Under the pieces are notes generated by a model. It was not told where the DNA came from and ran no database searches. It saw only the letters and a program-made list of their open reading frames with translations. A stretch of DNA of 60,569 nucleotides from Candidatus Woesebacteria bacterium (lineage in GTDB: Bacteria > Patescibacteriota > Microgenomatia > UBA8517): assembly GCA_020060845.1 (NCBI GenBank), contig JAGUZK010000043.1, positions 1 to 60,569 of the forward strand. Direction: 5' to 3'. How positions within the stretch are numbered: the first letter of the stretch is position 1; each line of letters opens with the position of its first letter. The translations under genes were made by a program, and so were the position numbers. Shown piece after piece: positions 1-60,569 of this stretch.

Positions 1-711
1 CAGGGCAACTTAGAAAGTGGAGATTTGTCTTATAGGTTGGCAAAGATTGTTACTAACCTGAAGATAGACATTAATCTTTCTCGCTTGAATGATTGGAATC
101 TTTCGAGTGAGGAGGCAAGAAACATCCTTGAGCAGCTTGGCTTTAGAAGCCTCCTTAAAAGAATTTCTAATTCTTATGTCTCCATGGATCAAGTTGCTAA
201 AAACAATGTCCAGTTTTCTAAAAAGCTTAGTAAAGATGAAGTGGAGGAGGCTGTGTATAATTTTTCGAGAAGAATGGATGGAAAGAAGTTTGCAGTTAGA
301 GGTACAGCTGGTCTTGTCTTGCAGGGGTTTGATATGGGGGTTGATGATATTGATGTGGTTTGTGACGAACAAACCGTAGAATTTATTAAGAAAGAGTTTA
401 AAAATGAAATAATAAAAGAAATTAATTATTCAAAGTCTAGTAGATATCAATCCTTTTTTGGGCAGATGGTTTTGGGCGGAGTTCTATTTGAGGTGATGGG
501 CAACTTCCAGTATAGGAACCAAAACGGGGTCTGGAGTGGTGTTTTGACTGGTGAAGACAGTCAAGTGAATGTGGTGAAAGTAAAAGGTAGGGAAGTGAGA
601 GTTACAAAACCCGAAGTTGAAATGGAGTTTGCAGCTGGTATGGGAAGGTGGAATGAGTACCACAAGATAAGAAGACAAATCCAAGAAAGAATGCAAGGTG
701 ATTTGTTTTAG
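1..711 (+). CDS. Partial CDS (5' end off-window): tail of a Pol I-type 5'-3' exonuclease/FEN domain fused to a Pol-beta-type nucleotidyltransferase-like domain
   Basis: Frame 1 is open from nt 1. LSYRLAKIVTNLKIDINL...EEARNILEQLGFRSLLKRI resembles the conserved end of bacterial 5'-nuclease domains. RGTAGLVLQGFDMGVDDIDVV fits the minimal NTase G[ST]...DxD signature. Confidence 0.5.
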   Translation, partial: QGNLESGDLSYRLAKIVTNLKIDINLSRLNDWNLSSEEARNILEQLGFRSLLKRISNSYVSMDQVAKNNVQFSKKLSKDEVEEAVYNFSRRMDGKKFAVRGTAGLVLQGFDMGVDDIDVVCDEQTVEFIKKEFKNEIIKEINYSKSSRYQSFFGQMVLGGVLFEVMGNFQYRNQNGVWSGVLTGEDSQVNVVKVKGREVRVTKPEVEMEFAAGMGRWNEYHKIRRQIQERMQGDLF

Positions 712-719
712 AAAATGGC

Positions 720-1850
720 ATGAGGGTTGCATTGGTACATGACTACATAAAGGAATACGGTGGAGCAGAGAGGGTTTTGGAAGAGCTGCATACTATATAC
801 CCAGAGGCAGATATCTATACAACAGTCTTTTTACCTGAGTTTTTGGGACCTCACAGGGCTCGATTCGAAGGTTGGAAAGTTAAGCCGTCTATTCTTCAAC
901 TAATCCCCTTGAAGGGAAAGATGATTAGCTTTTTCCGTTTTATTGAGCCAATTGTCTTTAGGCTTATGGATCTTCGCAAGTATGATCTTGTCATTGTTTC
1001 AAAGTGTGGTAATTTTGCCTCTATAAATTCTTTTATCAAAAGCCCGGGAGCTACACACATTTGTTATTGTCATACCCCCCCTCGCTATCTTTATGGTTAC
1101 CCTGTTGCTACAAGATGGGATAGTAATTTGGTGCGCAGGATTTTATTTGTCTTGGGAAAAATTCCGATGCACTTTATGCGCAAGCTAGACTATCTTGACG
1201 GCCAGAAACCAGATTATTTTGTCGCAAACTCTTCTGAAGTGGCAGGTAGGATAAAAAGGTTTTATAAAAGAGAGGCGGTAGTTATTTATCCTCCGATTGA
1301 TATTCCAAAGATTGACAAATTAGTTCCAATGAAAAACCGCAAGTATTATTTGACCGGAGGGAGGTTATCTAGAAATAAGGCATTTGATTTGGCAGTTGCG
1401 GCGTGTACCAAACTTAATTTGCCTCTAAAGGTTTTTGGCAGGGGCTTTGGCGGGTATGGGGTAGATGATTTGAAAAAAATTGCAGGCGATACGGTTGAGT
1501 TTTTGGGAGAAATAACCCAGGAGGAAAAGTGGAAGCTGATAATGGGAGCCAAAGCTTATATTTCACCAAGCCTTCAGGAAGACTTTGGAATGTTAAATCT
1601 TGAGGTCAATGCGGGAGGTACGCCGGTAATTGCATATAAGTCGGGGGGGGTATTAGAGACTGTAATTGATGGAGTTAATGGAGTGTTTTTTGATAAGCCA
1701 TCTGTTGATTCACTGGTAAAGGCGATAAAGCGCTTTGAGAGATCTAAATTTGACCCGCTAAGATGTAGGGAACATGCAAAAAAATTTTCAAAAGATAGGT
1801 TTGATAGGGAAATAAGAGATTTTGTGGCTAAGGTAAGAAAGAAAAAGTAA
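720..1850 (+). CDS. Glycosyltransferase, GT4/group 1 family
   Basis: 376-aa ORF. N-terminus MRVALVHDYIKEYGGAERV and C-terminal EDFGMLNLEVNAGGTPVIA are typical of GT-B group 1 enzymes. Confidence 0.8.
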   Translation: MRVALVHDYIKEYGGAERVLEELHTIYPEADIYTTVFLPEFLGPHRARFEGWKVKPSILQLIPLKGKMISFFRFIEPIVFRLMDLRKYDLVIVSKCGNFASINSFIKSPGATHICYCHTPPRYLYGYPVATRWDSNLVRRILFVLGKIPMHFMRKLDYLDGQKPDYFVANSSEVAGRIKRFYKREAVVIYPPIDIPKIDKLVPMKNRKYYLTGGRLSRNKAFDLAVAACTKLNLPLKVFGRGFGGYGVDDLKKIAGDTVEFLGEITQEEKWKLIMGAKAYISPSLQEDFGMLNLEVNAGGTPVIAYKSGGVLETVIDGVNGVFFDKPSVDSLVKAIKRFERSKFDPLRCREHAKKFSKDRFDREIRDFVAKVRKKK

Positions 1851-2458
1851 TGGCTAGTCAGATTTCGCATGTTGTTTACGGCAAAAAAATTTTTGACAGG
1901 GTTACTAAGATTAAAAAGGATTTGGAATGGAGGAAATTTTTGCTGGGGACAACTTTTCCTGATATTCGCCAGCTGGCAGGGCTTGACAGAAAACTCTTAC
2001 ATTGGGGTATAAAAGATTTTGAGAGTATAGCTACTCATCCATCGTTTGATGCTGGAATCTATGCCCACTCCTGGGTAGACTTGCAAAGGTCTGCTTTTTT
2101 GAGAAGGTCTGGTGTTTTTGATTATATTCCCAGCGATCCAATTACTAATTCTGCCTTAAAACTTGTTGAGGATCAAATTGTGTATGAGAAAATTACTAAT
2201 TGGCAGGAGATAATTTCGATGTACGATGTCATTTTACCCGAGGAGGTTAAACTCGTTCCTATAGATATTGTAGAAAGGTGGCACAAAGGGTTGAAAGATT
2301 ATTTTAAGAGAAGGCCTGATAGTAGGATTATTGCCGAAATGATCGATCATTATACAGTCTACTCTAGTATCAAGAAGAGAGTTTTAAAGGAGATTAAAAT
2401 TATCAGACAGATAAGAGAGGTGATTGAGATTCTGGGGAGGGTTTATGATATATTCTAA
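1850..2458 (+). CDS. Hypothetical protein
   Basis: 202-aa ORF. Its start overlaps the stop of the upstream gene (TAATG). No motif recognised. Confidence 0.5.
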   Translation: MASQISHVVYGKKIFDRVTKIKKDLEWRKFLLGTTFPDIRQLAGLDRKLLHWGIKDFESIATHPSFDAGIYAHSWVDLQRSAFLRRSGVFDYIPSDPITNSALKLVEDQIVYEKITNWQEIISMYDVILPEEVKLVPIDIVERWHKGLKDYFKRRPDSRIIAEMIDHYTVYSSIKKRVLKEIKIIRQIREVIEILGRVYDIF

Positions 2459-2460
2459 AT

Positions 2461-3330
2461 ATGCCAGAGCTTCCAGAGGTTGAGACAATAAGGCTTCAGC
2501 TTGAGAAGTTTTTGGTCGGCCACAGGATCGAAAAAATTGAGGTCAAAAATCCCAGATATGAAATACCACAAAAAGACAATCTCTTGGGTTCAGAATTTAT
2601 TGGGGTCAGAAGATTTGCAAAGGTGCTTTCGCTAGACCTTTCCAATAAGCACTCAATTGTTGTTCATATCAAATTAACCGGTCAACTTATTTATCGCGGC
2701 CCAAATTTAAAGGAGGTGGCCGCTCTTTCAAAAAAAGTTGTTGGGGGAGTACCAGGTGCTCATACCCATATCATATTTTATCTTGATCGTGGGGGAGTTC
2801 TTTATTACAACGATATAAGGCGTTTTGGCTGGGTGAGGGTAGTTGGTAGCGATCAGGTGGTAAAAGAAGGTTTTATTAGTAAGCTTGGGCCAGAGCCGGC
2901 AGTTACAGACAATTTTACAGGGAGAGCGTTGACTTTTGAGGATTTTAAGAAGATTCTTTCTAGAACCAAGCGGGCAATTAAGGTTGTCCTTATGGATCAG
3001 ACCAAAATTGGAGGAGTAGGAAATATTTACGCAAATGATGCCTTGTGGCTTGCTAAAATTGATCCAAAAAGACCCGCGGATAAAATAACAGAGAAAGAAA
3101 CAGAAGAACTTTATGACTCTATCAACAAAGTTTTAAGGACAGGCCTCAAATATGGCGGAGCAAGTGAATTGGCGTTTGTGACTCCTGATGGGAGGGAAGG
3201 GAAATATCAGGAACATAGTCTAGTTTATGGACGAGAGAACATGCCTTGCAAAAGATGCCACACGGCAAAAATCAAAAAATATTTTCTTTCTGGCCGGGGG
3301 ACTTACTTTTGTCCAGCTTGCCAGAAATGA
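2461..3330 (+). CDS. mutM: Formamidopyrimidine-DNA glycosylase
   Basis: MPELPEVETIR N-terminus (catalytic Pro2/Glu3), H2TH region, and a C-terminal CxxC...CxxC zinc finger (CKRCH...CPACQ). Confidence 0.9.
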   Translation: MPELPEVETIRLQLEKFLVGHRIEKIEVKNPRYEIPQKDNLLGSEFIGVRRFAKVLSLDLSNKHSIVVHIKLTGQLIYRGPNLKEVAALSKKVVGGVPGAHTHIIFYLDRGGVLYYNDIRRFGWVRVVGSDQVVKEGFISKLGPEPAVTDNFTGRALTFEDFKKILSRTKRAIKVVLMDQTKIGGVGNIYANDALWLAKIDPKRPADKITEKETEELYDSINKVLRTGLKYGGASELAFVTPDGREGKYQEHSLVYGRENMPCKRCHTAKIKKYFLSGRGTYFCPACQK

Positions 3331-3358
3331 AACCTTCTTTTACAGTTAGTAATAGTCT

Positions 3359-5041
3359 ATGAATAACACTTGGCGACTTGCTAGTAAAGCTGAAAAGATT
3401 AAGGAGGTTTTTGATTTTAAGAGCAAAAAATTTGGTGAAGTGGTTGAGATCAAGGCAGAAGCTAAGGCAGGAGATGAATTTTTGAGCATTGATGTTTTCC
3501 TGCCGGGGGTAAACAGGAGTGATTGGAATGTTATAACTTCTGGTTGGCATACCTGGAGTGGGAGGGAAACCAGAGGCAAGGATGTGGGAATAGCTGACTT
3601 TCAGACTAAATTTTCAAAAAAGAAGACCGAAGTTACAGTTGAGCCGGGGATGGGTGGCGAGAGAATACCAGATAATGAAGCCAGAAGTTATGGTTTTGTG
3701 GTCTTTAGAAGCAAAGATGGGAAAAATAATATTGGAGTTGGCATTATCCCTAGCCTTTCTGAAATCGAGGACTTGAGGTTTAAGTTGGTTGGGGGAGGTG
3801 TTGTTGTGACAGTCAGAAAAAATCTTGAAAAATTAGATCACGCCAGAGAAGTTTCTTTCAAGCTTTTTCTTGCAAGAGGGATGTGTACTGAAATTATTTG
3901 GAGGTTTGGAGAGGAACTTGCAGGCTTAAACAAAATTAAACTTATGAAGGATAGAGTTATTTGGTTTTCTTGGGCGGCTTATGGAAAGGGGGTTAGACAG
4001 GAAAGGGATATTGAGCCTGAACTTCCCTATCTAGCGGAGGTGGGGGTGGATACTATCATAATTGATGATGGCTGGGAAAAAATGGTTGGTCAGTGGGAAG
4101 TGGATACTGATAAGTTTCCAGATATGATTGGGCTTGTTGGGAATATTAAAAAGCTTGGTATAAAACCGGGAATTTGGATTGCTCCGTTTATGGCGGTAAG
4201 AGAGTCGGAGATATTTAGTTTACATCCCGATTGGATAGTAAAAGATAGTGAAGGGCAAGTGCTTAGTGTTACCAACCCCCAGATTCAGCCGACAGGTCGC
4301 CTGTGGCCCTTTATTGAGAGGGCCGTTGGTCTTGATGTATCTTTACCTGAAGTCAGGGAATATCTTTATGGTGAATTTATTCGTTTGACTAAGATTGGTT
4401 TTGAAGTTTTTAAGGTTGATTTCGTCTCGATCCCTTTTGTTGGTCAGCTTGCCAGAAAGGGTAAAACTTCAGTTGGGTATTATCGGGAGTTTTTTCAGGA
4501 GCTAAGAGCGCGTGTTAGGGAAGCAACTGGGAGAGAAATTGAGCTTATTGGTTGCGGGGCGCCAATGATGGAAAGCATCGGCCTTTTTGAAGGGATAAGG
4601 GTCTCAGCAGACTCCGCAATGCCTAATATTGCCACACTTCGTTATTATGGCAGAATTTATAGGATTTTTAGCGCAATTCCAGTTTTGGGATCCCTAATAA
4701 GGGGAAAGGTTATGGATATCCACACTGTTATGTACCGAGATGCTGCGGCAGTTGCTTTCAGGCGCGCTCTTGTCTTTGGTAGGGCGTTTGGTCTTTTAGT
4801 TGATGGAGTGCATCTAAACGACCCCAAAATTTATATTGATAAGACTGAAAAAAGAAAAGTCATAGAGGCGCTTCCGGCATTCAAGTGGCTGGGGGTTTTG
4901 ACAAATCTTTTTATAGGAGATAGTCTTGTGCGTGCAGGGCTGCGGGGTAGGCTTGAGTGGCAGGGCTTTTTGGCTAGATTTAAAAAAGGGCAAGAGATGT
5001 GGATTGATGAGGCGACAGGAAATGTTTTGGTAAATGAGTAA
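3359..5041 (+). CDS. Alpha-galactosidase-like glycoside hydrolase (GH36/GH27-type TIM barrel)
   Basis: IIIDDGWE...KFPD...GIKPGIWIAPF and FKVDF motifs resemble melibiase-family catalytic barrels. Confidence 0.55.
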   Translation: MNNTWRLASKAEKIKEVFDFKSKKFGEVVEIKAEAKAGDEFLSIDVFLPGVNRSDWNVITSGWHTWSGRETRGKDVGIADFQTKFSKKKTEVTVEPGMGGERIPDNEARSYGFVVFRSKDGKNNIGVGIIPSLSEIEDLRFKLVGGGVVVTVRKNLEKLDHAREVSFKLFLARGMCTEIIWRFGEELAGLNKIKLMKDRVIWFSWAAYGKGVRQERDIEPELPYLAEVGVDTIIIDDGWEKMVGQWEVDTDKFPDMIGLVGNIKKLGIKPGIWIAPFMAVRESEIFSLHPDWIVKDSEGQVLSVTNPQIQPTGRLWPFIERAVGLDVSLPEVREYLYGEFIRLTKIGFEVFKVDFVSIPFVGQLARKGKTSVGYYREFFQELRARVREATGREIELIGCGAPMMESIGLFEGIRVSADSAMPNIATLRYYGRIYRIFSAIPVLGSLIRGKVMDIHTVMYRDAAAVAFRRALVFGRAFGLLVDGVHLNDPKIYIDKTEKRKVIEALPAFKWLGVLTNLFIGDSLVRAGLRGRLEWQGFLARFKKGQEMWIDEATGNVLVNE

Positions 5042-5711
5042 AATTTTAATAATTTCAGACGTCCACTTTACTACCTATTTTAATCGGAAGAAACTTGAGT
5101 TTTTCAAGGAGCTTATTCCTCAATTTGACCAAATTATTATTAATGGTGATTTTTGGTCATACTATTCTGTTACCTTTGACCAGTTTATAAACTCTAGGTG
5201 GAAGGAGCTCTTTCCACTTTTTAAGGCAAAAAATACAATTTATATCTACGGAAACCACGATCAAGAAAGATGGATAGACGAGCGAGCAAATCTTTTTTCG
5301 GTGAAGCAGGTGCGAGAATATAGATTTAGATGTGGAGATAAGGTGTATATAGTTACACATGGAGACAAGATTTTAGGTGCGCCAAGTTTTGACAGCGACC
5401 GATTTACAAGGGTTTGGAGAACTTTGTATATGGATGCTCCGCATTATGCTCTTGAAACTTTGCTTTTGAAAATTTTTGGAGTGAGGTTGTACAGGATTGC
5501 CCGGAGGTTAAATAAAAAAATTAAAAAGTACTCGTCTTTGTTAGGAGATAATAAGTATTTGATTACTGGCCATACTCATCTTGCGGAAATTGATTTGAAA
5601 AATCACTTCATCAATACTGGATTTATTCACAGTGGTGTCGCCAGCTATATAGTTTTACAGGATTGTGAACCCAAAGTGGTGAATGAAAGATACGATTGGG
5701 GTATACTCTGA
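5034..5711 (+). CDS. Calcineurin-like metallophosphoesterase
   Basis: ISDVHF, INGDFW, GNHD and TGHTH motif series. Confidence 0.75.
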   Translation: MSKILIISDVHFTTYFNRKKLEFFKELIPQFDQIIINGDFWSYYSVTFDQFINSRWKELFPLFKAKNTIYIYGNHDQERWIDERANLFSVKQVREYRFRCGDKVYIVTHGDKILGAPSFDSDRFTRVWRTLYMDAPHYALETLLLKIFGVRLYRIARRLNKKIKKYSSLLGDNKYLITGHTHLAEIDLKNHFINTGFIHSGVASYIVLQDCEPKVVNERYDWGIL

Positions 5712-5714
5712 TGG

Positions 5715-6818
5715 ATGATTAAGACCGTCAAACTTCAAGATTTTAGGAATTTTAATGAGCTGACTCTAAACTTTTCAAGTGGGGTTACTGTAATATTGGG
5801 GCCCAATGCCTCTGGAAAGACCAATATTCTTGAGGCTTTATACCTTCTTTCAACCGGTAAAAGCTTCAGAGCTCGCTTGGAGGAGGAGATGATAAATTAT
5901 GGCGGGCAAGTAGCGCGCGTCAAAGGTACTGTTGTAGACGAAAAAGGTGGGTCTAACACTGGCCCAGCAATTACTAGTCTGGAAGTAATTCTCACGCGGG
6001 GGAAAATAAAAGTTGGTGATGACCCCGAGAAAATTCAAAATATCCCAAGAAAGACGCTAATTAAAAATGGCGTTTCAAAACGACTTATTGATTTTGCTGG
6101 GAAATTGAAAGTGGTCTTATTTGGGCCGTGGGATCTAGACCTAGTTACCCAGTCACCAAGCCTACGGAGAAAATTTCTTGATACAGTTCTTTCTCAGGTT
6201 GACAGAGAATATAGGAGGGCGTCTCTTTCCTACGAAAAAGGGCTTCGTCAAAGAAATAGGTTGTTGCAAAGGATTCGGGATGAGGGAGTCCCCCGCACGC
6301 AGCTAGCTTTTTGGAACCAGCTTCTTGTCAAAAACGGAAACTACATTTCAGACAAAAGGGGAGAGTTTGTAGATTTTGCAAATAAAAGCCCCGGTTTTTT
6401 GGATCAGGATTTCTCTTTGATTTATGACGCAAGTGCAATTTCTAGTGCCCGCCTTGAGCGTTATAAGGAAGAGGAAGTATCTGCAGCAACAACTCTAGTC
6501 GGACCCCATAGGGATGACATAATATTTGAAATGCGAAGTGGAAAGTCATCAAAAGATGGCAAGATTGATTTGGCCAGATTTGGTAGCCGTGGCGAGCAGA
6601 GGATGGGGGTTCTTTGGCTTAAAATGGCGGAACTGGCGTTTATTGAAAAAGTAACAAATGAGAAACCCACGCTTTTACTTGATGATATTTTCTCCGAGCT
6701 TGATCATGAACACCGGGAGGTTATCTTTGAAGTCTCAAAGAGCCAACAAACAATAATTTCAACAGCAGATCAACATTATTTAGAAAAGTCTATAGAGGTG
6801 GAAAGAGTAGAATTGTAG
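5715..6818 (+). CDS. recF: DNA replication/repair protein RecF
   Basis: LQDFRNF...ILGPNASGKTNILEALYLLSTGKSFRA Walker A context. C-terminal LLLDDIFSELD signature/Walker B. Confidence 0.9.
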   Translation: MIKTVKLQDFRNFNELTLNFSSGVTVILGPNASGKTNILEALYLLSTGKSFRARLEEEMINYGGQVARVKGTVVDEKGGSNTGPAITSLEVILTRGKIKVGDDPEKIQNIPRKTLIKNGVSKRLIDFAGKLKVVLFGPWDLDLVTQSPSLRRKFLDTVLSQVDREYRRASLSYEKGLRQRNRLLQRIRDEGVPRTQLAFWNQLLVKNGNYISDKRGEFVDFANKSPGFLDQDFSLIYDASAISSARLERYKEEEVSAATTLVGPHRDDIIFEMRSGKSSKDGKIDLARFGSRGEQRMGVLWLKMAELAFIEKVTNEKPTLLLDDIFSELDHEHREVIFEVSKSQQTIISTADQHYLEKSIEVERVEL

Positions 6819-7082
6819 GTGTAAAATATTTTCTGTAAGATTAGAAAGAAAACCAGATGAAGGCAATAATGATGGGGTAGTTATTACGATAGGTGCACAT
6901 GGTAGACCCGTGGATCCCGAAAGTGTTGCAGTTGAATTTGCAAGACAAATAGCTTTAGAAACTGGAACACCAGTTATTATAACAGATGTAACTGAAGGGG
7001 ATGGGTTAGATCCAAAAGGAAGGCCTATTGTTGTTAATCCATATCCACCAACCTCAAGAAGTTGAGGAGACTGACGTCTATT

Positions 7083-7409
7083 TTATTCTTCCTTTTTACT
7101 ACTTTTTACAATCTTACTTAGCTGATAGGTAATTAGTACCGCCAGAAAAGTAACAACTAATGCGTAAATTAAAAGCGAGATAATTCCTGAGCCCCCGCCA
7201 AATACTGGTTCGATGTAGTTTTTAATTAGCTCTTTAATGAGTTCATTCCAAGCAAGTGCTGCAACAAGCCCAAACCCACTTGTTACAAGCTTTAATAGTT
7301 TGTCTGCAAATTGTTTCTTGAATTCCTGAGCTTCCTTTTTTAATTTTTCCTCAAGTGTCTTTTGGGTTATCTCAAGGCTTTTGTCTTTTAAGGAAGTATT
7401 GGTAGTCAT
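7083..7409 (-). CDS. Small membrane protein (DUF5654-like)
   Basis: 108 aa with a coiled N-terminus then two hydrophobic helices (GFGLVAALAWNELIKE...). Confidence 0.6.
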   Translation of the reverse strand: MTTNTSLKDKSLEITQKTLEEKLKKEAQEFKKQFADKLLKLVTSGFGLVAALAWNELIKELIKNYIEPVFGGGSGIISLLIYALVVTFLAVLITYQLSKIVKSSKKEE

Positions 7410-7462
7410 CTAGCCTTTATTTTAATATACTTTAAGTATAGGGGGTAATTTTTCAAATTCCA

Positions 7463-8356
7463 ATGAGAGTTTTTGATAAATCTGAATTGAAAAAGCTGTT
7501 TAAGCCCGCTTTTGATAGCTCAGGAGAGGATAATGGGCAAATTACCATAATTGGCGGATCAAAGCTTTTTCATGGAGCGCCCGTCTTGGCATTGAAGGTT
7601 GCCTCAAGGATTGTTGATATGGTTTTTTTTGCCACTCCCGAACCATCGGTTGGCGAAGTAGCTGAAAAGATTAAATCAAAGATATTGTCTTTTATCTGGG
7701 TTCCCTGGGAAGATACTGAGGATTATATTAAAAAATCCGACGCGGTTTTAATTGGACCCGGTTTCATGAGATTTGGAAGCGAAAAGACTCCCGAAGGTCA
7801 GAGGAACCATGAAAATCACATAGAGGGACAGGTTACTAGGCAAATTACTCAAGACCTTCTTGAGAAATTCCCCAATAAGCGTTGGGTGATTGATGCTGGA
7901 AGTCTACAGGTAATGGAGGCAAGTTGGATTCCAGCGGGGGCGATAGTCACTCCAAACAAAAAGGAGTTTGAGATGTTGTTCAAAAACGATATCAAAAACT
8001 TAAATACTATATATTATTTAAGTGATGAGGAGAGAGGAAAAATAGTGGGAGACATGGCAAGAAAATACGGTTGTATCATTGTTCTTAAAGGCCCCAGTAC
8101 TATTGTTTGCAGCCCAAATGAATGTGTGTTGGTCAAAGGAGGAAATCCCGGGATGACAAAGGGAGGGACGGGAGATGTCTTGGCGGGTCTGACTGTTGCG
8201 CTTCTTGCCAAAAATGACCCATTTTTGGCAGCTTGTGCTGCTTCTTACATTGCCAAATTTGCAGCCGATATGCTTTACAAGAAAGTTGGGGTAAATTACA
8301 ATGCGGACGACTTGGCAGATTTTACCTCAAATGTTTTTGGAAAGATTTTAGGGTGA
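7463..8356 (+). CDS. nnrD: ADP-dependent NAD(P)H-hydrate dehydratase (YjeF C-terminal type)
   Basis: KGGTGDVLAGL motif and an overall carbohydrate-kinase-like layout. Confidence 0.8.
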   Translation: MRVFDKSELKKLFKPAFDSSGEDNGQITIIGGSKLFHGAPVLALKVASRIVDMVFFATPEPSVGEVAEKIKSKILSFIWVPWEDTEDYIKKSDAVLIGPGFMRFGSEKTPEGQRNHENHIEGQVTRQITQDLLEKFPNKRWVIDAGSLQVMEASWIPAGAIVTPNKKEFEMLFKNDIKNLNTIYYLSDEERGKIVGDMARKYGCIIVLKGPSTIVCSPNECVLVKGGNPGMTKGGTGDVLAGLTVALLAKNDPFLAACAASYIAKFAADMLYKKVGVNYNADDLADFTSNVFGKILG

Positions 8357-8380
8357 TGATGTATTGCAATATAGCTTGGC

Positions 8381-9307
8381 CTATCTGAGGTTGATTTTTG
8401 AAAGAATGTAAGATTGGATTTCTTTTCCTTTGACAAAAATTGATGAATGCCCTGTATCCAAAGAGAGTATTCTCTGCCCCCTCCACCAATTTTTGGCATC
8501 TTGGTAGTTGACGGTGGCGTCATATTTTCCGAGAATGGGAAATATTTTAGCGTGCCTTTGGGCTGTTGGATTTGGTACTTCGAATGAATTAAGAAACGAC
8601 TTGTTTTTCCCAAGGAGATCTTGATTGTCCACAAATGGCTTGTAAGTGGAATTAAGAAGAATTTTGGGCAGATCTGGGAATGCTGCCAGGGGAAAATAAA
8701 AATCACATGTACCATAAAAATAGTAGTGGAGGCTGGTAACAATTCCACCAAGGCTGATTCCACAAGCAACGGTAGGGGTGTTACAGATAGATTTGTGCAA
8801 ATTAACCACTTCATCAAGCGCTAATAAAGATCCTGCAACTCCACAAGTCATATTTGTAAAGTTGTTGATGTAATTATTGATTATTTGCTTTATATTTTCA
8901 TGATGGCTTGTCTTGATTGAGAAGAAATTGAATTTACCAAGAAATGATTTTTCGAAAATTAGCTTGATCTGTAGGGGATGATAGATTTCTCCAATTCCAT
9001 GATGATAGATAAAGGTTGGCCTATCTTTTCTAAAATTTCCATGAAGGTAGACCTTTACCTCTCCATGTGAATTTTTGAACTTGTACTGTAGGTACCAGGG
9101 TTGATTAGGCAGACGGATAATTTCAATTTTTATATTTTTTAAGACTGTATTAAAGGAAGGAAATTTCTCCTTTGGAGATTGGTCGCTAAAGCATTTTATA
9201 TTTTTGCTCTTTAGAAACCCAACCAGCCTATCGTTTTCTAATATTTTCTTTTTTGCTAGAATTTCTGTTTTGACTAAAGGGTGAACCTTTTTTTCTTTTT
9301 GCTTCAT
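8381..9307 (-). CDS. Hypothetical alpha/beta-hydrolase-like protein
   Basis: 308 aa. GISLGG fits a GxSxG nucleophile elbow. Nothing else recognised. Confidence 0.45.
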   Translation of the reverse strand: MKQKEKKVHPLVKTEILAKKKILENDRLVGFLKSKNIKCFSDQSPKEKFPSFNTVLKNIKIEIIRLPNQPWYLQYKFKNSHGEVKVYLHGNFRKDRPTFIYHHGIGEIYHPLQIKLIFEKSFLGKFNFFSIKTSHHENIKQIINNYINNFTNMTCGVAGSLLALDEVVNLHKSICNTPTVACGISLGGIVTSLHYYFYGTCDFYFPLAAFPDLPKILLNSTYKPFVDNQDLLGKNKSFLNSFEVPNPTAQRHAKIFPILGKYDATVNYQDAKNWWRGQRILSLDTGHSSIFVKGKEIQSYILSKINLR

Positions 9308-9374
9308 TATAGGTAATTATATCAGTAAAACCCATTGTTTTTTCCGCAGGATTTGCGGTAATATTTATTGACAG

Positions 9375-10439
9375 ATGTATATTCCAAAGTATTCCATTAC
9401 TAACAAGATACTAAAAAATATTGGGGCTGTTGAAGCCGCAAAGGAAGTTATCGAAAATGCGCCCTTGGTACCTTATTACGAGAAGCAGTTTAGGACTGAT
9501 GCAATTGCAAGGACAATACACCACGGTACCCACATCGAGGGGAATGACTTGTCGCTTTTGGAGACCAAAAGGCTTCTTGAGGGGGTGGAGGTGGTTGCCC
9601 ATGAGAGAGATATCCAGGAGGTTATTAACTACCGAAATGTGATGAGGTTCTTGGATGAGTTGTCTCAAGTAAAAAATGAATACGATGCAGATACAATACT
9701 GGAGATTCATAGGAAAGTTGTGGATAAGCTTGTTGATCCTGCAAAAGTTGGTGTCTTCCGTACAACTCAGGTTGTTATCAAAGAGGAAAATACAGGAAGA
9801 GTAATAATTTCCCCGCCGGCAGCCAAGGACGTACCAGGATTAGTAAACGAATTTCTTATTTGGCTAAATAGCCAAGAATCGGCAGATCTGCATCCGATTC
9901 TTCGTGCTGGGATTGCACATTATGTCTTAGTGTCGATTCACCCCTTTGTTGAAGGAAATGGGAGAACTGTGCGCGCATTTGCCAACCTTATCCTTATGCG
10001 TGAGGGCTATGACATCAAAAGATTTTTCTCCCTTGAAGAACATTTTGACAATGATTTATCTCAATATTATGAGGCGTTTGCCAGCGTTGACAGACAATCA
10101 CCAAATGTCACAGACAGAGATCTTACTCCTTGGCTTGAGTATTTTACATATGTCGTTGCTATTGAGCTTTCTAAGATTAAGGATAAGGTAAGAAGGCTGT
10201 CTATAGACTCAAAACTCAAAGGTAAGATTGGAGAACAGATAGCTTTATCCGAGCGGCAGATGAAAATTATTGAGTACCTGACAGAGGTGGGGGGAGCGGG
10301 TATGCAGGACTTAAAAAAACAACTGCGTATGGTTTCTGAAGATACAATTTTACGCGACCTAAATAAACTTATTGAAAAAGGTATAATAAAAAAGGAAGGT
10401 CGGACAAAGGCTGCAATGTATGTTATTTCTAAATCATGA
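9375..10439 (+). CDS. Fic family protein with C-terminal winged-helix-like region
   Basis: Canonical Fic motif HPFVEGNGRTVR. Confidence 0.85.
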   Translation: MYIPKYSITNKILKNIGAVEAAKEVIENAPLVPYYEKQFRTDAIARTIHHGTHIEGNDLSLLETKRLLEGVEVVAHERDIQEVINYRNVMRFLDELSQVKNEYDADTILEIHRKVVDKLVDPAKVGVFRTTQVVIKEENTGRVIISPPAAKDVPGLVNEFLIWLNSQESADLHPILRAGIAHYVLVSIHPFVEGNGRTVRAFANLILMREGYDIKRFFSLEEHFDNDLSQYYEAFASVDRQSPNVTDRDLTPWLEYFTYVVAIELSKIKDKVRRLSIDSKLKGKIGEQIALSERQMKIIEYLTEVGGAGMQDLKKQLRMVSEDTILRDLNKLIEKGIIKKEGRTKAAMYVISKS

Positions 10440-10487
10440 CCCTAGAAGTTTCTTATTTGATATTTAATTTTAAGGAAAAACTAGACT

Positions 10488-10685
10488 ATGTCACCAACTG
10501 ACCCACAATTCTTGTATATGATTTTGATATTGCCTTCTCTTTTTGGCTTGACTTTGATTGGAGATGGCATCAATAAAGTCGTACACGAGGAATCTGGGGG
10601 AATTATCAGCGTTGTTTTCGGTCTTATTTTTATAGGGGTAGTGATTGCTGCCTATGTCTTTTTTGCATCCTTTCTACAGGCATAG
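10488..10685 (+). CDS. Small two-TM membrane protein
   Basis: 65-aa ORF with two hydrophobic segments. Confidence 0.45.
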   Translation: MSPTDPQFLYMILILPSLFGLTLIGDGINKVVHEESGGIISVVFGLIFIGVVIAAYVFFASFLQA

Positions 10686-10753
10686 GAATCTGTCTTTCCG
10701 AGTCTAACTTGGGGTATTCTTCTTATCAAACTTAGGGGATATAATAACAACAA

Positions 10754-12487
10754 ATGCTGTTTAGTGAGCTTTCTTGCTACTTAGAGAAACTTGAAGCTAC
10801 GTCATCGCGAATAGAAATTACGGAGATTTTAGCTGAGCTGTTCAAAAAGACTAGCGCTAGTGAAATAGATAAAGTTTGTTATCTGGTTTTGGGGTACCTT
10901 GCTCCAAGTTACAGAAATATTGTTTTTTCGATTGCAGAAAAGACGATGATTCGCATTTTGTCCCAGGCGTATGAATTGGAGGAAAGTGAGGTATTGGCTG
11001 TATACAAGGAATTAGGAGATCTAGGGGGAGTTGCTTTTAAGCTTGCCGGTATGCAAAAAAACTCCCGTCGCCGGGAGCTTAGTGTCAATGAAGTCTATGA
11101 GAAACTAAAAGAAGTAGCCCTTGAAAAAGGTGAAGAAAGCCAAGAAAGAAAGGTAGACAAGATGGCCGCTTTCTTGAAAGAAATGGACCCGCTTTCAGCA
11201 AAGTTTATTTCTCGTATTCCCATAGGAAGGCTTAGGCTTGGGTTTTTGGATAAGACAATTCTTGATGCTCTTTCATGGTTTGAAACTGGGGGAAAAGGGA
11301 AAAAGGTTGGACTTGAAAGGGCATATGCTGTACTTCCTGATGTTGGGCTTTTGGCAAAACAAGTTAAGATCTACGGGATTGATAAAACGGTTGCGGATAT
11401 TAAACCGGTTGTTGGTGTACCACTTCTCCCAATGCTAGCTGCGCGTCTTAAGTCTCCGTCTGAGATGATTGAGAAGATGGGTGAAGTAGCCGTCGAGCCG
11501 AAATATGATGGTCTTAGGATCCAGATCCACTTCAAGAGGGGTGGTTTTGATGACGGCTCGGAAGTTAAAGCATTTACCAGAAATCTGAATGAGGCTTCGT
11601 GGATGTTTCCGGAGCTTAATGATATTGGCCGCTTTCTTAAAGCTGACGAGGTAGTACTTGATTCGGAGGCGGTTGGGGTTGATGAGAAGCGCAAGACCCT
11701 TGCCAATTTTCAGACAACGATGACCCGTCGAAGAAAATATGATATTGAAAATATCTCAAAAAAAGTAAAAATCCGTTTCTGTATTTTTGACTGTATGTAT
11801 ATGGATGGGAAGAGTTTAGTTGATAAATCTTATCTAGAGAGAAGGGCGGTCTTATCAAAAATTCTAGTTGAGTCTCCCTCTTTTGAAAATGTTTTGTACG
11901 AGGTAACTAAAGATCCAGGAAAGATAAATGCCTTGATGCTAAAGAATATAAAAGAAGGCAAAGAAGGAATAATTGTCAAGAGAGTAGATAGCGGATATGT
12001 TGCAGGTCGTACTGGATGGAGATGGGTGAAGATGAAGGAAGAGGAAGGATCAAAGGCAAAATTGGCTGATACAATAGACGCAGTTGTAATGGGGTTTTAC
12101 AAAGGGCGTGGCAAAAGGGCGGATTTTGGTTTAGGAGGTTTTCTGGTAGGGATTTTGGATGGTGAGAAAATTGTGACATTGACAAAGATAGGAACAGGTT
12201 TGACAGATGAACAATTCCGACAGTTGAAAGACAGACTTTCGGGATTGGGGGCGGTAGAAAAGCCGAGAGCATACGCCAAGGTTGATAAATCTCTGATCCC
12301 TGATGTCTGGGTTTTGCCTGAGGTTGTTGTCGAAATTGCAGCAGATGAGATTACCCAGAGTCCTATTCACTCAAGTGGTTATGCGCTTAGATTTCCACGC
12401 CTAGTGCGATTTAGGGAGGACAAGTCTCTTGGGGATATTACAACTCTTTCTGAAGTTAAAAAGCTCTTTAGACTCCAAAAAAGCTAA
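10754..12487 (+). CDS. lig: ATP-dependent DNA ligase (archaeal/eukaryotic type)
   Basis: Adenylation motif I EPKYDGLR, plus downstream motifs (LDSEAV, EGIIVK) and an OB-fold-sized C-terminus. Confidence 0.9.
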   Translation: MLFSELSCYLEKLEATSSRIEITEILAELFKKTSASEIDKVCYLVLGYLAPSYRNIVFSIAEKTMIRILSQAYELEESEVLAVYKELGDLGGVAFKLAGMQKNSRRRELSVNEVYEKLKEVALEKGEESQERKVDKMAAFLKEMDPLSAKFISRIPIGRLRLGFLDKTILDALSWFETGGKGKKVGLERAYAVLPDVGLLAKQVKIYGIDKTVADIKPVVGVPLLPMLAARLKSPSEMIEKMGEVAVEPKYDGLRIQIHFKRGGFDDGSEVKAFTRNLNEASWMFPELNDIGRFLKADEVVLDSEAVGVDEKRKTLANFQTTMTRRRKYDIENISKKVKIRFCIFDCMYMDGKSLVDKSYLERRAVLSKILVESPSFENVLYEVTKDPGKINALMLKNIKEGKEGIIVKRVDSGYVAGRTGWRWVKMKEEEGSKAKLADTIDAVVMGFYKGRGKRADFGLGGFLVGILDGEKIVTLTKIGTGLTDEQFRQLKDRLSGLGAVEKPRAYAKVDKSLIPDVWVLPEVVVEIAADEITQSPIHSSGYALRFPRLVRFREDKSLGDITTLSEVKKLFRLQKS

Positions 12488-12492
12488 TCCGC

Positions 12493-13440
12493 TTATAAAA
12501 GTTTGGCTACTATTTCCATTATTAGAAAGAAGGAGTAGATTGAAAGAAGTAGTATTCCTTCAAGTCTTGATATCTCACTTTTACTCTTTAAAAAGTAGGA
12601 AAAGACAACTACGGATATTGTAAAGAAGAAGACACTGGTTAAAAATACATCAGTTTCCTGTATCTTTATGGGATGAATTAGACCAAGTAGTGCGATTATT
12701 AGTGAGTTGGTTGAAGCGCTTCCGAGTACGTTTCCTCCAACTAGTGAGATACTGCCTTTTCTTACCGCTGAAATAGATACGGAGATTTCTGGGAGATTGG
12801 TCCCAATAGATAAAATTAGTATCCCTACAAGAAGGAGTGATAATTTAGCTTTACTAGCAATGAAGATTGCAGACTCAACCGCAAGCTTGGATGAAAGTGC
12901 AACTATCAAGATGGAGCCCAGAAGGATAAGAATATGTTTTAGTAATTTGCCCTTATTTGCAGGCTCTGGGGTATATACTTTTGATTTTCGCTTGTCTTTG
13001 TAGATTTTTGCGATATATAGGATGTAGCTTGCGAGTACGAGAGTAGCATCCGCTCTGCCAAAATAATTATCATAAAAAAGAGCTAGAGGAAAAAGTAGGA
13101 TGAAGTTTGCGGCAAAAAGGTCATTTTTGGTGAAGCTAGAGTCTATATGGACCTTGCCTGTCAACAAGGCTGATAAGCCAACAATCAAAGTAAGTAAGAC
13201 GATTGTTGCCCCCATCAGATTACCAAGTGATAGCTGGGGGTTTTTATCTAACGCGGAGTTAATGCCAATTAGAAATTCTGGGATTGAGGTAGCAACCCCA
13301 AGAATTAAAAATGAGACAGTAAAGGTACTCCAGGAGAGTCTTTGAGCTATTGTTGTCAGTTGTTTGATTGCAATTTGAGATGCTTTTCCGACGAATACAA
13401 GACTGAGGAGAAGACAGGATGAAAAAAGAAGGAAAGCCAT
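12493..13440 (-). CDS. Ca2+/Na+ antiporter (CaCA/YrbG family)
   Basis: Polytopic membrane protein with two alpha-repeats (GVATSIPE..., IGTNLPE...). Confidence 0.8.
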   Translation of the reverse strand: MAFLLFSSCLLLSLVFVGKASQIAIKQLTTIAQRLSWSTFTVSFLILGVATSIPEFLIGINSALDKNPQLSLGNLMGATIVLLTLIVGLSALLTGKVHIDSSFTKNDLFAANFILLFPLALFYDNYFGRADATLVLASYILYIAKIYKDKRKSKVYTPEPANKGKLLKHILILLGSILIVALSSKLAVESAIFIASKAKLSLLLVGILILSIGTNLPEISVSISAVRKGSISLVGGNVLGSASTNSLIIALLGLIHPIKIQETDVFLTSVFFFTISVVVFSYFLKSKSEISRLEGILLLSIYSFFLIMEIVAKLL

Positions 13441-13640
13441 ACATATATATTATGCAATCCCGTACTACCAATTCAATCTCAAAAACGATTGGGTCTGAAA
13501 ATTTTGGATGGATTATGCTGGCCTATGAAAAGGTTTGATGGATATGATTGTCAACTTGGGTCCTGGGATTTCTTATTCCATTTCTAATTTTAGGCGTAGT
13601 GAAAATGTGCTAAACTTTGTTTAGTAAGTAGGATAAGGGG

Positions 13641-13994
13641 GTGATAGAGATGGCGGAAAATAGTACCAAGTCGGTAATTGCTGGGCTTAGTAAGACTACT
13701 GCGGCAGCACTCTCGTATGTGTTGGGTCCGCTAACTGGCGTATTTTTTTATCTTATGGTTAAGGATGAATATGTCCGCTTTCATGCTGCCCAGTCAATTG
13801 TGGTTTTTGGAATTGTCATTGTTTTGCAGTGGGCGTTTACAATTACAATTGTTTTGGTGACCTTGGTTCCTCTTCTTTCGATAATTGCATTTATATTATG
13901 GCTAGTGCTTATTTATAAGGCTTGGATGGGAGAGGAGTGGGAAGTTCCATTGTTGGGAGTATATGCAAGGAAGTTAACCAAGAAGGTCAAGTGA
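13641..13994 (+). CDS. DUF4870-like membrane protein
   Basis: VRFHAAQS motif followed by TM helices. An ATG at 13650 may be the real start. Confidence 0.6.
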   Translation: MIEMAENSTKSVIAGLSKTTAAALSYVLGPLTGVFFYLMVKDEYVRFHAAQSIVVFGIVIVLQWAFTITIVLVTLVPLLSIIAFILWLVLIYKAWMGEEWEVPLLGVYARKLTKKVK

Positions 13995-13997
13995 GTT

Positions 13998-14747
13998 GTG
14001 GAAAAGGGCAGGAGAGAAATGATTAGAGTTATTAGGGATAAGTATGGTCTTAATAACAACTTAGTGCTGTCGGTTTTAGAGAAAATTCCTCGGGAAAAGT
14101 TTGTTCCTCGAGAGCACCGAGCGGCTGCATATGAAGATAAGCCTCTGGATATAGGTTTTGGGCAAACCATTAGCCAACCCTATACTGTTGCCTTGATGAC
14201 CCATCTTTTATTGGCTGTAAGGCCCGGGGTGGCACCTCGCAAAGGAGAAAAAGTGTTGGAAATAGGCACAGGAAGTGGGTATCAGGCAGCGATTTTATCA
14301 AAACTTTTTGGCAAAGTTTATACAATTGAGATTATTCCCGAGCTTGCCCGAAGAGCAAAAAAGACTTTGAGAGAACTTGGATTTAGAAATGTTTTTGTCA
14401 AGATAGGAAGTGGGGAGTGGGGTTGGGAAGAACAAGCTCCCTTTGATGCAGTTGTCATCACGGCTGGAATTGAGGATGAAATACCAGAAAGACTTTTAGA
14501 ACAGCTAAAGAGTGGAGGGGTTTTGGTAGCGCCTGTGGGGAAGGGGTATGACAAGGTGATGACAAGGTATGTAAAACTTAAGACCCCAGCCTACTGGCAC
14601 GAAGGCAAGACCCAAGGCTCAAAAGTCAAAGTTAGTGAAGAAGAAGTTACAAAGATTGTAAGACTTGGTGGTTCTTGTTATCAAATTCAGGAGTTTGGGA
14701 CTTTCCACTTCGTGCCATTTGTGAAAGGATCAGATACATTAGATTAA
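13998..14747 (+). CDS. pcm: Protein-L-isoaspartate O-methyltransferase
   Basis: TISQPYTVALM and VLEIGTGSGYQAA SAM-binding motifs. Carries an extra ~25-aa segment near the C-terminus. An alternative ATG lies at 14019. Confidence 0.85.
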   Translation: MEKGRREMIRVIRDKYGLNNNLVLSVLEKIPREKFVPREHRAAAYEDKPLDIGFGQTISQPYTVALMTHLLLAVRPGVAPRKGEKVLEIGTGSGYQAAILSKLFGKVYTIEIIPELARRAKKTLRELGFRNVFVKIGSGEWGWEEQAPFDAVVITAGIEDEIPERLLEQLKSGGVLVAPVGKGYDKVMTRYVKLKTPAYWHEGKTQGSKVKVSEEEVTKIVRLGGSCYQIQEFGTFHFVPFVKGSDTLD

Positions 14748-15026
14748 CTCTTTTAGTTTCTGTCTATATCTAAGATTTCCAGAGGTTCGCCGCTTAATTT
14801 ACAATTCTGGCAAACAGGGTTACCTCTTACTGTACTAAGACACCCAGCGAAGAAGGAATAACCCCTCTTGACAACGAAAATATGAGGTTGATTTCCCGGG
14901 GGCACACTACAGGAATTTTTCCCTCAATGACTTGAGTTATTGGATATGGGATTTTTTCGGTCATATAAGTTGCAAGTGTATTACCTGTTTAACATTTGTC
15001 AATCTTGGCATGCTAAAATCTAGCTT

Positions 15027-15623
15027 ATGAAGTTAACTATTGGGCTGGGAAATATGGGGGGAGAGTATAGGTATACCCGGCATAATGTTGGGTATAGGGT
15101 GGTGGATGCACTGGCAATGGAAATTCAAAGTTTAAGATCTCACCCAACTGGCAGCCAGATCAGAACTCAGGAAAAAGAACTAGAGTTTAGGTACGATAAA
15201 AAACTTCAGTCTTTAGTCCTAACGCTTCTGCAACCTGCAACCCACAATCCACAATTAATTCTTGCAAAGCCGGCAACATTTATGAACATATCCGGCATCG
15301 CAGTGAAAAAGTTAATTACTCATTATAAAGTTAATGCCAAGAATTTGTGGGTTATTCATGACGACTTAGATATTCGTTTAGGGGAGTATAAGATCCAGTT
15401 CGGAAAAGGTCCCAGAGAGCATAGGGGTCTTCTGTCAATCTATGAAAAACTTGGAACTAAAGACTTTTGGCACGTAAGAATTGGAGTTGACAATCGGGGC
15501 TCTGATAATCGTACACCTGGCGAGAAATATGTTTTACAAAAATTTACTGAAGAAGAACTCGCATTTCTAAAAGAAGTATCTCTAGAAGTCACTAAGGAAT
15601 TGTTAAATAGGCTTGCGATTTAA
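15027..15623 (+). CDS. pth: Peptidyl-tRNA hydrolase
   Basis: GLGNMGGEYRYTRHNVGYRVVD N-terminus. Contains an internal insertion relative to typical Pth. Confidence 0.85.
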   Translation: MKLTIGLGNMGGEYRYTRHNVGYRVVDALAMEIQSLRSHPTGSQIRTQEKELEFRYDKKLQSLVLTLLQPATHNPQLILAKPATFMNISGIAVKKLITHYKVNAKNLWVIHDDLDIRLGEYKIQFGKGPREHRGLLSIYEKLGTKDFWHVRIGVDNRGSDNRTPGEKYVLQKFTEEELAFLKEVSLEVTKELLNRLAI

Positions 15624-15651
15624 TAGGAGGTTATGCTAACTTCCTTTTGTT

Positions 15652-15927
15652 ATGGCTGGTGATTTTGTAAAAGTTGGAGATGTTCTAAGAAAATTCAAAT
15701 CTGATAAGGATAAGTATATCTCTTATGAATTCCAAAAGTATGGTTATGAGCTTGCACGCGAGTTGGGAGATCTGAAAAATACGTCCCTTTATATAAAACT
15801 TGCAAAAGAAACTCCGAGAGGCTTATTGGAAGACGCCCGAAGTTTTGTTAAGGACGCCAAAAATGTTAAATCCCGGGCAAAACTTTTTATGTGGCGATTG
15901 CAGCAGATAAAGAAATCTAGCAAATAA
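15652..15927 (+). CDS. Hypothetical protein
   Basis: 91-aa ORF with no recognised motif. Confidence 0.4.
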   Translation: MAGDFVKVGDVLRKFKSDKDKYISYEFQKYGYELARELGDLKNTSLYIKLAKETPRGLLEDARSFVKDAKNVKSRAKLFMWRLQQIKKSSK

Positions 15928-15935
15928 TTTTTTTT

Positions 15936-16901
15936 ATGGTTGCCGTCAATTGGGTTGATTTAGTCATAATTTTAGTTCTTATATATTTTGTACTTGAAGC
16001 TTTTAAGATTGGTTTCTGGGTGACGTTGGCTGATTTTGGATCATTTTTGCTTTCTCTTCTTCTTTCGCTTAGGTTTTATGGGCCTCTTGCTGAAGTTTTT
16101 AGAACCAAGCTATCGGTTCCTTACTCTTTTTCAAAGGCTTTGGGATTTTTGTCTGCTGCCTCTTTTTCTGAACTATTTTTGGGCTATTTGTTTGTCCTGG
16201 GCGCTAAAAGAATACCTCATTCTCTTTGGAAAAGTAGGGTTGTTAATTACCTAGCTTTTTTCCCCGCAGTTGGCGAGGGGATAATTATTTTGTCATTTCT
16301 ACTAACATTGTTATTGGGGCTTCCAATTTCTGATGATGTTAAGAATTCAGTGACTCAATCCAGAATTGGCGGCTACCTCATAAAAAATACTACATTTCTT
16401 GAGAGAAAGACGAAAGAAGTCTTTGGAGGGTTGATTGAAGATTCGCTGACCTACTTTACTGTTAAGCCTGGTTCGCTAGAGGTGATACCTCTTAAGCTGG
16501 GAGAAGTCAAACTAAGCATCGATCTTGATAGTGAACAAAAGATGCTTGATCTTGTAAACCTTGAAAGAAAAAAGGCTGGAATTGGTGAGCTGATTGCTGA
16601 TGATAATTTGAGACTAATAGCAAGAGACTATGCCAGGAATATGTGGGAAAGGGGGTATTTTGGACATTATTCGCCAGAGGGAGAGGATGTAGGTGATAGG
16701 CTGGAGGAAAAAGATATTCCTTACACGATTGCCGGCGAGAATCTTGCCCTTGCACCAACGGTTGGTACTGCCCACACTGGACTTATGAGCTCTGAGGGCC
16801 ACCGCAAAAACATACTTAATTCTGATTTTCGCCGCTTGGGTGTAGGGGTAATTGATAACGGTATTTATGGGAAGATGTTTGTTCAGGTGTTTACAGACTA
16901 G
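15936..16901 (+). CDS. CvpA-like membrane domain fused to CAP/SCP (YkwD-like) domain
   Basis: N-terminal polytopic region. The C-terminus (ARDYARNMWERGYFGHYSPEG...GENLA...GHRKNIL...LGVGV) is typical of CAP domains. Confidence 0.7.
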   Translation: MVAVNWVDLVIILVLIYFVLEAFKIGFWVTLADFGSFLLSLLLSLRFYGPLAEVFRTKLSVPYSFSKALGFLSAASFSELFLGYLFVLGAKRIPHSLWKSRVVNYLAFFPAVGEGIIILSFLLTLLLGLPISDDVKNSVTQSRIGGYLIKNTTFLERKTKEVFGGLIEDSLTYFTVKPGSLEVIPLKLGEVKLSIDLDSEQKMLDLVNLERKKAGIGELIADDNLRLIARDYARNMWERGYFGHYSPEGEDVGDRLEEKDIPYTIAGENLALAPTVGTAHTGLMSSEGHRKNILNSDFRRLGVGVIDNGIYGKMFVQVFTD

Positions 16902-16913
16902 ATAGCCTAAATT

Positions 16914-17255
16914 ATGGTATCTGCTTCTAAAGTTGGCATTTTTAAGAGTATTTATCAGGTTGTCAGACAAATACCCTGCGGGAAGGTTAGCACTTATGGA
17001 AGGGTTGCTGCAAAAGTGTCAACAAGAAGCGATTTTTTGGATCTTGGAGTGAGAGTTACCCCGAGGATGGTTGGATGGGCACTCCACGCGAATAAAGACC
17101 CCAACACTCCCTGCCACAGAGTGGTAGATAGAAATGGAGAACTTGCTCCAAGCTATGCATTTGGTGGTTGGAAAACACAGAGGGAGAAGCTGGTTTCTGA
17201 GGGAGTAGGGTTTTGGGGTCAAAGAAAAGTCAATTTGGATAAGCATCTTTGGTGA
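16914..17255 (+). CDS. MGMT-family methylated-DNA--protein-cysteine methyltransferase DNA-binding domain protein
   Basis: IPCGKVSTYGRVA and the active-site-like PCHRVV motif. Confidence 0.75.
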   Translation: MVSASKVGIFKSIYQVVRQIPCGKVSTYGRVAAKVSTRSDFLDLGVRVTPRMVGWALHANKDPNTPCHRVVDRNGELAPSYAFGGWKTQREKLVSEGVGFWGQRKVNLDKHLW

Positions 17256-17298
17256 TGATTGCCACTTGAGGAGAAGCAACCCAGTGATGTAAATTAAA

Positions 17299-17832
17299 TT
17301 GATGAAAAAGGAGTTGGGGCTTCATCTAATGTATGTGCTGGCAGTTTTTGGGCTTATTGTTGTTGTCAAAAGTTGGTTTACACTGGATTTGGTTGTGCCG
17401 TTTTTTGTTGGAGGTATAATAGGGACATTTTTTCCCTATCTTGATTATCTAGTATATGCATATCTACTAAAGCCGTCTTCTGCCGGCAATGATGGTTCCT
17501 CCCTTGCTAGAGGTACAATTTTGGAGATTATCAGGAAATACCATGGTGATAAAAGTATTGCCGCAGATCTCGTTTTTCACTCGGCTTTATTCCAAGCGGT
17601 TTTCTCGGTCTTTACTTTTTTTATTGTTACCTCATCTGCCAGCCTTTTGGCAAGGGGCATTGTTTTTTCATTCTCGATGCATCTTATCCTGGATCAGGTT
17701 AACCAGTATGTCAGAACGAAAGATATTGAGTCTTGGTTTGCTCGCTTTCCTATTGATCTCGAAGCTGGCCAGAGGCTAACATTTGTTGTTGGGAATGCGG
17801 TTTTGTTGTTTGTTTTTGCATTGTTTTTTTGA
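17299..17832 (+). CDS. Hypothetical polytopic membrane protein
   Basis: 177 aa with several hydrophobic helices. Confidence 0.5.
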   Translation: MMKKELGLHLMYVLAVFGLIVVVKSWFTLDLVVPFFVGGIIGTFFPYLDYLVYAYLLKPSSAGNDGSSLARGTILEIIRKYHGDKSIAADLVFHSALFQAVFSVFTFFIVTSSASLLARGIVFSFSMHLILDQVNQYVRTKDIESWFARFPIDLEAGQRLTFVVGNAVLLFVFALFF

Positions 17833-17876
17833 GTGGGGTTGATCTTGAGAGAAAAATCGGTTAGACTAATATTTCC

Positions 17877-18593
17877 ATGGAAGATCTAAGTAGAAAGCAA
17901 AGAAGAAAGCTTATCCGCGAGCAGAGAAAGCTTGAGAATGAAACAAAGAGGGGTCTATCCAACTTAAAAAAGATCTTTCTTTTATTGTTTGGTGTCTTTG
18001 TGCTTGCCTTCTTGGGTATGAGGACATACAAGTGGTTAGTTACTCCAACCCCTCAAGTTTCGGGGGTTGCCACTCAAGTGCAGGATGGTGACTGGTTCAA
18101 AGGAAGCTCAAGCGCGAGCTTGACCCTAATTGAGTATAGTGACTTTCAATGCCCTGCATGCCGATCATATGCGCCTTTGGTGAAAAGAGTTGCAGATGAG
18201 TACTCCCAGTCGCTAAGAGTAGTCTACAGGCACTTTCCACTTAGCCAGCATAAGAATGCTTACAGTGCAGCAAAGGCTGCTGAAGCAGCTGGTTTGCAGG
18301 GAAAATTTTGGGAAATGCATGACCTGCTTTTTGATAGGCAAGATGAGTGGGCAGATGATTCACAAGTCTTAACTACATTTGAAGCTTATGCGAAAGAGTT
18401 AGGCATTGATGTTGAAAGATTTAAGAATGACTATAAGAGCCAGGAGACAAGTGATGCAGTAGATGGAGATATTTCTTTAGCTAATTCGATTTTTGTAAAT
18501 TCCACACCAACATTTGTGTTTGAGGGCAAGAAAGTGATAATCAGAAGTTATGACGATGTCAAAAAGATGATCGAAGAAAAATTAGGAAACTAA
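17877..18593 (+). CDS. DsbA-like thiol:disulfide oxidoreductase, membrane anchored
   Basis: Single N-terminal TM segment and a CPAC redox motif in a thioredoxin-fold context. Confidence 0.8.
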   Translation: MEDLSRKQRRKLIREQRKLENETKRGLSNLKKIFLLLFGVFVLAFLGMRTYKWLVTPTPQVSGVATQVQDGDWFKGSSSASLTLIEYSDFQCPACRSYAPLVKRVADEYSQSLRVVYRHFPLSQHKNAYSAAKAAEAAGLQGKFWEMHDLLFDRQDEWADDSQVLTTFEAYAKELGIDVERFKNDYKSQETSDAVDGDISLANSIFVNSTPTFVFEGKKVIIRSYDDVKKMIEEKLGN

Positions 18594-18791
18594 TGGAGAA
18601 ATTTTATAACCTGATTTTTCAACGATCTTCTTGATTTCGCCTTCATCTATTCCTTGTTGTAATTCGATTTCCAGTGTGCACTTGTGGTAGCTGCAACTGC
18701 CTTTTACTCCCGCATCTTCAAGGTCCAGTTCCAGCATCTTTGCACACGAGTCGCAGTGCATTCCTTCAATTTTGTAGATTCTTTTTTTCAT
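18582..18791 (-). CDS. copZ: Heavy-metal-associated (HMA) copper chaperone
   Basis: GMHCDSC metal-binding motif in a 69-aa protein. Confidence 0.8.
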   Translation of the reverse strand: MKKRIYKIEGMHCDSCAKMLELDLEDAGVKGSCSYHKCTLEIELQQGIDEGEIKKIVEKSGYKISPLVS

Positions 18792-18796
18792 TTATT

Positions 18797-19825
18797 TTAT
18801 ATTACATCAAAAGTTCCGGAAAACATTCCCATAGAGCAAGTATAGGTCAATCTTCCAGTTTTTCTAGGAGTGAAGGTAATTTCTGTTTCGCCCGATTCTG
18901 GTAGAAATTTGCTAATGTTATATTCAGGGATTGTAAAGGCTCGTACACAACCGAATGTGTTGTCTGTTTTGACTTTTAACTTGACTGGGACTCCGGCTTT
19001 TAGTGTTCTAACGTTTGATTTATATCCTTTTGAGGAAACTATGATTTCAGCTTCTTGATAGCCGTTTGTTGTTTCGGCTAAGACGTTGGTGGAGGGTGCA
19101 CTGTTATTACCCGAGATCACTGCCCAATAGTTTTGAATAGTGTGAGCCGATCCTCGCAAGATCTGTCCTGTGTTGAATGAAAGGATTGCCAGGGTAAAGA
19201 TTGCAGTTGCAGCTAGGTATCTGAGTGCAGGCCTTTTCAAGATTTCACTTGACGCTATCCCCAAACCAAAAAAGACAGGTGTTGTGCCAAGTGTAAAAGC
19301 TCCGAGTATTAATGCTCCATAAAAAGGATTTCCGCTGGCTACGGATAGGATCATCATGCTTTGGGTTACCCCACACGGAATTAATATTGTCATTACCCCC
19401 AATATTAGTGAGGAAATTAGCCCTTCATTTCGACTCTCTCCTCTGAGGATTTTGAACACACTTTTGGGGGGAGTGAAAGTTAATTGTCTAAATAGAGGGT
19501 GGAGGTCAAGAAGTTTTCCAACTGCGATAAGCATGACAAAACCCGCAAAAATTTGCATCCACCCCTGGGCTTGTGGGGATATTATTAAAGACGATCCAAT
19601 TAGTCCAAGTAGTCCACCTAATATGGTGTATGCAATAGTCTTTCCCAGGATGAAAGCCAATACAGCCTTTCTTTGACCGCCCTTTTCTTGGTTGGCAAGC
19701 GAGCTTGCCAAAAGCCCGCCCTGTACCGCAAAGCAGGAAATTCCCCCTGAGGTTAATCCGGTAATTAACGCTAGCCAGACCTGGTTCATGAGGTATATTT
19801 TGTCAGAATAGACGCTCTCATTCAA
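18797..19825 (-). CDS. TauE/SafE-like or CcdA-like membrane permease fused to a C-terminal cupredoxin-like domain
   Basis: Polytopic N-terminus (GLTSGGISCFAVQGG). The C-terminus (TYTCSMGMFSGTFDVI) parallels the ORF at 23793-24146. Confidence 0.6.
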   Translation of the reverse strand: MNESVYSDKIYLMNQVWLALITGLTSGGISCFAVQGGLLASSLANQEKGGQRKAVLAFILGKTIAYTILGGLLGLIGSSLIISPQAQGWMQIFAGFVMLIAVGKLLDLHPLFRQLTFTPPKSVFKILRGESRNEGLISSLILGVMTILIPCGVTQSMMILSVASGNPFYGALILGAFTLGTTPVFFGLGIASSEILKRPALRYLAATAIFTLAILSFNTGQILRGSAHTIQNYWAVISGNNSAPSTNVLAETTNGYQEAEIIVSSKGYKSNVRTLKAGVPVKLKVKTDNTFGCVRAFTIPEYNISKFLPESGETEITFTPRKTGRLTYTCSMGMFSGTFDVI

Positions 19826-20070
19826 TAGCTATTTGGATAAGGACTGATTATTTTGTTTCGATATTGAATCTAAGCACAAGTAAGATGTAGTTTCTTCCTT
19901 CATGGCGGGTTGAATTGAGATGGATTATTGGATAGTGAGTGCAAGTGAATCATTCAAGTGGAGTCGATTTTTTTGTGCTTTTGCAACTTTGGTTGTTAGA
20001 CATGAAGACTTCTAATTAGTAGAGTTGCTAGGGTTTAGTGGCTGGAGGGGATTAGGAAATTAAATAAGTA

Positions 20071-20126
20071 TTGACAACGGTCATTTTGAGTATAATATTA
20101 GATATATCCCCTATGGGGGGATATAT
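20071..20126 (+). promoter_or_regulatory. Sigma70-like promoter plus CsoR-type operator palindrome
   Basis: TTGACA (20071-20076), then TAATAT/TATAAT (20091-20098). A 10-bp inverted repeat ATATATCCCC/GGGGATATAT (20102-20111 / 20117-20126) abuts the csoR start. This is the G/C-tract palindrome style of known CsoR operators. Confidence 0.55.
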
Positions 20127-20424
20127 GAAGATGAATACAAGGCTCTATGCACAAGAACCAACCAAGGGAAAAATTCTTCACAGGCTAAGAATTGCAAGGG
20201 GGCATTTGGAGAAGATTATTGCAATGGTTGAAAATGACGCTTATTGCGTAGATATAATTCACCAGTCTCAAGCGGTACAGTCTGCCTTGAAGAAGATTGA
20301 TGAAGTGATACTCCAAAATCATCTTAAATGCTGTGTGCTGGATGAGGTAAGGAAAGGAAGAATAGACGAGGAGAAGGTAATATCTGAGATAGTAAATATA
20401 TTTCAAAAGTCTCAAGCCCAATGA
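20125..20424 (+). CDS. csoR: CsoR/RcnR-family metal-sensing repressor
   Basis: RLRIARGHLEKI...CVDIIHQSQAVQSALKKI...LKCC contains the Cys/His/Cys ligand pattern. ATG 20125 was chosen over the upstream TTG 20071, which coincides with the -35 box. Confidence 0.8.
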   Translation: MKMNTRLYAQEPTKGKILHRLRIARGHLEKIIAMVENDAYCVDIIHQSQAVQSALKKIDEVILQNHLKCCVLDEVRKGRIDEEKVISEIVNIFQKSQAQ

Positions 20425-20930
20425 AAGACTTGAAAATTTTCATAGCAACTTTAGTCTTTTCTATGGTTCTGATAGTTGGTTTTGCTCTTCTTTCTAGTCG
20501 AGATGATGGAGGGGAAGTGCTTGTTGCCGGTCAATTGGTGGAGGGAATTGAAGCAAACCCAGATTATTACGATCTGGGAGAGGTTCCAATAAATGGTGGG
20601 ATAGTAACTAAAGAATATGAGATCAAGAATGTAAGCGGCACAACTGTTAAGCTTAAAAAGATAGCAACGTCCTGTATGTGTACCAAGGCCTCGTTTGAAA
20701 TAGGAGGGAGAAAGACAAAATTTTTTGGCATGGAAGGGCATGGAGACAAAAACCCGCCCGTTAACATAGAGATTCCAAGTGGCGCTTCGGGAAAAGTTGT
20801 TGTCCAATTTGACCCTGCAGCTCATGGCCCGAAGGGCTTAGGGTCATTTGAGAGAAGCGTTTATCTTACCTTTAGCGATCCCGCGGGAATCAAAGAGTTG
20901 AAGTTTGATGGTAGAGTTATTGCAAAGTAA
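20421..20930 (+). CDS. DUF1573-like secreted/anchored protein
   Basis: N-terminal TM segment and an Ig-like region with the SCMCT motif. Confidence 0.6.
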   Translation: MKDLKIFIATLVFSMVLIVGFALLSSRDDGGEVLVAGQLVEGIEANPDYYDLGEVPINGGIVTKEYEIKNVSGTTVKLKKIATSCMCTKASFEIGGRKTKFFGMEGHGDKNPPVNIEIPSGASGKVVVQFDPAAHGPKGLGSFERSVYLTFSDPAGIKELKFDGRVIAK

Positions 20931-21009
20931 TTTGCAACAAAAATGGTAAAAGTGTGATCGATAAAATATGCATGACTTGGTTATTGGGGTTTGGAAATTG
21001 TGATCTTTT

Positions 21010-21537
21010 TTGAAGGTGATTATGAGAGTTATTATTTTTTCAATTGCTTTAATTTTTCTAATTTTTAGTCAGACACGTCCTGTTTTCGCACATTGCCCTT
21101 TATGTGTTGCAGGAGCAGGTGCCGGGTTGACATTGTCGCGATTTTTGGGGATTGATGATTCAATAACTGGGATTTGGTTGGGGGCGTTTATTGGAGCTTT
21201 GGCTTTTTGGACCCAAAGAATTTTGGGGCAAAGGAATAATTTTTTCTTGGCAAGGGGGGTTGGAATTTTAATCTACATCTTATTTTTTGTTTTGACTGTG
21301 TTGAGTTTTTACCGATTTAACCTCGTGGTTAGACATGGAGACATTTTTGGTTTTGATAAACTTACATTCGGAATGGTTTTGGGAGGCGTTGTCTTTTATT
21401 TTGTTGATCTTTTGAATACCTATCTAAGGCGAAAGAACGGCAAGGCACTTTTTCCGTATCAATCAGTAGTTTTAAGCTTGGGATCGATTATTTTTGCAAG
21501 TATTTTAGTCTATATACTTATCAATTATTTCATATAA
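21010..21537 (+). CDS. Hypothetical membrane protein with N-terminal CxxC
   Basis: 175 aa. HCPLC after the signal/TM segment, then further TM helices. Confidence 0.5.
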   Translation: MKVIMRVIIFSIALIFLIFSQTRPVFAHCPLCVAGAGAGLTLSRFLGIDDSITGIWLGAFIGALAFWTQRILGQRNNFFLARGVGILIYILFFVLTVLSFYRFNLVVRHGDIFGFDKLTFGMVLGGVVFYFVDLLNTYLRRKNGKALFPYQSVVLSLGSIIFASILVYILINYFI

Positions 21538-21542
21538 GACCT

Positions 21543-22745
21543 ATGGCTGGAAGAAAAAAGAAAAGTGATTTTTTGAGTAAATTCTTGATATTTTTGTCAC
21601 TTGTTCTTTTTGGTTTTATGCTTGGCGGTAACCTGAACGAGATTAAAAATGCAAAGATGATAAGCTGGATGGGGCGAGGATCTTTATCTGGGACGATATC
21701 CCCCAAAGAATTAGAAAAGAAATTACAAGATAAAGATTTTGTTTTAATTAATGTTCACACTCCCTACGAGGGGGAGATCGCCAAGACTGATACCTTTATT
21801 GAATACGATTCAATAAAAGCAAATACCGCTAGACTTCCGGCCGATAAGAACGCAAAGATTGTTCTTTATTGCAAAAGTGGAAATATGAGCTCGCAAGCTC
21901 TAAAAACCCTTAAAAGTATGGGTTATACAAATGTCTACCACTTAAGTGGAGGGATGGATGCTTGGAAAAAGGCGGGTTATGAGATCTTAGATTTGTCAGA
22001 TTTGCCAAACCAGGTTCTACCAGAGGAGGGATTTGTGCTCCCGGTTTCGTGGGGTGATATTGCTACAAGGTTAATCGAATTGGGTGTAATCGATAAGACT
22101 AAGTTTGAAAAAGCAGTCATAATGGGTGAAGCGGAAAAAGCGGTATTTGAGGGTAAATCAGACACTCCAATAAGGATAGATAGCAAAAATAGCCAGTTTG
22201 TAGTTGATCTTTTGTGGGCATTAGGTCTTGCCCAAAAATCTTTAGTTTATGACAAAGGGCCTATGGGGACCCGATACAAAAATGAGGCTGGAAATTTTGC
22301 TTCGACAGGTGGTTGGAATTTAGCGGTTGGTTCTGCGATGAATTACTACAATAAGTTTGAGCTTATTGGCCTTTCAGAAGATGAACAACAAAGAGTCTAC
22401 GATATAGCATCAAATATTTACAGACCTTGTTGTGGAAATCATACAGCTTTTCCTGATTGCAATCATGGAATGGCCGCTTTGGCCGCGATTGAATTAATGG
22501 TTAAAAAGGGGCTGTCTGATGATGAAATCTACAAGAATATTCTTAAGCTTAACTCCTTTTGGTTCCCAAGTAATTATTTGACAGTTGCTACATATTTTGC
22601 CAGGCAGGGGATCAATTGGGACAAAGTTGATGCAAAGAAGGTGCTTGGATCCAATTTTTCCTCTGGACAGGGGGCAGCGAAAATTGCAAAAGAGGTTGGA
22701 CCTTTGCCCTTTGAGACGAGATATGGGGGAAGCTGTGGAGCATAA
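21543..22745 (+). CDS. Membrane-anchored rhodanese-domain protein with Cys-rich C-terminal domain
   Basis: Rhodanese active-site loop (LYCKSGNMS) and SGGMDAWKKAG. The C-terminal half carries PCCGNHTAFPDCNHG. Confidence 0.7.
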   Translation: MAGRKKKSDFLSKFLIFLSLVLFGFMLGGNLNEIKNAKMISWMGRGSLSGTISPKELEKKLQDKDFVLINVHTPYEGEIAKTDTFIEYDSIKANTARLPADKNAKIVLYCKSGNMSSQALKTLKSMGYTNVYHLSGGMDAWKKAGYEILDLSDLPNQVLPEEGFVLPVSWGDIATRLIELGVIDKTKFEKAVIMGEAEKAVFEGKSDTPIRIDSKNSQFVVDLLWALGLAQKSLVYDKGPMGTRYKNEAGNFASTGGWNLAVGSAMNYYNKFELIGLSEDEQQRVYDIASNIYRPCCGNHTAFPDCNHGMAALAAIELMVKKGLSDDEIYKNILKLNSFWFPSNYLTVATYFARQGINWDKVDAKKVLGSNFSSGQGAAKIAKEVGPLPFETRYGGSCGA

Positions 22746-22864
22746 GCCTATTTTGTTCGTTACTTGGCTGCTTCGAAGAAATGTTGTAATGTTGATGAAA
22801 GCGGTAAGGGAAACGACTGAGTTCAAGCGACAAAGTAACTATCAGGATAAAGGAGGTGAATATT

Positions 22865-23131
22865 GTGAAATTTAACGAAAAAGCATTTGCGAATACACTA
22901 GCTGCTTTCGTAAGCGTAGTTTATCTTTTTTGCAGATTGGGAATCGCGCTTTTTCCGCAGTTTAGTATGACCATTGCCCGTAGCTGGTTTCATGGTTTTG
23001 ATATGGAAAGATTTTGGGCACCTCGAGCATTTACAGAGGACTTTATTTTGGGGCTTGTAACGGCTGGCTTCTTTTCTTGGATTGCCGGTTGGATTTTTGC
23101 ATCACTTTATAATTATTTTTCAAAGAGATAA
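22865..23131 (+). CDS. Small membrane protein (DUF5676-like)
   Basis: AGGAGG at 22851-22856 followed by GTG 22865. Two hydrophobic helices. Confidence 0.5.
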   Translation: MKFNEKAFANTLAAFVSVVYLFCRLGIALFPQFSMTIARSWFHGFDMERFWAPRAFTEDFILGLVTAGFFSWIAGWIFASLYNYFSKR

Positions 23132-23280
23132 TTGGTGTAAGAAAGAATTACAAAAGATTATGTTTGTAAAATAGAAAAGCCAAAGATAGAAAATGTGGGC
23201 TGTTTAGTTTTTTATTAGATGAAAGACAAAGAGGATAGAGAAATATTTACATATTATATTAGGATATTGGAGGAGGTGAT

Positions 23281-23712
23281 TTGATGATGGATAAATCTTT
23301 AGTAAACGGATTAATAGGAGGTCTAGTTGGAGTTGCCCTGACGTTATTGATAACGAACTATTCAGTAAACAACCAAAACTTTGGAATGATGCGAATGATG
23401 GGTATGGGCAGAGGGGTTGAGAGAATGATGGATGAGGATGAGTGTCCGGTAATGGGTGACAAAGAAAGACCAAAAGAAATGGGTATGGGTCAGATGTCAT
23501 CAGTTCTTTCAAAGTTAAGAGGGGATGAGTTTGATAGGGAATTTATAAGGTTGATGATTGAGCACCACAAAGGAGCAATAGACATGGCAGAACTTGTTCT
23601 AACCAATAGCCAGAGAAACGAATTAAGACAAATGGCAGATGATATCATCTCAGCCCAGTCCAAGGAAATTGAGATGATGCAGAAATGGAATAGCCAATGG
23701 TTTGGGGAGTAA
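23281..23712 (+). CDS. DUF305-family protein with Met-rich segment
   Basis: FDREFIRLMIEHHKGAIDMAE is the DUF305 signature. MMRMMGMGRG is a Met-rich, copper-binding-like tract. Confidence 0.75.
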   Translation: MMMDKSLVNGLIGGLVGVALTLLITNYSVNNQNFGMMRMMGMGRGVERMMDEDECPVMGDKERPKEMGMGQMSSVLSKLRGDEFDREFIRLMIEHHKGAIDMAELVLTNSQRNELRQMADDIISAQSKEIEMMQKWNSQWFGE

Positions 23713-23792
23713 GGCTAGTTTCTATTAGCAGTTACTTTGTTATGTGGGGGTGTTTGGCAATTTGGATGGTCAGTAGAGTGGCCTGAAAAAGT

Positions 23793-24146
23793 ATGGACAA
23801 GATTTTAGTGACACTATCAGGTTTTGGTCTAATAGCCTTTATATATTTTTTTTTCTTTGGGAAAAAAGAAGAAGAAGCTGTGGCTGGAGAAACTCCTAAA
23901 ATCCTAGTTGATGGCGGATACAAACCCGCAAATATCAGGATCAAAAAGGGCAAGACTACTATTTTGAAAATTATTCGTCGTGACCCAAATAGTTGTCTAG
24001 AAGAGATAGTATTACCAGAATTTAAAATTAGAAAATTCTTACCGCTTAACGAGGAGGTGGAGATTCCTATTAACCCTCAAAAGTCGGGGGAGTTTGGTTT
24101 TCACTGTGGCATGAATATGTATCATGGCAAACTAATCGTAGATTAG
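23793..24146 (+). CDS. Cupredoxin-like domain protein, membrane anchored
   Basis: [16 protein letters not shown] motif. Sits directly upstream of copA. Confidence 0.65.
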
Positions 24147-24192
24147 TTTGCGGAAGATATTCTGGTTTTACGAATGTGTGTGCTTGTGTATT

Positions 24193-26583
24193 ATGGACGA
24201 TAAACCAACAACTAGCCAACTTACCAGTCGGAAGCTTTCATTTCCGATAATTGGGATGCATTGTGCTTCCTGTGCAAAACTCATCGAAAGAAAGCTTCTT
24301 AAGACCCCAGGGGTTTTGTCTGCTTCAGTAAACTATGCAAGTGAACAGGCAAGTGTTGAATGTGATTCTCTGGTTTCCAATGAACAACTGGCAAATTCAG
24401 TTGAGGAAGCAGGATATAAGGCTATAATTCAGAATTCAAAAATCAAAGACCAAAAAAACCAAGAAGAAAGCAGTGTTGAGGAGATAAAGGAAAGGGAAAA
24501 GAAAAAAGAGCTTAAAAACCTAAGGTTTAAGGTAATTATTTCATCTATCCTTTCTTCCCTTATTTTTGCTGGTAGTTTTCCAGATTGGTTACCTTTTGTA
24601 CCCGATATCTTATCCAATTCTTTTGTACTTTGGGTGCTTACCACTCCTATCCAGTTTTGGGCAGGAAGAAGTTTCTATCAGGCAACATGGTCGGGATTAA
24701 GAAATAGAACGGCAAGTATGGACACTCTAGTTGCAATTGGGACAACTGCTGCATATGGGTATTCAGTTTGGTCTTTGATTTTTGGAGGGCCGATGTATTT
24801 TGACACTGCAGCGGTTATCATTACTCTTATTCTTTTAGGGAGATATTTGGAGGCAAAGGCAAAAGCTCATACATCAGATGCTATAAAAAAATTACTAGGA
24901 CTGCAGGCAAAGACAGCAAGGGTACTCTTGCCGGCAGGTCATGAGCTAGCCCAAAAATTTCAGGGTTCCAAGGTTTTAGTTGGCAACAAAAAATATTATG
25001 AAGTAGATCTTCCTATTGGTGAGGTGCAGGCTGGTTTTATGATGCGGGTTCGTCCTGGGGAGAAGGTGCCAACTGATGGCGTCATAGTGGAAGGAGCAAG
25101 CTCAGTTGATGAATCAATGGTTACGGGAGAGTCATTACCAATTGAGAAGGGGGTTGGAGATAAAGTTATTGGAGCTACAATTAATAAGTCTGGAAGTTTT
25201 ATCTTTAGGGCTGAGAGGGTGGGGTCCGAGACGGTGCTTGCACAGATAGTTAAGATGGTTTCAGAGGCACAAAGCTCTCGAGCTCCAATCCAAAAAATTG
25301 TTGATATTGTTTCTTCCTACTTTGTCCCAAGTGTGTTGATGTTGGCGGTTGCTACTTTTGTTGTTTGGTATGATCTAGGATTTGCCACAAATGCGCTTGT
25401 GAATATGATTGCGGTTTTAATTATTGCTTGCCCCTGCGCTATGGGTCTCGCAACTCCTACTGCGATTATGGTTGGGGTTGGAAAGGGAGCCGAAAAAGGC
25501 ATTCTTATCAAAGATGCTGAAAGCTTAGAGGTAGCACATAAGATAAGAGCAATCGTTTTTGATAAAACAGGGACCCTAACTGAGGGCAAGCCAAAGGTAA
25601 CAGATGTGATAGCGGTTTATGGGTCGGAGTTTGCGGTCGATAGCAATAAGAAAAAACACAAACCAACTAGCCGTCCTCTCCAGATTGCAGCATCTCTGGA
25701 GCAAGGTTCAGAGCATTCATTGGCGGATGCTATATTAGAAAAAGCCAAAGAAGAAAAACTGCCCCTTCTTAAAGTTAGTGAGTTTAAATCCCATCCAGGC
25801 ATGGGAATAGAAGGAAAAATTAGCAAGAAGAAGTATTTTCTGGGAAACAGGGCATTGATGACGAAAATGGGAGCCGATATATCAAGATACAAGGATGAAG
25901 TCGAGAACTTGGAAGGAGAGGGCAAGACGGTAGTGTATCTGTCTGAGAACTCCCGGATAGTTGCTTTGGTTTCTGTTGCCGACACAATTAAACCCAACGT
26001 AAGAGAGGTGGTTAATGAGTTGAAAAGAAGAGGTATTGATGTCTGGATGATCACTGGAGATAATCAAAGGACAGCAAGAGCAATAGCAAAATTAGCTGGA
26101 ATTGAGAATGTTTTGGCAGAGGTTTTGCCTGATGAAAAGGCCAAAAAAGTAAAAGAACTGAAAGCTCGTGATTTGGAGTCAGCGGTCTCTAGTAATAAGG
26201 ACAGACATACTAAGAAAACAGCCACAGTTGCCTTTGTGGGCGATGGAATAAATGATGCGCCGGCTCTAGCTGCGGCTGATATTGGCATTGCAATGGGTAC
26301 CGGGACTGATGTTGCGATTGAAGCCGCGGGGATTACACTTTTGAATCGTGATATTCGTAGTGTCCTAACTGCTTTTAATTTAAGTAGCGCAAGCATCTCA
26401 ATAATTAAGCAAAACCTCTTTTGGGCTTTTGGATATAATGTGTTATTAATTCCTGTTGCAATGGGAGCTCTATACCCAATTTTTGGACTTCTTCTTAACC
26501 CGGCTCTAGCTGCATTTGCTATGGCCGCAAGCTCAATTTCTGTTGTTGGCAACTCACTTAGATTAAAAGTTATTAAAATCTAG
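24193..26583 (+). CDS. copA: Copper-translocating P1B-type ATPase
   Basis: N-terminal GMHCASC HMA domain, CPC in the TM segment, DKTGTLT phosphorylation site, GDGINDAP hinge. ATG 24193 was preferred over the TTG at 24148. Confidence 0.9.
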
Positions 26584-26631
26584 CTTACTGACATATTAAG
26601 CCATTATGTGGTATAAAAAAGTAGAAGTGCC

Positions 26632-26844
26632 ATGTTTGATGTTGGTAGGCAGTTAGTTTTTTTTGGATTGGTACTTGTTACATTTGGGGTCTTTTTGTCT
26701 TTTTTTGATAATACCCCTTTCGGGAGATTGCCGGGGGATTTTCTTTTTAGAAAAGGAAATTTTACTTTTTATGCACCAGTTGCAACCTCTCTCATCGTGA
26801 GTATTCTTCTTACTATAGTTTTGAATTTGATCAACAGGAGGTAG
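26632..26844 (+). CDS. DUF2905-like small membrane protein
   Basis: LPGDFLFRKGNFTFYAPVATSLIVSILLTIVLN. Confidence 0.6.
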   Translation: MFDVGRQLVFFGLVLVTFGVFLSFFDNTPFGRLPGDFLFRKGNFTFYAPVATSLIVSILLTIVLNLINRR

Positions 26845-26893
26845 TTTATTTGCATATTGACTGAGATAATGTAATACACGTATTATCATACGT

Positions 26894-27214
26894 ATGGCGA
26901 CATTCAATATTGGTGATGCTGATTTTGAAGAGAAGGTTGTTAAATCTGCAGCCCCGGTGTTGGTTGATTTCTGGGCGCCTTGGTGTGGCCCGTGCAGGAT
27001 GGCTGAGCCGGTTTTGGAGGAACTATCTGAACAGTACAAGGGAAAGGTAGAGATAGCAAAGATCAATGTTGATGATCATCAGGAGAATGCACAAAAGTTT
27101 GGCGTTATGTCAATCCCCACCACAATATTGTTTAGAGAAGGCAAGGAAGTCGGAAGGCAGGTTGGTTTTGCGGGAAAACAAGCATTTGAAGATCTAATTA
27201 AAAAAGTGTTGTGA
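26894..27214 (+). CDS. trxA: Thioredoxin
   Basis: WCGPC active site in a 106-aa protein. Confidence 0.9.
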   Translation: MATFNIGDADFEEKVVKSAAPVLVDFWAPWCGPCRMAEPVLEELSEQYKGKVEIAKINVDDHQENAQKFGVMSIPTTILFREGKEVGRQVGFAGKQAFEDLIKKVL

Positions 27215-27269
27215 CAAGGAAAATCTTTGTCAATAACCCAATTGTCAAATTTTGGGGTAGAGAGGGGAG

Positions 27270-27617
27270 GTGAATATTTTGAATTCTAACGATCCAAATT
27301 CAAACATGAACCAAGGAATGCCAGGTGGAGTGGCAGGAGGTGTTGGAACTGGAGTACAGCCAGGGGGTCAGGCTAATATGCCTACCGGACAAGCCGGAAC
27401 AACTTCATTGGGTCCGTCCGATGATATGTCAACACCACCAAGTAGTACAGGAGTTGAGCCGTCCTCACCAACGGCAAGCATGCCTACAAGTGAAACAGCC
27501 GCAGGTCAGCCAGCAGATCTGGGCGCTGGGGATGAAGGTGTTGCTCCCTTGTCTGGTCAACCAGATAAGACAGATGAAGGTACAACGGGTGGGGGCGCAC
27601 CAGTTTCTGGTATTTAA
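27270..27617 (+). CDS. Low-complexity G/P/T/S-rich hypothetical protein
   Basis: 115-aa ORF with a GTG start after GAGGGGAG. Composition is biased and no fold was recognised. Confidence 0.35.
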   Translation: MNILNSNDPNSNMNQGMPGGVAGGVGTGVQPGGQANMPTGQAGTTSLGPSDDMSTPPSSTGVEPSSPTASMPTSETAAGQPADLGAGDEGVAPLSGQPDKTDEGTTGGGAPVSGI

Positions 27618-27708
27618 ATTAATATAACTTTGTACACTCTCCAAACCAAATTTAGTTTTTGGACTTGTTTGGTTTGGAGGTGTTTTAGAGATATTCTTGT
27701 GAGAAAAT

Positions 27709-28752
27709 ATGAGTGATAATGCTGTTTTAGCTGAAAAGCCGAAAGATGGTGGTCAGTGGGATATAGCAATTATTGGTTCAGGTCCTGCCGGATTGACTGC
27801 GGCTATTTATGCGACTCGCGGTGCAGCTTCAACAATTGTTTTTGCAGGAGATAAATGGGGAGGGCAGTTGATGCTTACTACAACTGTAGACAATTTCCCA
27901 GGTTTTCCATCGGGTATCCAAGGACCGGAACTTATGTTTAATATGAGAAAGCAAGCCAAAAGATTCGGTGCAGAAATAATTGATAAGAATGTTCTTGGAG
28001 TTGACTTTGAAAAGCACCCATTCGAGATAGCTACAGATAGTAAGGTTTATTATGCTAAAAGTGTGATTATTGCCACGGGTTCAATAACTAAGTGGCTAGG
28101 TGTTCCGGGTGAAGATAGGCTTTTGGGACGAGGTGTTTCTTCGTGTGCCCCCTGTGACGCACCCTTCTTCAAGGAAAAGAGGGTGGTTGTGATTGGTGGC
28201 GGAGATTCGGCAATGGAGGAGGCTCTTGTACTTACCAAGTACTCAAAGTCAGTAACAATAGTCCATAGGAGGAGTGAGTTTAAGGCCTCGGCGGCTATGC
28301 AGGCGAGAGTATTTCAAGCCCAAGAAGAAGGAAAGATAAAAATTATCTGGGATAGTGAGATAACGGAGATTTTGGGAGGCAATTTGGTGGAGGCTGTAAG
28401 AATAAAAACAAGTCTTAACTCCAAATCTTTAGATAATATAAAAAAAGATAACGAAGCTAAGCTTTTAGAAGAAAAAGAAGGGTTTCTTCATTGGGAAAAG
28501 CCAATTGATGGGGTCTTTGTAGCAATTGGGCATATCCCAGCAACAGATATTTTTTCTGGGAAAATTAAAACTGATGAGAAAGGATACATAGTTGTTGATA
28601 AAGTTGCTCAGACAGAAATAAAGGAAGGAGTTTTTGTGGCAGGCGATGTCCATGATTTTAAGTACAGACAGGCAATAACAGCAGCGGGATTTGGATGTAT
28701 GGCAGCGATGGATGCTCTTAAATTTTTAGATAAAGATATTCCAAACTGGTAA
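27709..28752 (+). CDS. trxB: Thioredoxin-disulfide reductase
   Basis: GSGPAG FAD motif, CAPC redox pair, GGGDSA NADPH motif. Confidence 0.9.
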   Translation: MSDNAVLAEKPKDGGQWDIAIIGSGPAGLTAAIYATRGAASTIVFAGDKWGGQLMLTTTVDNFPGFPSGIQGPELMFNMRKQAKRFGAEIIDKNVLGVDFEKHPFEIATDSKVYYAKSVIIATGSITKWLGVPGEDRLLGRGVSSCAPCDAPFFKEKRVVVIGGGDSAMEEALVLTKYSKSVTIVHRRSEFKASAAMQARVFQAQEEGKIKIIWDSEITEILGGNLVEAVRIKTSLNSKSLDNIKKDNEAKLLEEKEGFLHWEKPIDGVFVAIGHIPATDIFSGKIKTDEKGYIVVDKVAQTEIKEGVFVAGDVHDFKYRQAITAAGFGCMAAMDALKFLDKDIPNW

Positions 28753-28784
28753 ACAGAAGGTGTTTACCTTACTTATAGAAAGTT

Positions 28785-29675
28785 TTGAATTTTCGCTTGT
28801 TGACAAACATTGAATTTCTAAGGACAATACTTATCATGGATGAGAAAGCCTCCAGAAAGAAAGGATCACTCTTGGAGAGATTGGTGCCAGTATTGCTTCT
28901 TGCCTCAATTGGTTTGGCATTTGCAGTTGGAGTTCTTTGGCAAAAGGTCTCATCTCTTGAGAAAGGTGGGTCTGTAACTACTACCACGGCTGGTACTGGG
29001 GATACAACAACGGATGCCCAGCAACAGCCAAAAGTCACAATTGAAAAAATTAGGAAATTGTTTGATGAGGACGTGATCAAATTTGGAAAGAAAAATGCAA
29101 AGCTTGTGTTGGTGATGGTCTCGGATACGAGTTGTCCTTATTGCCATATTGCGTCCGGGAAGAATCCTGAGCTGAATAAGAAAGTTGATGCGGATTCAGG
29201 GGGTAGGACTAGTTTTACTTTAGTATCCGATGGTGGTAAATATATTGCACCGCTTGTTGAGTTTAAAAAGTTGCTAGATCAAGGCAAGGCTTCCTTTGTC
29301 TACATCTATACTCCCGGACATGGGAATGGAGAAATGGGAGCACAAGCTCTTTACTGTGCTTACGAGAAAGGCAAATTCTGGGAGGCACATGACCTTTTGA
29401 TGACTTCAAAGGGATATGACCTTCTTAATAACAGTGTCAGAAACGATGTTTCCAAAGCAGGCGAGCTTGCTCAATTTCTATCAAGTGCGGTCGATAGTAA
29501 ATTTATGAAGGATTGCTTGGAGAGCGGAAAATATGCAGATAGAATCAAAAAGGATGTTGAGCTGGCTAAAAGCCTTGGGGCCCAGGGGACTCCCTTTTTT
29601 GCAGTTAATGATACTCTTTTTCCGGGAGCATATAGCTACAATGATATGAAGAGCGCAGTTGAGGCAGCCCTTTGA
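28785..29675 (+). CDS. DsbA-like thioredoxin-fold protein, membrane anchored
   Basis: CPYC motif. The likely start is ATG 28836 (MDEKASRKK...) followed by a TM segment. Confidence 0.75.
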   Translation: MNFRLLTNIEFLRTILIMDEKASRKKGSLLERLVPVLLLASIGLAFAVGVLWQKVSSLEKGGSVTTTTAGTGDTTTDAQQQPKVTIEKIRKLFDEDVIKFGKKNAKLVLVMVSDTSCPYCHIASGKNPELNKKVDADSGGRTSFTLVSDGGKYIAPLVEFKKLLDQGKASFVYIYTPGHGNGEMGAQALYCAYEKGKFWEAHDLLMTSKGYDLLNNSVRNDVSKAGELAQFLSSAVDSKFMKDCLESGKYADRIKKDVELAKSLGAQGTPFFAVNDTLFPGAYSYNDMKSAVEAAL

Positions 29676-29725
29676 CTTTCTTCCAATTACGTCTTGACTT
29701 TTGGTTTGTCTGACCGATTGGGGAT

Positions 29726-30331
29726 TTACTTATACAATATTCCTTCAAGAATTTTATAAATAACAACAGCTGCACAGCCCCATACATTGAAGCTTTTATT
29801 AATTCCTAGCATTGGGAGCTCTACTATCAAATCTGCCATTTTCAAGATTTCCCTTTCTATGCCGAAGGTTTCGTTTCCTACAATTATTGCACAAGGAGTT
29901 CTCACCACTTCGCCCAGCCTGCTGTAGGGGATGGATCTCTGTGACTGCTCGATTGCGATAATTTGGACACCTCTTTTTTTGAGCCTTTCAACTACCTCCA
30001 CTGTACTGTCTTTTTTCTCCCATGGCACCCAATTTTCAGTTCCAACTGCAGCTTTGTGGATTCTCGAGGAAGGGGGATACTCCATATCACCGCAAAGATA
30101 TACCTTTTTGCAAGCTGTTGCATCTGCAAGGCGGAATAGTGACCCAATATTATATGTGTCAATTATTCGATCCATTATTAAATAGATTGGGGTACGTTTA
30201 ATTTGCTTGAGGTCTTCTCTTGTTGGCTGGGAGACGCGAAGCTGAGAGGCATTAAGTTTACTCATATTTGTGAATTTTACATTATTTTTACTGCGGTGGA
30301 CACTGTTTTGAGTCAATCGGATAAGACTCAA
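29726..30331 (-). CDS. SpoU/TrmH-family RNA 2'-O-methyltransferase
   Basis: IGSLFRLADA, IVGNETFGI and LPMLGINKSFNV motifs. Confidence 0.8.
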   Translation of the reverse strand: MSLIRLTQNSVHRSKNNVKFTNMSKLNASQLRVSQPTREDLKQIKRTPIYLIMDRIIDTYNIGSLFRLADATACKKVYLCGDMEYPPSSRIHKAAVGTENWVPWEKKDSTVEVVERLKKRGVQIIAIEQSQRSIPYSRLGEVVRTPCAIIVGNETFGIEREILKMADLIVELPMLGINKSFNVWGCAAVVIYKILEGILYK

Positions 30332-30472
30332 GAGGTGGAGGCATTTTGTTTGGGTAGCCCCTTATTGGTCAAATTCAGGCTCAACTTATCAAGAAATTTT
30401 GGATTTTCAGCGGCCTTGAGGAAACTGGTATAGTGGGTTAATGATATTGCTTGTGCTAAATACTTCAATTAT

Positions 30473-30630
30473 ATTGACTCCTTTTAGCAATCAGTGATAA
30501 GATATGCCCCACATGACAACCCAAAGAAACAATTTTGTTTTCTTTTTTGCCTCCTAACGGGAGGTTGGGTTGTGGTGTATTAGTTAAATAATTACATCTT
30601 TTTACCAGCCTCCTGAAAGGGAGGTTTTTT
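30473..30630 (+). promoter_or_regulatory. Promoter-like element plus ~120-nt structured leader or small RNA ending in a terminator-like hairpin
   Basis: TTGACT (30473-30478), 18 nt, then TAAGAT. Closing stem ACAACCCAA/TTGGGTTGT (30516-30524 / 30565-30573) encloses two hairpins. CCTCCT-GAAA-GGGAGG (30609-30624) is followed by T6. Confidence 0.3.
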
Positions 30631-30651
30631 AGTGGGAAAAAATGAAAGGGG

Positions 30652-30945
30652 GTGAGAAAAATGGCGAGGAAAACAATTGCTGATAAATTAAGAGCTACAG
30701 TTAATCGAATAAAGGTAAGGAAGGGAGAAATTCCTCCTTGGGAAGCAGAATGGGATGGTTTGAGACTTGATCACCCCATGCCCGATCTTAGTGGGGTAGA
30801 TTGGGAGGAGTATAGAAGGGCTGTATTGGCAAGTTGCCCTCCGAGGGAAGCAGAAAGGATATTAAGCAATGTAGAGGAGGTTAGAGCCTGGATAGAAGGA
30901 GGGGTAGAAGGAAATCACAGAAGAGATCCAGAAAGAAATGGGTAA
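30652..30945 (+). CDS. Hypothetical protein
   Basis: 97-aa ORF (ATG at 30661 after GGGGGTGAG). No motif recognised. Confidence 0.4.
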   Translation: MRKMARKTIADKLRATVNRIKVRKGEIPPWEAEWDGLRLDHPMPDLSGVDWEEYRRAVLASCPPREAERILSNVEEVRAWIEGGVEGNHRRDPERNG

Positions 30946-31199
30946 TCTTTATAAACTTGATATTTTTTAACAAGATTTGCCGCATTAAAGTTGGACTCAG
31001 ATTTATAAAGGATTGCTTTTTTAATTGCGCAATCTGACAGTGGGAGCAATCCTTTCCGTGTCCGACAGGTTACGCAATCAAAGTGCGGTAGAAGTTCTTT
31101 AATTTTTTTGCGTTTTTTCTTTTTCTCTTTCCGGGGGCTGTCCGCAAGTTTCAAAAAAAGGCCCAATTTGCGTGCTTTCCGCTCAGGCGCGAGTGTCAA
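30915..31199 (-). CDS. Hypothetical Lys-rich protein with scattered Cys residues
   Basis: TTG start preceded by GGGAGG. Its first ~20 codons and its SD are duplicated at 33241-33316. Confidence 0.35.
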   Translation of the reverse strand: MTLAPERKARKLGLFLKLADSPRKEKKKKRKKIKELLPHFDCVTCRTRKGLLPLSDCAIKKAILYKSESNFNAANLVKKYQVYKDYPFLSGSLL

Positions 31200-31210
31200 G
31201 CGTCGCCTCC
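31131..31210. repeat. Copy A of an imperfect ~80-bp direct repeat
   Basis: Shares TCCGCAAGTTTCAAAAA(AA)GGCCCAATTTGCG and the flanking CAAGCG..CCTCC with 33241-33316. Confidence 0.65.
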
Positions 31211-31274
31211 CTACCTTTTTCTAATTCTTTTTGGCTGAGCAGATCGGTCTAGAATTTTGTTACCCATAAGTTTC

Positions 31275-31526
31275 CTAAATATATTGTGGTGATGACAGTA
31301 ACCACCGTGACACACACTGCCAAGCTATTTGATAGACAAACCAGATAGAGTCGTTTTTAAAAAATTTGCATCCTCGCATACGGTTTGGTGGGTTGCGGTT
31401 AATTTTAGAAAACTGCCGGTTAAACCAGTAAAATGTTTCACCAAGGCTTCGTATCAACCAAAAAACGGAGATTAGTAAAAGAAACAGTAACCAGTCATTC
31501 AATAAGTAAGCAAGGGTGGAAGACAA
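31275..31526 (-). CDS. Hypothetical small membrane protein
   Basis: 83-aa ORF with one clear hydrophobic helix. Weak call. Confidence 0.3.
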   Translation of the reverse strand: MSSTLAYLLNDWLLFLLLISVFWLIRSLGETFYWFNRQFSKINRNPPNRMRGCKFFKNDSIWFVYQIAWQCVSRWLLSSPQYI

Positions 31527-31990
31527 AGACTAAAAGAGACCGAAGATAACTGCATCGCCCCATACAAAAATTCCCATCCAAAACAACCATGGGGTTTGAC
31601 CGTAGGTGTTGTCTTTCCTGGCTGACTCATACGCCTTTTATAAAAGCAAGAAAAGATAATAGGTTGTAAACAATGAGAGTGTCTGTTTGCCAAAATTTCA
31701 TTTTAGTAATGTGTGAGTATCATACATCTACCTGTACTTTGTTTACACTTGCTCTGAAATATTTGGCTGCCTAGTAAAGATAGTAGCGGCATTAGAGAAG
31801 ATTGTTAAGGCTTTTGAAGATACTCTATTCATGTTCAATTAATCAAGGAGTGATGGGAAGAAATTAAGACACTACAAATTCCTCAAACAACAATGGCGTT
31901 TGCATAATAATATCTTGATGGTTATCCCATATGAATAGGAGTTCATAAAAGTTGAAAAATGTGTAATGATATAATTTAAATGCAAACTAT

Positions 31991-32293
31991 TTGGCTGTCA
32001 AAGAAATTATGATAAATTCGGAACCGTTCACGATGGAATTTAAGATTGGGGCAGCCGAACCAGCCAGAGAACCAGTCGTAGTTGAAAGCAGGATTAGTAG
32101 AGATGCGAGAGAATCTCGTGGAATGGAAATCTTGAACGAGATTTATCCGGAAGCCCAATTGGCCCAAGTTACATACAAATATGGATGGGATTATGACAGG
32201 CCAAACAATGGGTTTGATCCAGCAACAAAAAAAATTATAATCACTTTGGACGTGGACTATGTAGAAGAGGAGATGGCAGCATGTTCTATCTGA
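31991..32293 (+). CDS. Hypothetical protein
   Basis: 100-aa ORF immediately upstream of 32298-33119. Confidence 0.4.
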   Translation: MAVKEIMINSEPFTMEFKIGAAEPAREPVVVESRISRDARESRGMEILNEIYPEAQLAQVTYKYGWDYDRPNNGFDPATKKIIITLDVDYVEEEMAACSI

Positions 32294-32297
32294 CACT

Positions 32298-33119
32298 TTG
32301 TCATGTAGAGCTAATGTGAAAGAGGCTTTGGAAAAATTATGTGCAGAAGGAGGAATACCTATCCAACTAAAATTACAGTTATCAAATGTTGCCAAGAAAT
32401 TAGCCAGCAACCCAGACGTAATAGGGGATAAAAGCGAGGAACTTCACAACATCTCATATTTGGGCTTTGAGCAAGTGAAGGAGTTAGTCGATGCCAATAT
32501 TGGCGATGAACCAAGGAGGCAAGAAATATTTCGTGCGATTTATGGCGAGGCACTAGCCAAGTCACCATTTGCGATAACTACGATAGAGGGTGGTAAAGGA
32601 AAAGTGGGAACAACTGATATTGAAATCCATGAAAGAACCCATTTCGTCATCGACCGAATTTTTCCTACTCATTTACCTAACATAGAAGAATTAGGGAGAG
32701 TGGAAAGAATTAGATCTCAATTTTTTGAGGATGAACCTTTTCGTGTCGAATATTATTCAGTTACTGATACAGAGGGCAAAGAACTGGAAAATGAGGAACT
32801 TGTTCAAATTAACCATAAACTGATGACTCTGGTTATAAGCGTTGTTAGTGATAACCCACTAGTTCAAGAAGAGTACAAAAAAGATGCGATAAGGAACGCC
32901 AGAGATGAAGTTGTTACAATCACGATTGGGAGTATGGCAGAAGAAAAACCCTACCATTTGGAGTCAGTGGAATTTATTAAATACGCAACAAGCGGATGTC
33001 ACTATTTTGATCGTGACCCAAATTTGGATATTGATCAATTGAGAAAGAGGATAGAAAGTGCAGATACTACAGATGAAAAAAGACGAGTGATTACGGATTA
33101 CTTACGAAATGGGTTTTAA
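32298..33119 (+). CDS. Hypothetical protein with HExxH motif
   Basis: 273-aa ORF. EIHERTHFV contains H-E-x-x-H, which may be a metallopeptidase-like site. No other support. Confidence 0.45.
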   Translation: MSCRANVKEALEKLCAEGGIPIQLKLQLSNVAKKLASNPDVIGDKSEELHNISYLGFEQVKELVDANIGDEPRRQEIFRAIYGEALAKSPFAITTIEGGKGKVGTTDIEIHERTHFVIDRIFPTHLPNIEELGRVERIRSQFFEDEPFRVEYYSVTDTEGKELENEELVQINHKLMTLVISVVSDNPLVQEEYKKDAIRNARDEVVTITIGSMAEEKPYHLESVEFIKYATSGCHYFDRDPNLDIDQLRKRIESADTTDEKRRVITDYLRNGF

Positions 33120-33171
33120 CAAAAGAAGGTAACTAATATATGCTCGGCTAAGCTGAGAAAAAATCGCGCGC

Positions 33172-33208
33172 GCAAAAAATAGTTGCCATGATTTATCAAT
33201 CATGGCAA
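33172..33208 (-). terminator. Intrinsic-terminator-like hairpin (minus strand)
   Basis: Perfect 10-bp stem TTGCCATGAT/ATCATGGCAA. On the minus strand it is followed by CTATTTTTT, downstream of tRNA-Gln and repeat copy B. Confidence 0.5.
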
Positions 33209-33240
33209 AAACTGTCGTCTCGAACTTCTTTTTAAAGGAT

Positions 33241-33316
33241 CGGCGGCTCTCCGCAAGTTTCAAAAAGGCCCAATTTGCGCACTTGCTGCGGAGGTGGGTA
33301 CGGCAAGCGCTACCTC
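33241..33316. repeat. Copy B of the imperfect direct repeat (truncated duplicate of the 30915-31199 gene start)
   Basis: Retains GGAGG-N6-TTG and the RKLGLF codons. A 2-nt shorter A-run shifts the frame to a stop after ~24 codons. Confidence 0.65.
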
Positions 33317-33338
33317 CTCGCGGCTTTCTTCTTCTTAG

Positions 33339-33412
33339 TGGCTGCGGGACTAGGATTCGAACCTAGATACTGGGATCCAAAGTCCCATGTCCTACCATTA
33401 GACGATCCCGCA
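33339..33412 (-). tRNA. tRNA-Gln (anticodon UUG), CCA encoded
   Basis: The reverse complement folds as a cloverleaf: acceptor UGCGGGA/UCCCGCA (U1:A72), anticodon loop CUUUGGA, T-arm CUAGG-UUCGAAU-CCUAG, G73-CCA. Confidence 0.9.
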
Positions 33413-33519
33413 AAGAAATTCAAGTAACCCAATTATAGCAAAAGAAAGCTTGAGATGTTAAAATAGCATTATTCATCACAAGATCTGATTAAGGTCTTAT
33501 CTGTTACTTATTAGTTTGG

Positions 33520-33591
33520 GGCCCCGTAGCTCAATGGCAGAGCAACAGCCTTTTAAGCTGATGGTTGGAGGTTCGAGCCCTCCCGGGGTCA
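33520..33591 (+). tRNA. tRNA-Lys (anticodon UUU)
   Basis: Acceptor GGCCCCG/CGGGGUC, D-arm GCUC..GAGC, anticodon loop CUUUUAA, T-arm GGAGG-UUCGAGC-CCUCC. CCA is not encoded. Confidence 0.85.
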
Positions 33592-33595
33592 CAAA

Positions 33596-33670
33596 GGCCC
33601 TATCGTCTAATGGTTAGGACGGCACCCTTTCAAGGTGTAAACCCGGGTTCGACTCCCGGTAGGGTCACCA
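33596..33670 (+). tRNA. tRNA-Glu (anticodon UUC), CCA encoded
   Basis: Acceptor GGCCCUA/UAGGGUC, anticodon loop CUUUCAA, T-arm CCGGG-UUCGACU-CCCGG, A73-CCA. Confidence 0.9.
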
Positions 33671-33777
33671 TTTTGGAAATTGCAAAAGGGATTTAGGCAT
33701 TGTTGCGATGGCAAAGCTAAAATCCGTTGGGATTTTGCATAATTTTGAGTGGTCCTTAGCTGAAAGAGGAGTAATAA

Positions 33778-34602
33778 CTATTGAATATTTTCCCTTGCTA
33801 AATCCTTGACAGTATTAAGCTCATCTAGTCTTAGGCGGAAGACTTCTGTATTTCCGTCTGGCATTTTTAAGATATCTTCTGCATCCGAGAGAAATCTATT
33901 TACCATATCCTTATATTTATTGTCTTTTGCAAAATGTTCAGCTGTCCTTATTTCAATTCCAGATTTCCAGACTGCCCAAGTATAGTAATTCTTTTCCTTC
34001 AACCATTTTCCTTCGTCAGAGTTATCATAGTCTTCTAAAACTTTTACTGCCAGCGCCAGCCCTTCTTCAATCTTGCCCTGTTTTACTAAGGAGTACGAAA
34101 GAAAGCCCTCGATTTCTAATCTATGAAATCTTTCCTCTATCTTTGTACATTGGTGAATAAGGTCAAGTCCTTGTCTATAGTATCTCTCAGATTCTTCGTA
34201 TTTTGCTTTATATTCTTCGGACTTTCCCAGAAATCTAAAAACTCTTGCCCTGACAACTAAATCAAGCTCATTGCTGTTTGCTTCGGCGTATTCTTTTAGG
34301 GCCTTTGAGGTATCTTCCATTATCGATAACCCTTCATTCAGCCTGTTATTATCTGCTTCTTGTCCCTTAGATTTCTCTTCCATAACCATGTGCTGTGCAC
34401 AGAGGAATTCCTCCTCAAGAAGCTGGACAATTGCGGCTTTGTTGCCCAGTTTTTCTACAAACTCACGGACTTTGTGGATATAGGGGATTAAAGTTTCTGA
34501 ACTTCCTTTTTGTTCTCTCTTAATTCCGATGGAAACTAGAATTGCCGTCAGGTTTTCTTGTGTTATCTCTTCGGGTCTGGCAAGATTGTTTCTGTCTCCC
34601 AT
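33778..34602 (-). CDS. Hypothetical helical-repeat (TPR-like) protein
   Basis: 274 aa. Repeated A/Y/L-rich helical pairs (YYRQGLDL..., SYSLVKQGKIEEGLALA...). Confidence 0.45.
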   Translation of the reverse strand: MGDRNNLARPEEITQENLTAILVSIGIKREQKGSSETLIPYIHKVREFVEKLGNKAAIVQLLEEEFLCAQHMVMEEKSKGQEADNNRLNEGLSIMEDTSKALKEYAEANSNELDLVVRARVFRFLGKSEEYKAKYEESERYYRQGLDLIHQCTKIEERFHRLEIEGFLSYSLVKQGKIEEGLALAVKVLEDYDNSDEGKWLKEKNYYTWAVWKSGIEIRTAEHFAKDNKYKDMVNRFLSDAEDILKMPDGNTEVFRLRLDELNTVKDLARENIQ

Positions 34603-34697
34603 ATTGGTATTTTAGAGATTGGGGGAGATATTTGTCAAATCTCCGTTTATTTTTCTCTCATTGATTTAACAAGTAGCAATTAGATACAATCAGGTTT

Positions 34698-35345
34698 GTG
34701 GAATTTATTGCCGCTATAGCTGATTTTGTCCTCCATATTGATGTCCATCTTGGGGAAATTATTGCTAAGTATGGGGTGCTGACCTTTTTGATACTTTTTA
34801 CTATAGTTTTTGCAGAAACAGGATTTGTGGTTACTCCGTTTTTGCCCGGTGATAGCCTACTTTTTGCAGCAGGTGCTTTTGCAGCCTTGGGTGATTTGAA
34901 TATCTTAATATTGGTTGTGGTTTTGACTGCGGCGGCTATTTTGGGAGATACCGCTAATTACTGGATAGGACATTTCTTTGGCCAAAAGATAGTCGATAAC
35001 CCTAAAATTCCATTTATAAACCAGGACCATATTGATAAAACCCAGGAGTTTTACAAAAAGCATGGCGGAAAAACTATTTTTCTTGCCCGTTTTGTGCCGA
35101 TTGTCCGCACATTTGCTCCGTTTGTTGCAGGGGTGGGAAAGATGCACTACGGCAAATTTATCTCTTATAATGTTTTTGGAGGAATTGTTTGGGTGTTTCT
35201 TTTTTCTTTTGCAGGATATTTTTTTGGCAACATACCAGCTATAAAACATAATTTCAGTTTAGTAATTGTTGGCATTATCCTAATATCGTTGGTGCCAATT
35301 GGCATTGAATTTATGAAATCAAGAGTGGGTAAAAATAATTCCTAG
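34698..35345 (+). CDS. DedA-family membrane protein
   Basis: VVTPFLPGDSLLFAAG and KTIFLARFVPIVRTFAPFVAG motifs. Confidence 0.85.
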   Translation: MEFIAAIADFVLHIDVHLGEIIAKYGVLTFLILFTIVFAETGFVVTPFLPGDSLLFAAGAFAALGDLNILILVVVLTAAAILGDTANYWIGHFFGQKIVDNPKIPFINQDHIDKTQEFYKKHGGKTIFLARFVPIVRTFAPFVAGVGKMHYGKFISYNVFGGIVWVFLFSFAGYFFGNIPAIKHNFSLVIVGIILISLVPIGIEFMKSRVGKNNS

Positions 35346-35462
35346 TTTGACTTACCAGTCCTTGCCATTTTTTGTGACTGTGATATAATGGGCGTATTCT
35401 GATCATTTAAGTAAGTTGGGTTTGCAAGTATTATGTGACAGAAGGCATTATAATAAAGATTA

Positions 35463-35484
35463 AACCGCCTTCTGGCGGTTTTTT
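35463..35484 (+). terminator. Rho-independent terminator downstream of the dedA-like gene
   Basis: AACCGCC-ttct-GGCGGTT followed by a T-run. Confidence 0.6.
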
Positions 35485-35544
35485 AATTTTAGCTCTTTGA
35501 AAACTTAAAAAAATGCATATTTTTCCTAAGCCTATTGGTTTAGG

Positions 35545-35564
35545 TCCAAAATATAGCTGGAAGC
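35545..35564 (+). other. 5' half of a 16S processing stem (partner 37251-37270)
   Basis: TCCAAAATATAGCTGGAAGC pairs with GCTTCCGGCTATATTTTGGA (19 Watson-Crick pairs plus 1 G-U). This is the RNase III-type stem geometry that brackets rRNAs. Confidence 0.6.
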
Positions 35565-35596
35565 GGTCCTTGAGGTCCAAACTAAAGTTTGGACAC

Positions 35597-37154
<1,558 letters not shown>

Positions 37155-37357
37155 CTAAGGAGTTGATTTCACGGCACTTGTGCTTTATGCACAAGCTGTG
37201 ACACACCCCCTTTTAATGTGAGGGTTTAAGGTTATAAAACTTCACAACCTGCTTCCGGCTATATTTTGGATATTAATGTTGCAGACTTGTAAGTTGTAAG
37301 AAAACTGCAAAATTGCCAGTTGGTGAGGCGGGTTTTTTCTCGACTATATAATCTCTT

Positions 37358-38368
37358 CTAGCTTGTTCTTTCCAAGTTTTTTGTGACGATGACACGACCT
37401 TGGTCGTCAGTTCTAAAGGTTACAATAACGGATGAACTGCCATTAAGCGGTTCACTTAAGAATAGACGAATCTTGCCCTCATTTTCCAAGAATTCATAAT
37501 TGGTATATGTCACTATCATTCCTTCTAAGAACTCAAGGTTCTTAACTTTTTCGTAATCTTCATCATTTTGGCTTTCTTTGGGATAAATAATGTAAATTTT
37601 TTTGATGTCCTTGTCTATTACAGTTATCACAAATATTTCTTTATCGTTTAGAACCGGAAAACTTCTGTGATCTCCTTTTATTTCCTTAACTGTGCTATCA
37701 ATATTTTTTGCCTCGGATTGGTGTAGTTCAATGCCACCTGATTGCCAGCCTACTTCTAGAAGTTTTGATTTTTTGGAAAAGATTTGAATATCGTATAAGT
37801 AATAATCATTTCTAACAGATGTAAGGAGTTCGTTTGTATCAAGCACTAATTTGTAAATGTAGTCATCGTCTTCATACTCATAACTATCAGGATTTTGAGA
37901 AAAATAAAGTTTACGTTTAAGGTCCTTTATGTCATATTGAAGGTGATTCAGGTTGGCTCTTATTTCATAGATATCAGAAGAAAAATTTTTTGAAGTCATT
38001 TTTTCTAAAATGTAATCTTCGATTGAAGGATAAATTAATATCGCAAACAGAAGTAGGGTAGTAATAGCAATAAGTGACATATAGATAAGATTGAGGGTCG
38101 AGAGTATCAGTGTTTTTAATAGTTCAAATTTTGCTAAGGCTGATGATAATTTTTTAATAAAACCAATTTCACGAAAAGATATCCTTATCTTTAATATAGA
38201 CTTAGCTATAAAGTAAATAATGAAATAAAAATAAACGATTGCGTTAATTACGATAAATGCTCCAAAAAAAGGTGGGCTTTTGCTCTCAGTTAAAAGGAAA
38301 ATCAAAACATATGTTGCGGAAGAGAAGAAAAATAAGGCAAAGAAAGGGTACATAAGTAAATATAGCAT
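37358..38368 (-). CDS. Hypothetical membrane protein (about 4 N-terminal TM helices plus a soluble acidic C-terminal domain)
   Basis: 336-aa, very AT-rich ORF at the 16S-proximal edge of the island. No motif recognised. Confidence 0.55.
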   Translation of the reverse strand: MLYLLMYPFFALFFFSSATYVLIFLLTESKSPPFFGAFIVINAIVYFYFIIYFIAKSILKIRISFREIGFIKKLSSALAKFELLKTLILSTLNLIYMSLIAITTLLLFAILIYPSIEDYILEKMTSKNFSSDIYEIRANLNHLQYDIKDLKRKLYFSQNPDSYEYEDDDYIYKLVLDTNELLTSVRNDYYLYDIQIFSKKSKLLEVGWQSGGIELHQSEAKNIDSTVKEIKGDHRSFPVLNDKEIFVITVIDKDIKKIYIIYPKESQNDEDYEKVKNLEFLEGMIVTYTNYEFLENEGKIRLFLSEPLNGSSSVIVTFRTDDQGRVIVTKNLERTS

Positions 38369-38606
38369 AAACTATACCTGAGAGAAAAAAGAGGATAATG
38401 ATTATTTTGAAGCAAGGTCTTACTCAGGCAAAGAAGTATCTAGATCAGTTATCGGTGCGGGTAAAACAGAAGAAAATAAGCAGTGGATTGAGGATTTTTC
38501 TTATTTTGTAATTGTGGCGGAGAAAAGTCCTGTCAGGCAGGTGAAATTGCCTGGCTAACGAGTGATAATCCTCTGTTTTATGGCTAGGGTTTTTTGATGT
38601 TTAAAA

Positions 38607-38697
38607 GCGCGGAGGCTAAAAGGCTGACCCGCTTTCCCGGATCTAACCCCGGGACGGCGGACTGCTTTAGAGGCTTTTTGCCCAGTAGCCCCCGCAC
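38607..38697 (-). ncRNA. Candidate structured RNA (unclassified)
   Basis: On the minus strand, GUGCGGGGG pairs with CCUCCGCGC and GUCCGC with GCGGGU. Both include G-U pairs that become A-C mismatches on the plus strand. The inner hairpin is CCCGG-N8-CCGGG. Confidence 0.3.
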
Positions 38698-39151
38698 TTT
38701 TGGATACCAATCTTATCTCAATTATACCTTAAAATAGAAAAATTTCGACTACCTTATTTGGTTTTGTCCACGAAAGCCATCTTTAGCTAGTTGAGGCAGG
38801 CGAGTGTTTTCCTTTTCGATGGATTTCTTCAAGAGCTTCAATTTTTTTCGACTGGATGTCTTTATTCGCGCACCGCTGTTACTTCTTTTGATATAGGATC
38901 AATTTGTACAAGAAGATCACTTATTAGCTTTGTTGTATGTCTCTCAAGTTTTCCTTCAAGTTTAGCTACTTGTGTATAGGGAACCTCTTGCTCTGACAAT
39001 AATTTACTTATAACTTCACTTTGCTTTGCGACAAGCCGGCTCGAGTCAACAAGAATAGTAAATTGTTATACTTTTTATTAAGCCATTTAAGGATTTTCTT
39101 TGTCAACGATAGTTTTTCAAGATGTGATGCCAAGTTTCCGATTTATGATAG

Positions 39152-39225
39152 CCACAGTTTCGTCCCAGCCAAATAGCGAATATCCAGCGGGACTCATCAG
39201 TCCAGTGATTAAGTGGAGACTGTAG
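39152..39225 (-). ncRNA. Type III hammerhead ribozyme motif (HHR-1)
   Basis: Reverse complement: (CU)ACAGUC / UCCA-CUUAAUCAC-UGGA / CUGAUGA / GUCCC-...-GGGAC / GAAA / CUGU(GG). All core positions are present. Stems I and II are loop-closed and stem III is open. Confidence 0.8.
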
Positions 39226-39586
39226 CATTTAGGTAAAGGTATTACATTGGAGTGCGGAGAAGGAGATTGATTTGCGAAGATATAAAAAATTAATGATGCA
39301 AAATGGTTGCATCTTCGCGCTTCAACACTCTGCAGCTCTCACGCACTCCATGGCTATCCCCAGGCACCTTTTCCGAGCCCGCTTTGGACTAATAGGTATT
39401 TCGCCTAAAGACTTTTATAAGCCTAGATTTTATGATCCATTTTTCACCGAAAGCTTTCGGGGTATCACAACTGCCTGCAAACAGTTTCGTGACAAGGATA
39501 TTTGTTTGAGTACTACCTGCGTTCTTTTTCCTTCACCTCAGGGCCAGGTTAGAGGAATGGGGGAAAAACGCCAGATGTCGCCCGAA

Positions 39587-39745
39587 CTAAATCATTTCCG
39601 GAGACCCCATCGCGCAGAAAGCTGCGAGTGCGATAGTAACTGCAATTGCCAAAAAGACCGCAGCAATTTTTTGCGATTTACCTGCAGTCAAGATGGCCAA
39701 GACTGCAGAAACAAGTGCGATTACCAAAAGCCAATTCGCGTTCAT
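39587..39745 (-). CDS. 52-aa two-TM hydrophobic peptide inside the ribozyme-bounded cassette
   Basis: AAAGGAG, 5 nt, then ATG. Translation MNANWLLVIALVSAVLAILTAGKSQKIAAVFLAIAVTIALAAFCAMGSPEMI. It falls below the 60-aa cutoff of the ORF track. Confidence 0.5.
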   Translation of the reverse strand: MNANWLLVIALVSAVLAILTAGKSQKIAAVFLAIAVTIALAAFCAMGSPEMI

Positions 39746-39894
39746 GTTTTCTCCTTTTTGTTAATGTTATGATGAGTATCTTGGTTAATCATCCAATCCT
39801 TCTAAAAAAGCGAGGATTATCACGTACAATATCATCAGATACAACTTGACTCCCTCAAAGGAATTAAATTCCAACTCGCTATTTTAACGAACTA

Positions 39895-39962
39895 ACAGTT
39901 TCGTCCCAGCCAAATAGCGAATATCCAGCGGGACTCATCAGTTCGGCTATGCCGAAGACTGT
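39895..39962 (-). ncRNA. Type III hammerhead ribozyme motif (HHR-2)
   Basis: Reverse complement: ACAGUC / UUCGGC-AUA-GCCGAA / CUGAUGA / GUCCC-...-GGGAC / GAAA / CUGU. The core is complete and stem I has 6 bp. Confidence 0.88.
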
Positions 39963-40150
39963 GTATGAGGAGCTTGATGAAAGAAAATGAAACGTAAATA
40001 AATAATTGCTAATAATAGAAAAAATTTATTGGTTGGGATTTGCATTCCCTTGCTTCATTTAGATTCAAACAAGCTCCTCTGGGAGGAGGGAATTACGGTT
40101 GGCCCCGTAGGCTTTGCTTTCTTAGCCTACAGGGCCAATGCCGTTTCAAA

Positions 40151-40270
40151 TTACAAACCTAAAGCGCTTTGAATGACCGGAATTAATGGAACCACTACGG
40201 TCATCCAACAGGCCACTGTGGCTGCAGCCAATAAGGCGCAGGCTGCGGCGAACTTAACTACTGGCGGCAT
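40151..40270 (-). CDS. 39-aa hydrophobic peptide
   Basis: GGAGG, 8 nt, then ATG. Translation MPPVVKFAAACALLAAATVACWMTVVVPLIPVIQSALGL. Followed by a 14-bp interrupted hairpin (40101-40140). Confidence 0.45.
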   Translation of the reverse strand: MPPVVKFAAACALLAAATVACWMTVVVPLIPVIQSALGL

Positions 40271-40415
40271 GGTTTTTACCTCCTTCCTTTTCTAGTATGA
40301 AAAACCATGGGTGCAGCTAAGCTTTTTAGCTAAACTCAAAGTTCTTCAATCTAATTTTTTAAATGTGCTAAGTAATCTTTTAGATTTCGACAAATGTCAA
40401 AATCTAAAACTTACT

Positions 40416-40518
40416 GGGGACTAGATAGAGGGTGGAAATTAGATGGCGGGGCGCTTAGCGCTTTGCTTTTCGAACAAGTTGTGCTTGTTCTATCTAATTC
40501 TTCTCTCATCTAGTCCCC
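40416..40518. repeat. 103-bp element with perfect 11-bp terminal inverted repeats (MITE-like or long RNA hairpin)
   Basis: GGGGACTAGAT ... ATCTAGTCCCC. The arms extend imperfectly (AGAG/CTCT), with internal hairpins GAACAAG/CTTGTTC and GCGC-tta-GCGC. Confidence 0.5.
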
Positions 40519-40623
40519 CTTGGACACTCTCCTCTCTGGCTCTAGCCAAATCGCCCATATAGAGCAATAGGCATTAATCCAAATTGATAAATCTCCAGGT
40601 CATTCACCGAAGTGAATGCAAAA

Positions 40624-41640
40624 TTACTTGGTGGCATAGATGAAATTGCCGCCAATATCAGAGCCGAATCCAAGTTTATCTCCAAAGGGAATTAAACTTA
40701 CAAACCAGGCGTAGTTGTATGCAACAAATTGCCCACTGCCTGTGAAGATGGCCACGCCGGAATCGTTGGGGGAAATGGCTACTGCCCCTACTCCCCTAAA
40801 GATATCGTTAAAAGCTTCCACTGCAGATAACCATCGTAGCTGCAGCTTTCCTGAGCGGCAAACAAGGTCTCCACCAGATGGCTTCCATTCAACGCGCTCG
40901 CAATACTCATCTGATGAGTAATAGACCCCGTTGCTGTAAAGCACTGCTAATGTGCCCCCAGGAGTGGTAAAGGCCAGCTTATAGGACTGCGCGTCAAGAG
41001 GGACACTGTGGGGGTAACTACCTTTGTACTCGGTCTTTTCGACTTTGCCAGTGAGGTAATTCCCCTTGTATAGGTATCCGTCTTTTCCTCGGAAGTAAAT
41101 CCAGTCTTCCTGAACTAGAACGAATTCTGGTTCGTATCCTACCAGATGACCGAAGCGGTCGATCCGGTTAAGACCGAAGTCATAGACACGAATCGTCCAT
41201 TCACCGCCGGGCTCTTGAACTTGTGCCGAGAAGGCACAATTGTCCCGCGAAATTGTGGGATTACGGAAAGACGCGGCAGCAGCAAATGTCAGATTTGAGA
41301 CGAAGACAGGCCATCCCACTGGATCAATCTCGTAGTATAATATCTCCCACGAGTGGGATTTTTCGTCCCAAACTTCCTGCAGGTATGGCCAAACAGGGCA
41401 TACTTTCACCCTGCCTTCTTCCGGCTTGACGAAAACGGCGGTTTTCAGTGGCAGGGGCGTCTTCGTCTCGCTCGGCGGCGGGCAGCTCGGGTGCGTGGGA
41501 TTGCGACGACACCCCTCGATGCTCATCGCCGTAGCCGCGCTGGTGTTGCTCTGGGGAACTGAAATTGCCACCATGAGCAGGAAAAAGAACAGGGCGGTGA
41601 TAACCGACAGGATACGAAACAGTTTCTGGTTGCGGTTCAT
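40624..41640 (-). CDS. Secreted hypothetical protein (signal peptide plus Pro-rich linker)
   Basis: AAGGAG, 8 nt, then ATG at 41640 (MNRNQKLFRILSVITALFFFLLMVAISV...). Visibly higher G+C than its surroundings. No family recognised. Confidence 0.6.
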   Translation of the reverse strand: MNRNQKLFRILSVITALFFFLLMVAISVPQSNTSAATAMSIEGCRRNPTHPSCPPPSETKTPLPLKTAVFVKPEEGRVKVCPVWPYLQEVWDEKSHSWEILYYEIDPVGWPVFVSNLTFAAAASFRNPTISRDNCAFSAQVQEPGGEWTIRVYDFGLNRIDRFGHLVGYEPEFVLVQEDWIYFRGKDGYLYKGNYLTGKVEKTEYKGSYPHSVPLDAQSYKLAFTTPGGTLAVLYSNGVYYSSDEYCERVEWKPSGGDLVCRSGKLQLRWLSAVEAFNDIFRGVGAVAISPNDSGVAIFTGSGQFVAYNYAWFVSLIPFGDKLGFGSDIGGNFIYATK

Positions 41641-42605
41641 CTCAAAAAACTCCTTTTGGACTAGATTAAAATGGTTCGACCCAATTTTCCTTGCGAGCCA
41701 TTTGAGCTGTGACACTTGGCGTGTGACTTTCACTTCTTTGCCAATGTCATCAGGGCCTTGTTTTCTACTCAGACATTGAGGATTGCGATCTCGACTAGGT
41801 CGAAGAAAGCCTAACTCATGCTTTTTGAAAGCAGGTGCCTTTGTAAGTACCTCACTAGAGGGTGGGGAAGAAACAAGCTTATGGCTTATTTTCTCCGTAC
41901 CCTCTATGAGGATATTGCCTTCAGTAATTTTTACCCGGATATTTAAAAGAGCGATATTAAGTTTCTAACTAACTAAATTTTGCTGTGAGCTATTCACAAC
42001 TTATTCAGTGTTATTAGAAAACTTAAACTGACCTTAACGGTCAGTTGAAAGAGGGCAGTGTTCATAGAAAATTTTGGATCCACCGCAAACCTCTCTCAGC
42101 TAACCGCTAGTGAAATTTCTTTGAGGCCTTAGAGGGATTATTGCGTTGGTGGGTCCAGACAATTTATTAAATTATCCAGACCCCTTAAACGCAAAATCCA
42201 CCTTTAGAGAGGTGGGTAATTATTTAACTATCAAAAAGACAGTTAATCAAAAAATTTTTTAATTAACCGTTACCAGAATCTTGCCAGCTCTGGTAGGGCT
42301 GTCCTCTAAAGCATCTATTATCCTTAGCAAAATGCTTTGGATGTGTAAATTTTCAATTTTTAATTACCCCAGAATAGAAGCTAGTTCAAAACCTTGAGGT
42401 TTTGAGAGCTTCGCTAGCTTATAGCATCTGAGTTCACTATCTCTGCTCGAATTCTAGGAAATTCTCGCAGGTATTGAAATCAGCTGTAATATTAAATTAT
42501 CCTAGAGTGTAAGCAGTCTAGCATATAGAGTGCTATTTGTCAAGTCTCCGCCTTAGGCGGAGTGGTGGGTTGTGAGAAATGAGTAGTGAGTCGTAGAATA
42601 GATAA

Positions 42606-42965
42606 GTGAAGAAAAAGATACAAAGACTTGAAGATATTGAAGTATATAAAGAATCTCTTGTTTTAGCCAAAGAGGTTTTTGACCTTTGCAAGAATCCTAG
42701 CCTAAAAAAAGAGTATTCGATATGTGAACAAATAAAGCGAGCTTGTGTTTCGGTATCTGCTAATATCGCAGAGGGTTATGGAAGACTAATAAGGAAGGAC
42801 TTTTCGCAGTTTCTTTCGATAGCTTTAGGTTCAGTGAACGAGACAGTGGCTTTGCTTGATATTATTGGGGTCAATTTTAGCAATATCGATATAAGAGCTT
42901 TACGGTCAAGCTATAATATTTTGGGGAAGCGAATATACGCTTACAGAAGGAGGTTGTTGTATTGA
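42606..42965 (+). CDS. Four-helix-bundle protein (23S rRNA intervening-sequence protein / Avd-like family)
   Basis: LEDIEVYKESLVLAKEVF...QIKRACVSVSANIAEGYGR...FLSIALGSVNETVALLDI matches the family signature as I recall it. Confidence 0.8.
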   Translation: MKKKIQRLEDIEVYKESLVLAKEVFDLCKNPSLKKEYSICEQIKRACVSVSANIAEGYGRLIRKDFSQFLSIALGSVNETVALLDIIGVNFSNIDIRALRSSYNILGKRIYAYRRRLLY

Positions 42966-43092
42966 ACGCACAACTCATCACTCACTTCTCACTACGATAG
43001 TCGGTACAATCCGAAGACCTTATACATTTTCACACTATCTTTTCACGAGTTCAGATTGAGGCTGGCTATATAAAGGTACCGCTTTTTGATTA

Positions 43093-44052
43093 TTAATGCG
43101 ATGGTTCACGGTCGGATATCATAAAAGGGTAGAAAGGGTAAAAGTCAACTTCTTGAATAATCGGATATACTGTAAGAAGTCTGTCTATGAATTTATTTTT
43201 ACCTATTTCGCTTTTGGGGGATTTGTGTATTTCTTCTTTTGTTTTACCTCCAGCAATGGCTTCGCGGATAAGATATTCGTGTTCGGAGGGTAGCACGAAA
43301 ACTAATTCTCCTTTTTTAACGATAATTGGAGCGTCTCTTCTTATCTCTCGAGGATCTGAATCTGGTAAAAAATTTTTTGGAAGCTTTTGATACAAAAGAT
43401 CGATTATTCTTTCTATTTCACTTAAAGTTACAAAATCGAGCCTAAATCCTTTATGTTTGGGTAAATTGGCGATAAGTCGGGATAATTGATTTTCTCCACT
43501 ACCATCTGTAAACCAGCCGAGCTTGGGCATTCGTTTATCAAAGTCGATTTCGAATTGTTGAAGATGTCTTAAAATATCTTTTTTCTCCATTCCCCTTGCT
43601 GCCATTGCCACTAGTCCCACGACCCACCCTTGTTCGCTAATGATAGTATCAATTTCGTTTTTTACATCGGGAGGTTTTGCGCATACTACTTGATTAACCC
43701 CGATAACCCAGGATGGTAAAAAAAGTTTTACATCTCTAAATGGTGTTTTGCCGACAACTCTTTTGGTCACAAAAGCCATTTGGTTGGCATATCTTATTAA
43801 AAAGGATTGTTTCTCGGGAGGGCTTTTTAGAGTTTCTGCAACTGCTTTCCAGGGGTCTTTTCTGGGGTTGGGGAAATATAGCCCAACAGTTGTTTGGGTA
43901 AATTCAATCGGAGTTTTCGGTGACATTGTGGCAAGGTATGTAAGCATCTCACGGGTTCCGTACCTTCTTCTGAAAGCATGCCCTACATCTGTGTTTGGAT
44001 CAGGGCCAAGTAATGCAACTGCAGCAATCCTTTTAATAGTACTTGCATTCAA
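43093..44052 (-). CDS. Hypothetical protein, probably co-transcribed with the ATPase at 44151-46400
   Basis: 319-aa ORF, same strand, 98 nt downstream of the ATPase gene. No motif recognised. Confidence 0.55.
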   Translation of the reverse strand: MNASTIKRIAAVALLGPDPNTDVGHAFRRRYGTREMLTYLATMSPKTPIEFTQTTVGLYFPNPRKDPWKAVAETLKSPPEKQSFLIRYANQMAFVTKRVVGKTPFRDVKLFLPSWVIGVNQVVCAKPPDVKNEIDTIISEQGWVVGLVAMAARGMEKKDILRHLQQFEIDFDKRMPKLGWFTDGSGENQLSRLIANLPKHKGFRLDFVTLSEIERIIDLLYQKLPKNFLPDSDPREIRRDAPIIVKKGELVFVLPSEHEYLIREAIAGGKTKEEIHKSPKSEIGKNKFIDRLLTVYPIIQEVDFYPFYPFMISDREPSH

Positions 44053-44150
44053 TTCTTGAGGGGTTAGAACACGAGTTTCGGTTCCGTTTATGATTTCTTC
44101 GTATTGAAAGTTTTCTTTTGAAGAAGTACTACCTTCACTTATTGATAAAA

Positions 44151-46400
44151 TTATTTGTGTTCAAGAATTGTAACCTCATTGGGAGTTCCGGTTTGGTTTT
44201 CCTCAATTTCTGTATTTTCAAGTTCTCGAACTTTTTCGTTTTTCAGTTTTTTTGCATACCTTTCTCTTGAGACTCTGATTACTTTTTCGCGGTTCTGATT
44301 TCGTGACATTGGGAGAGGGAGCGTGGTTGCAACAAACGGTCTTACAATATGGCCATCGATTGTCATTCTTATTGCAATTTGGAAGTTCTGCAGGTTGACA
44401 AGGTCGTTTTGTGAAAAAACCTCTGCGAATTCTTTATGTATTCTTGATGCATCTTCAGCTCCAACTGCAAAAGCAATTAGCGTTCCTGCGTTCCCCAAGA
44501 TAGCCTTGGTAACATGTTCCGGGAGCTGACCCATATATTGATTTGCTAAAGTTAGGGAAAGACCAAATTTTCTTGCTTCGGAGAGTATCTTGATAAATGA
44601 ATCTGTGGCAAAATTCTGAAACTCATCAACATATAGAAAAAAGGGAGTCCTTTGCTCTTTGGAGATATCTACTCTTCTCATTGCAGCAAGTTGGAATTTG
44701 GTAATGAGTGTGGCCCCTAGCAAAGCCGCATTATCTTCACCGAGCCGTCCTTGAGAAAGATTTGCAATAAAGATTTTTTTATTATTGATAACTTCATCAA
44801 GCGAAACTGTTGATTTTGGGTAGCCGATAACCCGCCGTATTATAGGGGATGTAACAAACTGCCCGACCTTATTTTGGATGGGAGCTATTGCTTCCTTTTG
44901 AAGCCTATCTGGCATCTTCTCAAATTCTTCTTTCCAAAAGTGGATTAAAGCTGGATCATTAATCTTTGAATAGACCCTATTTCTGTAGGAGCGGTTGGCT
45001 AAAAGGCTTAAAACATCCGATAGCGTGGTTCCAGGAATTTCAGTCAGAGTTAAGAATGAATTACGGAGTATATATTCCATCCTTGCAGACCAGACATTTG
45101 CCCAGACTTTAGTAAAAATGCTCATCAGTCCCGATGTAACAAGTTCTGCTTCTTCTCGATTTGTAACTTCGAGTGGATTAATGGTAATAGGGAATTCCCT
45201 ATCTGCTGGGTTAAAGTAGATTGTATCATTTATGCGATTTTTGGGTATGTAATCAAGCAGATCCTCGCAAAGATCTCCATGCGGGTCAATTACAGCAACA
45301 CCTCGACCTTTTTTAAAATCGTCTATTGCCATATTGGCTATCATTGTGGATTTACCGGTACCAGTTTTTCCCACTGTCCATATGTGTCGGAGCCGATCGG
45401 CATCTTTTATGCCAAAAATAGCATTGTGGTTTTTAAAGATCGTTTTAGCGAAGAAGTTTATTTGAAGCTTTTGAGACTCATCTAGCCCTTCTGCTATTGG
45501 CAGGTTGTTTGGAGGTTCTGAGAGTATGTCTCCTCCCCAGGCAACTCCCGGAACCTTAATCTTTTCATTTGGAAGGTGCCAGAGGGTTGCTATTTCCTCA
45601 ATGTTTAAGATGTTCCCTCCCAGGACACGGCGATTCAGAGTAAAGCTTTTTTCGCGGTTTTTGTCAAACAAAGGTATTTTAAAAACTTTTATTGAGTTTC
45701 CATCAGGACGATTAAAAACCCCCAAGGCGGATAAAAATTCGGTTTGTGTTGTATTTGAATTACTGATAAGCCGTAAACTTACCCTAAACCCCGGGTAATT
45801 AATTTTTTCAAAAATAATATTTGCATCCGGTCTTCTGGTATATGTACCGTCGTCTCTTCTCGTTCCTCTTTCAGCAAAGTCCCTGGCTCTTGATTGCCAA
45901 ATTTCATCTACTGACTCAAGTGCTATCTGAAAAACAAAGACTCCTCCTCTTTCCATCTTTGTTAGGACAGCAAGCAGGGATGAGAGCGGGTCTATCTCGC
46001 TAAAATCTTTATAAACTGCTAGAGGGTAGTAATTTCCTCTTACCAGAGTTAGGCTGATAATATTTAAGTTCTCATTTTTTAGTGGATCTGAAATTTTTTG
46101 GATTGTAGATGTGGGGTAGTTTGATTGAATTTGGGACTCAATAAAAGGTATTAGTTCTTTGTCTGCACTTATCAAAAAGCTTATCTCTTGACCGATTGAA
46201 GCAATTTCCAGAGCTAGACCCTTTGGTTTTTTCCCGAGTAAGATTTTTTCCCAAAATCCAACGCCGTTGATTTTGGTGAGAGCTGAAAGCATTGTCTTTG
46301 CAGCCTCGGGGGTGGTAGACGAATCGCGAGGGGTTTTTATTGAGAGTGTGATAATTTCTGACATAGCTAGTTTATTATACATAAAAGATAGATTAAACAA
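44151..46400 (-). CDS. FtsK/HerA/VirD4-superfamily P-loop ATPase (type IV coupling-protein-like) with unknown ~300-aa N-terminal domain
   Basis: Walker A VGKTGTGKST, VIDPHGD, Walker B FFLYVDEFQNF, and ARKFGLSLTLANQYMGQL resemble TraD/TraG/VirD4-type NTPases. The likely start is MSEIITL at 46364. Confidence 0.65.
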   Translation of the reverse strand: MFNLSFMYNKLAMSEIITLSIKTPRDSSTTPEAAKTMLSALTKINGVGFWEKILLGKKPKGLALEIASIGQEISFLISADKELIPFIESQIQSNYPTSTIQKISDPLKNENLNIISLTLVRGNYYPLAVYKDFSEIDPLSSLLAVLTKMERGGVFVFQIALESVDEIWQSRARDFAERGTRRDDGTYTRRPDANIIFEKINYPGFRVSLRLISNSNTTQTEFLSALGVFNRPDGNSIKVFKIPLFDKNREKSFTLNRRVLGGNILNIEEIATLWHLPNEKIKVPGVAWGGDILSEPPNNLPIAEGLDESQKLQINFFAKTIFKNHNAIFGIKDADRLRHIWTVGKTGTGKSTMIANMAIDDFKKGRGVAVIDPHGDLCEDLLDYIPKNRINDTIYFNPADREFPITINPLEVTNREEAELVTSGLMSIFTKVWANVWSARMEYILRNSFLTLTEIPGTTLSDVLSLLANRSYRNRVYSKINDPALIHFWKEEFEKMPDRLQKEAIAPIQNKVGQFVTSPIIRRVIGYPKSTVSLDEVINNKKIFIANLSQGRLGEDNAALLGATLITKFQLAAMRRVDISKEQRTPFFLYVDEFQNFATDSFIKILSEARKFGLSLTLANQYMGQLPEHVTKAILGNAGTLIAFAVGAEDASRIHKEFAEVFSQNDLVNLQNFQIAIRMTIDGHIVRPFVATTLPLPMSRNQNREKVIRVSRERYAKKLKNEKVRELENTEIEENQTGTPNEVTILEHK

Positions 46401-46647
46401 GGGAGAAGTAAGTATTGGCGTCCAGAGGGGGGGCGTTGTGTCTGGTGGAAATTGGTTGCCTCTTTTGGGTGTTGGGATGGTTTCTATTTTTACTTTTTGA
46501 TTTTTGATCTATTAGATTTTGTGGCCAATTTGTGATAAATTTATAAAAGCAAGTAACTTGAAAAGTATTTTGAGCTTGATGTTTGTGGTCTAGCGGTAAA
46601 GCATTTCTGACAAGACGAGAGTTTTGCTTAAAATTGTAAGTATTTTT

Positions 46648-46720
46648 GCGCGAGTGGCTCAGTGGTTAGAGCACCTTCCTGATAAGAAGGGGGCCGCAGG
46701 TTCGATTCCTGCCTCGCGCA
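46648..46720 (+). tRNA. tRNA-Ile (anticodon GAU)
   Basis: Acceptor GCGCGAG/CUCGCGC, anticodon arm CCUUC-CUGAUAA-GAAGG, T-arm GCAGG-UUCGAUU-CCUGC. Confidence 0.9.
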
Positions 46721-46820
46721 CCCCCATGTACTGGGATCAGACTGTAGGGATTGTAGTAAAGGTTATTGGAGCTCTCGAAAAGAGGTGTAATTGGATAGGC
46801 AGGGATTAAGACGGTGAGGT

Positions 46821-47583
46821 TTGAAATACTTGCAGACTGTGGCAATTATGAAGCTAAAATTTCCCAAATCGCCAACTACATCTTGGGTTATACGAACAAA
46901 GAATGAGGAAAAATGGCTGGGTGAAGTATTAAAAGCCCTTTTTATGCAGAGCCGGTTGGATTTTGAAGTAGTAATTATGGATTCTGGGTCAACAGATAGG
47001 ACCCTAGAAATTGCAAAAGATTTTCCAATTAGAAAAGTTATCAATCTGCCTGAAAATGAATTCAACTACAGTTATGCGCTTAATCTTGGAATTAAAAAGG
47101 CTTGGGGCAAATATGTAGGAATTATCTCTGGTCATTCACTTCCTGTAAGCCGCACATGGTATCAGGATGCAATGGAAAACTTCTCTGACCCAAAAATGGC
47201 AGCTGTGACAGGACACTATACCTCTCTTCCTGATGGTTCCTTAGACGAAAAACTCGGAGATTTATTTTTTAGTCTGAAGCGCTTAGAGAAAGAGTTTTAC
47301 TGTAAGTGGATGACCAATACCAACGCGATTATTAGAAAAGATTTATGGGAAAAAGTATCCTTTTGATGAAAGGCTAGAAGAATGTGAGGATTATGATTGG
47401 GCATGTGAGATGATTGCTCGAGGTTGGAACATAGTTAAAGACCCAAAATTTAATGTCTATCATTCCCATGGTGGAATTGGTAGACCTACCTATATAGAAA
47501 GACTCCCAACTTGGCAAAGGGTTTGTGCTTTAATTGACAAGAAGAAGAGACCAAGCAGGTCGTATTCAAGATTGTTTGGCTGA
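46821..47583 (+). pseudogene. Family 2 glycosyltransferase interrupted by a frameshift (or sequencing error) near 47345-47366
   Basis: The N-terminal part (VIRTKNEEKWL...VIMDSGSTDRT) stops at 47366. The next frame continues YPFDERLEECEDYDWACEMIARGWNIVKDPKFNVYHSHGG... to TGA at 47581-47583. The shift lies at the GGGAAAAAG run. Confidence 0.7.
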
Positions 47584-47750
47584 GTTTTTTCTTCTGTAGT
47601 TTGAAAAGATCTGCTTGGTCTGACATTAACCTTTTTTACAAGAATGTAGGGGTGTTTGAGTTATAAGGTTAATTTCTTTGCTGCGAAAGAGGTAAAACCA
47701 GGCTAGCGAAAGGAATTTGCAAGGTGAGGAGGCTTGGTAGCATGCCATTT

Positions 47751-49415
47751 CTAATGATTTCCATACGCGTCTGCCATATATTGAGTTTTCTCCGACATTA
47801 TTCTTAAGAGGTCCGTTTTTTCATTCTTGATTATATTTCTTAGCTCAGAAATATTTTTGACCCCCAGATCCGCCAGGGTTCGCGCTGCATAACTTAAGTA
47901 CTCATTTATCCAAAAAGACATCGAGTTTGCCTTCTTTTCAAGGTACATAAAACCAGGTTTCCCTTCAGGGTTATATGTCCTTCCTGAGGCGTCTGACCTT
48001 TTCTGTCTTATATTTTCGTCTTCAGACTCAATTAATTGAGTTACAGGACTTGCAGATCCGGGATAAGGTTGGCACACCTTACCATTTAAGTGTTGGAAAA
48101 ATAAGTCTCCGGTTTCAATTGTCCCGTGTACCATTTTCTGGTTACCAAGGCAGCAGTCTATACCCATTATCAGGGCGGTCCCTATTGATCTGTCGATACC
48201 TCCCTCTACTATTACTGAGGTAGAGTTAAAAACAGGATCGGTTACAACATTATAGACATCTTCGACGGTTGTTATTGCCATTCCGTTTATGGCTGATGTG
48301 CACTGTTGTCCGCCACCATGTCCAAAGACGAGGGCATCCACACGGATCTTGGGAGAAATCAACCTTAATGCTTGATTTTTGTCGGCGATTTGACCTACAA
48401 AAATTTCAATTGTATCTCCAAATTCGGCCCTTAATGCCTGTGCCATGTCTATTACTCTTTTGTCTGATCCGATGGTATAGATTCTAAAAAGCCTGATTCC
48501 AGCTTTTTCATAAAGTTTTTTGGCAACTTTAATCTCCTCCTCAACATCAATTCCTATTGATGCACCAATGTTTCTATTGACTCTTTCTTTTTCTGCAGGG
48601 GGGATCTTAAGTTGATCAATGGTTGACTTTGCCTTGTTAGCAAGTGAAATTCTTCTTTCTATATCAAAAGCGAAAATAGAATTTCTGGGGATAAAGCAGG
48701 GCATATAGGCAATTGCCGCTGTGACAAGCGTATCTCTCCAGCCAGTAACGGGAGGCATTGACCCCAGCCCTATTATTCTCCTTGGATATTTACCGACCTT
48801 GTTGAAAAGACCGCTAGTTAAGATTTCGCGCCTGCTTATTATTCTGTCGGTGCTTCTCTTTTTATATCCTAGCTCGGAAAATGCGGGAGTTCGGGTTGGA
48901 AACGGGTAGCTTTTGCTAAATCCTAGAGAGGCCTCAATAGTTTTGGATCTTTGATTGGATCGAGGGGGAATACTAATAATTTGTGCTTCAAGGTCATGGA
49001 TTATTTTGTATATTGTCTCGTTTTGGTTTTGGTCAAAGAAAACTGCTCGTTGGGCAAGTGCAACCTTTCGCCTTTGAGGTCCCATTTGCAAGATCAAGGG
49101 AATGCTGTTTTTGAATACCAGCCTAGTGCTATCAATGTTAGTTATTATTAACCCCAAGCTTGGTGAGTCATGTTTATAAAAATAGCGAGTATAAAAGGTC
49201 TTTGTATCAGCTATGATATCTGGGTAGTGTTTTAACTTATCTGTGTCATCAAGACATTCAAGATGGTAAGCAAAGTCAAGCCCGTTTTTACTTATTTGAT
49301 CATATCTTATTCTTGATATCTCCTCGGGATATGGTTCGGGAAGAGGGTGGGAGTATCCGATCTTTTTTCCTTTGGGGTCGACAACTCTTGCAAGGGTAAT
49401 ACCTTTTTTGTACAT
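47751..49415 (-). CDS. IMPDH/GMP-reductase-family TIM-barrel protein with a long unrelated N-terminal region
   Basis: The C-terminal half has FGHGGGQQCTS (catalytic Cys loop-like) and VIVEGGIDRSIGTALIMG (phosphate-binding-like). The N-terminal ~250 aa were not recognised. Confidence 0.55.
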   Translation of the reverse strand: MYKKGITLARVVDPKGKKIGYSHPLPEPYPEEISRIRYDQISKNGLDFAYHLECLDDTDKLKHYPDIIADTKTFYTRYFYKHDSPSLGLIITNIDSTRLVFKNSIPLILQMGPQRRKVALAQRAVFFDQNQNETIYKIIHDLEAQIISIPPRSNQRSKTIEASLGFSKSYPFPTRTPAFSELGYKKRSTDRIISRREILTSGLFNKVGKYPRRIIGLGSMPPVTGWRDTLVTAAIAYMPCFIPRNSIFAFDIERRISLANKAKSTIDQLKIPPAEKERVNRNIGASIGIDVEEEIKVAKKLYEKAGIRLFRIYTIGSDKRVIDMAQALRAEFGDTIEIFVGQIADKNQALRLISPKIRVDALVFGHGGGQQCTSAINGMAITTVEDVYNVVTDPVFNSTSVIVEGGIDRSIGTALIMGIDCCLGNQKMVHGTIETGDLFFQHLNGKVCQPYPGSASPVTQLIESEDENIRQKRSDASGRTYNPEGKPGFMYLEKKANSMSFWINEYLSYAARTLADLGVKNISELRNIIKNEKTDLLRIMSEKTQYMADAYGNH

Positions 49416-49450
49416 GATAAAACCGCAAAAATGATATATTATTTCTGGGA

Positions 49451-50047
49451 GTGTTGCAATATGCCCAAAAGGATATAGCTATTGAAATGTCATCAAAAAT
49501 CAATGTTTACACTAGAAATCAGAAAAAAGTTGAGGAGATAAAGAGGCTGCTGCCGGCTGTTGAACTAGTTTCCTGTGATCTTGAAGTCGAAGAGATCCAA
49601 TCTCTAGATCCCGTCGAAGTTGCCGTTGCTAAGGCCAAACAAGCATATGAGAAAAGTCAAAAGCAAGCTGGAATTATTGAAGATGTATCTTTGAATATCA
49701 ATTATCTTAATGGCCTGCCTGGAACTTATATAGATGCCTTTATGAAAACGCTTGGAAATGATGGAATATTAAAAATTCTTAGAGGTGCAAAAGACCGAGG
49801 GGCTGAAGCTTTGATTATTGTCGTCTATACGGATGAGAAAGGTGACATGCATATTTTTGACGGAAGAGTAAAAGGAAGAATATCTGATAAGGTACTTGGG
49901 GAGGGTTTTGGTTGGGATCCTATATTTATTCCCGAAGGAGATGATCAGACTTTTGCCCAGATGACGCCGGAACAGAAGGATAAATTTTCCATGCGAGCTA
50001 TTGCTTTTAGGAAACTGGGGTTGTGGCTGCAGGGTCTTGACGGATAG
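49451..50047 (+). CDS. rdgB: Non-canonical purine NTP pyrophosphatase (RdgB/HAM1 family)
   Basis: GLPGTYIDAF, FGWDPIFIPEG...TFAQM and KDKFSMRAIA motifs. The likely start is ATG 49487. Confidence 0.8.
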   Translation: MLQYAQKDIAIEMSSKINVYTRNQKKVEEIKRLLPAVELVSCDLEVEEIQSLDPVEVAVAKAKQAYEKSQKQAGIIEDVSLNINYLNGLPGTYIDAFMKTLGNDGILKILRGAKDRGAEALIIVVYTDEKGDMHIFDGRVKGRISDKVLGEGFGWDPIFIPEGDDQTFAQMTPEQKDKFSMRAIAFRKLGLWLQGLDG

Positions 50048-50195
50048 GATATTATCTATGTATAATAGGCATTGCCTTTTAATTTTAATGATTTTGAGGC
50101 ACGGTTTCTGCTAATGAGAAAAATCTTGACAAGAGTAAACCAACTAAAGCGGGTTTTTTTGTTGTTGTAGATTATTTCTAGAGAAAGTAGCAGAT

Positions 50196-50218
50196 ACCGG
50201 CCTTGAGCCGGTTTTTTT
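50196..50218 (+). terminator. Rho-independent terminator
   Basis: ACCGGC-cttga-GCCGGT followed by T7. Confidence 0.6.
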
Positions 50219-50244
50219 ATGATGTAGGTTATGATTCGCAACTG

Positions 50245-50317
50245 GGGCCGTTGGCTCAGTTGGTAGAGCGCGTCATTTGCAATGACGAGGTCGCCGGTTC
50301 GATCCCGGCACGGTCCA
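50245..50317 (+). tRNA. tRNA-Ala (anticodon UGC)
   Basis: Acceptor GGGCCGU/ACGGUCC with the G3:U70 identity pair, anticodon arm CGUCA-UUUGCAA-UGACG, T-arm GCCGG-UUCGAUC-CCGGC. Confidence 0.9.
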
Positions 50318-50528
50318 CCCTAGCTGGGCGGATCGAGGTAGGTCTTGACAGTTATTGAATGGTGGTTGGCAACTGGAATAATTATCGTTGCGAGCCACCA
50401 CTCAAGGATTGTTAAGACTAGCTATTTTGATATTGCACCTTGACAACTGAAGAGAAAGAATAATCGACCACAATTTCTGTTATTGTGGTCGTAAGTAGGC
50501 CAATTCCTTGTATTTTTACAAGGTTAAT

Positions 50529-53523
<2,995 letters not shown>

Positions 53524-53582
53524 AAAAGGTTTGTCTTTCTCTTCAGTTTTGAGGGTGTAATTAGGCTCTTTTTTCAAGATTC

Positions 53583-53704
53583 TGTCCTGGTGAAGATATC
53601 GCCATCGAACCACCCTTACCCATTCCGAACAAGGAAGTGAAAGGTGGCAGAGCGGACGATAGTTGCCCGGCAACGGGTTGCGAAAATACGTCATCGCCAG
53701 GACA
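53583..53704 (+). rRNA. rrf: 5S rRNA
   Basis: Terminal helix TGTCCTGG.../...CCAGGACA and internal CCCATTCCGAACAAGGAAGTGAAA. Confidence 0.85.
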
Positions 53705-53785
53705 GAGTCGTGAAATAAACTAAACCTGTCTTCTTTTATTAATTTGGGTATTTTATTAGGGTAAATAACTTCTAAGGAGGTGATT

Positions 53786-54151
53786 ATGGCAAGATTGCAT
53801 CGTCGTTTTCCCAACCCCCGCGCCCTTGAAGATGGAGTTCTTAATAGTGTAGATCGAGAGTTGGCAGGTCGACCACATATTGTTGAGATTCCTTCTGGTG
53901 GTTGCTACCTAGCCAAGAGGCCAGGGGATCCAATTGGTACCGCTGGGCATGTCTTGACTGAGCAAGGAGCTTTTGAGATTAATGCCTATAGAGCTAAAAT
54001 TGCTGGTAATCCATATAAGCCAACTGTTGGACAAAAACTTTTTTCTGCGGCAATTAGGTTTGGAATTTCTGGTGGCTTGTCTGAGGATGAGTTGCGAGAA
54101 CTACTAGTGGGCCGCGAAAAAGAAGTCTTTTTAAGAGGTGTTGAAAGGTAA
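53786..54151 (+). CDS. Hypothetical protein
   Basis: AAGGAGGTG then ATG 53786. About 121 aa, no motif recognised. Confidence 0.5.
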   Translation: MARLHRRFPNPRALEDGVLNSVDRELAGRPHIVEIPSGGCYLAKRPGDPIGTAGHVLTEQGAFEINAYRAKIAGNPYKPTVGQKLFSAAIRFGISGGLSEDELRELLVGREKEVFLRGVER

Positions 54152-54215
54152 CGCTTGCTTATATCAGCGGGAAGGTGTAAAATTAATTTAGTAAAAAGAA
54201 AGGTGGAAATGAAAG

Positions 54216-55328
54216 GTGACCAAAAAGATCTCTTCTAAAGCTATCTCTTCGAGATCATCTCTGATGGATGATCTACTGTCAAAATATTCGGGAAATTTCA
54301 AGACATTCAAGAAAGGTGACAAGGTTGAGGGGACAATTGTTGAAATTGCTGATGATAGGGTTATTGTTGATATTGGCGGAAAGTCTGAGGGATTAGTTGC
54401 TGGTAAAGCCTTCAAAGAGGCACAGGATTATATAAGCACACTTAAGGTTGGAGATAGGGTGGAAGCATCTGTAATTGTCCCCGAGACACGGGATGGTTTT
54501 ACGATATTATCCTTCAGGAAAGCGAAGTTTGATATCCTTTGGAATACTCTGATTAAGTCAAGAGACAGTGGAGTACCCTTGACTGTCGAAGGAAGGGCTG
54601 TAACCGGTTCGGGGTTGATGGTTGAGGTCAATGGGCTTTCTGGTTTTATTCCTAACTCCCAGCTTGGAAAGGATGCCCTTGAAGATACTCAAAGCCTTGT
54701 TGGCAAGAAGTTTCAAGCAGTTGTAATTGACGTTGATCGTGAGGCAAATAAGGTAATTCTTTCAGAGAAAGAAGTTTCAGAGAAGGAGGAACTTGAATTG
54801 GCAAGACGGGCTATTGAGGAAATCAATGAAGGGGAAATTTTTCAAGGAGAAGTTACAAGTATTTATGATTTTGGATGTTTTGTTAGGATAGAGAAAACCA
54901 CAAGGGAAGGTGAAGTTGTGCCTCTTGAGGGGTTGGTACATGTCTCTGAGTTATCGTGGGATAAGGTAAGGCGAAGTAATGAAGTGGTGAGTGTGGGGGA
55001 CAAGGTCAATGTCAAGGTTATTGCAAAGGCAAGAGGAAAGCTGGCATTTTCAATAAAGCAAACTATCGAGGATCCATGGGAGAGAATTGAGGAGAAGTAT
55101 CACAAGGATCAAAAGGTTGAGGGAGAAGTCATGAGGCAAAATGACTTTGGAGTGTTTGTTGTTCTTGAGCCTGGAGTTGAGGGGCTAGTCCATATTACAA
55201 AGATTCCGCCTTCAGCAAGGTATGAAAGGGGACAAAAGGTTGATGTATATATCGAGGAAGTTGATAAGGAAAATAAAAGGATCTCGCTTGGTCTTGTACT
55301 TACCTCAAAACCTGTAGGATATAAGTAA
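54216..55328 (+). CDS. rpsA: 30S ribosomal protein S1 (four S1 domains)
   Basis: Repeated S1/OB modules (G.KVEGTIVEI..., GEIFQGEVTSIYDFGCFVRI..., KVEGEVMRQNDFGVFVVL...). Confidence 0.85.
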   Translation: MTKKISSKAISSRSSLMDDLLSKYSGNFKTFKKGDKVEGTIVEIADDRVIVDIGGKSEGLVAGKAFKEAQDYISTLKVGDRVEASVIVPETRDGFTILSFRKAKFDILWNTLIKSRDSGVPLTVEGRAVTGSGLMVEVNGLSGFIPNSQLGKDALEDTQSLVGKKFQAVVIDVDREANKVILSEKEVSEKEELELARRAIEEINEGEIFQGEVTSIYDFGCFVRIEKTTREGEVVPLEGLVHVSELSWDKVRRSNEVVSVGDKVNVKVIAKARGKLAFSIKQTIEDPWERIEEKYHKDQKVEGEVMRQNDFGVFVVLEPGVEGLVHITKIPPSARYERGQKVDVYIEEVDKENKRISLGLVLTSKPVGYK

Positions 55329-55368
55329 ATCTATCCTTGATTAACTTTCAACAAGGCACTTATAATGG

Positions 55369-58300
55369 TTGAGAGTTGTGGGTAATTATCTGATCAATAG
55401 TCAAGGAATCTCAGGAAGTAGATTAATGCGTTTTTCAGGAGCTATTTCTCTCCTGTTAATATCTCTGACAGGTCTTAGAGTAGGATTGGTTCTTGTACAG
55501 AAGGGCCAAGACTTAAGTGCTCAAGCACAGACAGTATCTCAACCGTTGGGGGAATATTGGGGTAGTAGAATCTATTCGTATAATTTTGCTTTCAAAACTA
55601 CTCCTGTTCTTTCTGTCCCTCCTTTAAATCGTCCGTTGGGAGTCTATGACCCTAGATTTAATAAGACTTTTATTGTCTATGCTGGCGGAGTGCAAAACAC
55701 CCAAATTAATATAGGAGGTACCAGTCAAACCGTACAAATATCCCAAACCAGCCCATATATTGTGGCATATGATCACAAAAAGCATGTTTGGGAGCCGTCG
55801 GAGATTAGACTTCCCGGCAAGGAGTCAGAAAATCCTGGGGTGGAAATATATGATAACGTAAATGGATCTCACGATTCCCATAATTCACCACAAGTGCTTC
55901 TTGACAAGCAGGGTTATGTCCATGTTTTTTGGGTTGAACATAACGCAACCACATTGGGTATACTTCACGCAGTATCAAGGCAGATAGGTAGTGTCACATC
56001 GGGATGGAATATTTCAAGGATAAATAATCCTGATACCTCAAGAGCGGGTTATTTAACTGCGTTCAAATCAAAATCGGGTGCGATGTACGTTTTTTTTAGA
56101 GCAGTACTCAGAAATCCTGATGGCAGCTTCCACGATGTTGGTAGCTACGAGCCACAGTGGTACATCAAATCTACTGATGATGGACGAACGTGGAGAAAAC
56201 AGATGTTGATAGACCCGATAGAATCCGATGATTGGTGGAACGCAATTTATGTACAAGCGTATGAATATGTTGAATTTCCAAGGGAGGGAGTGCATATAGC
56301 TTTTGCCAACAGCTATAACCACGCAACACAATTTAATAAGCACTATTATTTCTTTTTTAACATGGAAAATGACCATGCTTATGCTCCTGACGGAACGGAC
56401 TTTGGGGTCACGATTGATCAGTATGAATACGAAAGCCACAACTCTTTCATTTATGACCTAAATTTTGGTGCGGGAGGGGTGAGTATCTACGACAGGTATG
56501 CTATAACACAAGATAATAGCGGTAGACCTATCATATTTTATGATTATTGTGATGGGATGTGCGTTCCGTTCAGTCCCTATACAGTCCAGCTTGTTTGGAA
56601 TGGTTCTAGCTGGGACCGCCAAAAATTTTTGAATCGGAACTATCGGTCTCTACCACTTTCTTTGGAAGTTTTGTACAGGAATCAATCTGACATTGACCTG
56701 ATTTATATGGTGGGGGATACTCCGCGGTTTGTTGATGATGTGTACTATTTTAATTTCGATGGAAGAAACTGGAATATTAAGCAAAAAATAATTGAGGATG
56801 ATGTTGGCCATGAAGAAAGGTGGCCACAGCTAGTTAGTTATGTATCTGATTTCAACCCTGAGATTATTGCGGTATATCATAAATTTGATCCGACTAAGGA
56901 GATGGTTGGATCTACGTGGCCCGGCTATAGTTTGATAGGTCACCCCAGACCCAACGGTGTTGAAGGTGTGATTGGGATTAATAACTTCAACACCCCTTCA
57001 AGGTGTAGCTCTTTTTACTACTCGAGGGCAATCTCGGGTAAACCATATTTTATTTTCCCCAAGGAGCAGCCGTGTGACAATTACACGTTGGGGTCAATCT
57101 TTAGGGTTGTACCCTCGTCTGCAGAGATGTACTCACCTCTTATTGAGGTTGAGCCAAACACAAATTATACCTTAACTTATGAAGTTAGGCACAATGGCAT
57201 ACAGGGTTTCTCGGCAACTGGCATAGGAACGGTTGTTGCAACTGAATATCTAGGCACAGCTTTAGAGAGCGATGGGGTTGATGTCAAAGTTTCATCTAGC
57301 GGGATAAGAAATGGTATTCCCTACATTGATATTAACAACTATGATTGGCAAACCAAGCAGTATAGCTTTACTACATCCGCAAGTAGCCGTTTTGTCCGTT
57401 TGCGGTTGAAAACGTCAATCAACGGTACAACAAGAGGTGGAGTATCTTTTAGAAATATTAAAATCTATAAGTCTTCTTCTGCGCCCCAATGCAATTCATA
57501 TTCTGATGTTTGGATAGAAAATTGCACTACTTACCCCCAATCTATCTCTGACCCATCTTTATGTCGGACTTTCACTTACGATGTTACAGTATTTAATAAA
57601 GTCAAGTCTGCCGGCGAAGTGCGTTACATCAATAAACCAATGGATGTCTTGTGCGCAAATGTCCCGGATTCCGACCCGGGTTGGAGTAGCTGGGAACCAT
57701 ATTCTTCACAGAAAGCATGGAGATTGACTTCCGGGAGTGGTGATAAAAGAGTATGTGCCCAATTTAGGAATAGTTTCGGATCTGTAAAGTGTGGTGGAAC
57801 CATAACATATAACCCTTCCCCTTTGTCTTGCCAATCTATGGTTAACTCGTGGATTAACGAATGTAATTCAAACCTTCTATGGTCATCACAAAGCAAGTTG
57901 TGCACAACCTATTTTAGGGAGGTGTCTTTTAATAATAATGTTAGTGGTGCAACCCATATGCGCTTGGTGAGTTTGGATTATTCTCCCAGTGTGCTATGTT
58001 CCGACCTTAGGGATCAAGATTTTCCGCAATGGCAGAAGTATAGTGATAAATTAATTACTCAGGTCACTGAGGGGTTTGGACCAAAAAAGATATGTGCACA
58101 GTTTAAAAATGATACCACAACCGTGAGTTGTGGAGGAATAATTAATTATCAGTCGGCACCACCCTCTCCGACCCCGACTCCTACTCCCACTCTAATTCCC
58201 AGCCCTCCTGAATGCACAAGTAAGAAAGATATATGGCTGAATAATTGTACAATTGACCTAGATCTGGAAAGGGACCCGAAGTGCCTAACCCAAAACAATG

Positions 58301-58743
58301 AAGTTACCATCAATTATAGTGTTAAAAATGCTCAAAGGATGAGGATTATCAATGTCACAAACAGTAGTTTATGCTCTGATGTTCCGGTATCAGAGTACCA
58401 AAAAAGTAGTTGGTTGCCAGTATCCCAACATAATAAATGGACTTTAGATACGGCTATTGATGGAATGAAAAAGGTTTGTGTTGAATTTGAGAATCAGTAT
58501 GGCTCGGCAAGGTGTGGAAGTGTTATTTATTACAAGAATTATTCACCTCTTCCTTCTCCAACAGTATCACTGAGAGACGGAGATGCAAATGGTGACGGCA
58601 GGGTAGATATGGCCGATTATTCAATATGGCTTGCTAACTACGGGGAGAGCACCACTCGCGGGAATGAGGTAGGGGATTTTGATGCTAGCGGGGTAGTTGA
58701 CGGTATCGATTATTCAATATGGTTGCAGAATTACTCCGGCTAA
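55369..58743 (+). CDS. Giant secreted/surface protein: BNR_4-like N-terminal region, three ~110-aa Cys-rich tandem repeats, PT linker, C-terminal dockerin
   Basis: Signal/TM segment (ISLLLISLTGL). The three repeats each begin around CNSY/CQSM/CTSK and end in ...C(A/V)(Q/E)F.N..G...CGG. PSPTPTPTPT linker. DANGDGRVDMADYSIW...DASGVVDGIDYSIW is a dockerin duplicate. Confidence 0.7.
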   Translation: MRVVGNYLINSQGISGSRLMRFSGAISLLLISLTGLRVGLVLVQKGQDLSAQAQTVSQPLGEYWGSRIYSYNFAFKTTPVLSVPPLNRPLGVYDPRFNKTFIVYAGGVQNTQINIGGTSQTVQISQTSPYIVAYDHKKHVWEPSEIRLPGKESENPGVEIYDNVNGSHDSHNSPQVLLDKQGYVHVFWVEHNATTLGILHAVSRQIGSVTSGWNISRINNPDTSRAGYLTAFKSKSGAMYVFFRAVLRNPDGSFHDVGSYEPQWYIKSTDDGRTWRKQMLIDPIESDDWWNAIYVQAYEYVEFPREGVHIAFANSYNHATQFNKHYYFFFNMENDHAYAPDGTDFGVTIDQYEYESHNSFIYDLNFGAGGVSIYDRYAITQDNSGRPIIFYDYCDGMCVPFSPYTVQLVWNGSSWDRQKFLNRNYRSLPLSLEVLYRNQSDIDLIYMVGDTPRFVDDVYYFNFDGRNWNIKQKIIEDDVGHEERWPQLVSYVSDFNPEIIAVYHKFDPTKEMVGSTWPGYSLIGHPRPNGVEGVIGINNFNTPSRCSSFYYSRAISGKPYFIFPKEQPCDNYTLGSIFRVVPSSAEMYSPLIEVEPNTNYTLTYEVRHNGIQGFSATGIGTVVATEYLGTALESDGVDVKVSSSGIRNGIPYIDINNYDWQTKQYSFTTSASSRFVRLRLKTSINGTTRGGVSFRNIKIYKSSSAPQCNSYSDVWIENCTTYPQSISDPSLCRTFTYDVTVFNKVKSAGEVRYINKPMDVLCANVPDSDPGWSSWEPYSSQKAWRLTSGSGDKRVCAQFRNSFGSVKCGGTITYNPSPLSCQSMVNSWINECNSNLLWSSQSKLCTTYFREVSFNNNVSGATHMRLVSLDYSPSVLCSDLRDQDFPQWQKYSDKLITQVTEGFGPKKICAQFKNDTTTVSCGGIINYQSAPPSPTPTPTPTLIPSPPECTSKKDIWLNNCTIDLDLERDPKCLTQNNEVTINYSVKNAQRMRIINVTNSSLCSDVPVSEYQKSSWLPVSQHNKWTLDTAIDGMKKVCVEFENQYGSARCGSVIYYKNYSPLPSPTVSLRDGDANGDGRVDMADYSIWLANYGESTTRGNEVGDFDASGVVDGIDYSIWLQNYSG

Positions 58744-60071
58744 GCTATTTTTCTTTTGAATATGGCACCAACTATTTGTGTTAGATATTGATATGAATGG
58801 GAATCTATAATATTCCTAAATCCCAGCCTTTTTGCTTCCTGAATCCTTTTTTCCTGTACTACCACCTCACGAATATCTCCTAAAAGACCTACTTCACCTA
58901 TTGCCAAGCTCTTTGGCGGGAGTGGTTGGTCAAAAAAAGCAGACGAAATTGCCAGGCAAATAGCCAAGTCTATTGATGGCTCGCTCACTTTTATTCCCCC
59001 CGCAATATTTACGAATATATCAAGATCGTATAAAGGAAGACCGCACCTCCTTGTCAGTATGGCAATCATTATCTCCAGCTTTGATTGTGATATCCCCTGG
59101 GCAATTTTTTTTGGGAATCCGCTCTTATTGGGTACAGCTAGGGCTTGTACTTCCACCAGGAGTGGGCGAGTGCCCTGAAGGATAGATGAGATGCATGACC
59201 CTGGGATTTGTTTTGTACCGTGGGTAAGAAAAATTTTATCAGCGTTAGTGAGAGATTCTAGTCCTTTGTCTGTCATTTCAAAAATTCCTGCTTCATCTGT
59301 TGCTCCAAAGCGGTTTTTATTGGCGCGCAGTAGTCTTATGTTTAGGTTCTTGTCTCCCTCGAAAGTTAAAACCGTATCTACGGTATGAGCCAGCGTTGAG
59401 GGTCCTGCCATTGTACCGCTTTTTGTAATGTGGCCTATCATGACAACTGGTGTACCTGTGGATTTTGCAAATTTGGTTAACCTGTAAGCACATTCGCGAA
59501 CCTGACCAATTGACCCTGCTATGCCTGTAAGATCTGTGGTCTGCATGGTTTGTATGGAATCTACTATGAGGATAGACATTGGTTGCTTCTTTTGTTGGAG
59601 TTTTCTTTCCGACTCTTTTATCACCTCATCAACATCTGTCTCTTCTAAAATTTCAATACCTTTACCTTCTATTCCTAATCTTTTTGACCGTATTGCAATT
59701 TGGATTGCTGATTCTTCTCCAGACACATATAGAGCAGATTCTAATGAGTTAGCTACCTGAAGAAGAAGGGTGGATTTGCCGACCCCAGGCTCTCCCGATA
59801 TGAGAATTACTTGCCCTTGGACAATCCCCCCTCCAAGAACTCTGTCGAGTTCTGGGATTTTGGTTGAGATTCTTTCTCCTGATTTCTTCGGTACATCAGA
59901 TAACAAAATGGGAGGGGTTGACTTTGTCAGCCTTTGGGAATTCTTGGCAGGTGCTTTTATGGACGTCTCAATGGCGCTGTTCCAATTATTGCAATTCGGG
60001 CATTTGCCAAACCATTTTGTCTGTTCGAAGCCACATTGTTGGCAAACGAAGATCGAATTAGTCTTGGACAT
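58740..60071 (-). CDS. radA: DNA repair protein RadA/Sms
   Basis: N-terminal zinc ribbon CQQCG...CPNC, Walker A GEPGVGKST, KNRFG motif, Lon-like C-terminus. Confidence 0.9.
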   Translation of the reverse strand: MSKTNSIFVCQQCGFEQTKWFGKCPNCNNWNSAIETSIKAPAKNSQRLTKSTPPILLSDVPKKSGERISTKIPELDRVLGGGIVQGQVILISGEPGVGKSTLLLQVANSLESALYVSGEESAIQIAIRSKRLGIEGKGIEILEETDVDEVIKESERKLQQKKQPMSILIVDSIQTMQTTDLTGIAGSIGQVRECAYRLTKFAKSTGTPVVMIGHITKSGTMAGPSTLAHTVDTVLTFEGDKNLNIRLLRANKNRFGATDEAGIFEMTDKGLESLTNADKIFLTHGTKQIPGSCISSILQGTRPLLVEVQALAVPNKSGFPKKIAQGISQSKLEIMIAILTRRCGLPLYDLDIFVNIAGGIKVSEPSIDLAICLAISSAFFDQPLPPKSLAIGEVGLLGDIREVVVQEKRIQEAKRLGFRNIIDSHSYQYLTQIVGAIFKRKIA

Positions 60072-60470
60072 GGCAAGTAAAGTATATCATGCTTTTAGTC
60101 CTCAAATTATCCACAATTAATTTTTGATGCGAAAATAATACGAATAATGAAGCTAATTTTTACATGTCATAGACTATAGGTGGTTGTATCTTTATACCAA
60201 TAATAATTATGGGATTTGACAACAGCAAATAAACTTTGTAATATACCTTTAAGATAAGAAAAGAGCACTCGGAAAGTGAGTGCTCTTATATCAAAGAAAT
60301 CTTCGTTACTGGCTAACGAAGAAGGACAGGCTAATTCTTTAACAAGTTAAGGTTAGTATTTAATTTTGGAGTTTGTCAATAAGGTATTTTTAATGCTTGC
60401 CTTTCTTGGGGAGGGGTGGTGTGTAGGGCAGGCGCACTACCCCTTCCTAAGGGAGGTTAGCAGCTTTGTA

Positions 60471-60499
60471 TTGACAAACGTCAATTCCTAATTTACAAT
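60471..60499 (+). promoter_or_regulatory. Sigma70-like promoter pointing out of the window
   Basis: TTGACA, 17 nt, then TACAAT. Confidence 0.35.
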
Positions 60500-60569
60500 G
60501 TAAGCAGTTTATTCAATCTTCCTTTTCTTTCAATAAAAATGTCGTCTGGTTTTGAGAGATTGAATAAGC

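Follow-up and report, generated by a model that had tools for sequence, protein, structure and literature searches.

Genes for 16S and 23S rRNA are regarded as unlinked when more than 1500 bp lie between them (Brewer et al., bioRxiv 10.1101/705046), and CPR bacteria are already known to have rRNA genes that are unlinked and separated by genes on the opposite strand (Lui et al. 2021, PMC8172020; bioRxiv 10.1101/705046). In Patescibacteria, orphan coupling-protein homologues are also common, mostly not adjoining virB4 (PMC12102498). Furthermore, several hammerheads flanking single genes have been described in bacteria (Perreault et al. 2011, PMC3088659).

The window analysed here is the whole stretch of 60,569 nucleotides of a Candidatus Woesebacteria contig (JAGUZK010000043.1). 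[quoted passage not shown] It shares the clade-specific arrangement with the published CPR/Patescibacteria cases, but here the material in between (ATPase, partner, IVP gene, promoter, leader, small RNA and membrane protein) is conserved as well and includes a variable slot. Neither feature was found in the two studies of unlinked rRNA genes (PMC8172020; bioRxiv 10.1101/705046), and the interval is a new variant of the known arrangement. The DNA between 16S and tRNA-Ile, read antisense to the rRNA genes, and its boundaries comprise the following features:

35597-37154, plus strand: 16S rRNA gene, boundary (rRNA call)
37358-38368, minus strand: AT-rich membrane protein with about four TM segments (hydropathy and composition)
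38598-38708, minus strand: conserved small RNA of about 110 nt (covariation and covariance model)
39152-39225, minus strand: type III hammerhead 2 (Rfam Hammerhead_3, 39.5 bits, E=7e-6)
39587-39745, minus strand: ORF for a 52-aa two-helix membrane peptide (ORF scan, hydropathy)
39893-39964, minus strand: type III hammerhead 1 (Rfam Hammerhead_3, 38.4 bits, E=1.4e-5)
40151-40270, minus strand: ORF for a 39-aa hydrophobic peptide (sequence and ORF scan)
40416-40518, minus strand: imperfect long hairpin of 103 nt (folding energy)
40624-41733, minus strand: GC-rich, signal-anchored TolB-like beta-propeller protein (AlphaFold2 and composition)
42034-42110, minus strand: long conserved leader hairpin (RNAalifold)
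42303-42312, minus strand: leader motif GCUUUAGAGG (complement search)
42515-42543, minus strand: predicted conserved sigma-70-type promoter, TTGACA-17-TAGACT with TG extension (promoter scan)
42606-42965, plus strand: four-helix-bundle gene of the 23S-rRNA-IVP family (PF05635/TIGR02436)
43093-44052, minus strand: lineage-restricted 319-aa partner protein (ORF and homologue search)
44151-46400, minus strand: soluble FtsK/HerA-superfamily ATPase (Pfam profile matches)
46607-46634: promoter-like site near tRNA-Ile(GAT) (promoter scan)
46647-46723, plus strand: tRNA-Ile(GAT), boundary, divergent to the ATPase (tRNA call)

All nine features listed by the initial annotation were recovered in place, and its statement that the island holds no housekeeping genes stands, none of the genes having a recognised housekeeping function. 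The flanks are syntenic in related loci: RadA, S1 protein, 5S and 23S border one side, tRNA-Glu/Lys/Gln the other. The gap between tRNA-Ile and tRNA-Ala carries ordinary genes, a second insertion.

The tRNA-Ile end has a fixed content, formed by the ATPase, its lineage-specific partner and the four-helix IVP-family gene. The ATPase, initially annotated as VirD4/TraD-like, does match the Pfam families TrwB_AAD_bind (E=4.6e-12; 46 bits, cut-off 20.5), DUF87 and TraG-D_C (28.7 bits, cut-off 22), and its sequence contains the Walker A and B motifs GKTGTGKST and VDEFQ. It thus combines the FtsK/HerA-type P-loop domain and the all-alpha/TraG-D_C region that characterize type IV coupling proteins (VirD4/TraD/TrwB). 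Unlike these proteins, however, it has no N-terminal transmembrane anchor (no 19-residue window in its 749 aa reaches a mean hydropathy of 1.6), and its N-terminal domain is DUF8128, according to precomputed PF26449 matches on homologues. Moreover, it scores far below every cut-off of the curated TraD, VirD4-like and CedD models of NCBIfam, the best scores being 43 vs 366 bits (TIGR03743), 37 vs 250 and 40 vs 600, and the PDB match to TrwB (E=0.003) covers the P-loop only. The true start is probably at 46364, as supported by a 737-aa gene call. The ATPase has 7001 homologues at E<=1e-5 and is a member of a Patescibacteria-wide "orphan coupling-protein" family. Like most coupling-protein homologues of Patescibacteria, it does not adjoin virB4 (PMC12102498); no relaxase or T4SS gene was detected among the ORFs scanned (the interval, the genes up to 50 kb and ten larger ORFs elsewhere), nor among the called genes of related loci.

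In 17 further loci (L001, L003, L004, L007, L087-L092, L095, L097, L104, L131, L139, L171 and L173), the ATPase gene is likewise antisense and placed between 16S and tRNA-Ile, with protein identities of 49-70%, and in 13 related loci tRNA-Ile is immediately upstream of it. In a tree of 119 ATPase sequences, all of the rRNA-linked loci fall within two neighbouring groups. Since a few unlinked loci are interleaved with these groups, the arrangement was either gained twice or lost at least once.

The 319-aa partner, which the initial annotation had left without an identity, matched no family in Pfam, NCBIfam, PHROGs or PADLOC. Its homologues are confined to 5 clusters among 5.8 billion, and it always follows the ATPase directly (L001, L171). 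An AlphaFold2 model (pLDDT 82.5) matches nothing in the PDB at E<=0.001. Together, the ATPase and the partner may translocate nucleic acids or proteins in a process that has no relation to conjugation.

The plus-strand gene had been predicted to encode a four-helix bundle, as confirmed by PF05635 (E=1e-24; 87.2 bits, cut-off 33.8), TIGR02436 (85.7 bits, cut-off 24) and a PDB match to 2gsc (E=3e-10). It is transcribed divergently from the cargo promoter. L001, L004 and L171 have orthologues at the equivalent position, and L096 carries a truncated one. It resembles the 23S rRNA intervening-sequence proteins in its fold and in being encoded in an rRNA gene region, but it sits in the 16S-tRNA-Ile interval and not inside the 23S gene. 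The four-helix proteins of this family are related to Avd, the accessory protein of diversity-generating retroelements. Unlike in those elements, the interval has neither a reverse transcriptase domain nor template/variable repeats, the only repeat pair in it being the hammerhead core.

Between the fixed ends, a strong, conserved predicted promoter and a structured leader face genes that differ by lineage. The promoter is the best promoter match in the interval, is directed at the cargo, and belongs to a block conserved in the window and six other lineages. The stretch downstream had been described as about 965 nt with no credible ORF, and this was borne out: it measures 872 nt when counted from the next gene's GTG start and 965 nt when counted from that gene's ATG, contains only ORFs of 61 aa or less, and has no Pfam match in any frame. 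Its main structured feature is the leader hairpin, for which RNAalifold gives 29 pairs, 10 of them with compensatory changes; many are G-U pairs compatible with the minus strand alone.

At the 16S end, the fixed content is the structured small RNA of about 110 nt and the 4-TM membrane protein. The small RNA, noted initially just as another structured stretch, has a promoter-like site of its own (38748-38721) and, in relatives, is followed by a predicted intrinsic terminator. Its structure comprises 34 pairs, 13 of them compensatory, and the covariance model gives 95-110 bits for the sense strand vs 23-37 bits for the antisense strand of six lineage copies. Neither the small RNA nor the leader matched an Rfam 15 model at E<=1 across the interval, and a search of 38520-38800 at E<=10 gave no credible match. 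A large internal loop carries the invariant sequence AAAAnCCUCUAAAGCA, and the loop sequence CCUCUAAAGC is the exact complement of the leader motif. This 10-mer occurs only twice in the window, in leader and small RNA, where 0.19 occurrences are expected, and the pair is found in the same order on one strand in L001, L004/L175, L087, L089, L171 and L173. In roughly half of the rRNA-linked loci (L088, L090-L092, L095, L097 and L007), the module formed by promoter, leader and small RNA was not detected.

Pairing of the small-RNA loop with the leader motif may control read-through or stability, as trans-acting small RNAs do when they pair with mRNA leaders, although here the pairing is a prediction only. 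Because motif and loop are both invariant, it gains no support from covariation. A sequence together with its complement would be explained also by a protein-binding site in double-stranded DNA.

The membrane gene is the last one before the 16S 3´ end and was correctly described as very AT-rich and encoding four TM segments (GC 0.313). Homologues with 67% and 45% identity occupy the same place in L173 and L175 and are likewise AT-rich relative to their own loci; the AT-richness is a family trait. This bears on the claim that base composition changes several times along the interval. Two 1-kb windows lie beyond the GC range of the 82 background windows (z -5.4 and +5.4) and also exceed the background maximum for tetranucleotide distance. 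They are two of about eighteen 1-kb windows of the interval, one of them reflecting the family trait of a conserved gene. Elsewhere the interval is typical, and the composition of the ATPase and its partner is native.

The proposed mosaic of acquisitions is limited to the cargo between leader and small RNA, at about 42.0-38.7 kb, most of which shows no homology from one lineage to another. The cargo consists of the propeller protein, the 103-nt hairpin, two tiny membrane peptides and two type III hammerheads. The propeller gene, whose ATG start at 41640 gives 338 aa, stands out from the background (GC 0.507 and GC3 0.562, vs a background GC of 0.403), in agreement with the G+C-rich secreted protein annotated initially. 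The product has one N-terminal hydrophobic helix serving as a signal anchor, a disordered linker and a TolB-like beta-propeller (AlphaFold2 pLDDT 80; best PDB match TolB, E=2e-9). Only 16 representatives were found among 1.84 billion, the nearest homologue sits on a contig with 49-55% GC, and no counterpart exists in the related loci. This gene is probably a recent acquisition, the only one in the interval that looks so.

Just after it comes the 103-nt hairpin (dG -42.8 kcal/mol, z -7.3), previously interpreted as a TIR-bounded element. The inverted repeat is there, but the window contains only this copy, and 2.4 Mb of related loci yielded no others except in identical re-assemblies. Being single-copy, it gives no support to a mobile-element status and lacks the multiple dispersed copies of a MITE. 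The two tiny membrane peptides were found as annotated, with 39 and 52 aa and Shine-Dalgarno sites. The 39-aa ORF has the ribosome-binding site GGAAGGAGG and is followed by a GC-rich hairpin, while the 52-aa ORF sits between the hammerheads and its exact protein sequence has been called in JGI assemblies.

Both hammerheads of the initial annotation match Hammerhead_3 with the features of type III: a CUGAUGA...GAAA core, a U-H cleavage site and three stems with stem III open. They align to all 54 Rfam model positions, with the stems confirmed, at scores below the Rfam gathering score of 48.5 bits, a shortfall accompanied by a 23-nt insertion in stem II. They share an identical 48-nt core, 741 nt apart, and cleavage is predicted between 39957 and 39956 and between 39218 and 39217. 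Hammerheads are also present on the promoter's strand in the same slot of L087 and L096 (Rfam), and of L090. As in bacterial and prophage loci with multiple hammerheads (PMC3088659), two type III copies surround one small gene on one strand and the expected role is the processing of a longer transcript. The present pair differs in its setting, a patescibacterial interval between rRNA genes in which integrase and prophage genes are absent, in its unusually long stem II and in the 48-nt core common to both copies.

The interval probably belongs to the resident chromosome of this Woesebacteria-type Patescibacterium and has been inherited vertically, and it includes a possibly RNA-controlled variable expression site. 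The predicted promoter would drive a single long transcript through the cargo, and the hammerheads, whose activity is predicted, would cut it into single-gene RNAs, with the 739-nt piece 39956->39218 carrying the 52-aa ORF. The 16S gene would long have been separated in this lineage from the tRNA-Ile/tRNA-Ala/23S/5S block, and the slot would change by replacement of the cargo and not by movement of the whole interval.

Less probable, but still a serious competitor, is a neutral origin, in which the broken rRNA operon is a permissive gap that collects unrelated genes, selfish RNAs and homing-type elements. The conserved pieces would then reflect shared ancestry only, and promoter, leader, small RNA, hammerheads and cargo would be functionally unlinked. 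The ATPase-to-16S gap of 94 nt to 8 kb among related loci fits this explanation, as do the LAGLIDADG endonucleases, BrnT and HicA toxins and a beta-lactamase-like gene in the relatives' gaps, the largely non-homologous cargo and the ordinary genes also inserted between tRNA-Ile and tRNA-Ala. However, promoter, leader hairpin and small RNA are kept with compensatory changes while neighbouring genes turn over, six lineages keep motif and complement unchanged and in the same order, and hammerheads recur on the promoter's strand.

A type I toxin-antitoxin-like module, with the hydrophobic peptides as toxins and the small RNA as an antisense-type antitoxin on a shared leader, is improbable. Strong ribosome-binding sites precede both peptide ORFs, L001 has a 41-aa hydrophobic ORF 45 nt before one small-RNA copy, L096 has a 58-aa hydrophobic ORF upstream of a hammerhead, and the small-RNA loop is complementary to the leader. 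Nevertheless, L173, L004/L175 and L089 have no such peptide despite carrying small RNA and motif, the peptides are not homologous to each other, and the complementary site is about 2 kb upstream of their ORFs.

As one of two readings, the initial annotation had proposed a decayed integrative element, of which only the lineage-specific mosaic middle, with one compositionally foreign gene, survives. According to that explanation, the whole 9 kb was inserted at tRNA-Ile as an integrative or conjugative element that later lost integrase, relaxase and transfer genes. A coupling-protein-like ATPase next to a tRNA gene, two segments of atypical composition, and distant ATPase relatives on plasmids together with a strong PHROG match could point that way. 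However, the gene order is conserved across the lineage for most of the interval, an observation that the annotation itself had named as refuting. Seventeen loci with syntenic flanks share the position, even where ATPase identity falls to 49%, and ATPase and partner are native in composition. The partner, IVP gene, promoter block, leader, small RNA and membrane protein each recur in place in 3-7 lineages; the patchy presence expected for a genomic island is limited to the central cargo. As the annotation had stated, no integrase, transposase, relaxase or reverse transcriptase is recognisable: profile searches of all ORFs (Pfam, NCBIfam, PHROGs, PADLOC) revealed no mobility genes and no integrase/recombinase remnant, and in the non-coding parts the ten longest stop-to-stop frames, searched with Pfam, revealed no mobility-gene remnants. 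The interval abuts the 5´ side of tRNA-Ile and not its 3´ end, and att-like repeats are absent, the only exact direct repeat being the 48-nt hammerhead core and the other repeat families being short and 70-88% identical. Finally, DNA comparisons gave no plasmid or phage match, and none of the proteins from either source extends over at least 80% of the ATPase. The conserved gene order and the absent mobility signatures leave the decayed element unsupported; largely refuted by its inherited position and missing signatures, it is very improbable.

An assembly chimera, a misjoin of rRNA-containing contigs, is hardly credible. Metagenome assemblies often break or misjoin at rRNA genes and repeats, and this organism's other assemblies are interrupted at the 16S gene and the hammerhead repeat. 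However, assemblies obtained independently from other runs agree at 100% identity across 39913-51724, 42657-45786 and 41898-44670, and many relatives show the same architecture.

Within the favoured reading of a resident, inherited interval, a more specific and rather doubtful proposal is that the split rRNA locus of this Woesebacteria clade is a dedicated RNA-controlled expression site for exchangeable surface and membrane genes, combining small-RNA gating with hammerhead cutting. The small RNA would gate promoter and leader by pairing through its invariant 10-12-nt loop, and the hammerheads would then divide the long transcript. The products may include a 739-nt RNA that could be circularised. 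With its conserved promoter and leader ahead of exchangeable genes, the locus resembles integron-like cassette expression sites, but it has no integrase or attC-like sites. If this proposal were true, the expression site would be a cassette platform without an integrase.

The window is a complete contig of 60,569 bp from Candidatus Woesebacteria, present in both NCBI and JGI. Its ribosomal RNA genes lie on the plus strand, with the block under study between 16S and tRNA-Ile:

35597-37154, plus strand: 16S rRNA gene (1558 nt, looks uninterrupted)
37358-38368, minus strand: 4-TM gene
38598-38708, minus strand: small RNA
39152-39225, minus strand: hammerhead 2
39893-39964, minus strand: hammerhead 1
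40416-40518: 103-nt hairpin
40624-41733, minus strand: GC-rich propeller gene
42515-42543, minus strand: conserved promoter, followed by the leader RNA
42606-42965, plus strand: gene of the 23S-rRNA-IVP family (IVP gene)
43093-44052, minus strand: 319-aa ORF (the partner)
44151-46400, minus strand: ATPase gene
46647-46723, plus strand: tRNA-Ile
50245-50319, plus strand: tRNA-Ala
50541-53513, plus strand: 23S rRNA gene (2973 nt, looks uninterrupted)
53586-53702, plus strand: 5S rRNA gene

These coordinates place 13.4 kb between 16S and 23S, and the 16S to tRNA-Ile span studied here measures 9.5 kb. The nearest relatives of the window proteins belong to Candidatus Woesebacteria and other Patescibacteria. 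tRNA-Ile and tRNA-Ala are separated by another insertion, of 3.5 kb (46724-50244), whereas they are just 200-600 nt apart in most relatives. The insertion encodes a possibly broken GT2 glycosyltransferase of 181 aa followed by a 57-aa ORF, an IMPDH/GMP-reductase-domain protein of 554 aa, and Ham1 (non-canonical NTP pyrophosphatase). Consensus matches identify a terminator-like hairpin over the 16S 3´ end (37148-37162, plus strand) and a promoter-like site immediately before tRNA-Ile (46607-46634, plus strand); these predicted signals are consistent with transcription of 16S apart from the tRNA/23S block. In relatives, the 16S and 23S genes contain or adjoin additional IVP-family genes, group I introns and genes for LAGLIDADG endonucleases, as in the related loci L171 (2387-2752, 3736-3990, 16659-17985 and 19700-20062) and L087 (4609-4798 and 20503-21217).

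The comparison of sequences indicates that the position of the interval is inherited, not acquired. Scans of species-representative genomes and metagenomes provided at least 160 loci, and the contigs with the best ATPase homologues share the window layout: 5S-23S, tRNA-Ala, tRNA-Ile, opposite-strand ATPase and 16S. Among the 160 loci listed, the ATPase gene lies between or beside rRNA genes, antisense every time, in at least 17 distinct ones (L001, L003, L004, L007, L087-L092, L095, L097, L104, L131, L139, L171 and L173). It is directly preceded by tRNA-Ile in at least 13 loci, and 16S and 23S are both present, on either side, in at least seven. ATPase identity to the window is 49-70% in the linked loci; among the loci listed, the arrangement is never seen at 47% or below, and it is also missing in a few at 50-53% (L006, L093, L094 and L146). 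In a neighbour-joining tree of 119 ATPase sequences, a simple distance tree, the linked loci fall into a group of 13 and another of three close by, with a few unlinked loci in between, so that either a single gain plus loss or two separate gains would account for them. The flanks are syntenic as well, with RadA and an S1-domain protein past 5S, and tRNA-Glu/Lys/Gln past 16S. Across loci, anything from 94 nt to 8 kb separates the ATPase stop from the 16S 3´ end, and the ATPase is the sole gene there in several lineages. In the sub-clade nearest the window, the partner, IVP gene, promoter block, hairpin, small RNA and 4-TM gene recur with their order kept. The rRNA-operon break is old in one Patescibacteria clade, with a fixed set of genes and RNAs.

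The initial annotation had proposed a mobile island, possibly a decayed integrative element. For the ATPase, the mobile reading is contradicted by the conserved position and order at the rRNA genes of relatives. As that annotation had noted, no integrase, transposase, relaxase or reverse transcriptase is encoded in any ORF or long frame of the interval, and the decayed element is further countered by the lack of border repeats and of plasmid or phage DNA similarity, and by the position shared with relatives. A search of the borders for att-type repeats or tRNA fragments found none. A plasmid or phage origin was rejected, as searches against 72,556 plasmids and 50,697 phages gave no similar DNA. 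The ATPase itself has just remote, incomplete matches, with no plasmid or phage protein reaching 80% coverage of it, and a partial relative occurs on just seven viral contigs. A diversity-generating retroelement, suggested by the Avd-like four-helix gene, was discarded for want of a reverse transcriptase and of template/variable repeats. Assembly error is unlikely, since the sequence of 39913-51724 and of two shorter stretches is the same in independent assemblies. A search of other samples for presence/absence variants returned identical copies only, and a 103-kb sister contig stops near 16S.

The repeated shifts in base composition described from the sequence are real in two places. Against a background GC of 0.403 +/- 0.018 (82 windows), the 37.5-38.5 kb (z -5.4) and 40.5-41.5 kb (z +5.4) segments lie beyond all 82 background windows, and their tetranucleotide distance is also above the background maximum; the ATPase and partner genes, by contrast, have typical composition. 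The AT-rich segment corresponds to the 4-TM gene, whose product has about four transmembrane segments, as first described (GC 0.313). Orthologues in L173 (67% identity) and L175 (45%) likewise come last before 16S. The orthologues, too, are AT-rich relative to their own loci, so that this composition characterises the family and does not point to transfer. The proposed mosaic of acquisitions therefore fails for this gene and holds only for the middle of the block.

The 749-aa ATPase matches TrwB_AAD_bind, DUF87 and TraG-D_C in Pfam, in agreement with its description as VirD4/TraD-like; it lacks the membrane anchor typical of true coupling proteins and scores far under the curated TraD/VirD4 thresholds. 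Its family has thousands of members across Patescibacteria, which fits a report that each genome has about two orphan homologues of coupling proteins, seldom near virB4 (PMC12102498). For many GTDB-representative MAGs that encode the Patescibacteria-type ATPase (e.g., L010, L013, L014 and L018-L021), the record title reads 'uncultured Gammaproteobacteria', 'Pseudomonadales' or 'Bdellovibrionales', names that look unreliable for these bins. The partner, already regarded as an unknown protein, has no match in Pfam, NCBIfam, PHROGs or PADLOC, and a good structural model found no relative in the PDB. It forms five clusters only among 5.8 billion proteins, and the ATPase always precedes it.

The promoters, terminators, ribozyme activity and RNA pairing discussed here are predictions. 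The plus-strand four-helix-bundle gene belongs to the 23S-rRNA-IVP family and is also on the opposite strand in relatives of the closest sub-clade. Just past it, a 60-nt block shared by the window and six other lineages carries a TG-extended TTGACA-17-TAGACT, which is the highest-ranking promoter match in the interval and is directed away from the IVP gene. The stretch considered devoid of credible ORFs (41734-42605) indeed contains only ORFs of up to 61 aa, with no Pfam match in any frame. A long leader hairpin lies about 400-470 nt downstream of the promoter, with compensatory changes in 10 of its 29 pairs; its many G-U pairs are possible on the minus strand only. The second structured stretch proved to be a hairpin RNA of about 110 nt, with compensatory changes in 13 of 34 pairs, a promoter-like site in the window and a predicted intrinsic terminator in relatives. 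Its covariance model scores 95-110 bits in sense versus 23-37 bits in antisense. SRP, 6S and other known RNAs were ruled out, as no Rfam family matches. The small RNA is duplicated in L001 (16690-16803 and 19863-19970), where a hydrophobic ORF of 41 aa, preceded by a Shine-Dalgarno site, lies 45 nt upstream of the first copy.

Within its large internal loop, the small RNA contains an invariant CCUCUAAAGC, the exact complement of the conserved leader motif GCUUUAGAGG. This 10-mer occurs twice in the window versus 0.19 expected, is nearly limited to this clade (2.4 Mb of loci), and the small-RNA motif was found on no viral contigs. The motif is followed by its complement on the promoter's strand in L001, L004/L175, L087, L089, L171 and L173; a complement match in L096 falls within an ORF and is probably due to chance. 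In L089 and L087 the two are just 120-320 nt apart with no cargo in between, and L089 has a terminator-like hairpin after the motif. These sequences suggest that read-through or stability of the cargo transcript would be controlled by the small RNA or by an intramolecular contact. As motif and loop are both invariant, covariation lends no support to this pairing, and the two sites may instead constitute a DNA-level protein site.

The genes between leader and small RNA change from lineage to lineage. In relatives this slot holds surface-type proteins and toxin-antitoxin genes, with LAGLIDADG endonucleases near 16S. Examples are BrnT in L088 (5297-5641), a Pfam HicA_toxin gene in L172 (15077-15301) and, as judged by eye, a HicA-like ORF overlapped by a possible antitoxin ORF in L096 (4093-4549). 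In the window, the G+C-rich secreted protein (GC 0.507, one N-terminal hydrophobic helix) was borne out: a signal or anchor helix and a disordered linker precede a beta-propeller, for which TolB is the best match in the PDB. Its domain is rare (16 representatives among 1.84 billion proteins), its nearest homologue lies on a contig of 49-55% GC, and no counterpart was found in the related loci. The propeller gene is the best candidate for recent acquisition. The 103-bp element bounded by inverted repeats does fold as a long hairpin (z = -7.3); it is single-copy, so there is no evidence of mobility and a MITE was ruled out. The two tiny membrane peptides correspond to small hydrophobic ORFs with good ribosome-binding sites. 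Between hammerhead 2 and the small RNA (38790-39135, minus strand) there are only short coiled-coil-like ORFs (41 and 45 aa), which may be remnants of a broken gene; in L096, a 126-aa coiled-coil ORF adjoins the hammerhead on the opposite strand.

Both hammerheads reported in the slot are type III, with E values of about 1e-5 that remain under the Rfam gathering score. The copies share an identical 48-nt core and are 741 nt apart; predicted cleavage would free a 739-nt RNA (39956->39218) with the 52-aa ORF. Hammerheads that share the long stem II of these copies are also found in L087 and L096, in the same slot and on the promoter's strand, and L090 has a shorter one in that slot. When seven hammerheads were aligned together (MAFFT/RNAalifold), the three-way junction was not recovered; checking each sequence separately did recover it. 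In bacteria, single genes with hammerheads on their flanks are already known, and a role in the processing of long transcripts has been suggested (PMC3088659). The peptide/hammerhead unit is all that is contained in two short JGI contigs (samples 3300007351 and 3300007354): L169 1-992 (window 40138->39215) and L170 1-909 (40123->39215). Both stop 3 nt beyond the predicted hammerhead 2 cleavage site, and an Illumina adapter is fused to the L169 start at 40138; these ends may be RNA ends if the libraries are RNA-derived. No permuted junction, as expected of a circular or tandem unit, was found in them. Pattern scans also gave three type III candidates on one strand within 2.2 kb of L008 (4203-6385, minus strand), upstream of a Levybacteria ATPase homologue that is not rRNA-linked, and single candidates in L009, L019 and L101.

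Unlinked rRNA genes separated by opposite-strand genes have already been described as a clade-specific trait in CPR (PMC8172020; bioRxiv 10.1101/705046). The present case differs in that the intervening block is itself conserved, has conserved non-coding RNAs and carries a replaceable middle, none of which was described in the literature consulted. This is relevant for 16S-23S amplicon and binning methods and for the interpretation of rRNA-adjacent 'islands' in CPR genomes, and it removes a false lead, since in this case a coupling-protein-like ATPase beside a tRNA gene does not amount to a mobile element. A widespread orphan coupling-protein homologue now has a co-inherited partner, and their interaction can be tested. 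Finally, the promoter and leader with its long hairpin, the small RNA with its complementary loop and the slot-associated hammerheads provide three testable RNA elements from organisms in which almost nothing is known about gene regulation.

Follow-up and report, generated by a model that had tools for sequence, protein, structure and literature searches.

A same-strand pair of type III hammerhead ribozymes around a small orphan ORF, a candidate mRNA-processing unit in a Woesebacteria-like CPR bacterium

The analysed stretch of 60,569 nucleotides (the window) carries a split rRNA operon, in which the interval between the 16S and 23S genes is 13.4 kb long and filled with genes, among which tRNA-Ile and tRNA-Ala keep their order. 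A previous annotation made from the letters alone (the sequence-only reading) had pointed to the position inside the 16S-23S interval; the interval is no spacer and the position carries no special meaning, since this gene-filled layout is conserved in Woesebacteria-like genomes. The CPR-type host suggested by the same reading is borne out by a neighbouring coupling protein, which is 63-70% identical to Woesebacteria/Patescibacteria proteins, and by a gene order common to these bacteria. In these comparisons the gene for the coupling protein proved to be chromosomal and conserved in the clade.

Between the 16S gene and a conserved IVP gene lies a lineage-specific variable island (37155-42605), recognized by its mosaic composition and by relatives that keep its flanks and carry different genes. 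The island contains the segment bounded by the two ribozymes (the cassette) together with orphan genes of 336, 39 and 369 aa. The GC content is 31% in the 336-aa gene, 43% in the cassette and 51% in the 39- and 369-aa genes, compared to 41% overall, and no homologue of the 369-aa protein was found. The 39-aa hydrophobic ORF located upstream of the cassette (40151-40270, minus strand) was taken from the ORF list; it has a strong RBS (GGAAGGAGG), and gene calls in independent contigs include it as well. It is followed by a 15-bp hairpin (40099-40138), which probably ends the preceding transcription unit. Among the ORFs scanned near the cassette, no phage, integrase or recombinase families and no reverse transcriptase were identified.

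Two complete type III hammerheads are situated on the same strand, 741 bp apart, with one ORF between them. The upstream copy, HHR-2 (39893-39964, minus strand), reads from 39964 to 39893 as ACACAGUC and, beyond the predicted cut, UUCGGCAUAGCCGAA CUGAUGA GUCCC...GGGAC GAAA CUGUUA. The downstream copy, HHR-1 (39152-39225, minus strand), reads from 39225 to 39152 as CUACAGUC and, beyond the cut, UCCACUUAAUCACUGGA CUGAUGA, then stem II as in HHR-2, GAAA and CUGUGG. Both copies thus present GUC immediately before the predicted cut, followed by CUGAUGA and GAAA, and the invariant core is complete in each (C3 U4 G5 A6 N7 G8 A9, G12 A13 A14, A15.1:U16.1 and H17). The core-adjacent pairs 1.1-2.1 and 10.1-11.1 are Watson-Crick, being U:A and G:C in both copies. 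The sequence-only reading had claimed two complete same-strand type III hammerheads here, and its coordinates, sequences and core were all reproduced.

The covariance-model alignment and the folds agree on type III topology in both copies, with loop-closed stems I and II and an open stem III. In HHR-2, stem I is UUCGGC-AUA-GCCGAA, stem II comprises 13 bp with a bulged U and the loop UUCGC, and stem III is formed by ACAG/CUGU plus U16.1:A15.1. The core, stem II and stem III of HHR-1 are identical to those of HHR-2, and its stem I has only 4 bp (UCCA/UGGA) and a 9-nt loop. Stems I and II are kept in the fold of HHR-2; in the minimum-energy fold of HHR-1, stems II and III are present and the weak stem I is absent, which counts against a processing function. 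The pattern CTGATGAG..CGAAAC occurs two times in the window, and none of 100 shuffles contained it, so chance is no explanation for the pair. The covariance-model scan placed hammerhead matches on the minus strand only, with no ribozyme on the plus strand, and no other ribozyme class was detected in the island at E ≤ 1.

RF00008 (Hammerhead_3) was the top match at both sites, scoring 39.5 bits for HHR-1 and 38.4 bits for HHR-2 (E values of 1.1e-6 and 2.3e-6 in 1.5 kb, or 7e-6 and 1.4e-5 in 9.5 kb). The minus-strand match to this model that had been anticipated was therefore obtained, with E about 1e-6, but both scores lie below the gathering score of 48.5 bits, a point against a processing function. 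For this reason a default Rfam scan does not report the hammerheads, and they were found only in E-value mode. The scores are low because loop 2 has 23 nt compared to 7 in the model, reflecting the unusually long 13-bp stem II hairpin. The window ribozymes share their core, open stem III and GUC cleavage triplet with the RF00008 hammerheads of viroids, satellites and plants; unlike those, they have a long helix in place of loop 2 and are DNA-encoded in a bacterium, and their bit scores stay short of the threshold. Contact between the loops of stems I and II speeds natural hammerheads. In the window copies the usual contact between loops 1 and 2 is not evident, because the 13-bp stem II sets loop 2 far from loop 1 and, with a stem I of 4-6 bp, the two loops are not level; this, too, counts against a processing function. 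Most members of the subfamily described below have a bulge or a G:U pair at position six of stem II, from which no contact could be shown.

Related hammerheads were identified in six other contigs. An alignment of eight hammerhead sequences from seven loci, hand-trimmed to the stems, had 98.2% of its cells paired, and in 9 of 14 pairs both partners had changed; none of 500 shuffles scored as high, and slid controls reached 27-46%. Each of the eight sequences folds into a three-way junction in which stem II is long. The compensatory changes affect all three stems, which argues that the hammerhead structure is under selection. All six scored relatives also reached only 36-38 bits on RF00008, and the members of this subfamily, taken together, score 36-39 bits against the cut-off of 48.5. 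CPR/Patescibacteria genomes therefore carry a long-stem-II type III subfamily that is missed by standard Rfam annotation, and the literature searched makes no mention of hammerheads in this group. Pattern matches from IMG/VR were rejected as subfamily members, as their stem III is closed (types I/II).

Two of the other contigs, of which one bears the label Patescibacteria and the other shows CPR-like features, also carry same-strand hammerhead pairs around genes. These gene-enclosing pairs, L003 (2.8 kb) and L011 (about 0.95 kb), count in favour of a processing function. It is likewise in favour that a hammerhead lies just upstream of a same-strand gene in both loci, the distance being about 245 nt in L003 and only about 22 nt in L011; the hammerhead of L042 overlaps the start of the called ORF. 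Stem III is common to both partners in each of the three paired loci (that of the window, L003 and L011), and stem I of the partners is no more similar than the flanks (0.41-0.50 identity). Stem II of the partners is 100% identical in the window, 83% identical in L003 and unrelated in L011.

In the window, the identity extends over a 48-nt block covering the 3' base of stem I, the core, stem II, GAAA and the 3' strand of stem III. The repeat search located it, at 100% identity, at 39895-39942 and 39154-39201 on the minus strand, as had been reported earlier. The stem I hairpins of the two copies are wholly different in sequence and both still pair. The sequence-only reading took this as a sign of selection on structure, a view upheld by the compensatory changes of the relatives.

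These features bear on whether the pair serves the host at all. The ribozymes might be decaying or selfish duplicates that arrived with horizontally acquired DNA and were duplicated locally, their cleavage being without consequence. The island is compositionally mosaic and built of orphan genes, the identity over 48 nucleotides suggests that a duplication or conversion took place recently, and in L011 the partner hammerhead is degenerate, with a disrupted core. In addition, close relatives that keep the same flanks, including the rRNA-T4CP synteny, carry no hammerhead. However, every core nucleotide is kept in both window copies, and stem I, the sole diverged segment, has been fully replaced and yet pairs in each, an outcome that is hard to obtain without selection; the compensatory changes across the subfamily loci point the same way. 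We regard duplicates without a host role as unlikely.

The ORF between the ribozymes (39587-39745, minus strand; ORF list and hydropathy) encodes a peptide of 52 aa (MNANWLLVIALVSAVLAILTAGKSQKIAAVFLAIAVTIALAAFCAMGSPEMI), with two hydrophobic helices linked by KSQK and a GRAVY of 1.59. A Shine-Dalgarno sequence, AAGGAGA, precedes its ATG by 6 nt. The peptide belongs to no Pfam or PHROG family, and a word-indexed search of 5.8 billion clusters returned no homologue. In an exhaustive search of 1.84 billion representatives the sole other match was a weak one to a hydrophobic sequence (31% identity, E 1.1e-6), which is no relative. As the peptide is an orphan, the ORF is only a putative coding sequence, which counts against a processing function. 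A T4SS or pilin role for the peptide was considered and is unsupported: the gene of the coupling protein, which is chromosomal and conserved, lies at a distance of 4 kb, and the peptide is without relatives.

Downstream of the ORF, the consensus scan located a putative terminator-like hairpin (GAUGCAACCAUUUUGCAUC; 39295-39313, minus strand) about 70 nt upstream of HHR-1, with a U-rich run behind it. The same type of scan found no convincing sigma-70-type promoter upstream of HHR-2, another point against a processing function, and neither an antisense RNA nor a plus-strand promoter was found within the cassette. The cassette had no match in phage or plasmid collections, and in the collections searched its sequence and peptide were found nowhere else. 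It is present in a single copy in the window and at the same place in all contigs, and the locus was colinear in every DNA contig recovered.

Cleavage is predicted after C17 of each hammerhead, between 39956 and 39957 in HHR-2 (C17 being the complement of 39957) and between 39217 and 39218 in HHR-1 (complement of 39218), both assigned from the position of GUC in the motif. The predicted cuts are 739 nt apart, as had been noted before, and double cleavage would release an RNA running from 39956 to 39218 on the minus strand. By the chemistry of hammerheads its ends would be a 5'-OH and a 2',3'-cyclic phosphate, as the sequence-only reading had stated. This RNA would carry the HHR-2 body at its 5' end and consist of a 211-nt 5' UTR, the 159-nt ORF and a 369-nt 3' UTR. 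Its GC content is 43% and its predicted fold is branched, not rod-like (z = -3.9); the ORF accounts for only 21% of its length, and the remainder is moderately structured. The predicted base-pair probabilities at the RBS are equal in the precursor and in the cleaved product. An unmasking of the RBS by cleavage was therefore rejected, since its predicted accessibility is the same before and after, and no translational switch is visible, which counts against a processing function.

This result weighs on the idea that the ribozymes control a toxin, in which the 52-aa peptide would be a membrane-damaging product of the type I toxin-antitoxin kind and the hammerheads would replace the RNase processing that activates the transcript. 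The size and strong hydrophobicity of the peptide fit such a toxin, the gene resides in a variable island, and the UTRs are long, with UCUCCUU in the 3' UTR and GUCUCC at the end of the ORF able to pair with the Shine-Dalgarno sequence. Moreover, next to the hammerheads of L009, L011 and L042 there are small gene pairs which, judged by eye from their translations, resemble toxin-antitoxin modules. Most type I toxins have one helix. The peptide has two, however, and no homologue supports its toxicity; the search for an antisense RNA or plus-strand promoter inside the cassette was negative, and the predicted exposure of the Shine-Dalgarno sequence is unchanged by cleavage. We regard a ribozyme-controlled toxin as improbable.

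We favour the view that the two hammerheads are working, recently duplicated, cis-cleaving ribozymes which process the mRNA of a lineage-specific island in a Woesebacteria-like CPR bacterium, and estimate its probability at roughly 0.55. With respect to all genes around them the ribozymes have the sense orientation, and their position is between an upstream gene that is terminated and an ORF that has a good RBS. The motifs, the strand, the gene layout and the conservation of the motifs are observed, whereas cleavage in vivo, the transcript boundaries and an effect on expression are inferred. Each ribozyme would cut its own minus-strand (sense) transcript during synthesis. The cut at HHR-2 would remove everything upstream and leave a downstream RNA that begins with a 5'-OH and then the folded ribozyme hairpins, while HHR-1 would cut any RNA reading through the terminator-like hairpin. 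Processing is expected to yield a separate mRNA with a single gene, that of the 52-aa membrane peptide; it would be 739 nt long if HHR-1 sets its 3' end and roughly 650-670 nt long if this end is made by the terminator. The neighbouring genes would thereby lose their influence on the ends, the stability and the translation of this mRNA. The short stem III (4-6 bp) may favour product release over re-ligation.

Precedents for mRNA processing exist. Bacterial hammerheads flanking single genes or short gene blocks were described in 2011, when mRNA processing, splicing and circles were discussed for them, and polycistronic RNAs from such clusters were cleaved in vitro (PMC3088659). In these clusters, as in the window, at least two same-strand hammerheads lie close together and enclose a gene or short block; the role proposed by Perreault et al. 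was the cutting of long transcripts into gene-length mRNAs, with splicing and circles as untested alternatives (PMC3088659). The view that no ribozyme-bounded unit of this kind had been described was therefore too strong. The arrangement of paired hammerheads around a gene is already described in other bacteria, and processing is its most likely role. The window locus differs from those clusters that lie in prophage or mobile DNA by the lack of an integrase or phage gene among the ORFs scanned nearby, and more generally by its CPR host, its setting in a variable island of a split rRNA operon, its 13-bp stem II and its sub-threshold Rfam scores.

The proposed mRNA-processing or 'insulator' role, already put forward for clustered bacterial hammerheads, is exploited in RiboJ, a satellite-RNA hammerhead plus hairpin that, like HHR-2, places a type III hammerhead in the 5' leader (PMC6206723). 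RiboJ cuts off the upstream RNA, leaves a structured 5'-OH mRNA end, changes or standardises expression and raises the expression of downstream genes (PMC6206723). Unlike RiboJ, which is engineered and single, the window hammerheads are natural and paired, and their effect on expression is putative.

To our knowledge, the function of bacterial hammerheads is still unknown, fifteen years after their discovery in hundreds of genomes. The window locus is a compact example for addressing it, with two ribozymes, one tiny ORF and clear boundaries. Partners that share stem III and differ in stem I, as in all three paired loci, allow a test of whether such pairs only cut RNA or also join it. If they only process mRNA, the finding would be a modest extension of known biology.

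If they also join RNA, the ends of the doubly cleaved 739-nt molecule might be linked into a covalently closed circle that encodes, or merely carries, the peptide ORF. Its 3' end (...ACAGUC>p) would pair with the CUGU strand of HHR-2 and rebuild a whole hammerhead across the junction, and joining would proceed by the ribozyme reverse reaction or through an RtcB-type ligase. The excised ends are indeed complementary, because both ribozymes have identical stem III strands; the retention of stem III in every pair, next to a stem I that resembles its partner no more than the flanks do, and the small share of the ORF in a moderately structured RNA are also in keeping with a circle. However, a matched stem III is a trivial outcome of duplication too, the rebuilt stem would comprise only 4 bp plus an A:U pair, the branched fold is unlike the compact or rod-like folds of known ribozyme circles, and a terminator-like hairpin precedes HHR-1. 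Spliced or circular products of clustered bacterial hammerheads were sought by Perreault et al., and none were found (PMC3088659). A circular RNA is on balance rather unlikely.

It should be added that every contig carrying the locus comes from DNA metagenomes, which counts against the processing reading. The genome occurs in fracture fluids of SURF/DeMMO (South Dakota) and of BE326 (South Africa). Two JGI contigs stop 3 nt beyond the cut site of HHR-1; one begins with an Illumina adapter. An interpretation of contig ends as RNA ends was rejected, and the ends were attributed to assembly or library artefacts, because the samples are DNA metagenomes. The Logan contigs break within the 48-nt repeat, as expected for k = 31.

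The sequence-only reading had framed the unit as retrozyme- or viroid-like. In plant LTR retrozymes, too, a pair of type III hammerheads in direct orientation is spaced by about 0.7 kb, and double cleavage yields an RNA of 600-1000 nt with ligatable ends (PMC4918200; reviewed in PMC7761336). They are non-coding elements present in many copies, with LTRs of about 350 bp, 4-bp target duplications, a tRNA-Met primer site and a polypurine tract (PMC4918200; PMC7761336). Their hammerheads are embedded in the direct repeats, the primer site follows the 5' repeat, the polypurine tract precedes the 3' repeat, and the elements spread by reverse transcription. By contrast, the window repeat comprises only 48 nt plus ACAGTC, the flanks are unrelated (0.44-0.48 identity) and there is no target-site duplication. 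Purine runs of at least 9 nt occur only at the RBS (position 198) and at position 423, neither adjoining HHR-1, so that no polypurine tract is present, and the unit is a single copy containing an ORF with an RBS. Viroid-like RNAs and Obelisks, some with small ORFs, are roughly 1 kb long and bounded or processed by type III hammerheads; they are RNA-only replicons with rod-like folds and often with ribozymes in both polarities. The window unit, in contrast, resides in chromosomal DNA, colinear in all DNA contigs, with a branched fold and ribozymes on one strand only, and neither part of the earlier framing was sustained.

The same comparison bears on the idea of a mobile cassette, in which the unit from cleavage site to cleavage site would insert into the cleavage site of a resident hammerhead by way of a circle of RNA or cDNA, in the manner of a retrozyme or an integron cassette. 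The pairs are mosaic, with a common 5' flank and stem III and an unrelated stem I in the window, L003 and L011. The boundary repeats of L011 are about 0.8-0.95 kb apart, and the cassettes of the window and L011 are both surrounded by variable DNA, at a distance of a few kb downstream from a 16S gene. Nevertheless, no LTR, target-site duplication or polypurine tract accompanies the window cassette, the ORFs scanned around it include no reverse transcriptase, integrase or recombinase, and the cassette exists in one copy, at one place in all contigs, and is unmatched in the collections searched. Such mobility is very improbable. A broader proposal, that pairs matched in stem III and swapped in stem I form a CPR class of gene cassettes excised as protein-coding RNA circles, and possibly exchanged between hammerhead 'attachment' sites in variable DNA beside rRNA genes, is quite doubtful.

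A separate observation concerns stem II, which was rejected as an integron attC-like site, as the half-site order is wrong and the motif is absent from the window copy. The sequence GTTAGAT in stem II of L009, L011 and L042 fits GTTRRRY.

The sequence-only reading had placed two full hammerhead motifs on the minus strand, and both were found exactly there. The upstream ribozyme, HHR-2 (39964->39893), reads ACACAGUC/UUCGGC-AUA-GCCGAA-CUGAUGA-GUCCC...GGGAC-GAAA-CUGUUA, and the downstream one, HHR-1 (39225->39152), reads CUACAGUC/UCCA-CUUAAUCAC-UGGA-CUGAUGA-(stem II as in HHR-2)-GAAA-CUGUGG. In both, all invariant core positions are kept, the core-adjacent pairs are U:A, G:C and A:U, and the topology is type III, with loop-closed stems I and II and an open stem III. 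An identical 48-nt block claimed for the two copies was confirmed (39154-39201 = 39895-39942), and both also carry the hexamer ACAGUC across stem I from this block. Since C17 is the complement of 39957 in HHR-2 and of 39218 in HHR-1, double cleavage is predicted to free 739 nt, the product size first proposed. A search for CTGATGAG...CGAAAC gave two matches in the window and none in any of 100 shuffled versions; the two motifs are not explained by chance.

An Rfam scan at curated thresholds reported nothing at either hammerhead site. In E-value mode, RF00008 (the Hammerhead_3 covariance model) was the top match at both, with the entire model covered and scores of 39.5 and 38.4 bits (E-values of 1.1e-6 and 2.3e-6 in 1.5 kb; 7e-6 and 1.4e-5 in 9.5 kb). 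A search with this model, proposed earlier as a check, therefore supported the motifs as the top match at E ~1e-6, but below the curated gathering cut-off of 48.5 bits, because the loop 2 position holds 23 nt compared to 7 in the model. Folding resolved this "loop 2" into a 13-bp stem II, interrupted by a single bulged U and capped by a loop of 5 nt. Stem I of HHR-1 is weak (4 bp) and absent from the minimum-energy fold of HHR-1.

To find relatives, genomes, metagenomes and viral contigs were scanned for hammerhead cores whose stem II is long. The majority of the core-scan matches were type I or II hammerheads. One type III set is built like the window motifs and comprises contigs L003 (titled Patescibacteria group bacterium, with two hammerhead copies), L009 (identical to L050), L011, L042 and L054. 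Six scored relatives reached 36-38 bits with RF00008, while L054 and the upstream L003 copy gave no report in those scans. Eight sequences from seven loci, trimmed to the stems, were aligned by hand along the structure, a procedure biased in its own favour; in this alignment 98% of cells are paired and both-side changes occur in 9 of 14 pairs, none of 500 shuffles was as good, and slid partners pair at 27-46%. Even so, the raw sequences themselves clearly show compensatory changes in stems I and III. The comparison identifies the long-stem-II type III set as a real, evolving subfamily of predicted ribozymes, which was not found in IMG/VR. Most members are preceded by a CU/CT-rich tract (44 nt, located 7-50 nt ahead of the cleavage site; window, L003, L009, L011 and L042) with a pyrimidine content of 0.66-0.82; seven of nine tracts fall within the top 10% of windows on their own strand, and several hold CUCC-type anti-Shine-Dalgarno strings. 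Two identical long-stem type I hammerheads, unrelated to this subfamily, were also observed in Nitrospirales contig CBDBCZ010000018.1 (L001 7714-7756 and L002 4888-4930), 48 kb apart in a repeated element.

In L003, two same-strand hammerheads spaced 2.8 kb apart have between them a membrane protein of 540 aa as well as small membrane ORFs. In L011, a hammerhead lies ~22 nt upstream of a gene of 277-288 aa (start-codon dependent) with a Tat-like signal. A second unit (~4645-4750), directly after the stop codon of this gene, retains CUGA, GAAA, stem III, the 5' flank and a stem I that still pairs, with a disrupted core and ~30 nt inserted at the N7 position; it was not detected in the RF00008 scan, and must be a dead copy or else a variant with an unusual core. 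At each of the three paired loci (window, L003 and L011) the stem III strands are identical between partners and the likeness of stem I (0.41-0.50 identity) is no higher than that of unrelated flanks, while stem II ranges from identical in the window to unrelated in L011. That the hammerheads are functionless duplicates is quite unlikely: an orphan-rich island (the variable stretch 37155..42605, from the 16S gene to the IVP gene) and the degenerate L011 partner would be consistent with it, but a stem I that was wholly replaced and yet pairs is left unexplained.

Contig L011 starts in the 3' end of a 16S gene whose group I intron comes with a LAGLIDADG-like ORF (judged from translation only), a CPR-like feature. 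Its region 3400-7594 is an array of ~0.8-0.95-kb units with repeated boundaries. Hammerhead-derived ends (…CGAAACGAACCCTCCCAATCTTAGC…) are among these boundaries, as is TGTATAAT, which resembles an extended -10 promoter; the opposite strand carries two similar genes, of 187 and 189 aa. Small gene pairs near the array resemble toxin-antitoxin modules by eye.

The 739-nt RNA (39218..39956, minus) would start with the HHR-2 body, followed by a further 149 nt of leader, an AAGGAGA Shine-Dalgarno sequence, a 52-aa ORF (39587..39745, minus) whose two hydrophobic helices are linked by KSQK, and a 3' region of 369 nt. Within this 3' region, a terminator-like hairpin with a U-run (39313->39295, minus) lies ~70 nt ahead of HHR-1. 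The peptide could be placed in no family, and neither of two very large searches turned up a homologue. Upstream of the cassette, a strong RBS precedes a hydrophobic ORF of 39 aa, after which comes a 15-bp hairpin (40138-40099).

Cis processing of the peptide mRNA by both ribozymes is the reading we favour, with a probability of roughly 0.55. HHR-2 would trim the leader, HHR-1 would cut read-through transcripts, and jointly they would yield a discrete peptide mRNA. Given the type III topology, the downstream product would retain a folded ribozyme at its 5'-OH end; a 5' end that is structured and lacks a monophosphate is expected to withstand the 5'-end-dependent nucleases of bacterial RNA decay. 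Both hammerheads are sense to every island gene and are preceded by a terminated gene and followed by an ORF that has a good RBS, and their stem III is short (4-6 bp), which favours release of the 5' product. It is the sense strand, this position, the short stem III and the expected protection of the 5'-OH end, together with the parallel of engineered RiboJ, which acts via a structured 5'-OH leader end and raises expression (PMC6206723), that argue for cis processing. Exposure of the RBS by cleavage was rejected, since its predicted exposure is unchanged by cleavage. Gene-flanking bacterial hammerheads were described in 2011 by Perreault et al., who suggested processing into gene-length mRNAs as their role; a triple hammerhead of A. 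tumefaciens flanking ardA and another gene also cleaved in vivo in E. coli (PMC3088659).

A circular RNA formed from the excised cassette is unlikely. The matched stem III would let the excised RNA ends rebuild a hammerhead, and their predicted chemistry would suit ligation; however, the rebuilt helix has only 4 bp plus A:U, the 739-nt fold is not compact (branched rather than rod-like, with moderate excess stability, z = -3.9), the terminator-like hairpin stands ahead of HHR-1, and no circles were detected by Perreault et al. (PMC3088659). It is distinctly unlikely that hammerhead pairs give rise to RNA circles that code for protein, or that they mark cassettes open to exchange. The idea that the peptide is a small toxin gated by the ribozymes is very unlikely, as antisense RNA was looked for and not found.

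Hammerheads of this class, their presence in bacteria and their placement around genes were already known, and the novelty initially claimed for a ribozyme-bounded gene unit gives way to the 2011 description (PMC3088659). New are (i) the host group, as the literature searched holds no link between Patescibacteria/CPR and hammerheads, (ii) the long-stem-II type III subfamily, missed by standard annotation, and (iii) partners alike in stem III and unlike in stem I.

The rRNA operon of the window is split (35597-53702), with a 16S-23S distance of 13.4 kb and tRNA-Ile and tRNA-Ala keeping their order. Inside it lie genes for a type IV coupling protein (DUF8128 + TrwB; antisense to the rRNA), a 23S-IVS four-helix-bundle protein (sense), a glycosyltransferase, an IMPDH-like protein and Ham1. 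The coupling protein shares 63-70% identity with proteins that bear the name Woesebacteria or Patescibacteria, and the order 16S, variable genes, IVP, X, coupling protein, tRNA, 23S, 5S is common to related contigs, which bears out the earlier assignment to a CPR-type genome and marks the split operon as an old clade feature. Variation among these contigs is limited to the 16S-IVP stretch, which in the relatives holds other genes and in which no hammerhead was found; next to 16S it is hypervariable, differing even between the near-identical L066 and L067 (layouts compared: L066, L067 and L068). The window island holds orphans of 336, 52, 39 and 369 aa. Its GC content is mosaic (31% in the 336-aa gene, 43% in the cassette and 51% in the 39- and 369-aa genes, 40151-41733; 41% overall), so the island looks assembled from DNA of different origins. 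In the gap between HHR-1 and the 336-aa gene lies a candidate unannotated small RNA (38606-38695, minus; ~90 nt) with a very stable hairpin, GUGCGGGGGCUA...UAGCCUCCGCGC, and a U-run; it matched no Rfam family, folding of the 123-nt stretch gave -56 kcal/mol (z = -5.4), and a promoter-like TCGAAA-16-TATAAT stands just ahead of it (38748->38721).

Scanned ORFs around the island and in other parts of the window belong to an ordinary chromosomal repertoire (S1, RadA, SpoU, thioredoxin reductase, P-type ATPase), and none of those scanned near the cassette encodes an integrase, a reverse transcriptase or a phage protein. Of the retrozyme hallmarks listed in PMC7761336, those tested were LTRs of ~350 bp, target duplication, a polypurine tract, non-coding content and multiple copies. 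These five are absent; the retrozyme-type framing of the sequence-only reading found no support, and a retrozyme- or integron-like mobile cassette is highly improbable.

Contigs that encode the peptide or the proteins flanking it came from deep-subsurface DNA metagenomes, one source being SURF in South Dakota (IMG 3300007351; PMC6121073) and another BE326 in South Africa (SRR7867194; PMC6256629). The locus contigs are all colinear with the window at 99.9-100% identity, with no sign of mobility or a tandem multimer among them. Logan contigs break inside the 48-nt repeat, which k = 31 would predict, and two JGI contigs stop 3 nt past the HHR-1 site. In L060 (JGI Ga0104751_1124737), positions 1-68 are poly-T and a complete Illumina TruSeq P5 adapter, fused at window position 40138, the base of the 15-bp hairpin; the adapter is contamination in a low-biomass library. 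The contig ends at the HHR-1 site and the adapter junction were considered as RNA ends and rejected, because the samples are DNA and such ends are thus artefacts. The same CPR sequence was observed on two continents at 99.9-100% identity over kilobases (L062 from SRR7867194 against L058 and L060 from IMG 3300007351), which could mean either that the lineage is cosmopolitan or that one sequencing project contaminated the other.

Follow-up and report, generated by a model that had tools for sequence, protein, structure and literature searches.

A predicted membrane-peptide gene between two type III hammerhead ribozymes in a Candidatus Woesebacteria genome, and the conserved structured RNA that follows it

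Two hammerhead ribozymes on the same strand, with a very small open reading frame between them, raise the question of what the RNA released by the two cuts would be: the message of a peptide, a functional RNA in its own right, a circle, or the transcript of a ribozyme-controlled toxin. We analysed such a locus in a stretch of 60,569 nt (the window; contig C24), whose nearest public relatives are Candidatus Woesebacteria (CPR/Patescibacteria). The source genome comprises 0.85 Mb on 60 contigs, with 39.5% G+C and an estimated completeness of 93.5%. The locus belongs to a minus-strand block situated between the 16S gene (35597-37154) and the tRNA and 23S genes, which are more than 9 kb away. Across 35597-53513 the 16S and 23S genes are separated by 13 kb, a distance taken up by tRNA genes, the accessory island and genes with housekeeping roles (IMPDH-like, Ham1). 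On balance the 52-aa ORF is probably a genuine, fast-evolving gene for a small envelope peptide, the message of which would be freed by hammerheads acting as generic punctuation modules.

The upstream ribozyme is located at 39893-39964 (minus strand, 38.4 bits with RF00008, predicted cut 39957/39956) and the downstream one at 39152-39225 (minus strand, 39.5 bits, predicted cut 39218/39217). The genome has no further hammerheads. A stretch in helix II and the core is identical in both (48/48 nt), its two copies lying 741 nt apart. Both ribozymes contain the core CUGAUGA...GAAA with C17 and the cleavage triplet GUC^U, and their helices measure 4-6, 13 and 5-8 bp. The core, the C17 (GUC^) triplet, the closed helices I and II and the open helix III are shared with the type III form of RF00008. 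With E values of about 1e-6 (local) both copies nevertheless remain below the Rfam gathering score of 48.5 bits for this family; scores of 38-43 bits fall short of it mainly because of a 23-25-nt insert in helix II that is foreign to the viroid-derived model. Across 11 related copies helices I, II and III vary in sequence yet stay paired; core and helices are complete throughout, helix II is long and bulged, and one copy carries U17 instead of C17. Judged by core, helices and covariation, we regard both window elements as real type III hammerheads.

The predicted cuts bound an RNA segment of 739 nt on the minus strand (39218-39956). It consists, in this order, of the rest of the upstream hammerhead, a 147-nt leader, the 52-aa ORF and a structured 3' region. 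The ORF (39587-39745, minus strand, MNANWLLVIALVSAVLAILTAGKSQKIAAVFLAIAVTIALAAFCAMGSPEMI) starts with ATG, and the sequence upstream of the start codon reads ...acaaaaAGGAGaaaacATG, with the Shine-Dalgarno (SD) motif AAAGGAG at 39757-39751 and a spacer of 5 nt to the ATG. The first-pass annotation had described this ORF as the only convincing one on the minus strand between the cleavage sites, led by AAAGGAG and composed of two hydrophobic helices joined by a short loop, and in these three respects it held up well. All remaining minus-strand ORFs between the cuts are 25-29 aa long and have no SD; hydropathy and an AlphaFold model (single-sequence, mean pLDDT 76.5) divide the predicted helical-hairpin membrane peptide into helices 3-20 and 25-46, connected through a G-K-S-Q turn. 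The C-terminal tail, SPEMI, comprises 5 residues, is net negative and has no basic cluster. The predicted accessibility of the SD is only average and thus uninformative, and the idea that it might be sequestered was set aside.

The length of the ORF alone is not significant; the combination of its features is. Counting both strands, the genome contains 755 strongly SD-led ATG codons, 50 of which begin ORFs of 40-70 aa. The 52-aa ORF is the only one in this set to encode two or more TM segments, which amounts to one case in 1.7 Mb of strand sequence. In a codon log-odds model, for which 388 long ORFs from the same genome served as training set, it obtains 0.255 bits per codon; the value for true genes is 0.241 +/- 0.116, and 97% of small ORFs in wrong frames score lower. 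At 0.221 an antisense frame comes close to the score of the ORF, and codon use therefore leaves the strand undecided. A plus-strand ORF of 166 aa (39272-39772) was rejected, its frame being broken at the homologous locus G077 described below. The 52-aa ORF occurs once in the genome. A word-indexed search of 5.8 billion proteins returned only the peptide itself, phmmer over 1.84 billion representatives added one composition-biased match of 513 aa, and scans against Pfam, NCBIfam and PHROG gave only sub-threshold, generic two-TM noise. When the AlphaFold model was compared with the PDB by Foldseek, nothing reached E < 1. Judging by these searches the ORF is an orphan, and it is most likely genuine, translated and a lineage-specific small membrane protein.

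Regarding the neighbouring genes, the minus-strand block begins with a secreted protein of 369 aa (40624-41733), for which a syntenic ortholog with 35% identity exists at the homologous locus. The last gene ahead of the upstream hammerhead is a hydrophobic ORF of 39 aa (40151-40270, minus strand, SD GGAAGGAGG) that encodes a TM peptide; a 13-bp hairpin (40101-40136, minus strand) lies directly past its stop codon and about 140 nt ahead of the ribozyme. A membrane protein of 336 aa is a further neighbour, and none of these three proteins has a match in Pfam or PHROG. The island is richer in G+C, and the 369-aa protein, used as its marker, was found in 2 of the 139 genomes of the order. The minus-strand block can thus be described as a rare accessory island, since this protein and the conserved RNA discussed below each occur in only 2/139 of these genomes. 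A VirD4/TraG-like ATPase nearby matches phrog_5156, and no phage hallmarks such as an integrase or capsid gene were found near the locus. Most likely, the 52-aa ORF forms part of a fast-evolving cluster of envelope genes made up of the secreted protein, tiny TM peptides and the polytopic membrane protein.

Several further observations were made in the surroundings of the locus. An ORF of 45 aa at 38862-38999 (minus strand) shows similarity (33% over 36 aa, E = 6e-6) to the C-terminal portion of a protein of 134 aa encoded on L016, a metagenomic contig that carries a hammerhead of the same subclass as the window, and by this similarity it may be a gene remnant. On L016 the 134-aa gene directly precedes a 115-nt element with two hairpins (3586-3699), which is 86% identical to 42375-42488 on the plus strand of the window; here the element is located 3.5 kb away and on the other strand. 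Its hairpins fold well (z = -2.6 to -5.6), one loop/stem shows a compensatory difference, and no Rfam match was obtained at E <= 1. DNA 99.9-100% identical to the window is present on L022 (run SRR7867194, cited in a paper on fracture fluid from a South African deep mine) and on L019 and L020 (IMG 3300007351 and 3300007354, from the SURF/DeMMO mine in South Dakota), which points either to carry-over from one data set to another or to a population of very wide distribution. L019 (JGI Ga0104751_1124737) opens with 68 nt made up of T10 and the complete TruSeq universal adapter of Illumina, joined to window position 40138; this is adapter contamination in the deposited assembly. L019 and L020 both end at 39215; a reading of these ends as RNA ends was dropped, the samples being DNA metagenomes from the SURF/DeMMO mine that probably share reads.

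Only one homologous cassette was found. It is located in Ca. Woesebacteria GW2011_GWB1_38_8b (G077, LBVN01000031), a member of another Woesebacteria genus; on longer metagenomic contigs from the same population it is found downstream of a 16S gene, a position shared with the window cassette. The order of its elements is a secreted protein (35% identical to the 369-aa protein of the window), a hammerhead, an SD-led ORF of 60 aa with two TM segments, a lipoprotein of 121 aa, about 300 nt of non-coding sequence, a second hammerhead, several tiny TM ORFs together with a lipoprotein, and a polytopic membrane protein (33% identical). Blastn over 139 genomes of the order and 401 of the class found no cassette outside the G077 lineage, and neither did a covariance model of the conserved RNA run over the order; a hammerhead pattern search over GTDB, JGI metagenomes and IMG/VR returned the G077 lineage and hammerheads that are not homologous. 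The independent cassettes thus total two, a number from which selection on the 52-aa ORF is not measurable.

The peptides of the two cassettes cannot be aligned. Comparisons among the 52-, 60-, 88-, 39-, 42-, 43- and 57-aa peptides by BLASTP and shuffled global alignments gave no similarity beyond composition, and a homolog search with the 60-aa peptide retrieved only a strain variant with 97% identity. Between the strain variant L049 and G077 the 60-aa ORF shows 2 nonsynonymous and 0 synonymous changes, which are too few to test selection and do not suggest purifying selection. At the essential core position G5 the G077 lineage varies in its upstream hammerhead, which reads CUAAUGA in the MAG (L008 4095-4166) and the canonical CUGAUGA in a groundwater variant (L049 1-105); the copy of one strain may thus be inactive. 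The first-pass annotation had looked to homologous cassettes for conservation of the ORF and its hydrophobicity pattern. Of this expectation the sequence part failed, the peptide not being retained in G077, and the architectural part survived, as an analogous two-TM ORF occupies the same slot. The same annotation had counted a broken frame beside conserved ribozymes as evidence against its proposal, and the comparison goes half of this way: the sequence of the ORF has diverged, and the ribozymes and the RNA of about 300 nt are strongly conserved.

This RNA, a structured and apparently non-coding region with several hairpins, is located between the stop codon of the ORF and the downstream hammerhead (39245-39510, minus strand) and includes a hairpin of about 100 nt at about 39249-39349. 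Within it, at 39313-39295, we noted a terminator-like hairpin followed by a T-run. The region has 80-89% identity to its G077 counterpart, and 76-89% with the downstream hammerhead included, varying with the aligned stretch, and compensatory changes between the two are found both in its hairpins and in helix II. In contrast, the flanking proteins of window and G077 are only 33-35% identical, while the 16S genes are 87% identical. The RNA has no match in Rfam and was detected in 2/139 genomes of the order, a search with a covariance model included. Conserved about as well as 16S while its neighbours drift, it is in our view a more interesting object than the peptide.

The pattern of conservation also bears on whether the peptide or the RNA is the functional product. 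It is tentatively possible, if rather unlikely, that the functional product is the 739-nt RNA itself, chiefly its 3' domain of about 300 nt acting as a non-coding RNA, with the ORF untranslated or incidental. That the 3' domain and hammerhead are far better conserved than the flanking proteins, with compensatory changes, is consistent with this explanation, as are the lack of detectable similarity between the ORF regions of the two cassettes, the two nonsynonymous and no synonymous changes in the analogous ORF between strains, and the folding of the whole 739-nt segment, which is better than that of shuffled sequences (z = -2.7). Against it stands the slot itself, which in both cassettes is occupied by an ORF that starts with ATG, has an SD and encodes two TM helices. 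The combination of SD and two TM segments is as rare in the genome as given above, and the codon use of the 52-aa ORF fits that of real genes. Moreover, the G077 segment includes an obvious lipoprotein gene and can for this reason be regarded as mRNA.

The distribution of hammerheads in related genomes bears on how the two window copies should be understood. Type III hammerheads occur in 19/139 genomes of the order. We inspected about 20 further loci, from Woesebacteria and one Parcubacteria contig, and found the ribozyme core mostly 30-360 nt past the stop codon of an ORF on the same strand (73-445 aa), with one outlier at 620 nt. The ORFs ahead of the ribozymes encode soluble, secreted or membrane/polytopic proteins. 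In at least 7 loci (L012, L027, L033, L035, L038, L042, L048) the following gene is convergent, its end being no more than about 90 nt away, and in L012 a GC-rich hairpin lies immediately 5' of the ribozyme. Located behind the stop codons of such varied genes, the ribozyme appears to be a general module placed after genes. Closely spaced same-strand pairs that bracket a gene are present in the window (739 nt between the cuts), in G077 and in G043/G044, where the unit of small TM gene and hammerhead occurs twice in succession. In the two latter genomes the arrangement is a 94-aa TM protein, a hammerhead, an 86-aa TM protein and a second hammerhead (L027 on G043:C5, L035 on G044:C11), with a spacing of 393 nt; of the two ribozymes the first is aberrant in its core (CUUGAAGAG). 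Many Woesebacteria have hammerheads of a subfamily in which helix II is short (GUCC-AAAA-GGAC) and helix III is preceded on its 5' side by a conserved AGCACC motif. L016, which belongs to the same long-helix-II subclass as the window, carries an SD-led two-TM ORF of 88 aa followed by about 340 nt and a hammerhead; its 3' region does not align with the conserved RNA of about 300 nt.

By comparison with these loci, the window cassette is best read as two successive modules of gene and 3' hammerhead, and the ribozymes are, by the same comparison, copies of a generic module of this kind rather than a device specific to the peptide. In the preferred reading a minus-strand transcript would span the 369-aa gene, the 39-aa gene with its hairpin and then both hammerheads. 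The upstream hammerhead would end the message of the 369-aa and 39-aa genes and give the peptide mRNA a 5'-OH, and the downstream one would trim this mRNA just past the structured 3' region, leaving a 2',3'-cyclic phosphate. The product would be a discrete mono-cistronic RNA of 739 nt, its stability and translation uncoupled from those of its neighbours. Flanking cleavage that uncouples the mRNA of the ORF had already been proposed in the first-pass annotation and is plausible. The peptide would form a helical hairpin with the basic KSQK loop on the cytoplasmic side, and our guess is that it serves as a small structural or accessory subunit of the envelope rather than as a toxin. Cleavage in vivo, translation of the peptide and an effect on RNA stability are things that we infer only, from the sequence.

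The same two cuts would also deliver the ends needed for a circle. Here the 739-nt segment would be ligated by RtcB or by a hammerhead into an SD-bearing RNA, either a coding circle or a stable circular non-coding RNA. The unit between the two same-sense hammerheads does have the size of a viroid or retrozyme, and a second genus retains the layout with two ribozymes. Circularisation is possible, since both ends come together in a single reconstituted hammerhead whose helix III has 5 bp, and since a full-length RtcB (541 bits) is encoded in the genome. However, RtcB is common in bacteria and archaea (10/14 control genomes), many related hammerheads are single and located at operon ends, where cleavage alone accounts for them, and no long-range clamp between the 5' and 3' parts of the segment was found beyond helix III. 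Nor did we find tandem repeats or multiple copies of the unit in the genome, which holds one copy with its two hammerheads. Circles from clustered bacterial hammerheads were sought by Perreault et al. 2011 (PMC3088659), and none were found. We consider a circular product improbable. Decidedly improbable is a combined reading, in which the circle would be sealed by RtcB, the domain of about 300 nt would be the functional core, as a scaffold for stability or ligation or as a regulatory RNA, and the slot would hold rapidly exchanged, SD-led genes for membrane peptides. If true, it would constitute a natural protein-coding RNA circle of bacteria on a conserved framework of ribozyme and RNA.

Most type I toxins have a single TM segment, and holins carry one or more TM domains followed by a highly charged C-terminal tail. 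A membrane-active toxin of type I or a holin-like pore former under ribozyme control, as the first-pass annotation had suggested, is highly improbable. In favour of this reading, the peptide is small and strongly hydrophobic, has an SD and no relatives, and is encoded in an accessory island of raised G+C that occurs in only 2/139 related genomes. Against it, the peptide combines two TM helices with a 5-residue acidic tail, is encoded once per genome and has no neighbour from a phage or lysis family, and scans of Pfam, NCBIfam and PHROGs up to E <= 10 matched it to no model of a holin or a type I toxin. A lysis partner (endolysin, spanin) was not present among the neighbours, and a consensus scan of the plus strand at 39150-39900, which is weak evidence, found no sigma-70-like promoter opposite the ORF. 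The hammerheads in the order follow genes of every kind and are therefore not specific to toxicity. The label of toxin or holin should be dropped for the 52-aa peptide.

Compared to known systems, the peptide shares with the type I toxins Hok, Fst, TisB, Ibs and Ldr its small size, hydrophobicity and SD, and differs from them in having neither a model match nor, by the consensus scan, a promoter-like signal for an antisense RNA, as well as in its single copy. Class II holins also have two TM domains; the window peptide lacks their charged C-terminal tail and a lysis partner. With retrozymes and viroid-like satellites the locus has in common the unit size (about 600-1000 nt), the hammerheads of the same polarity at the ends and the availability of an RtcB ligase. 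In contrast to them, the window unit is a single DNA copy without features of a retroelement and contains an SD-led ORF.

Full-text literature searches retrieved no papers on hammerheads in this phylum. The clustered hammerheads of bacteria were described by Perreault et al. [quoted passage not shown] These clusters likewise consist of two same-strand hammerheads a few hundred nt apart around one small gene of variable identity. The window locus differs from them in that it lies on a CPR (Woesebacteria) chromosome and not in a recognisable prophage, that both ribozymes are of type III with an unusually long, bulged helix II of 13 bp, and that a conserved structured RNA of about 300 nt lies between the gene and the downstream ribozyme. 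The locus thereby adds a clean, twice-conserved case of gene-flanking hammerheads apparently outside prophages and favours the view that hammerheads are routine operon punctuation and 3'-end modules in ultra-small bacteria.
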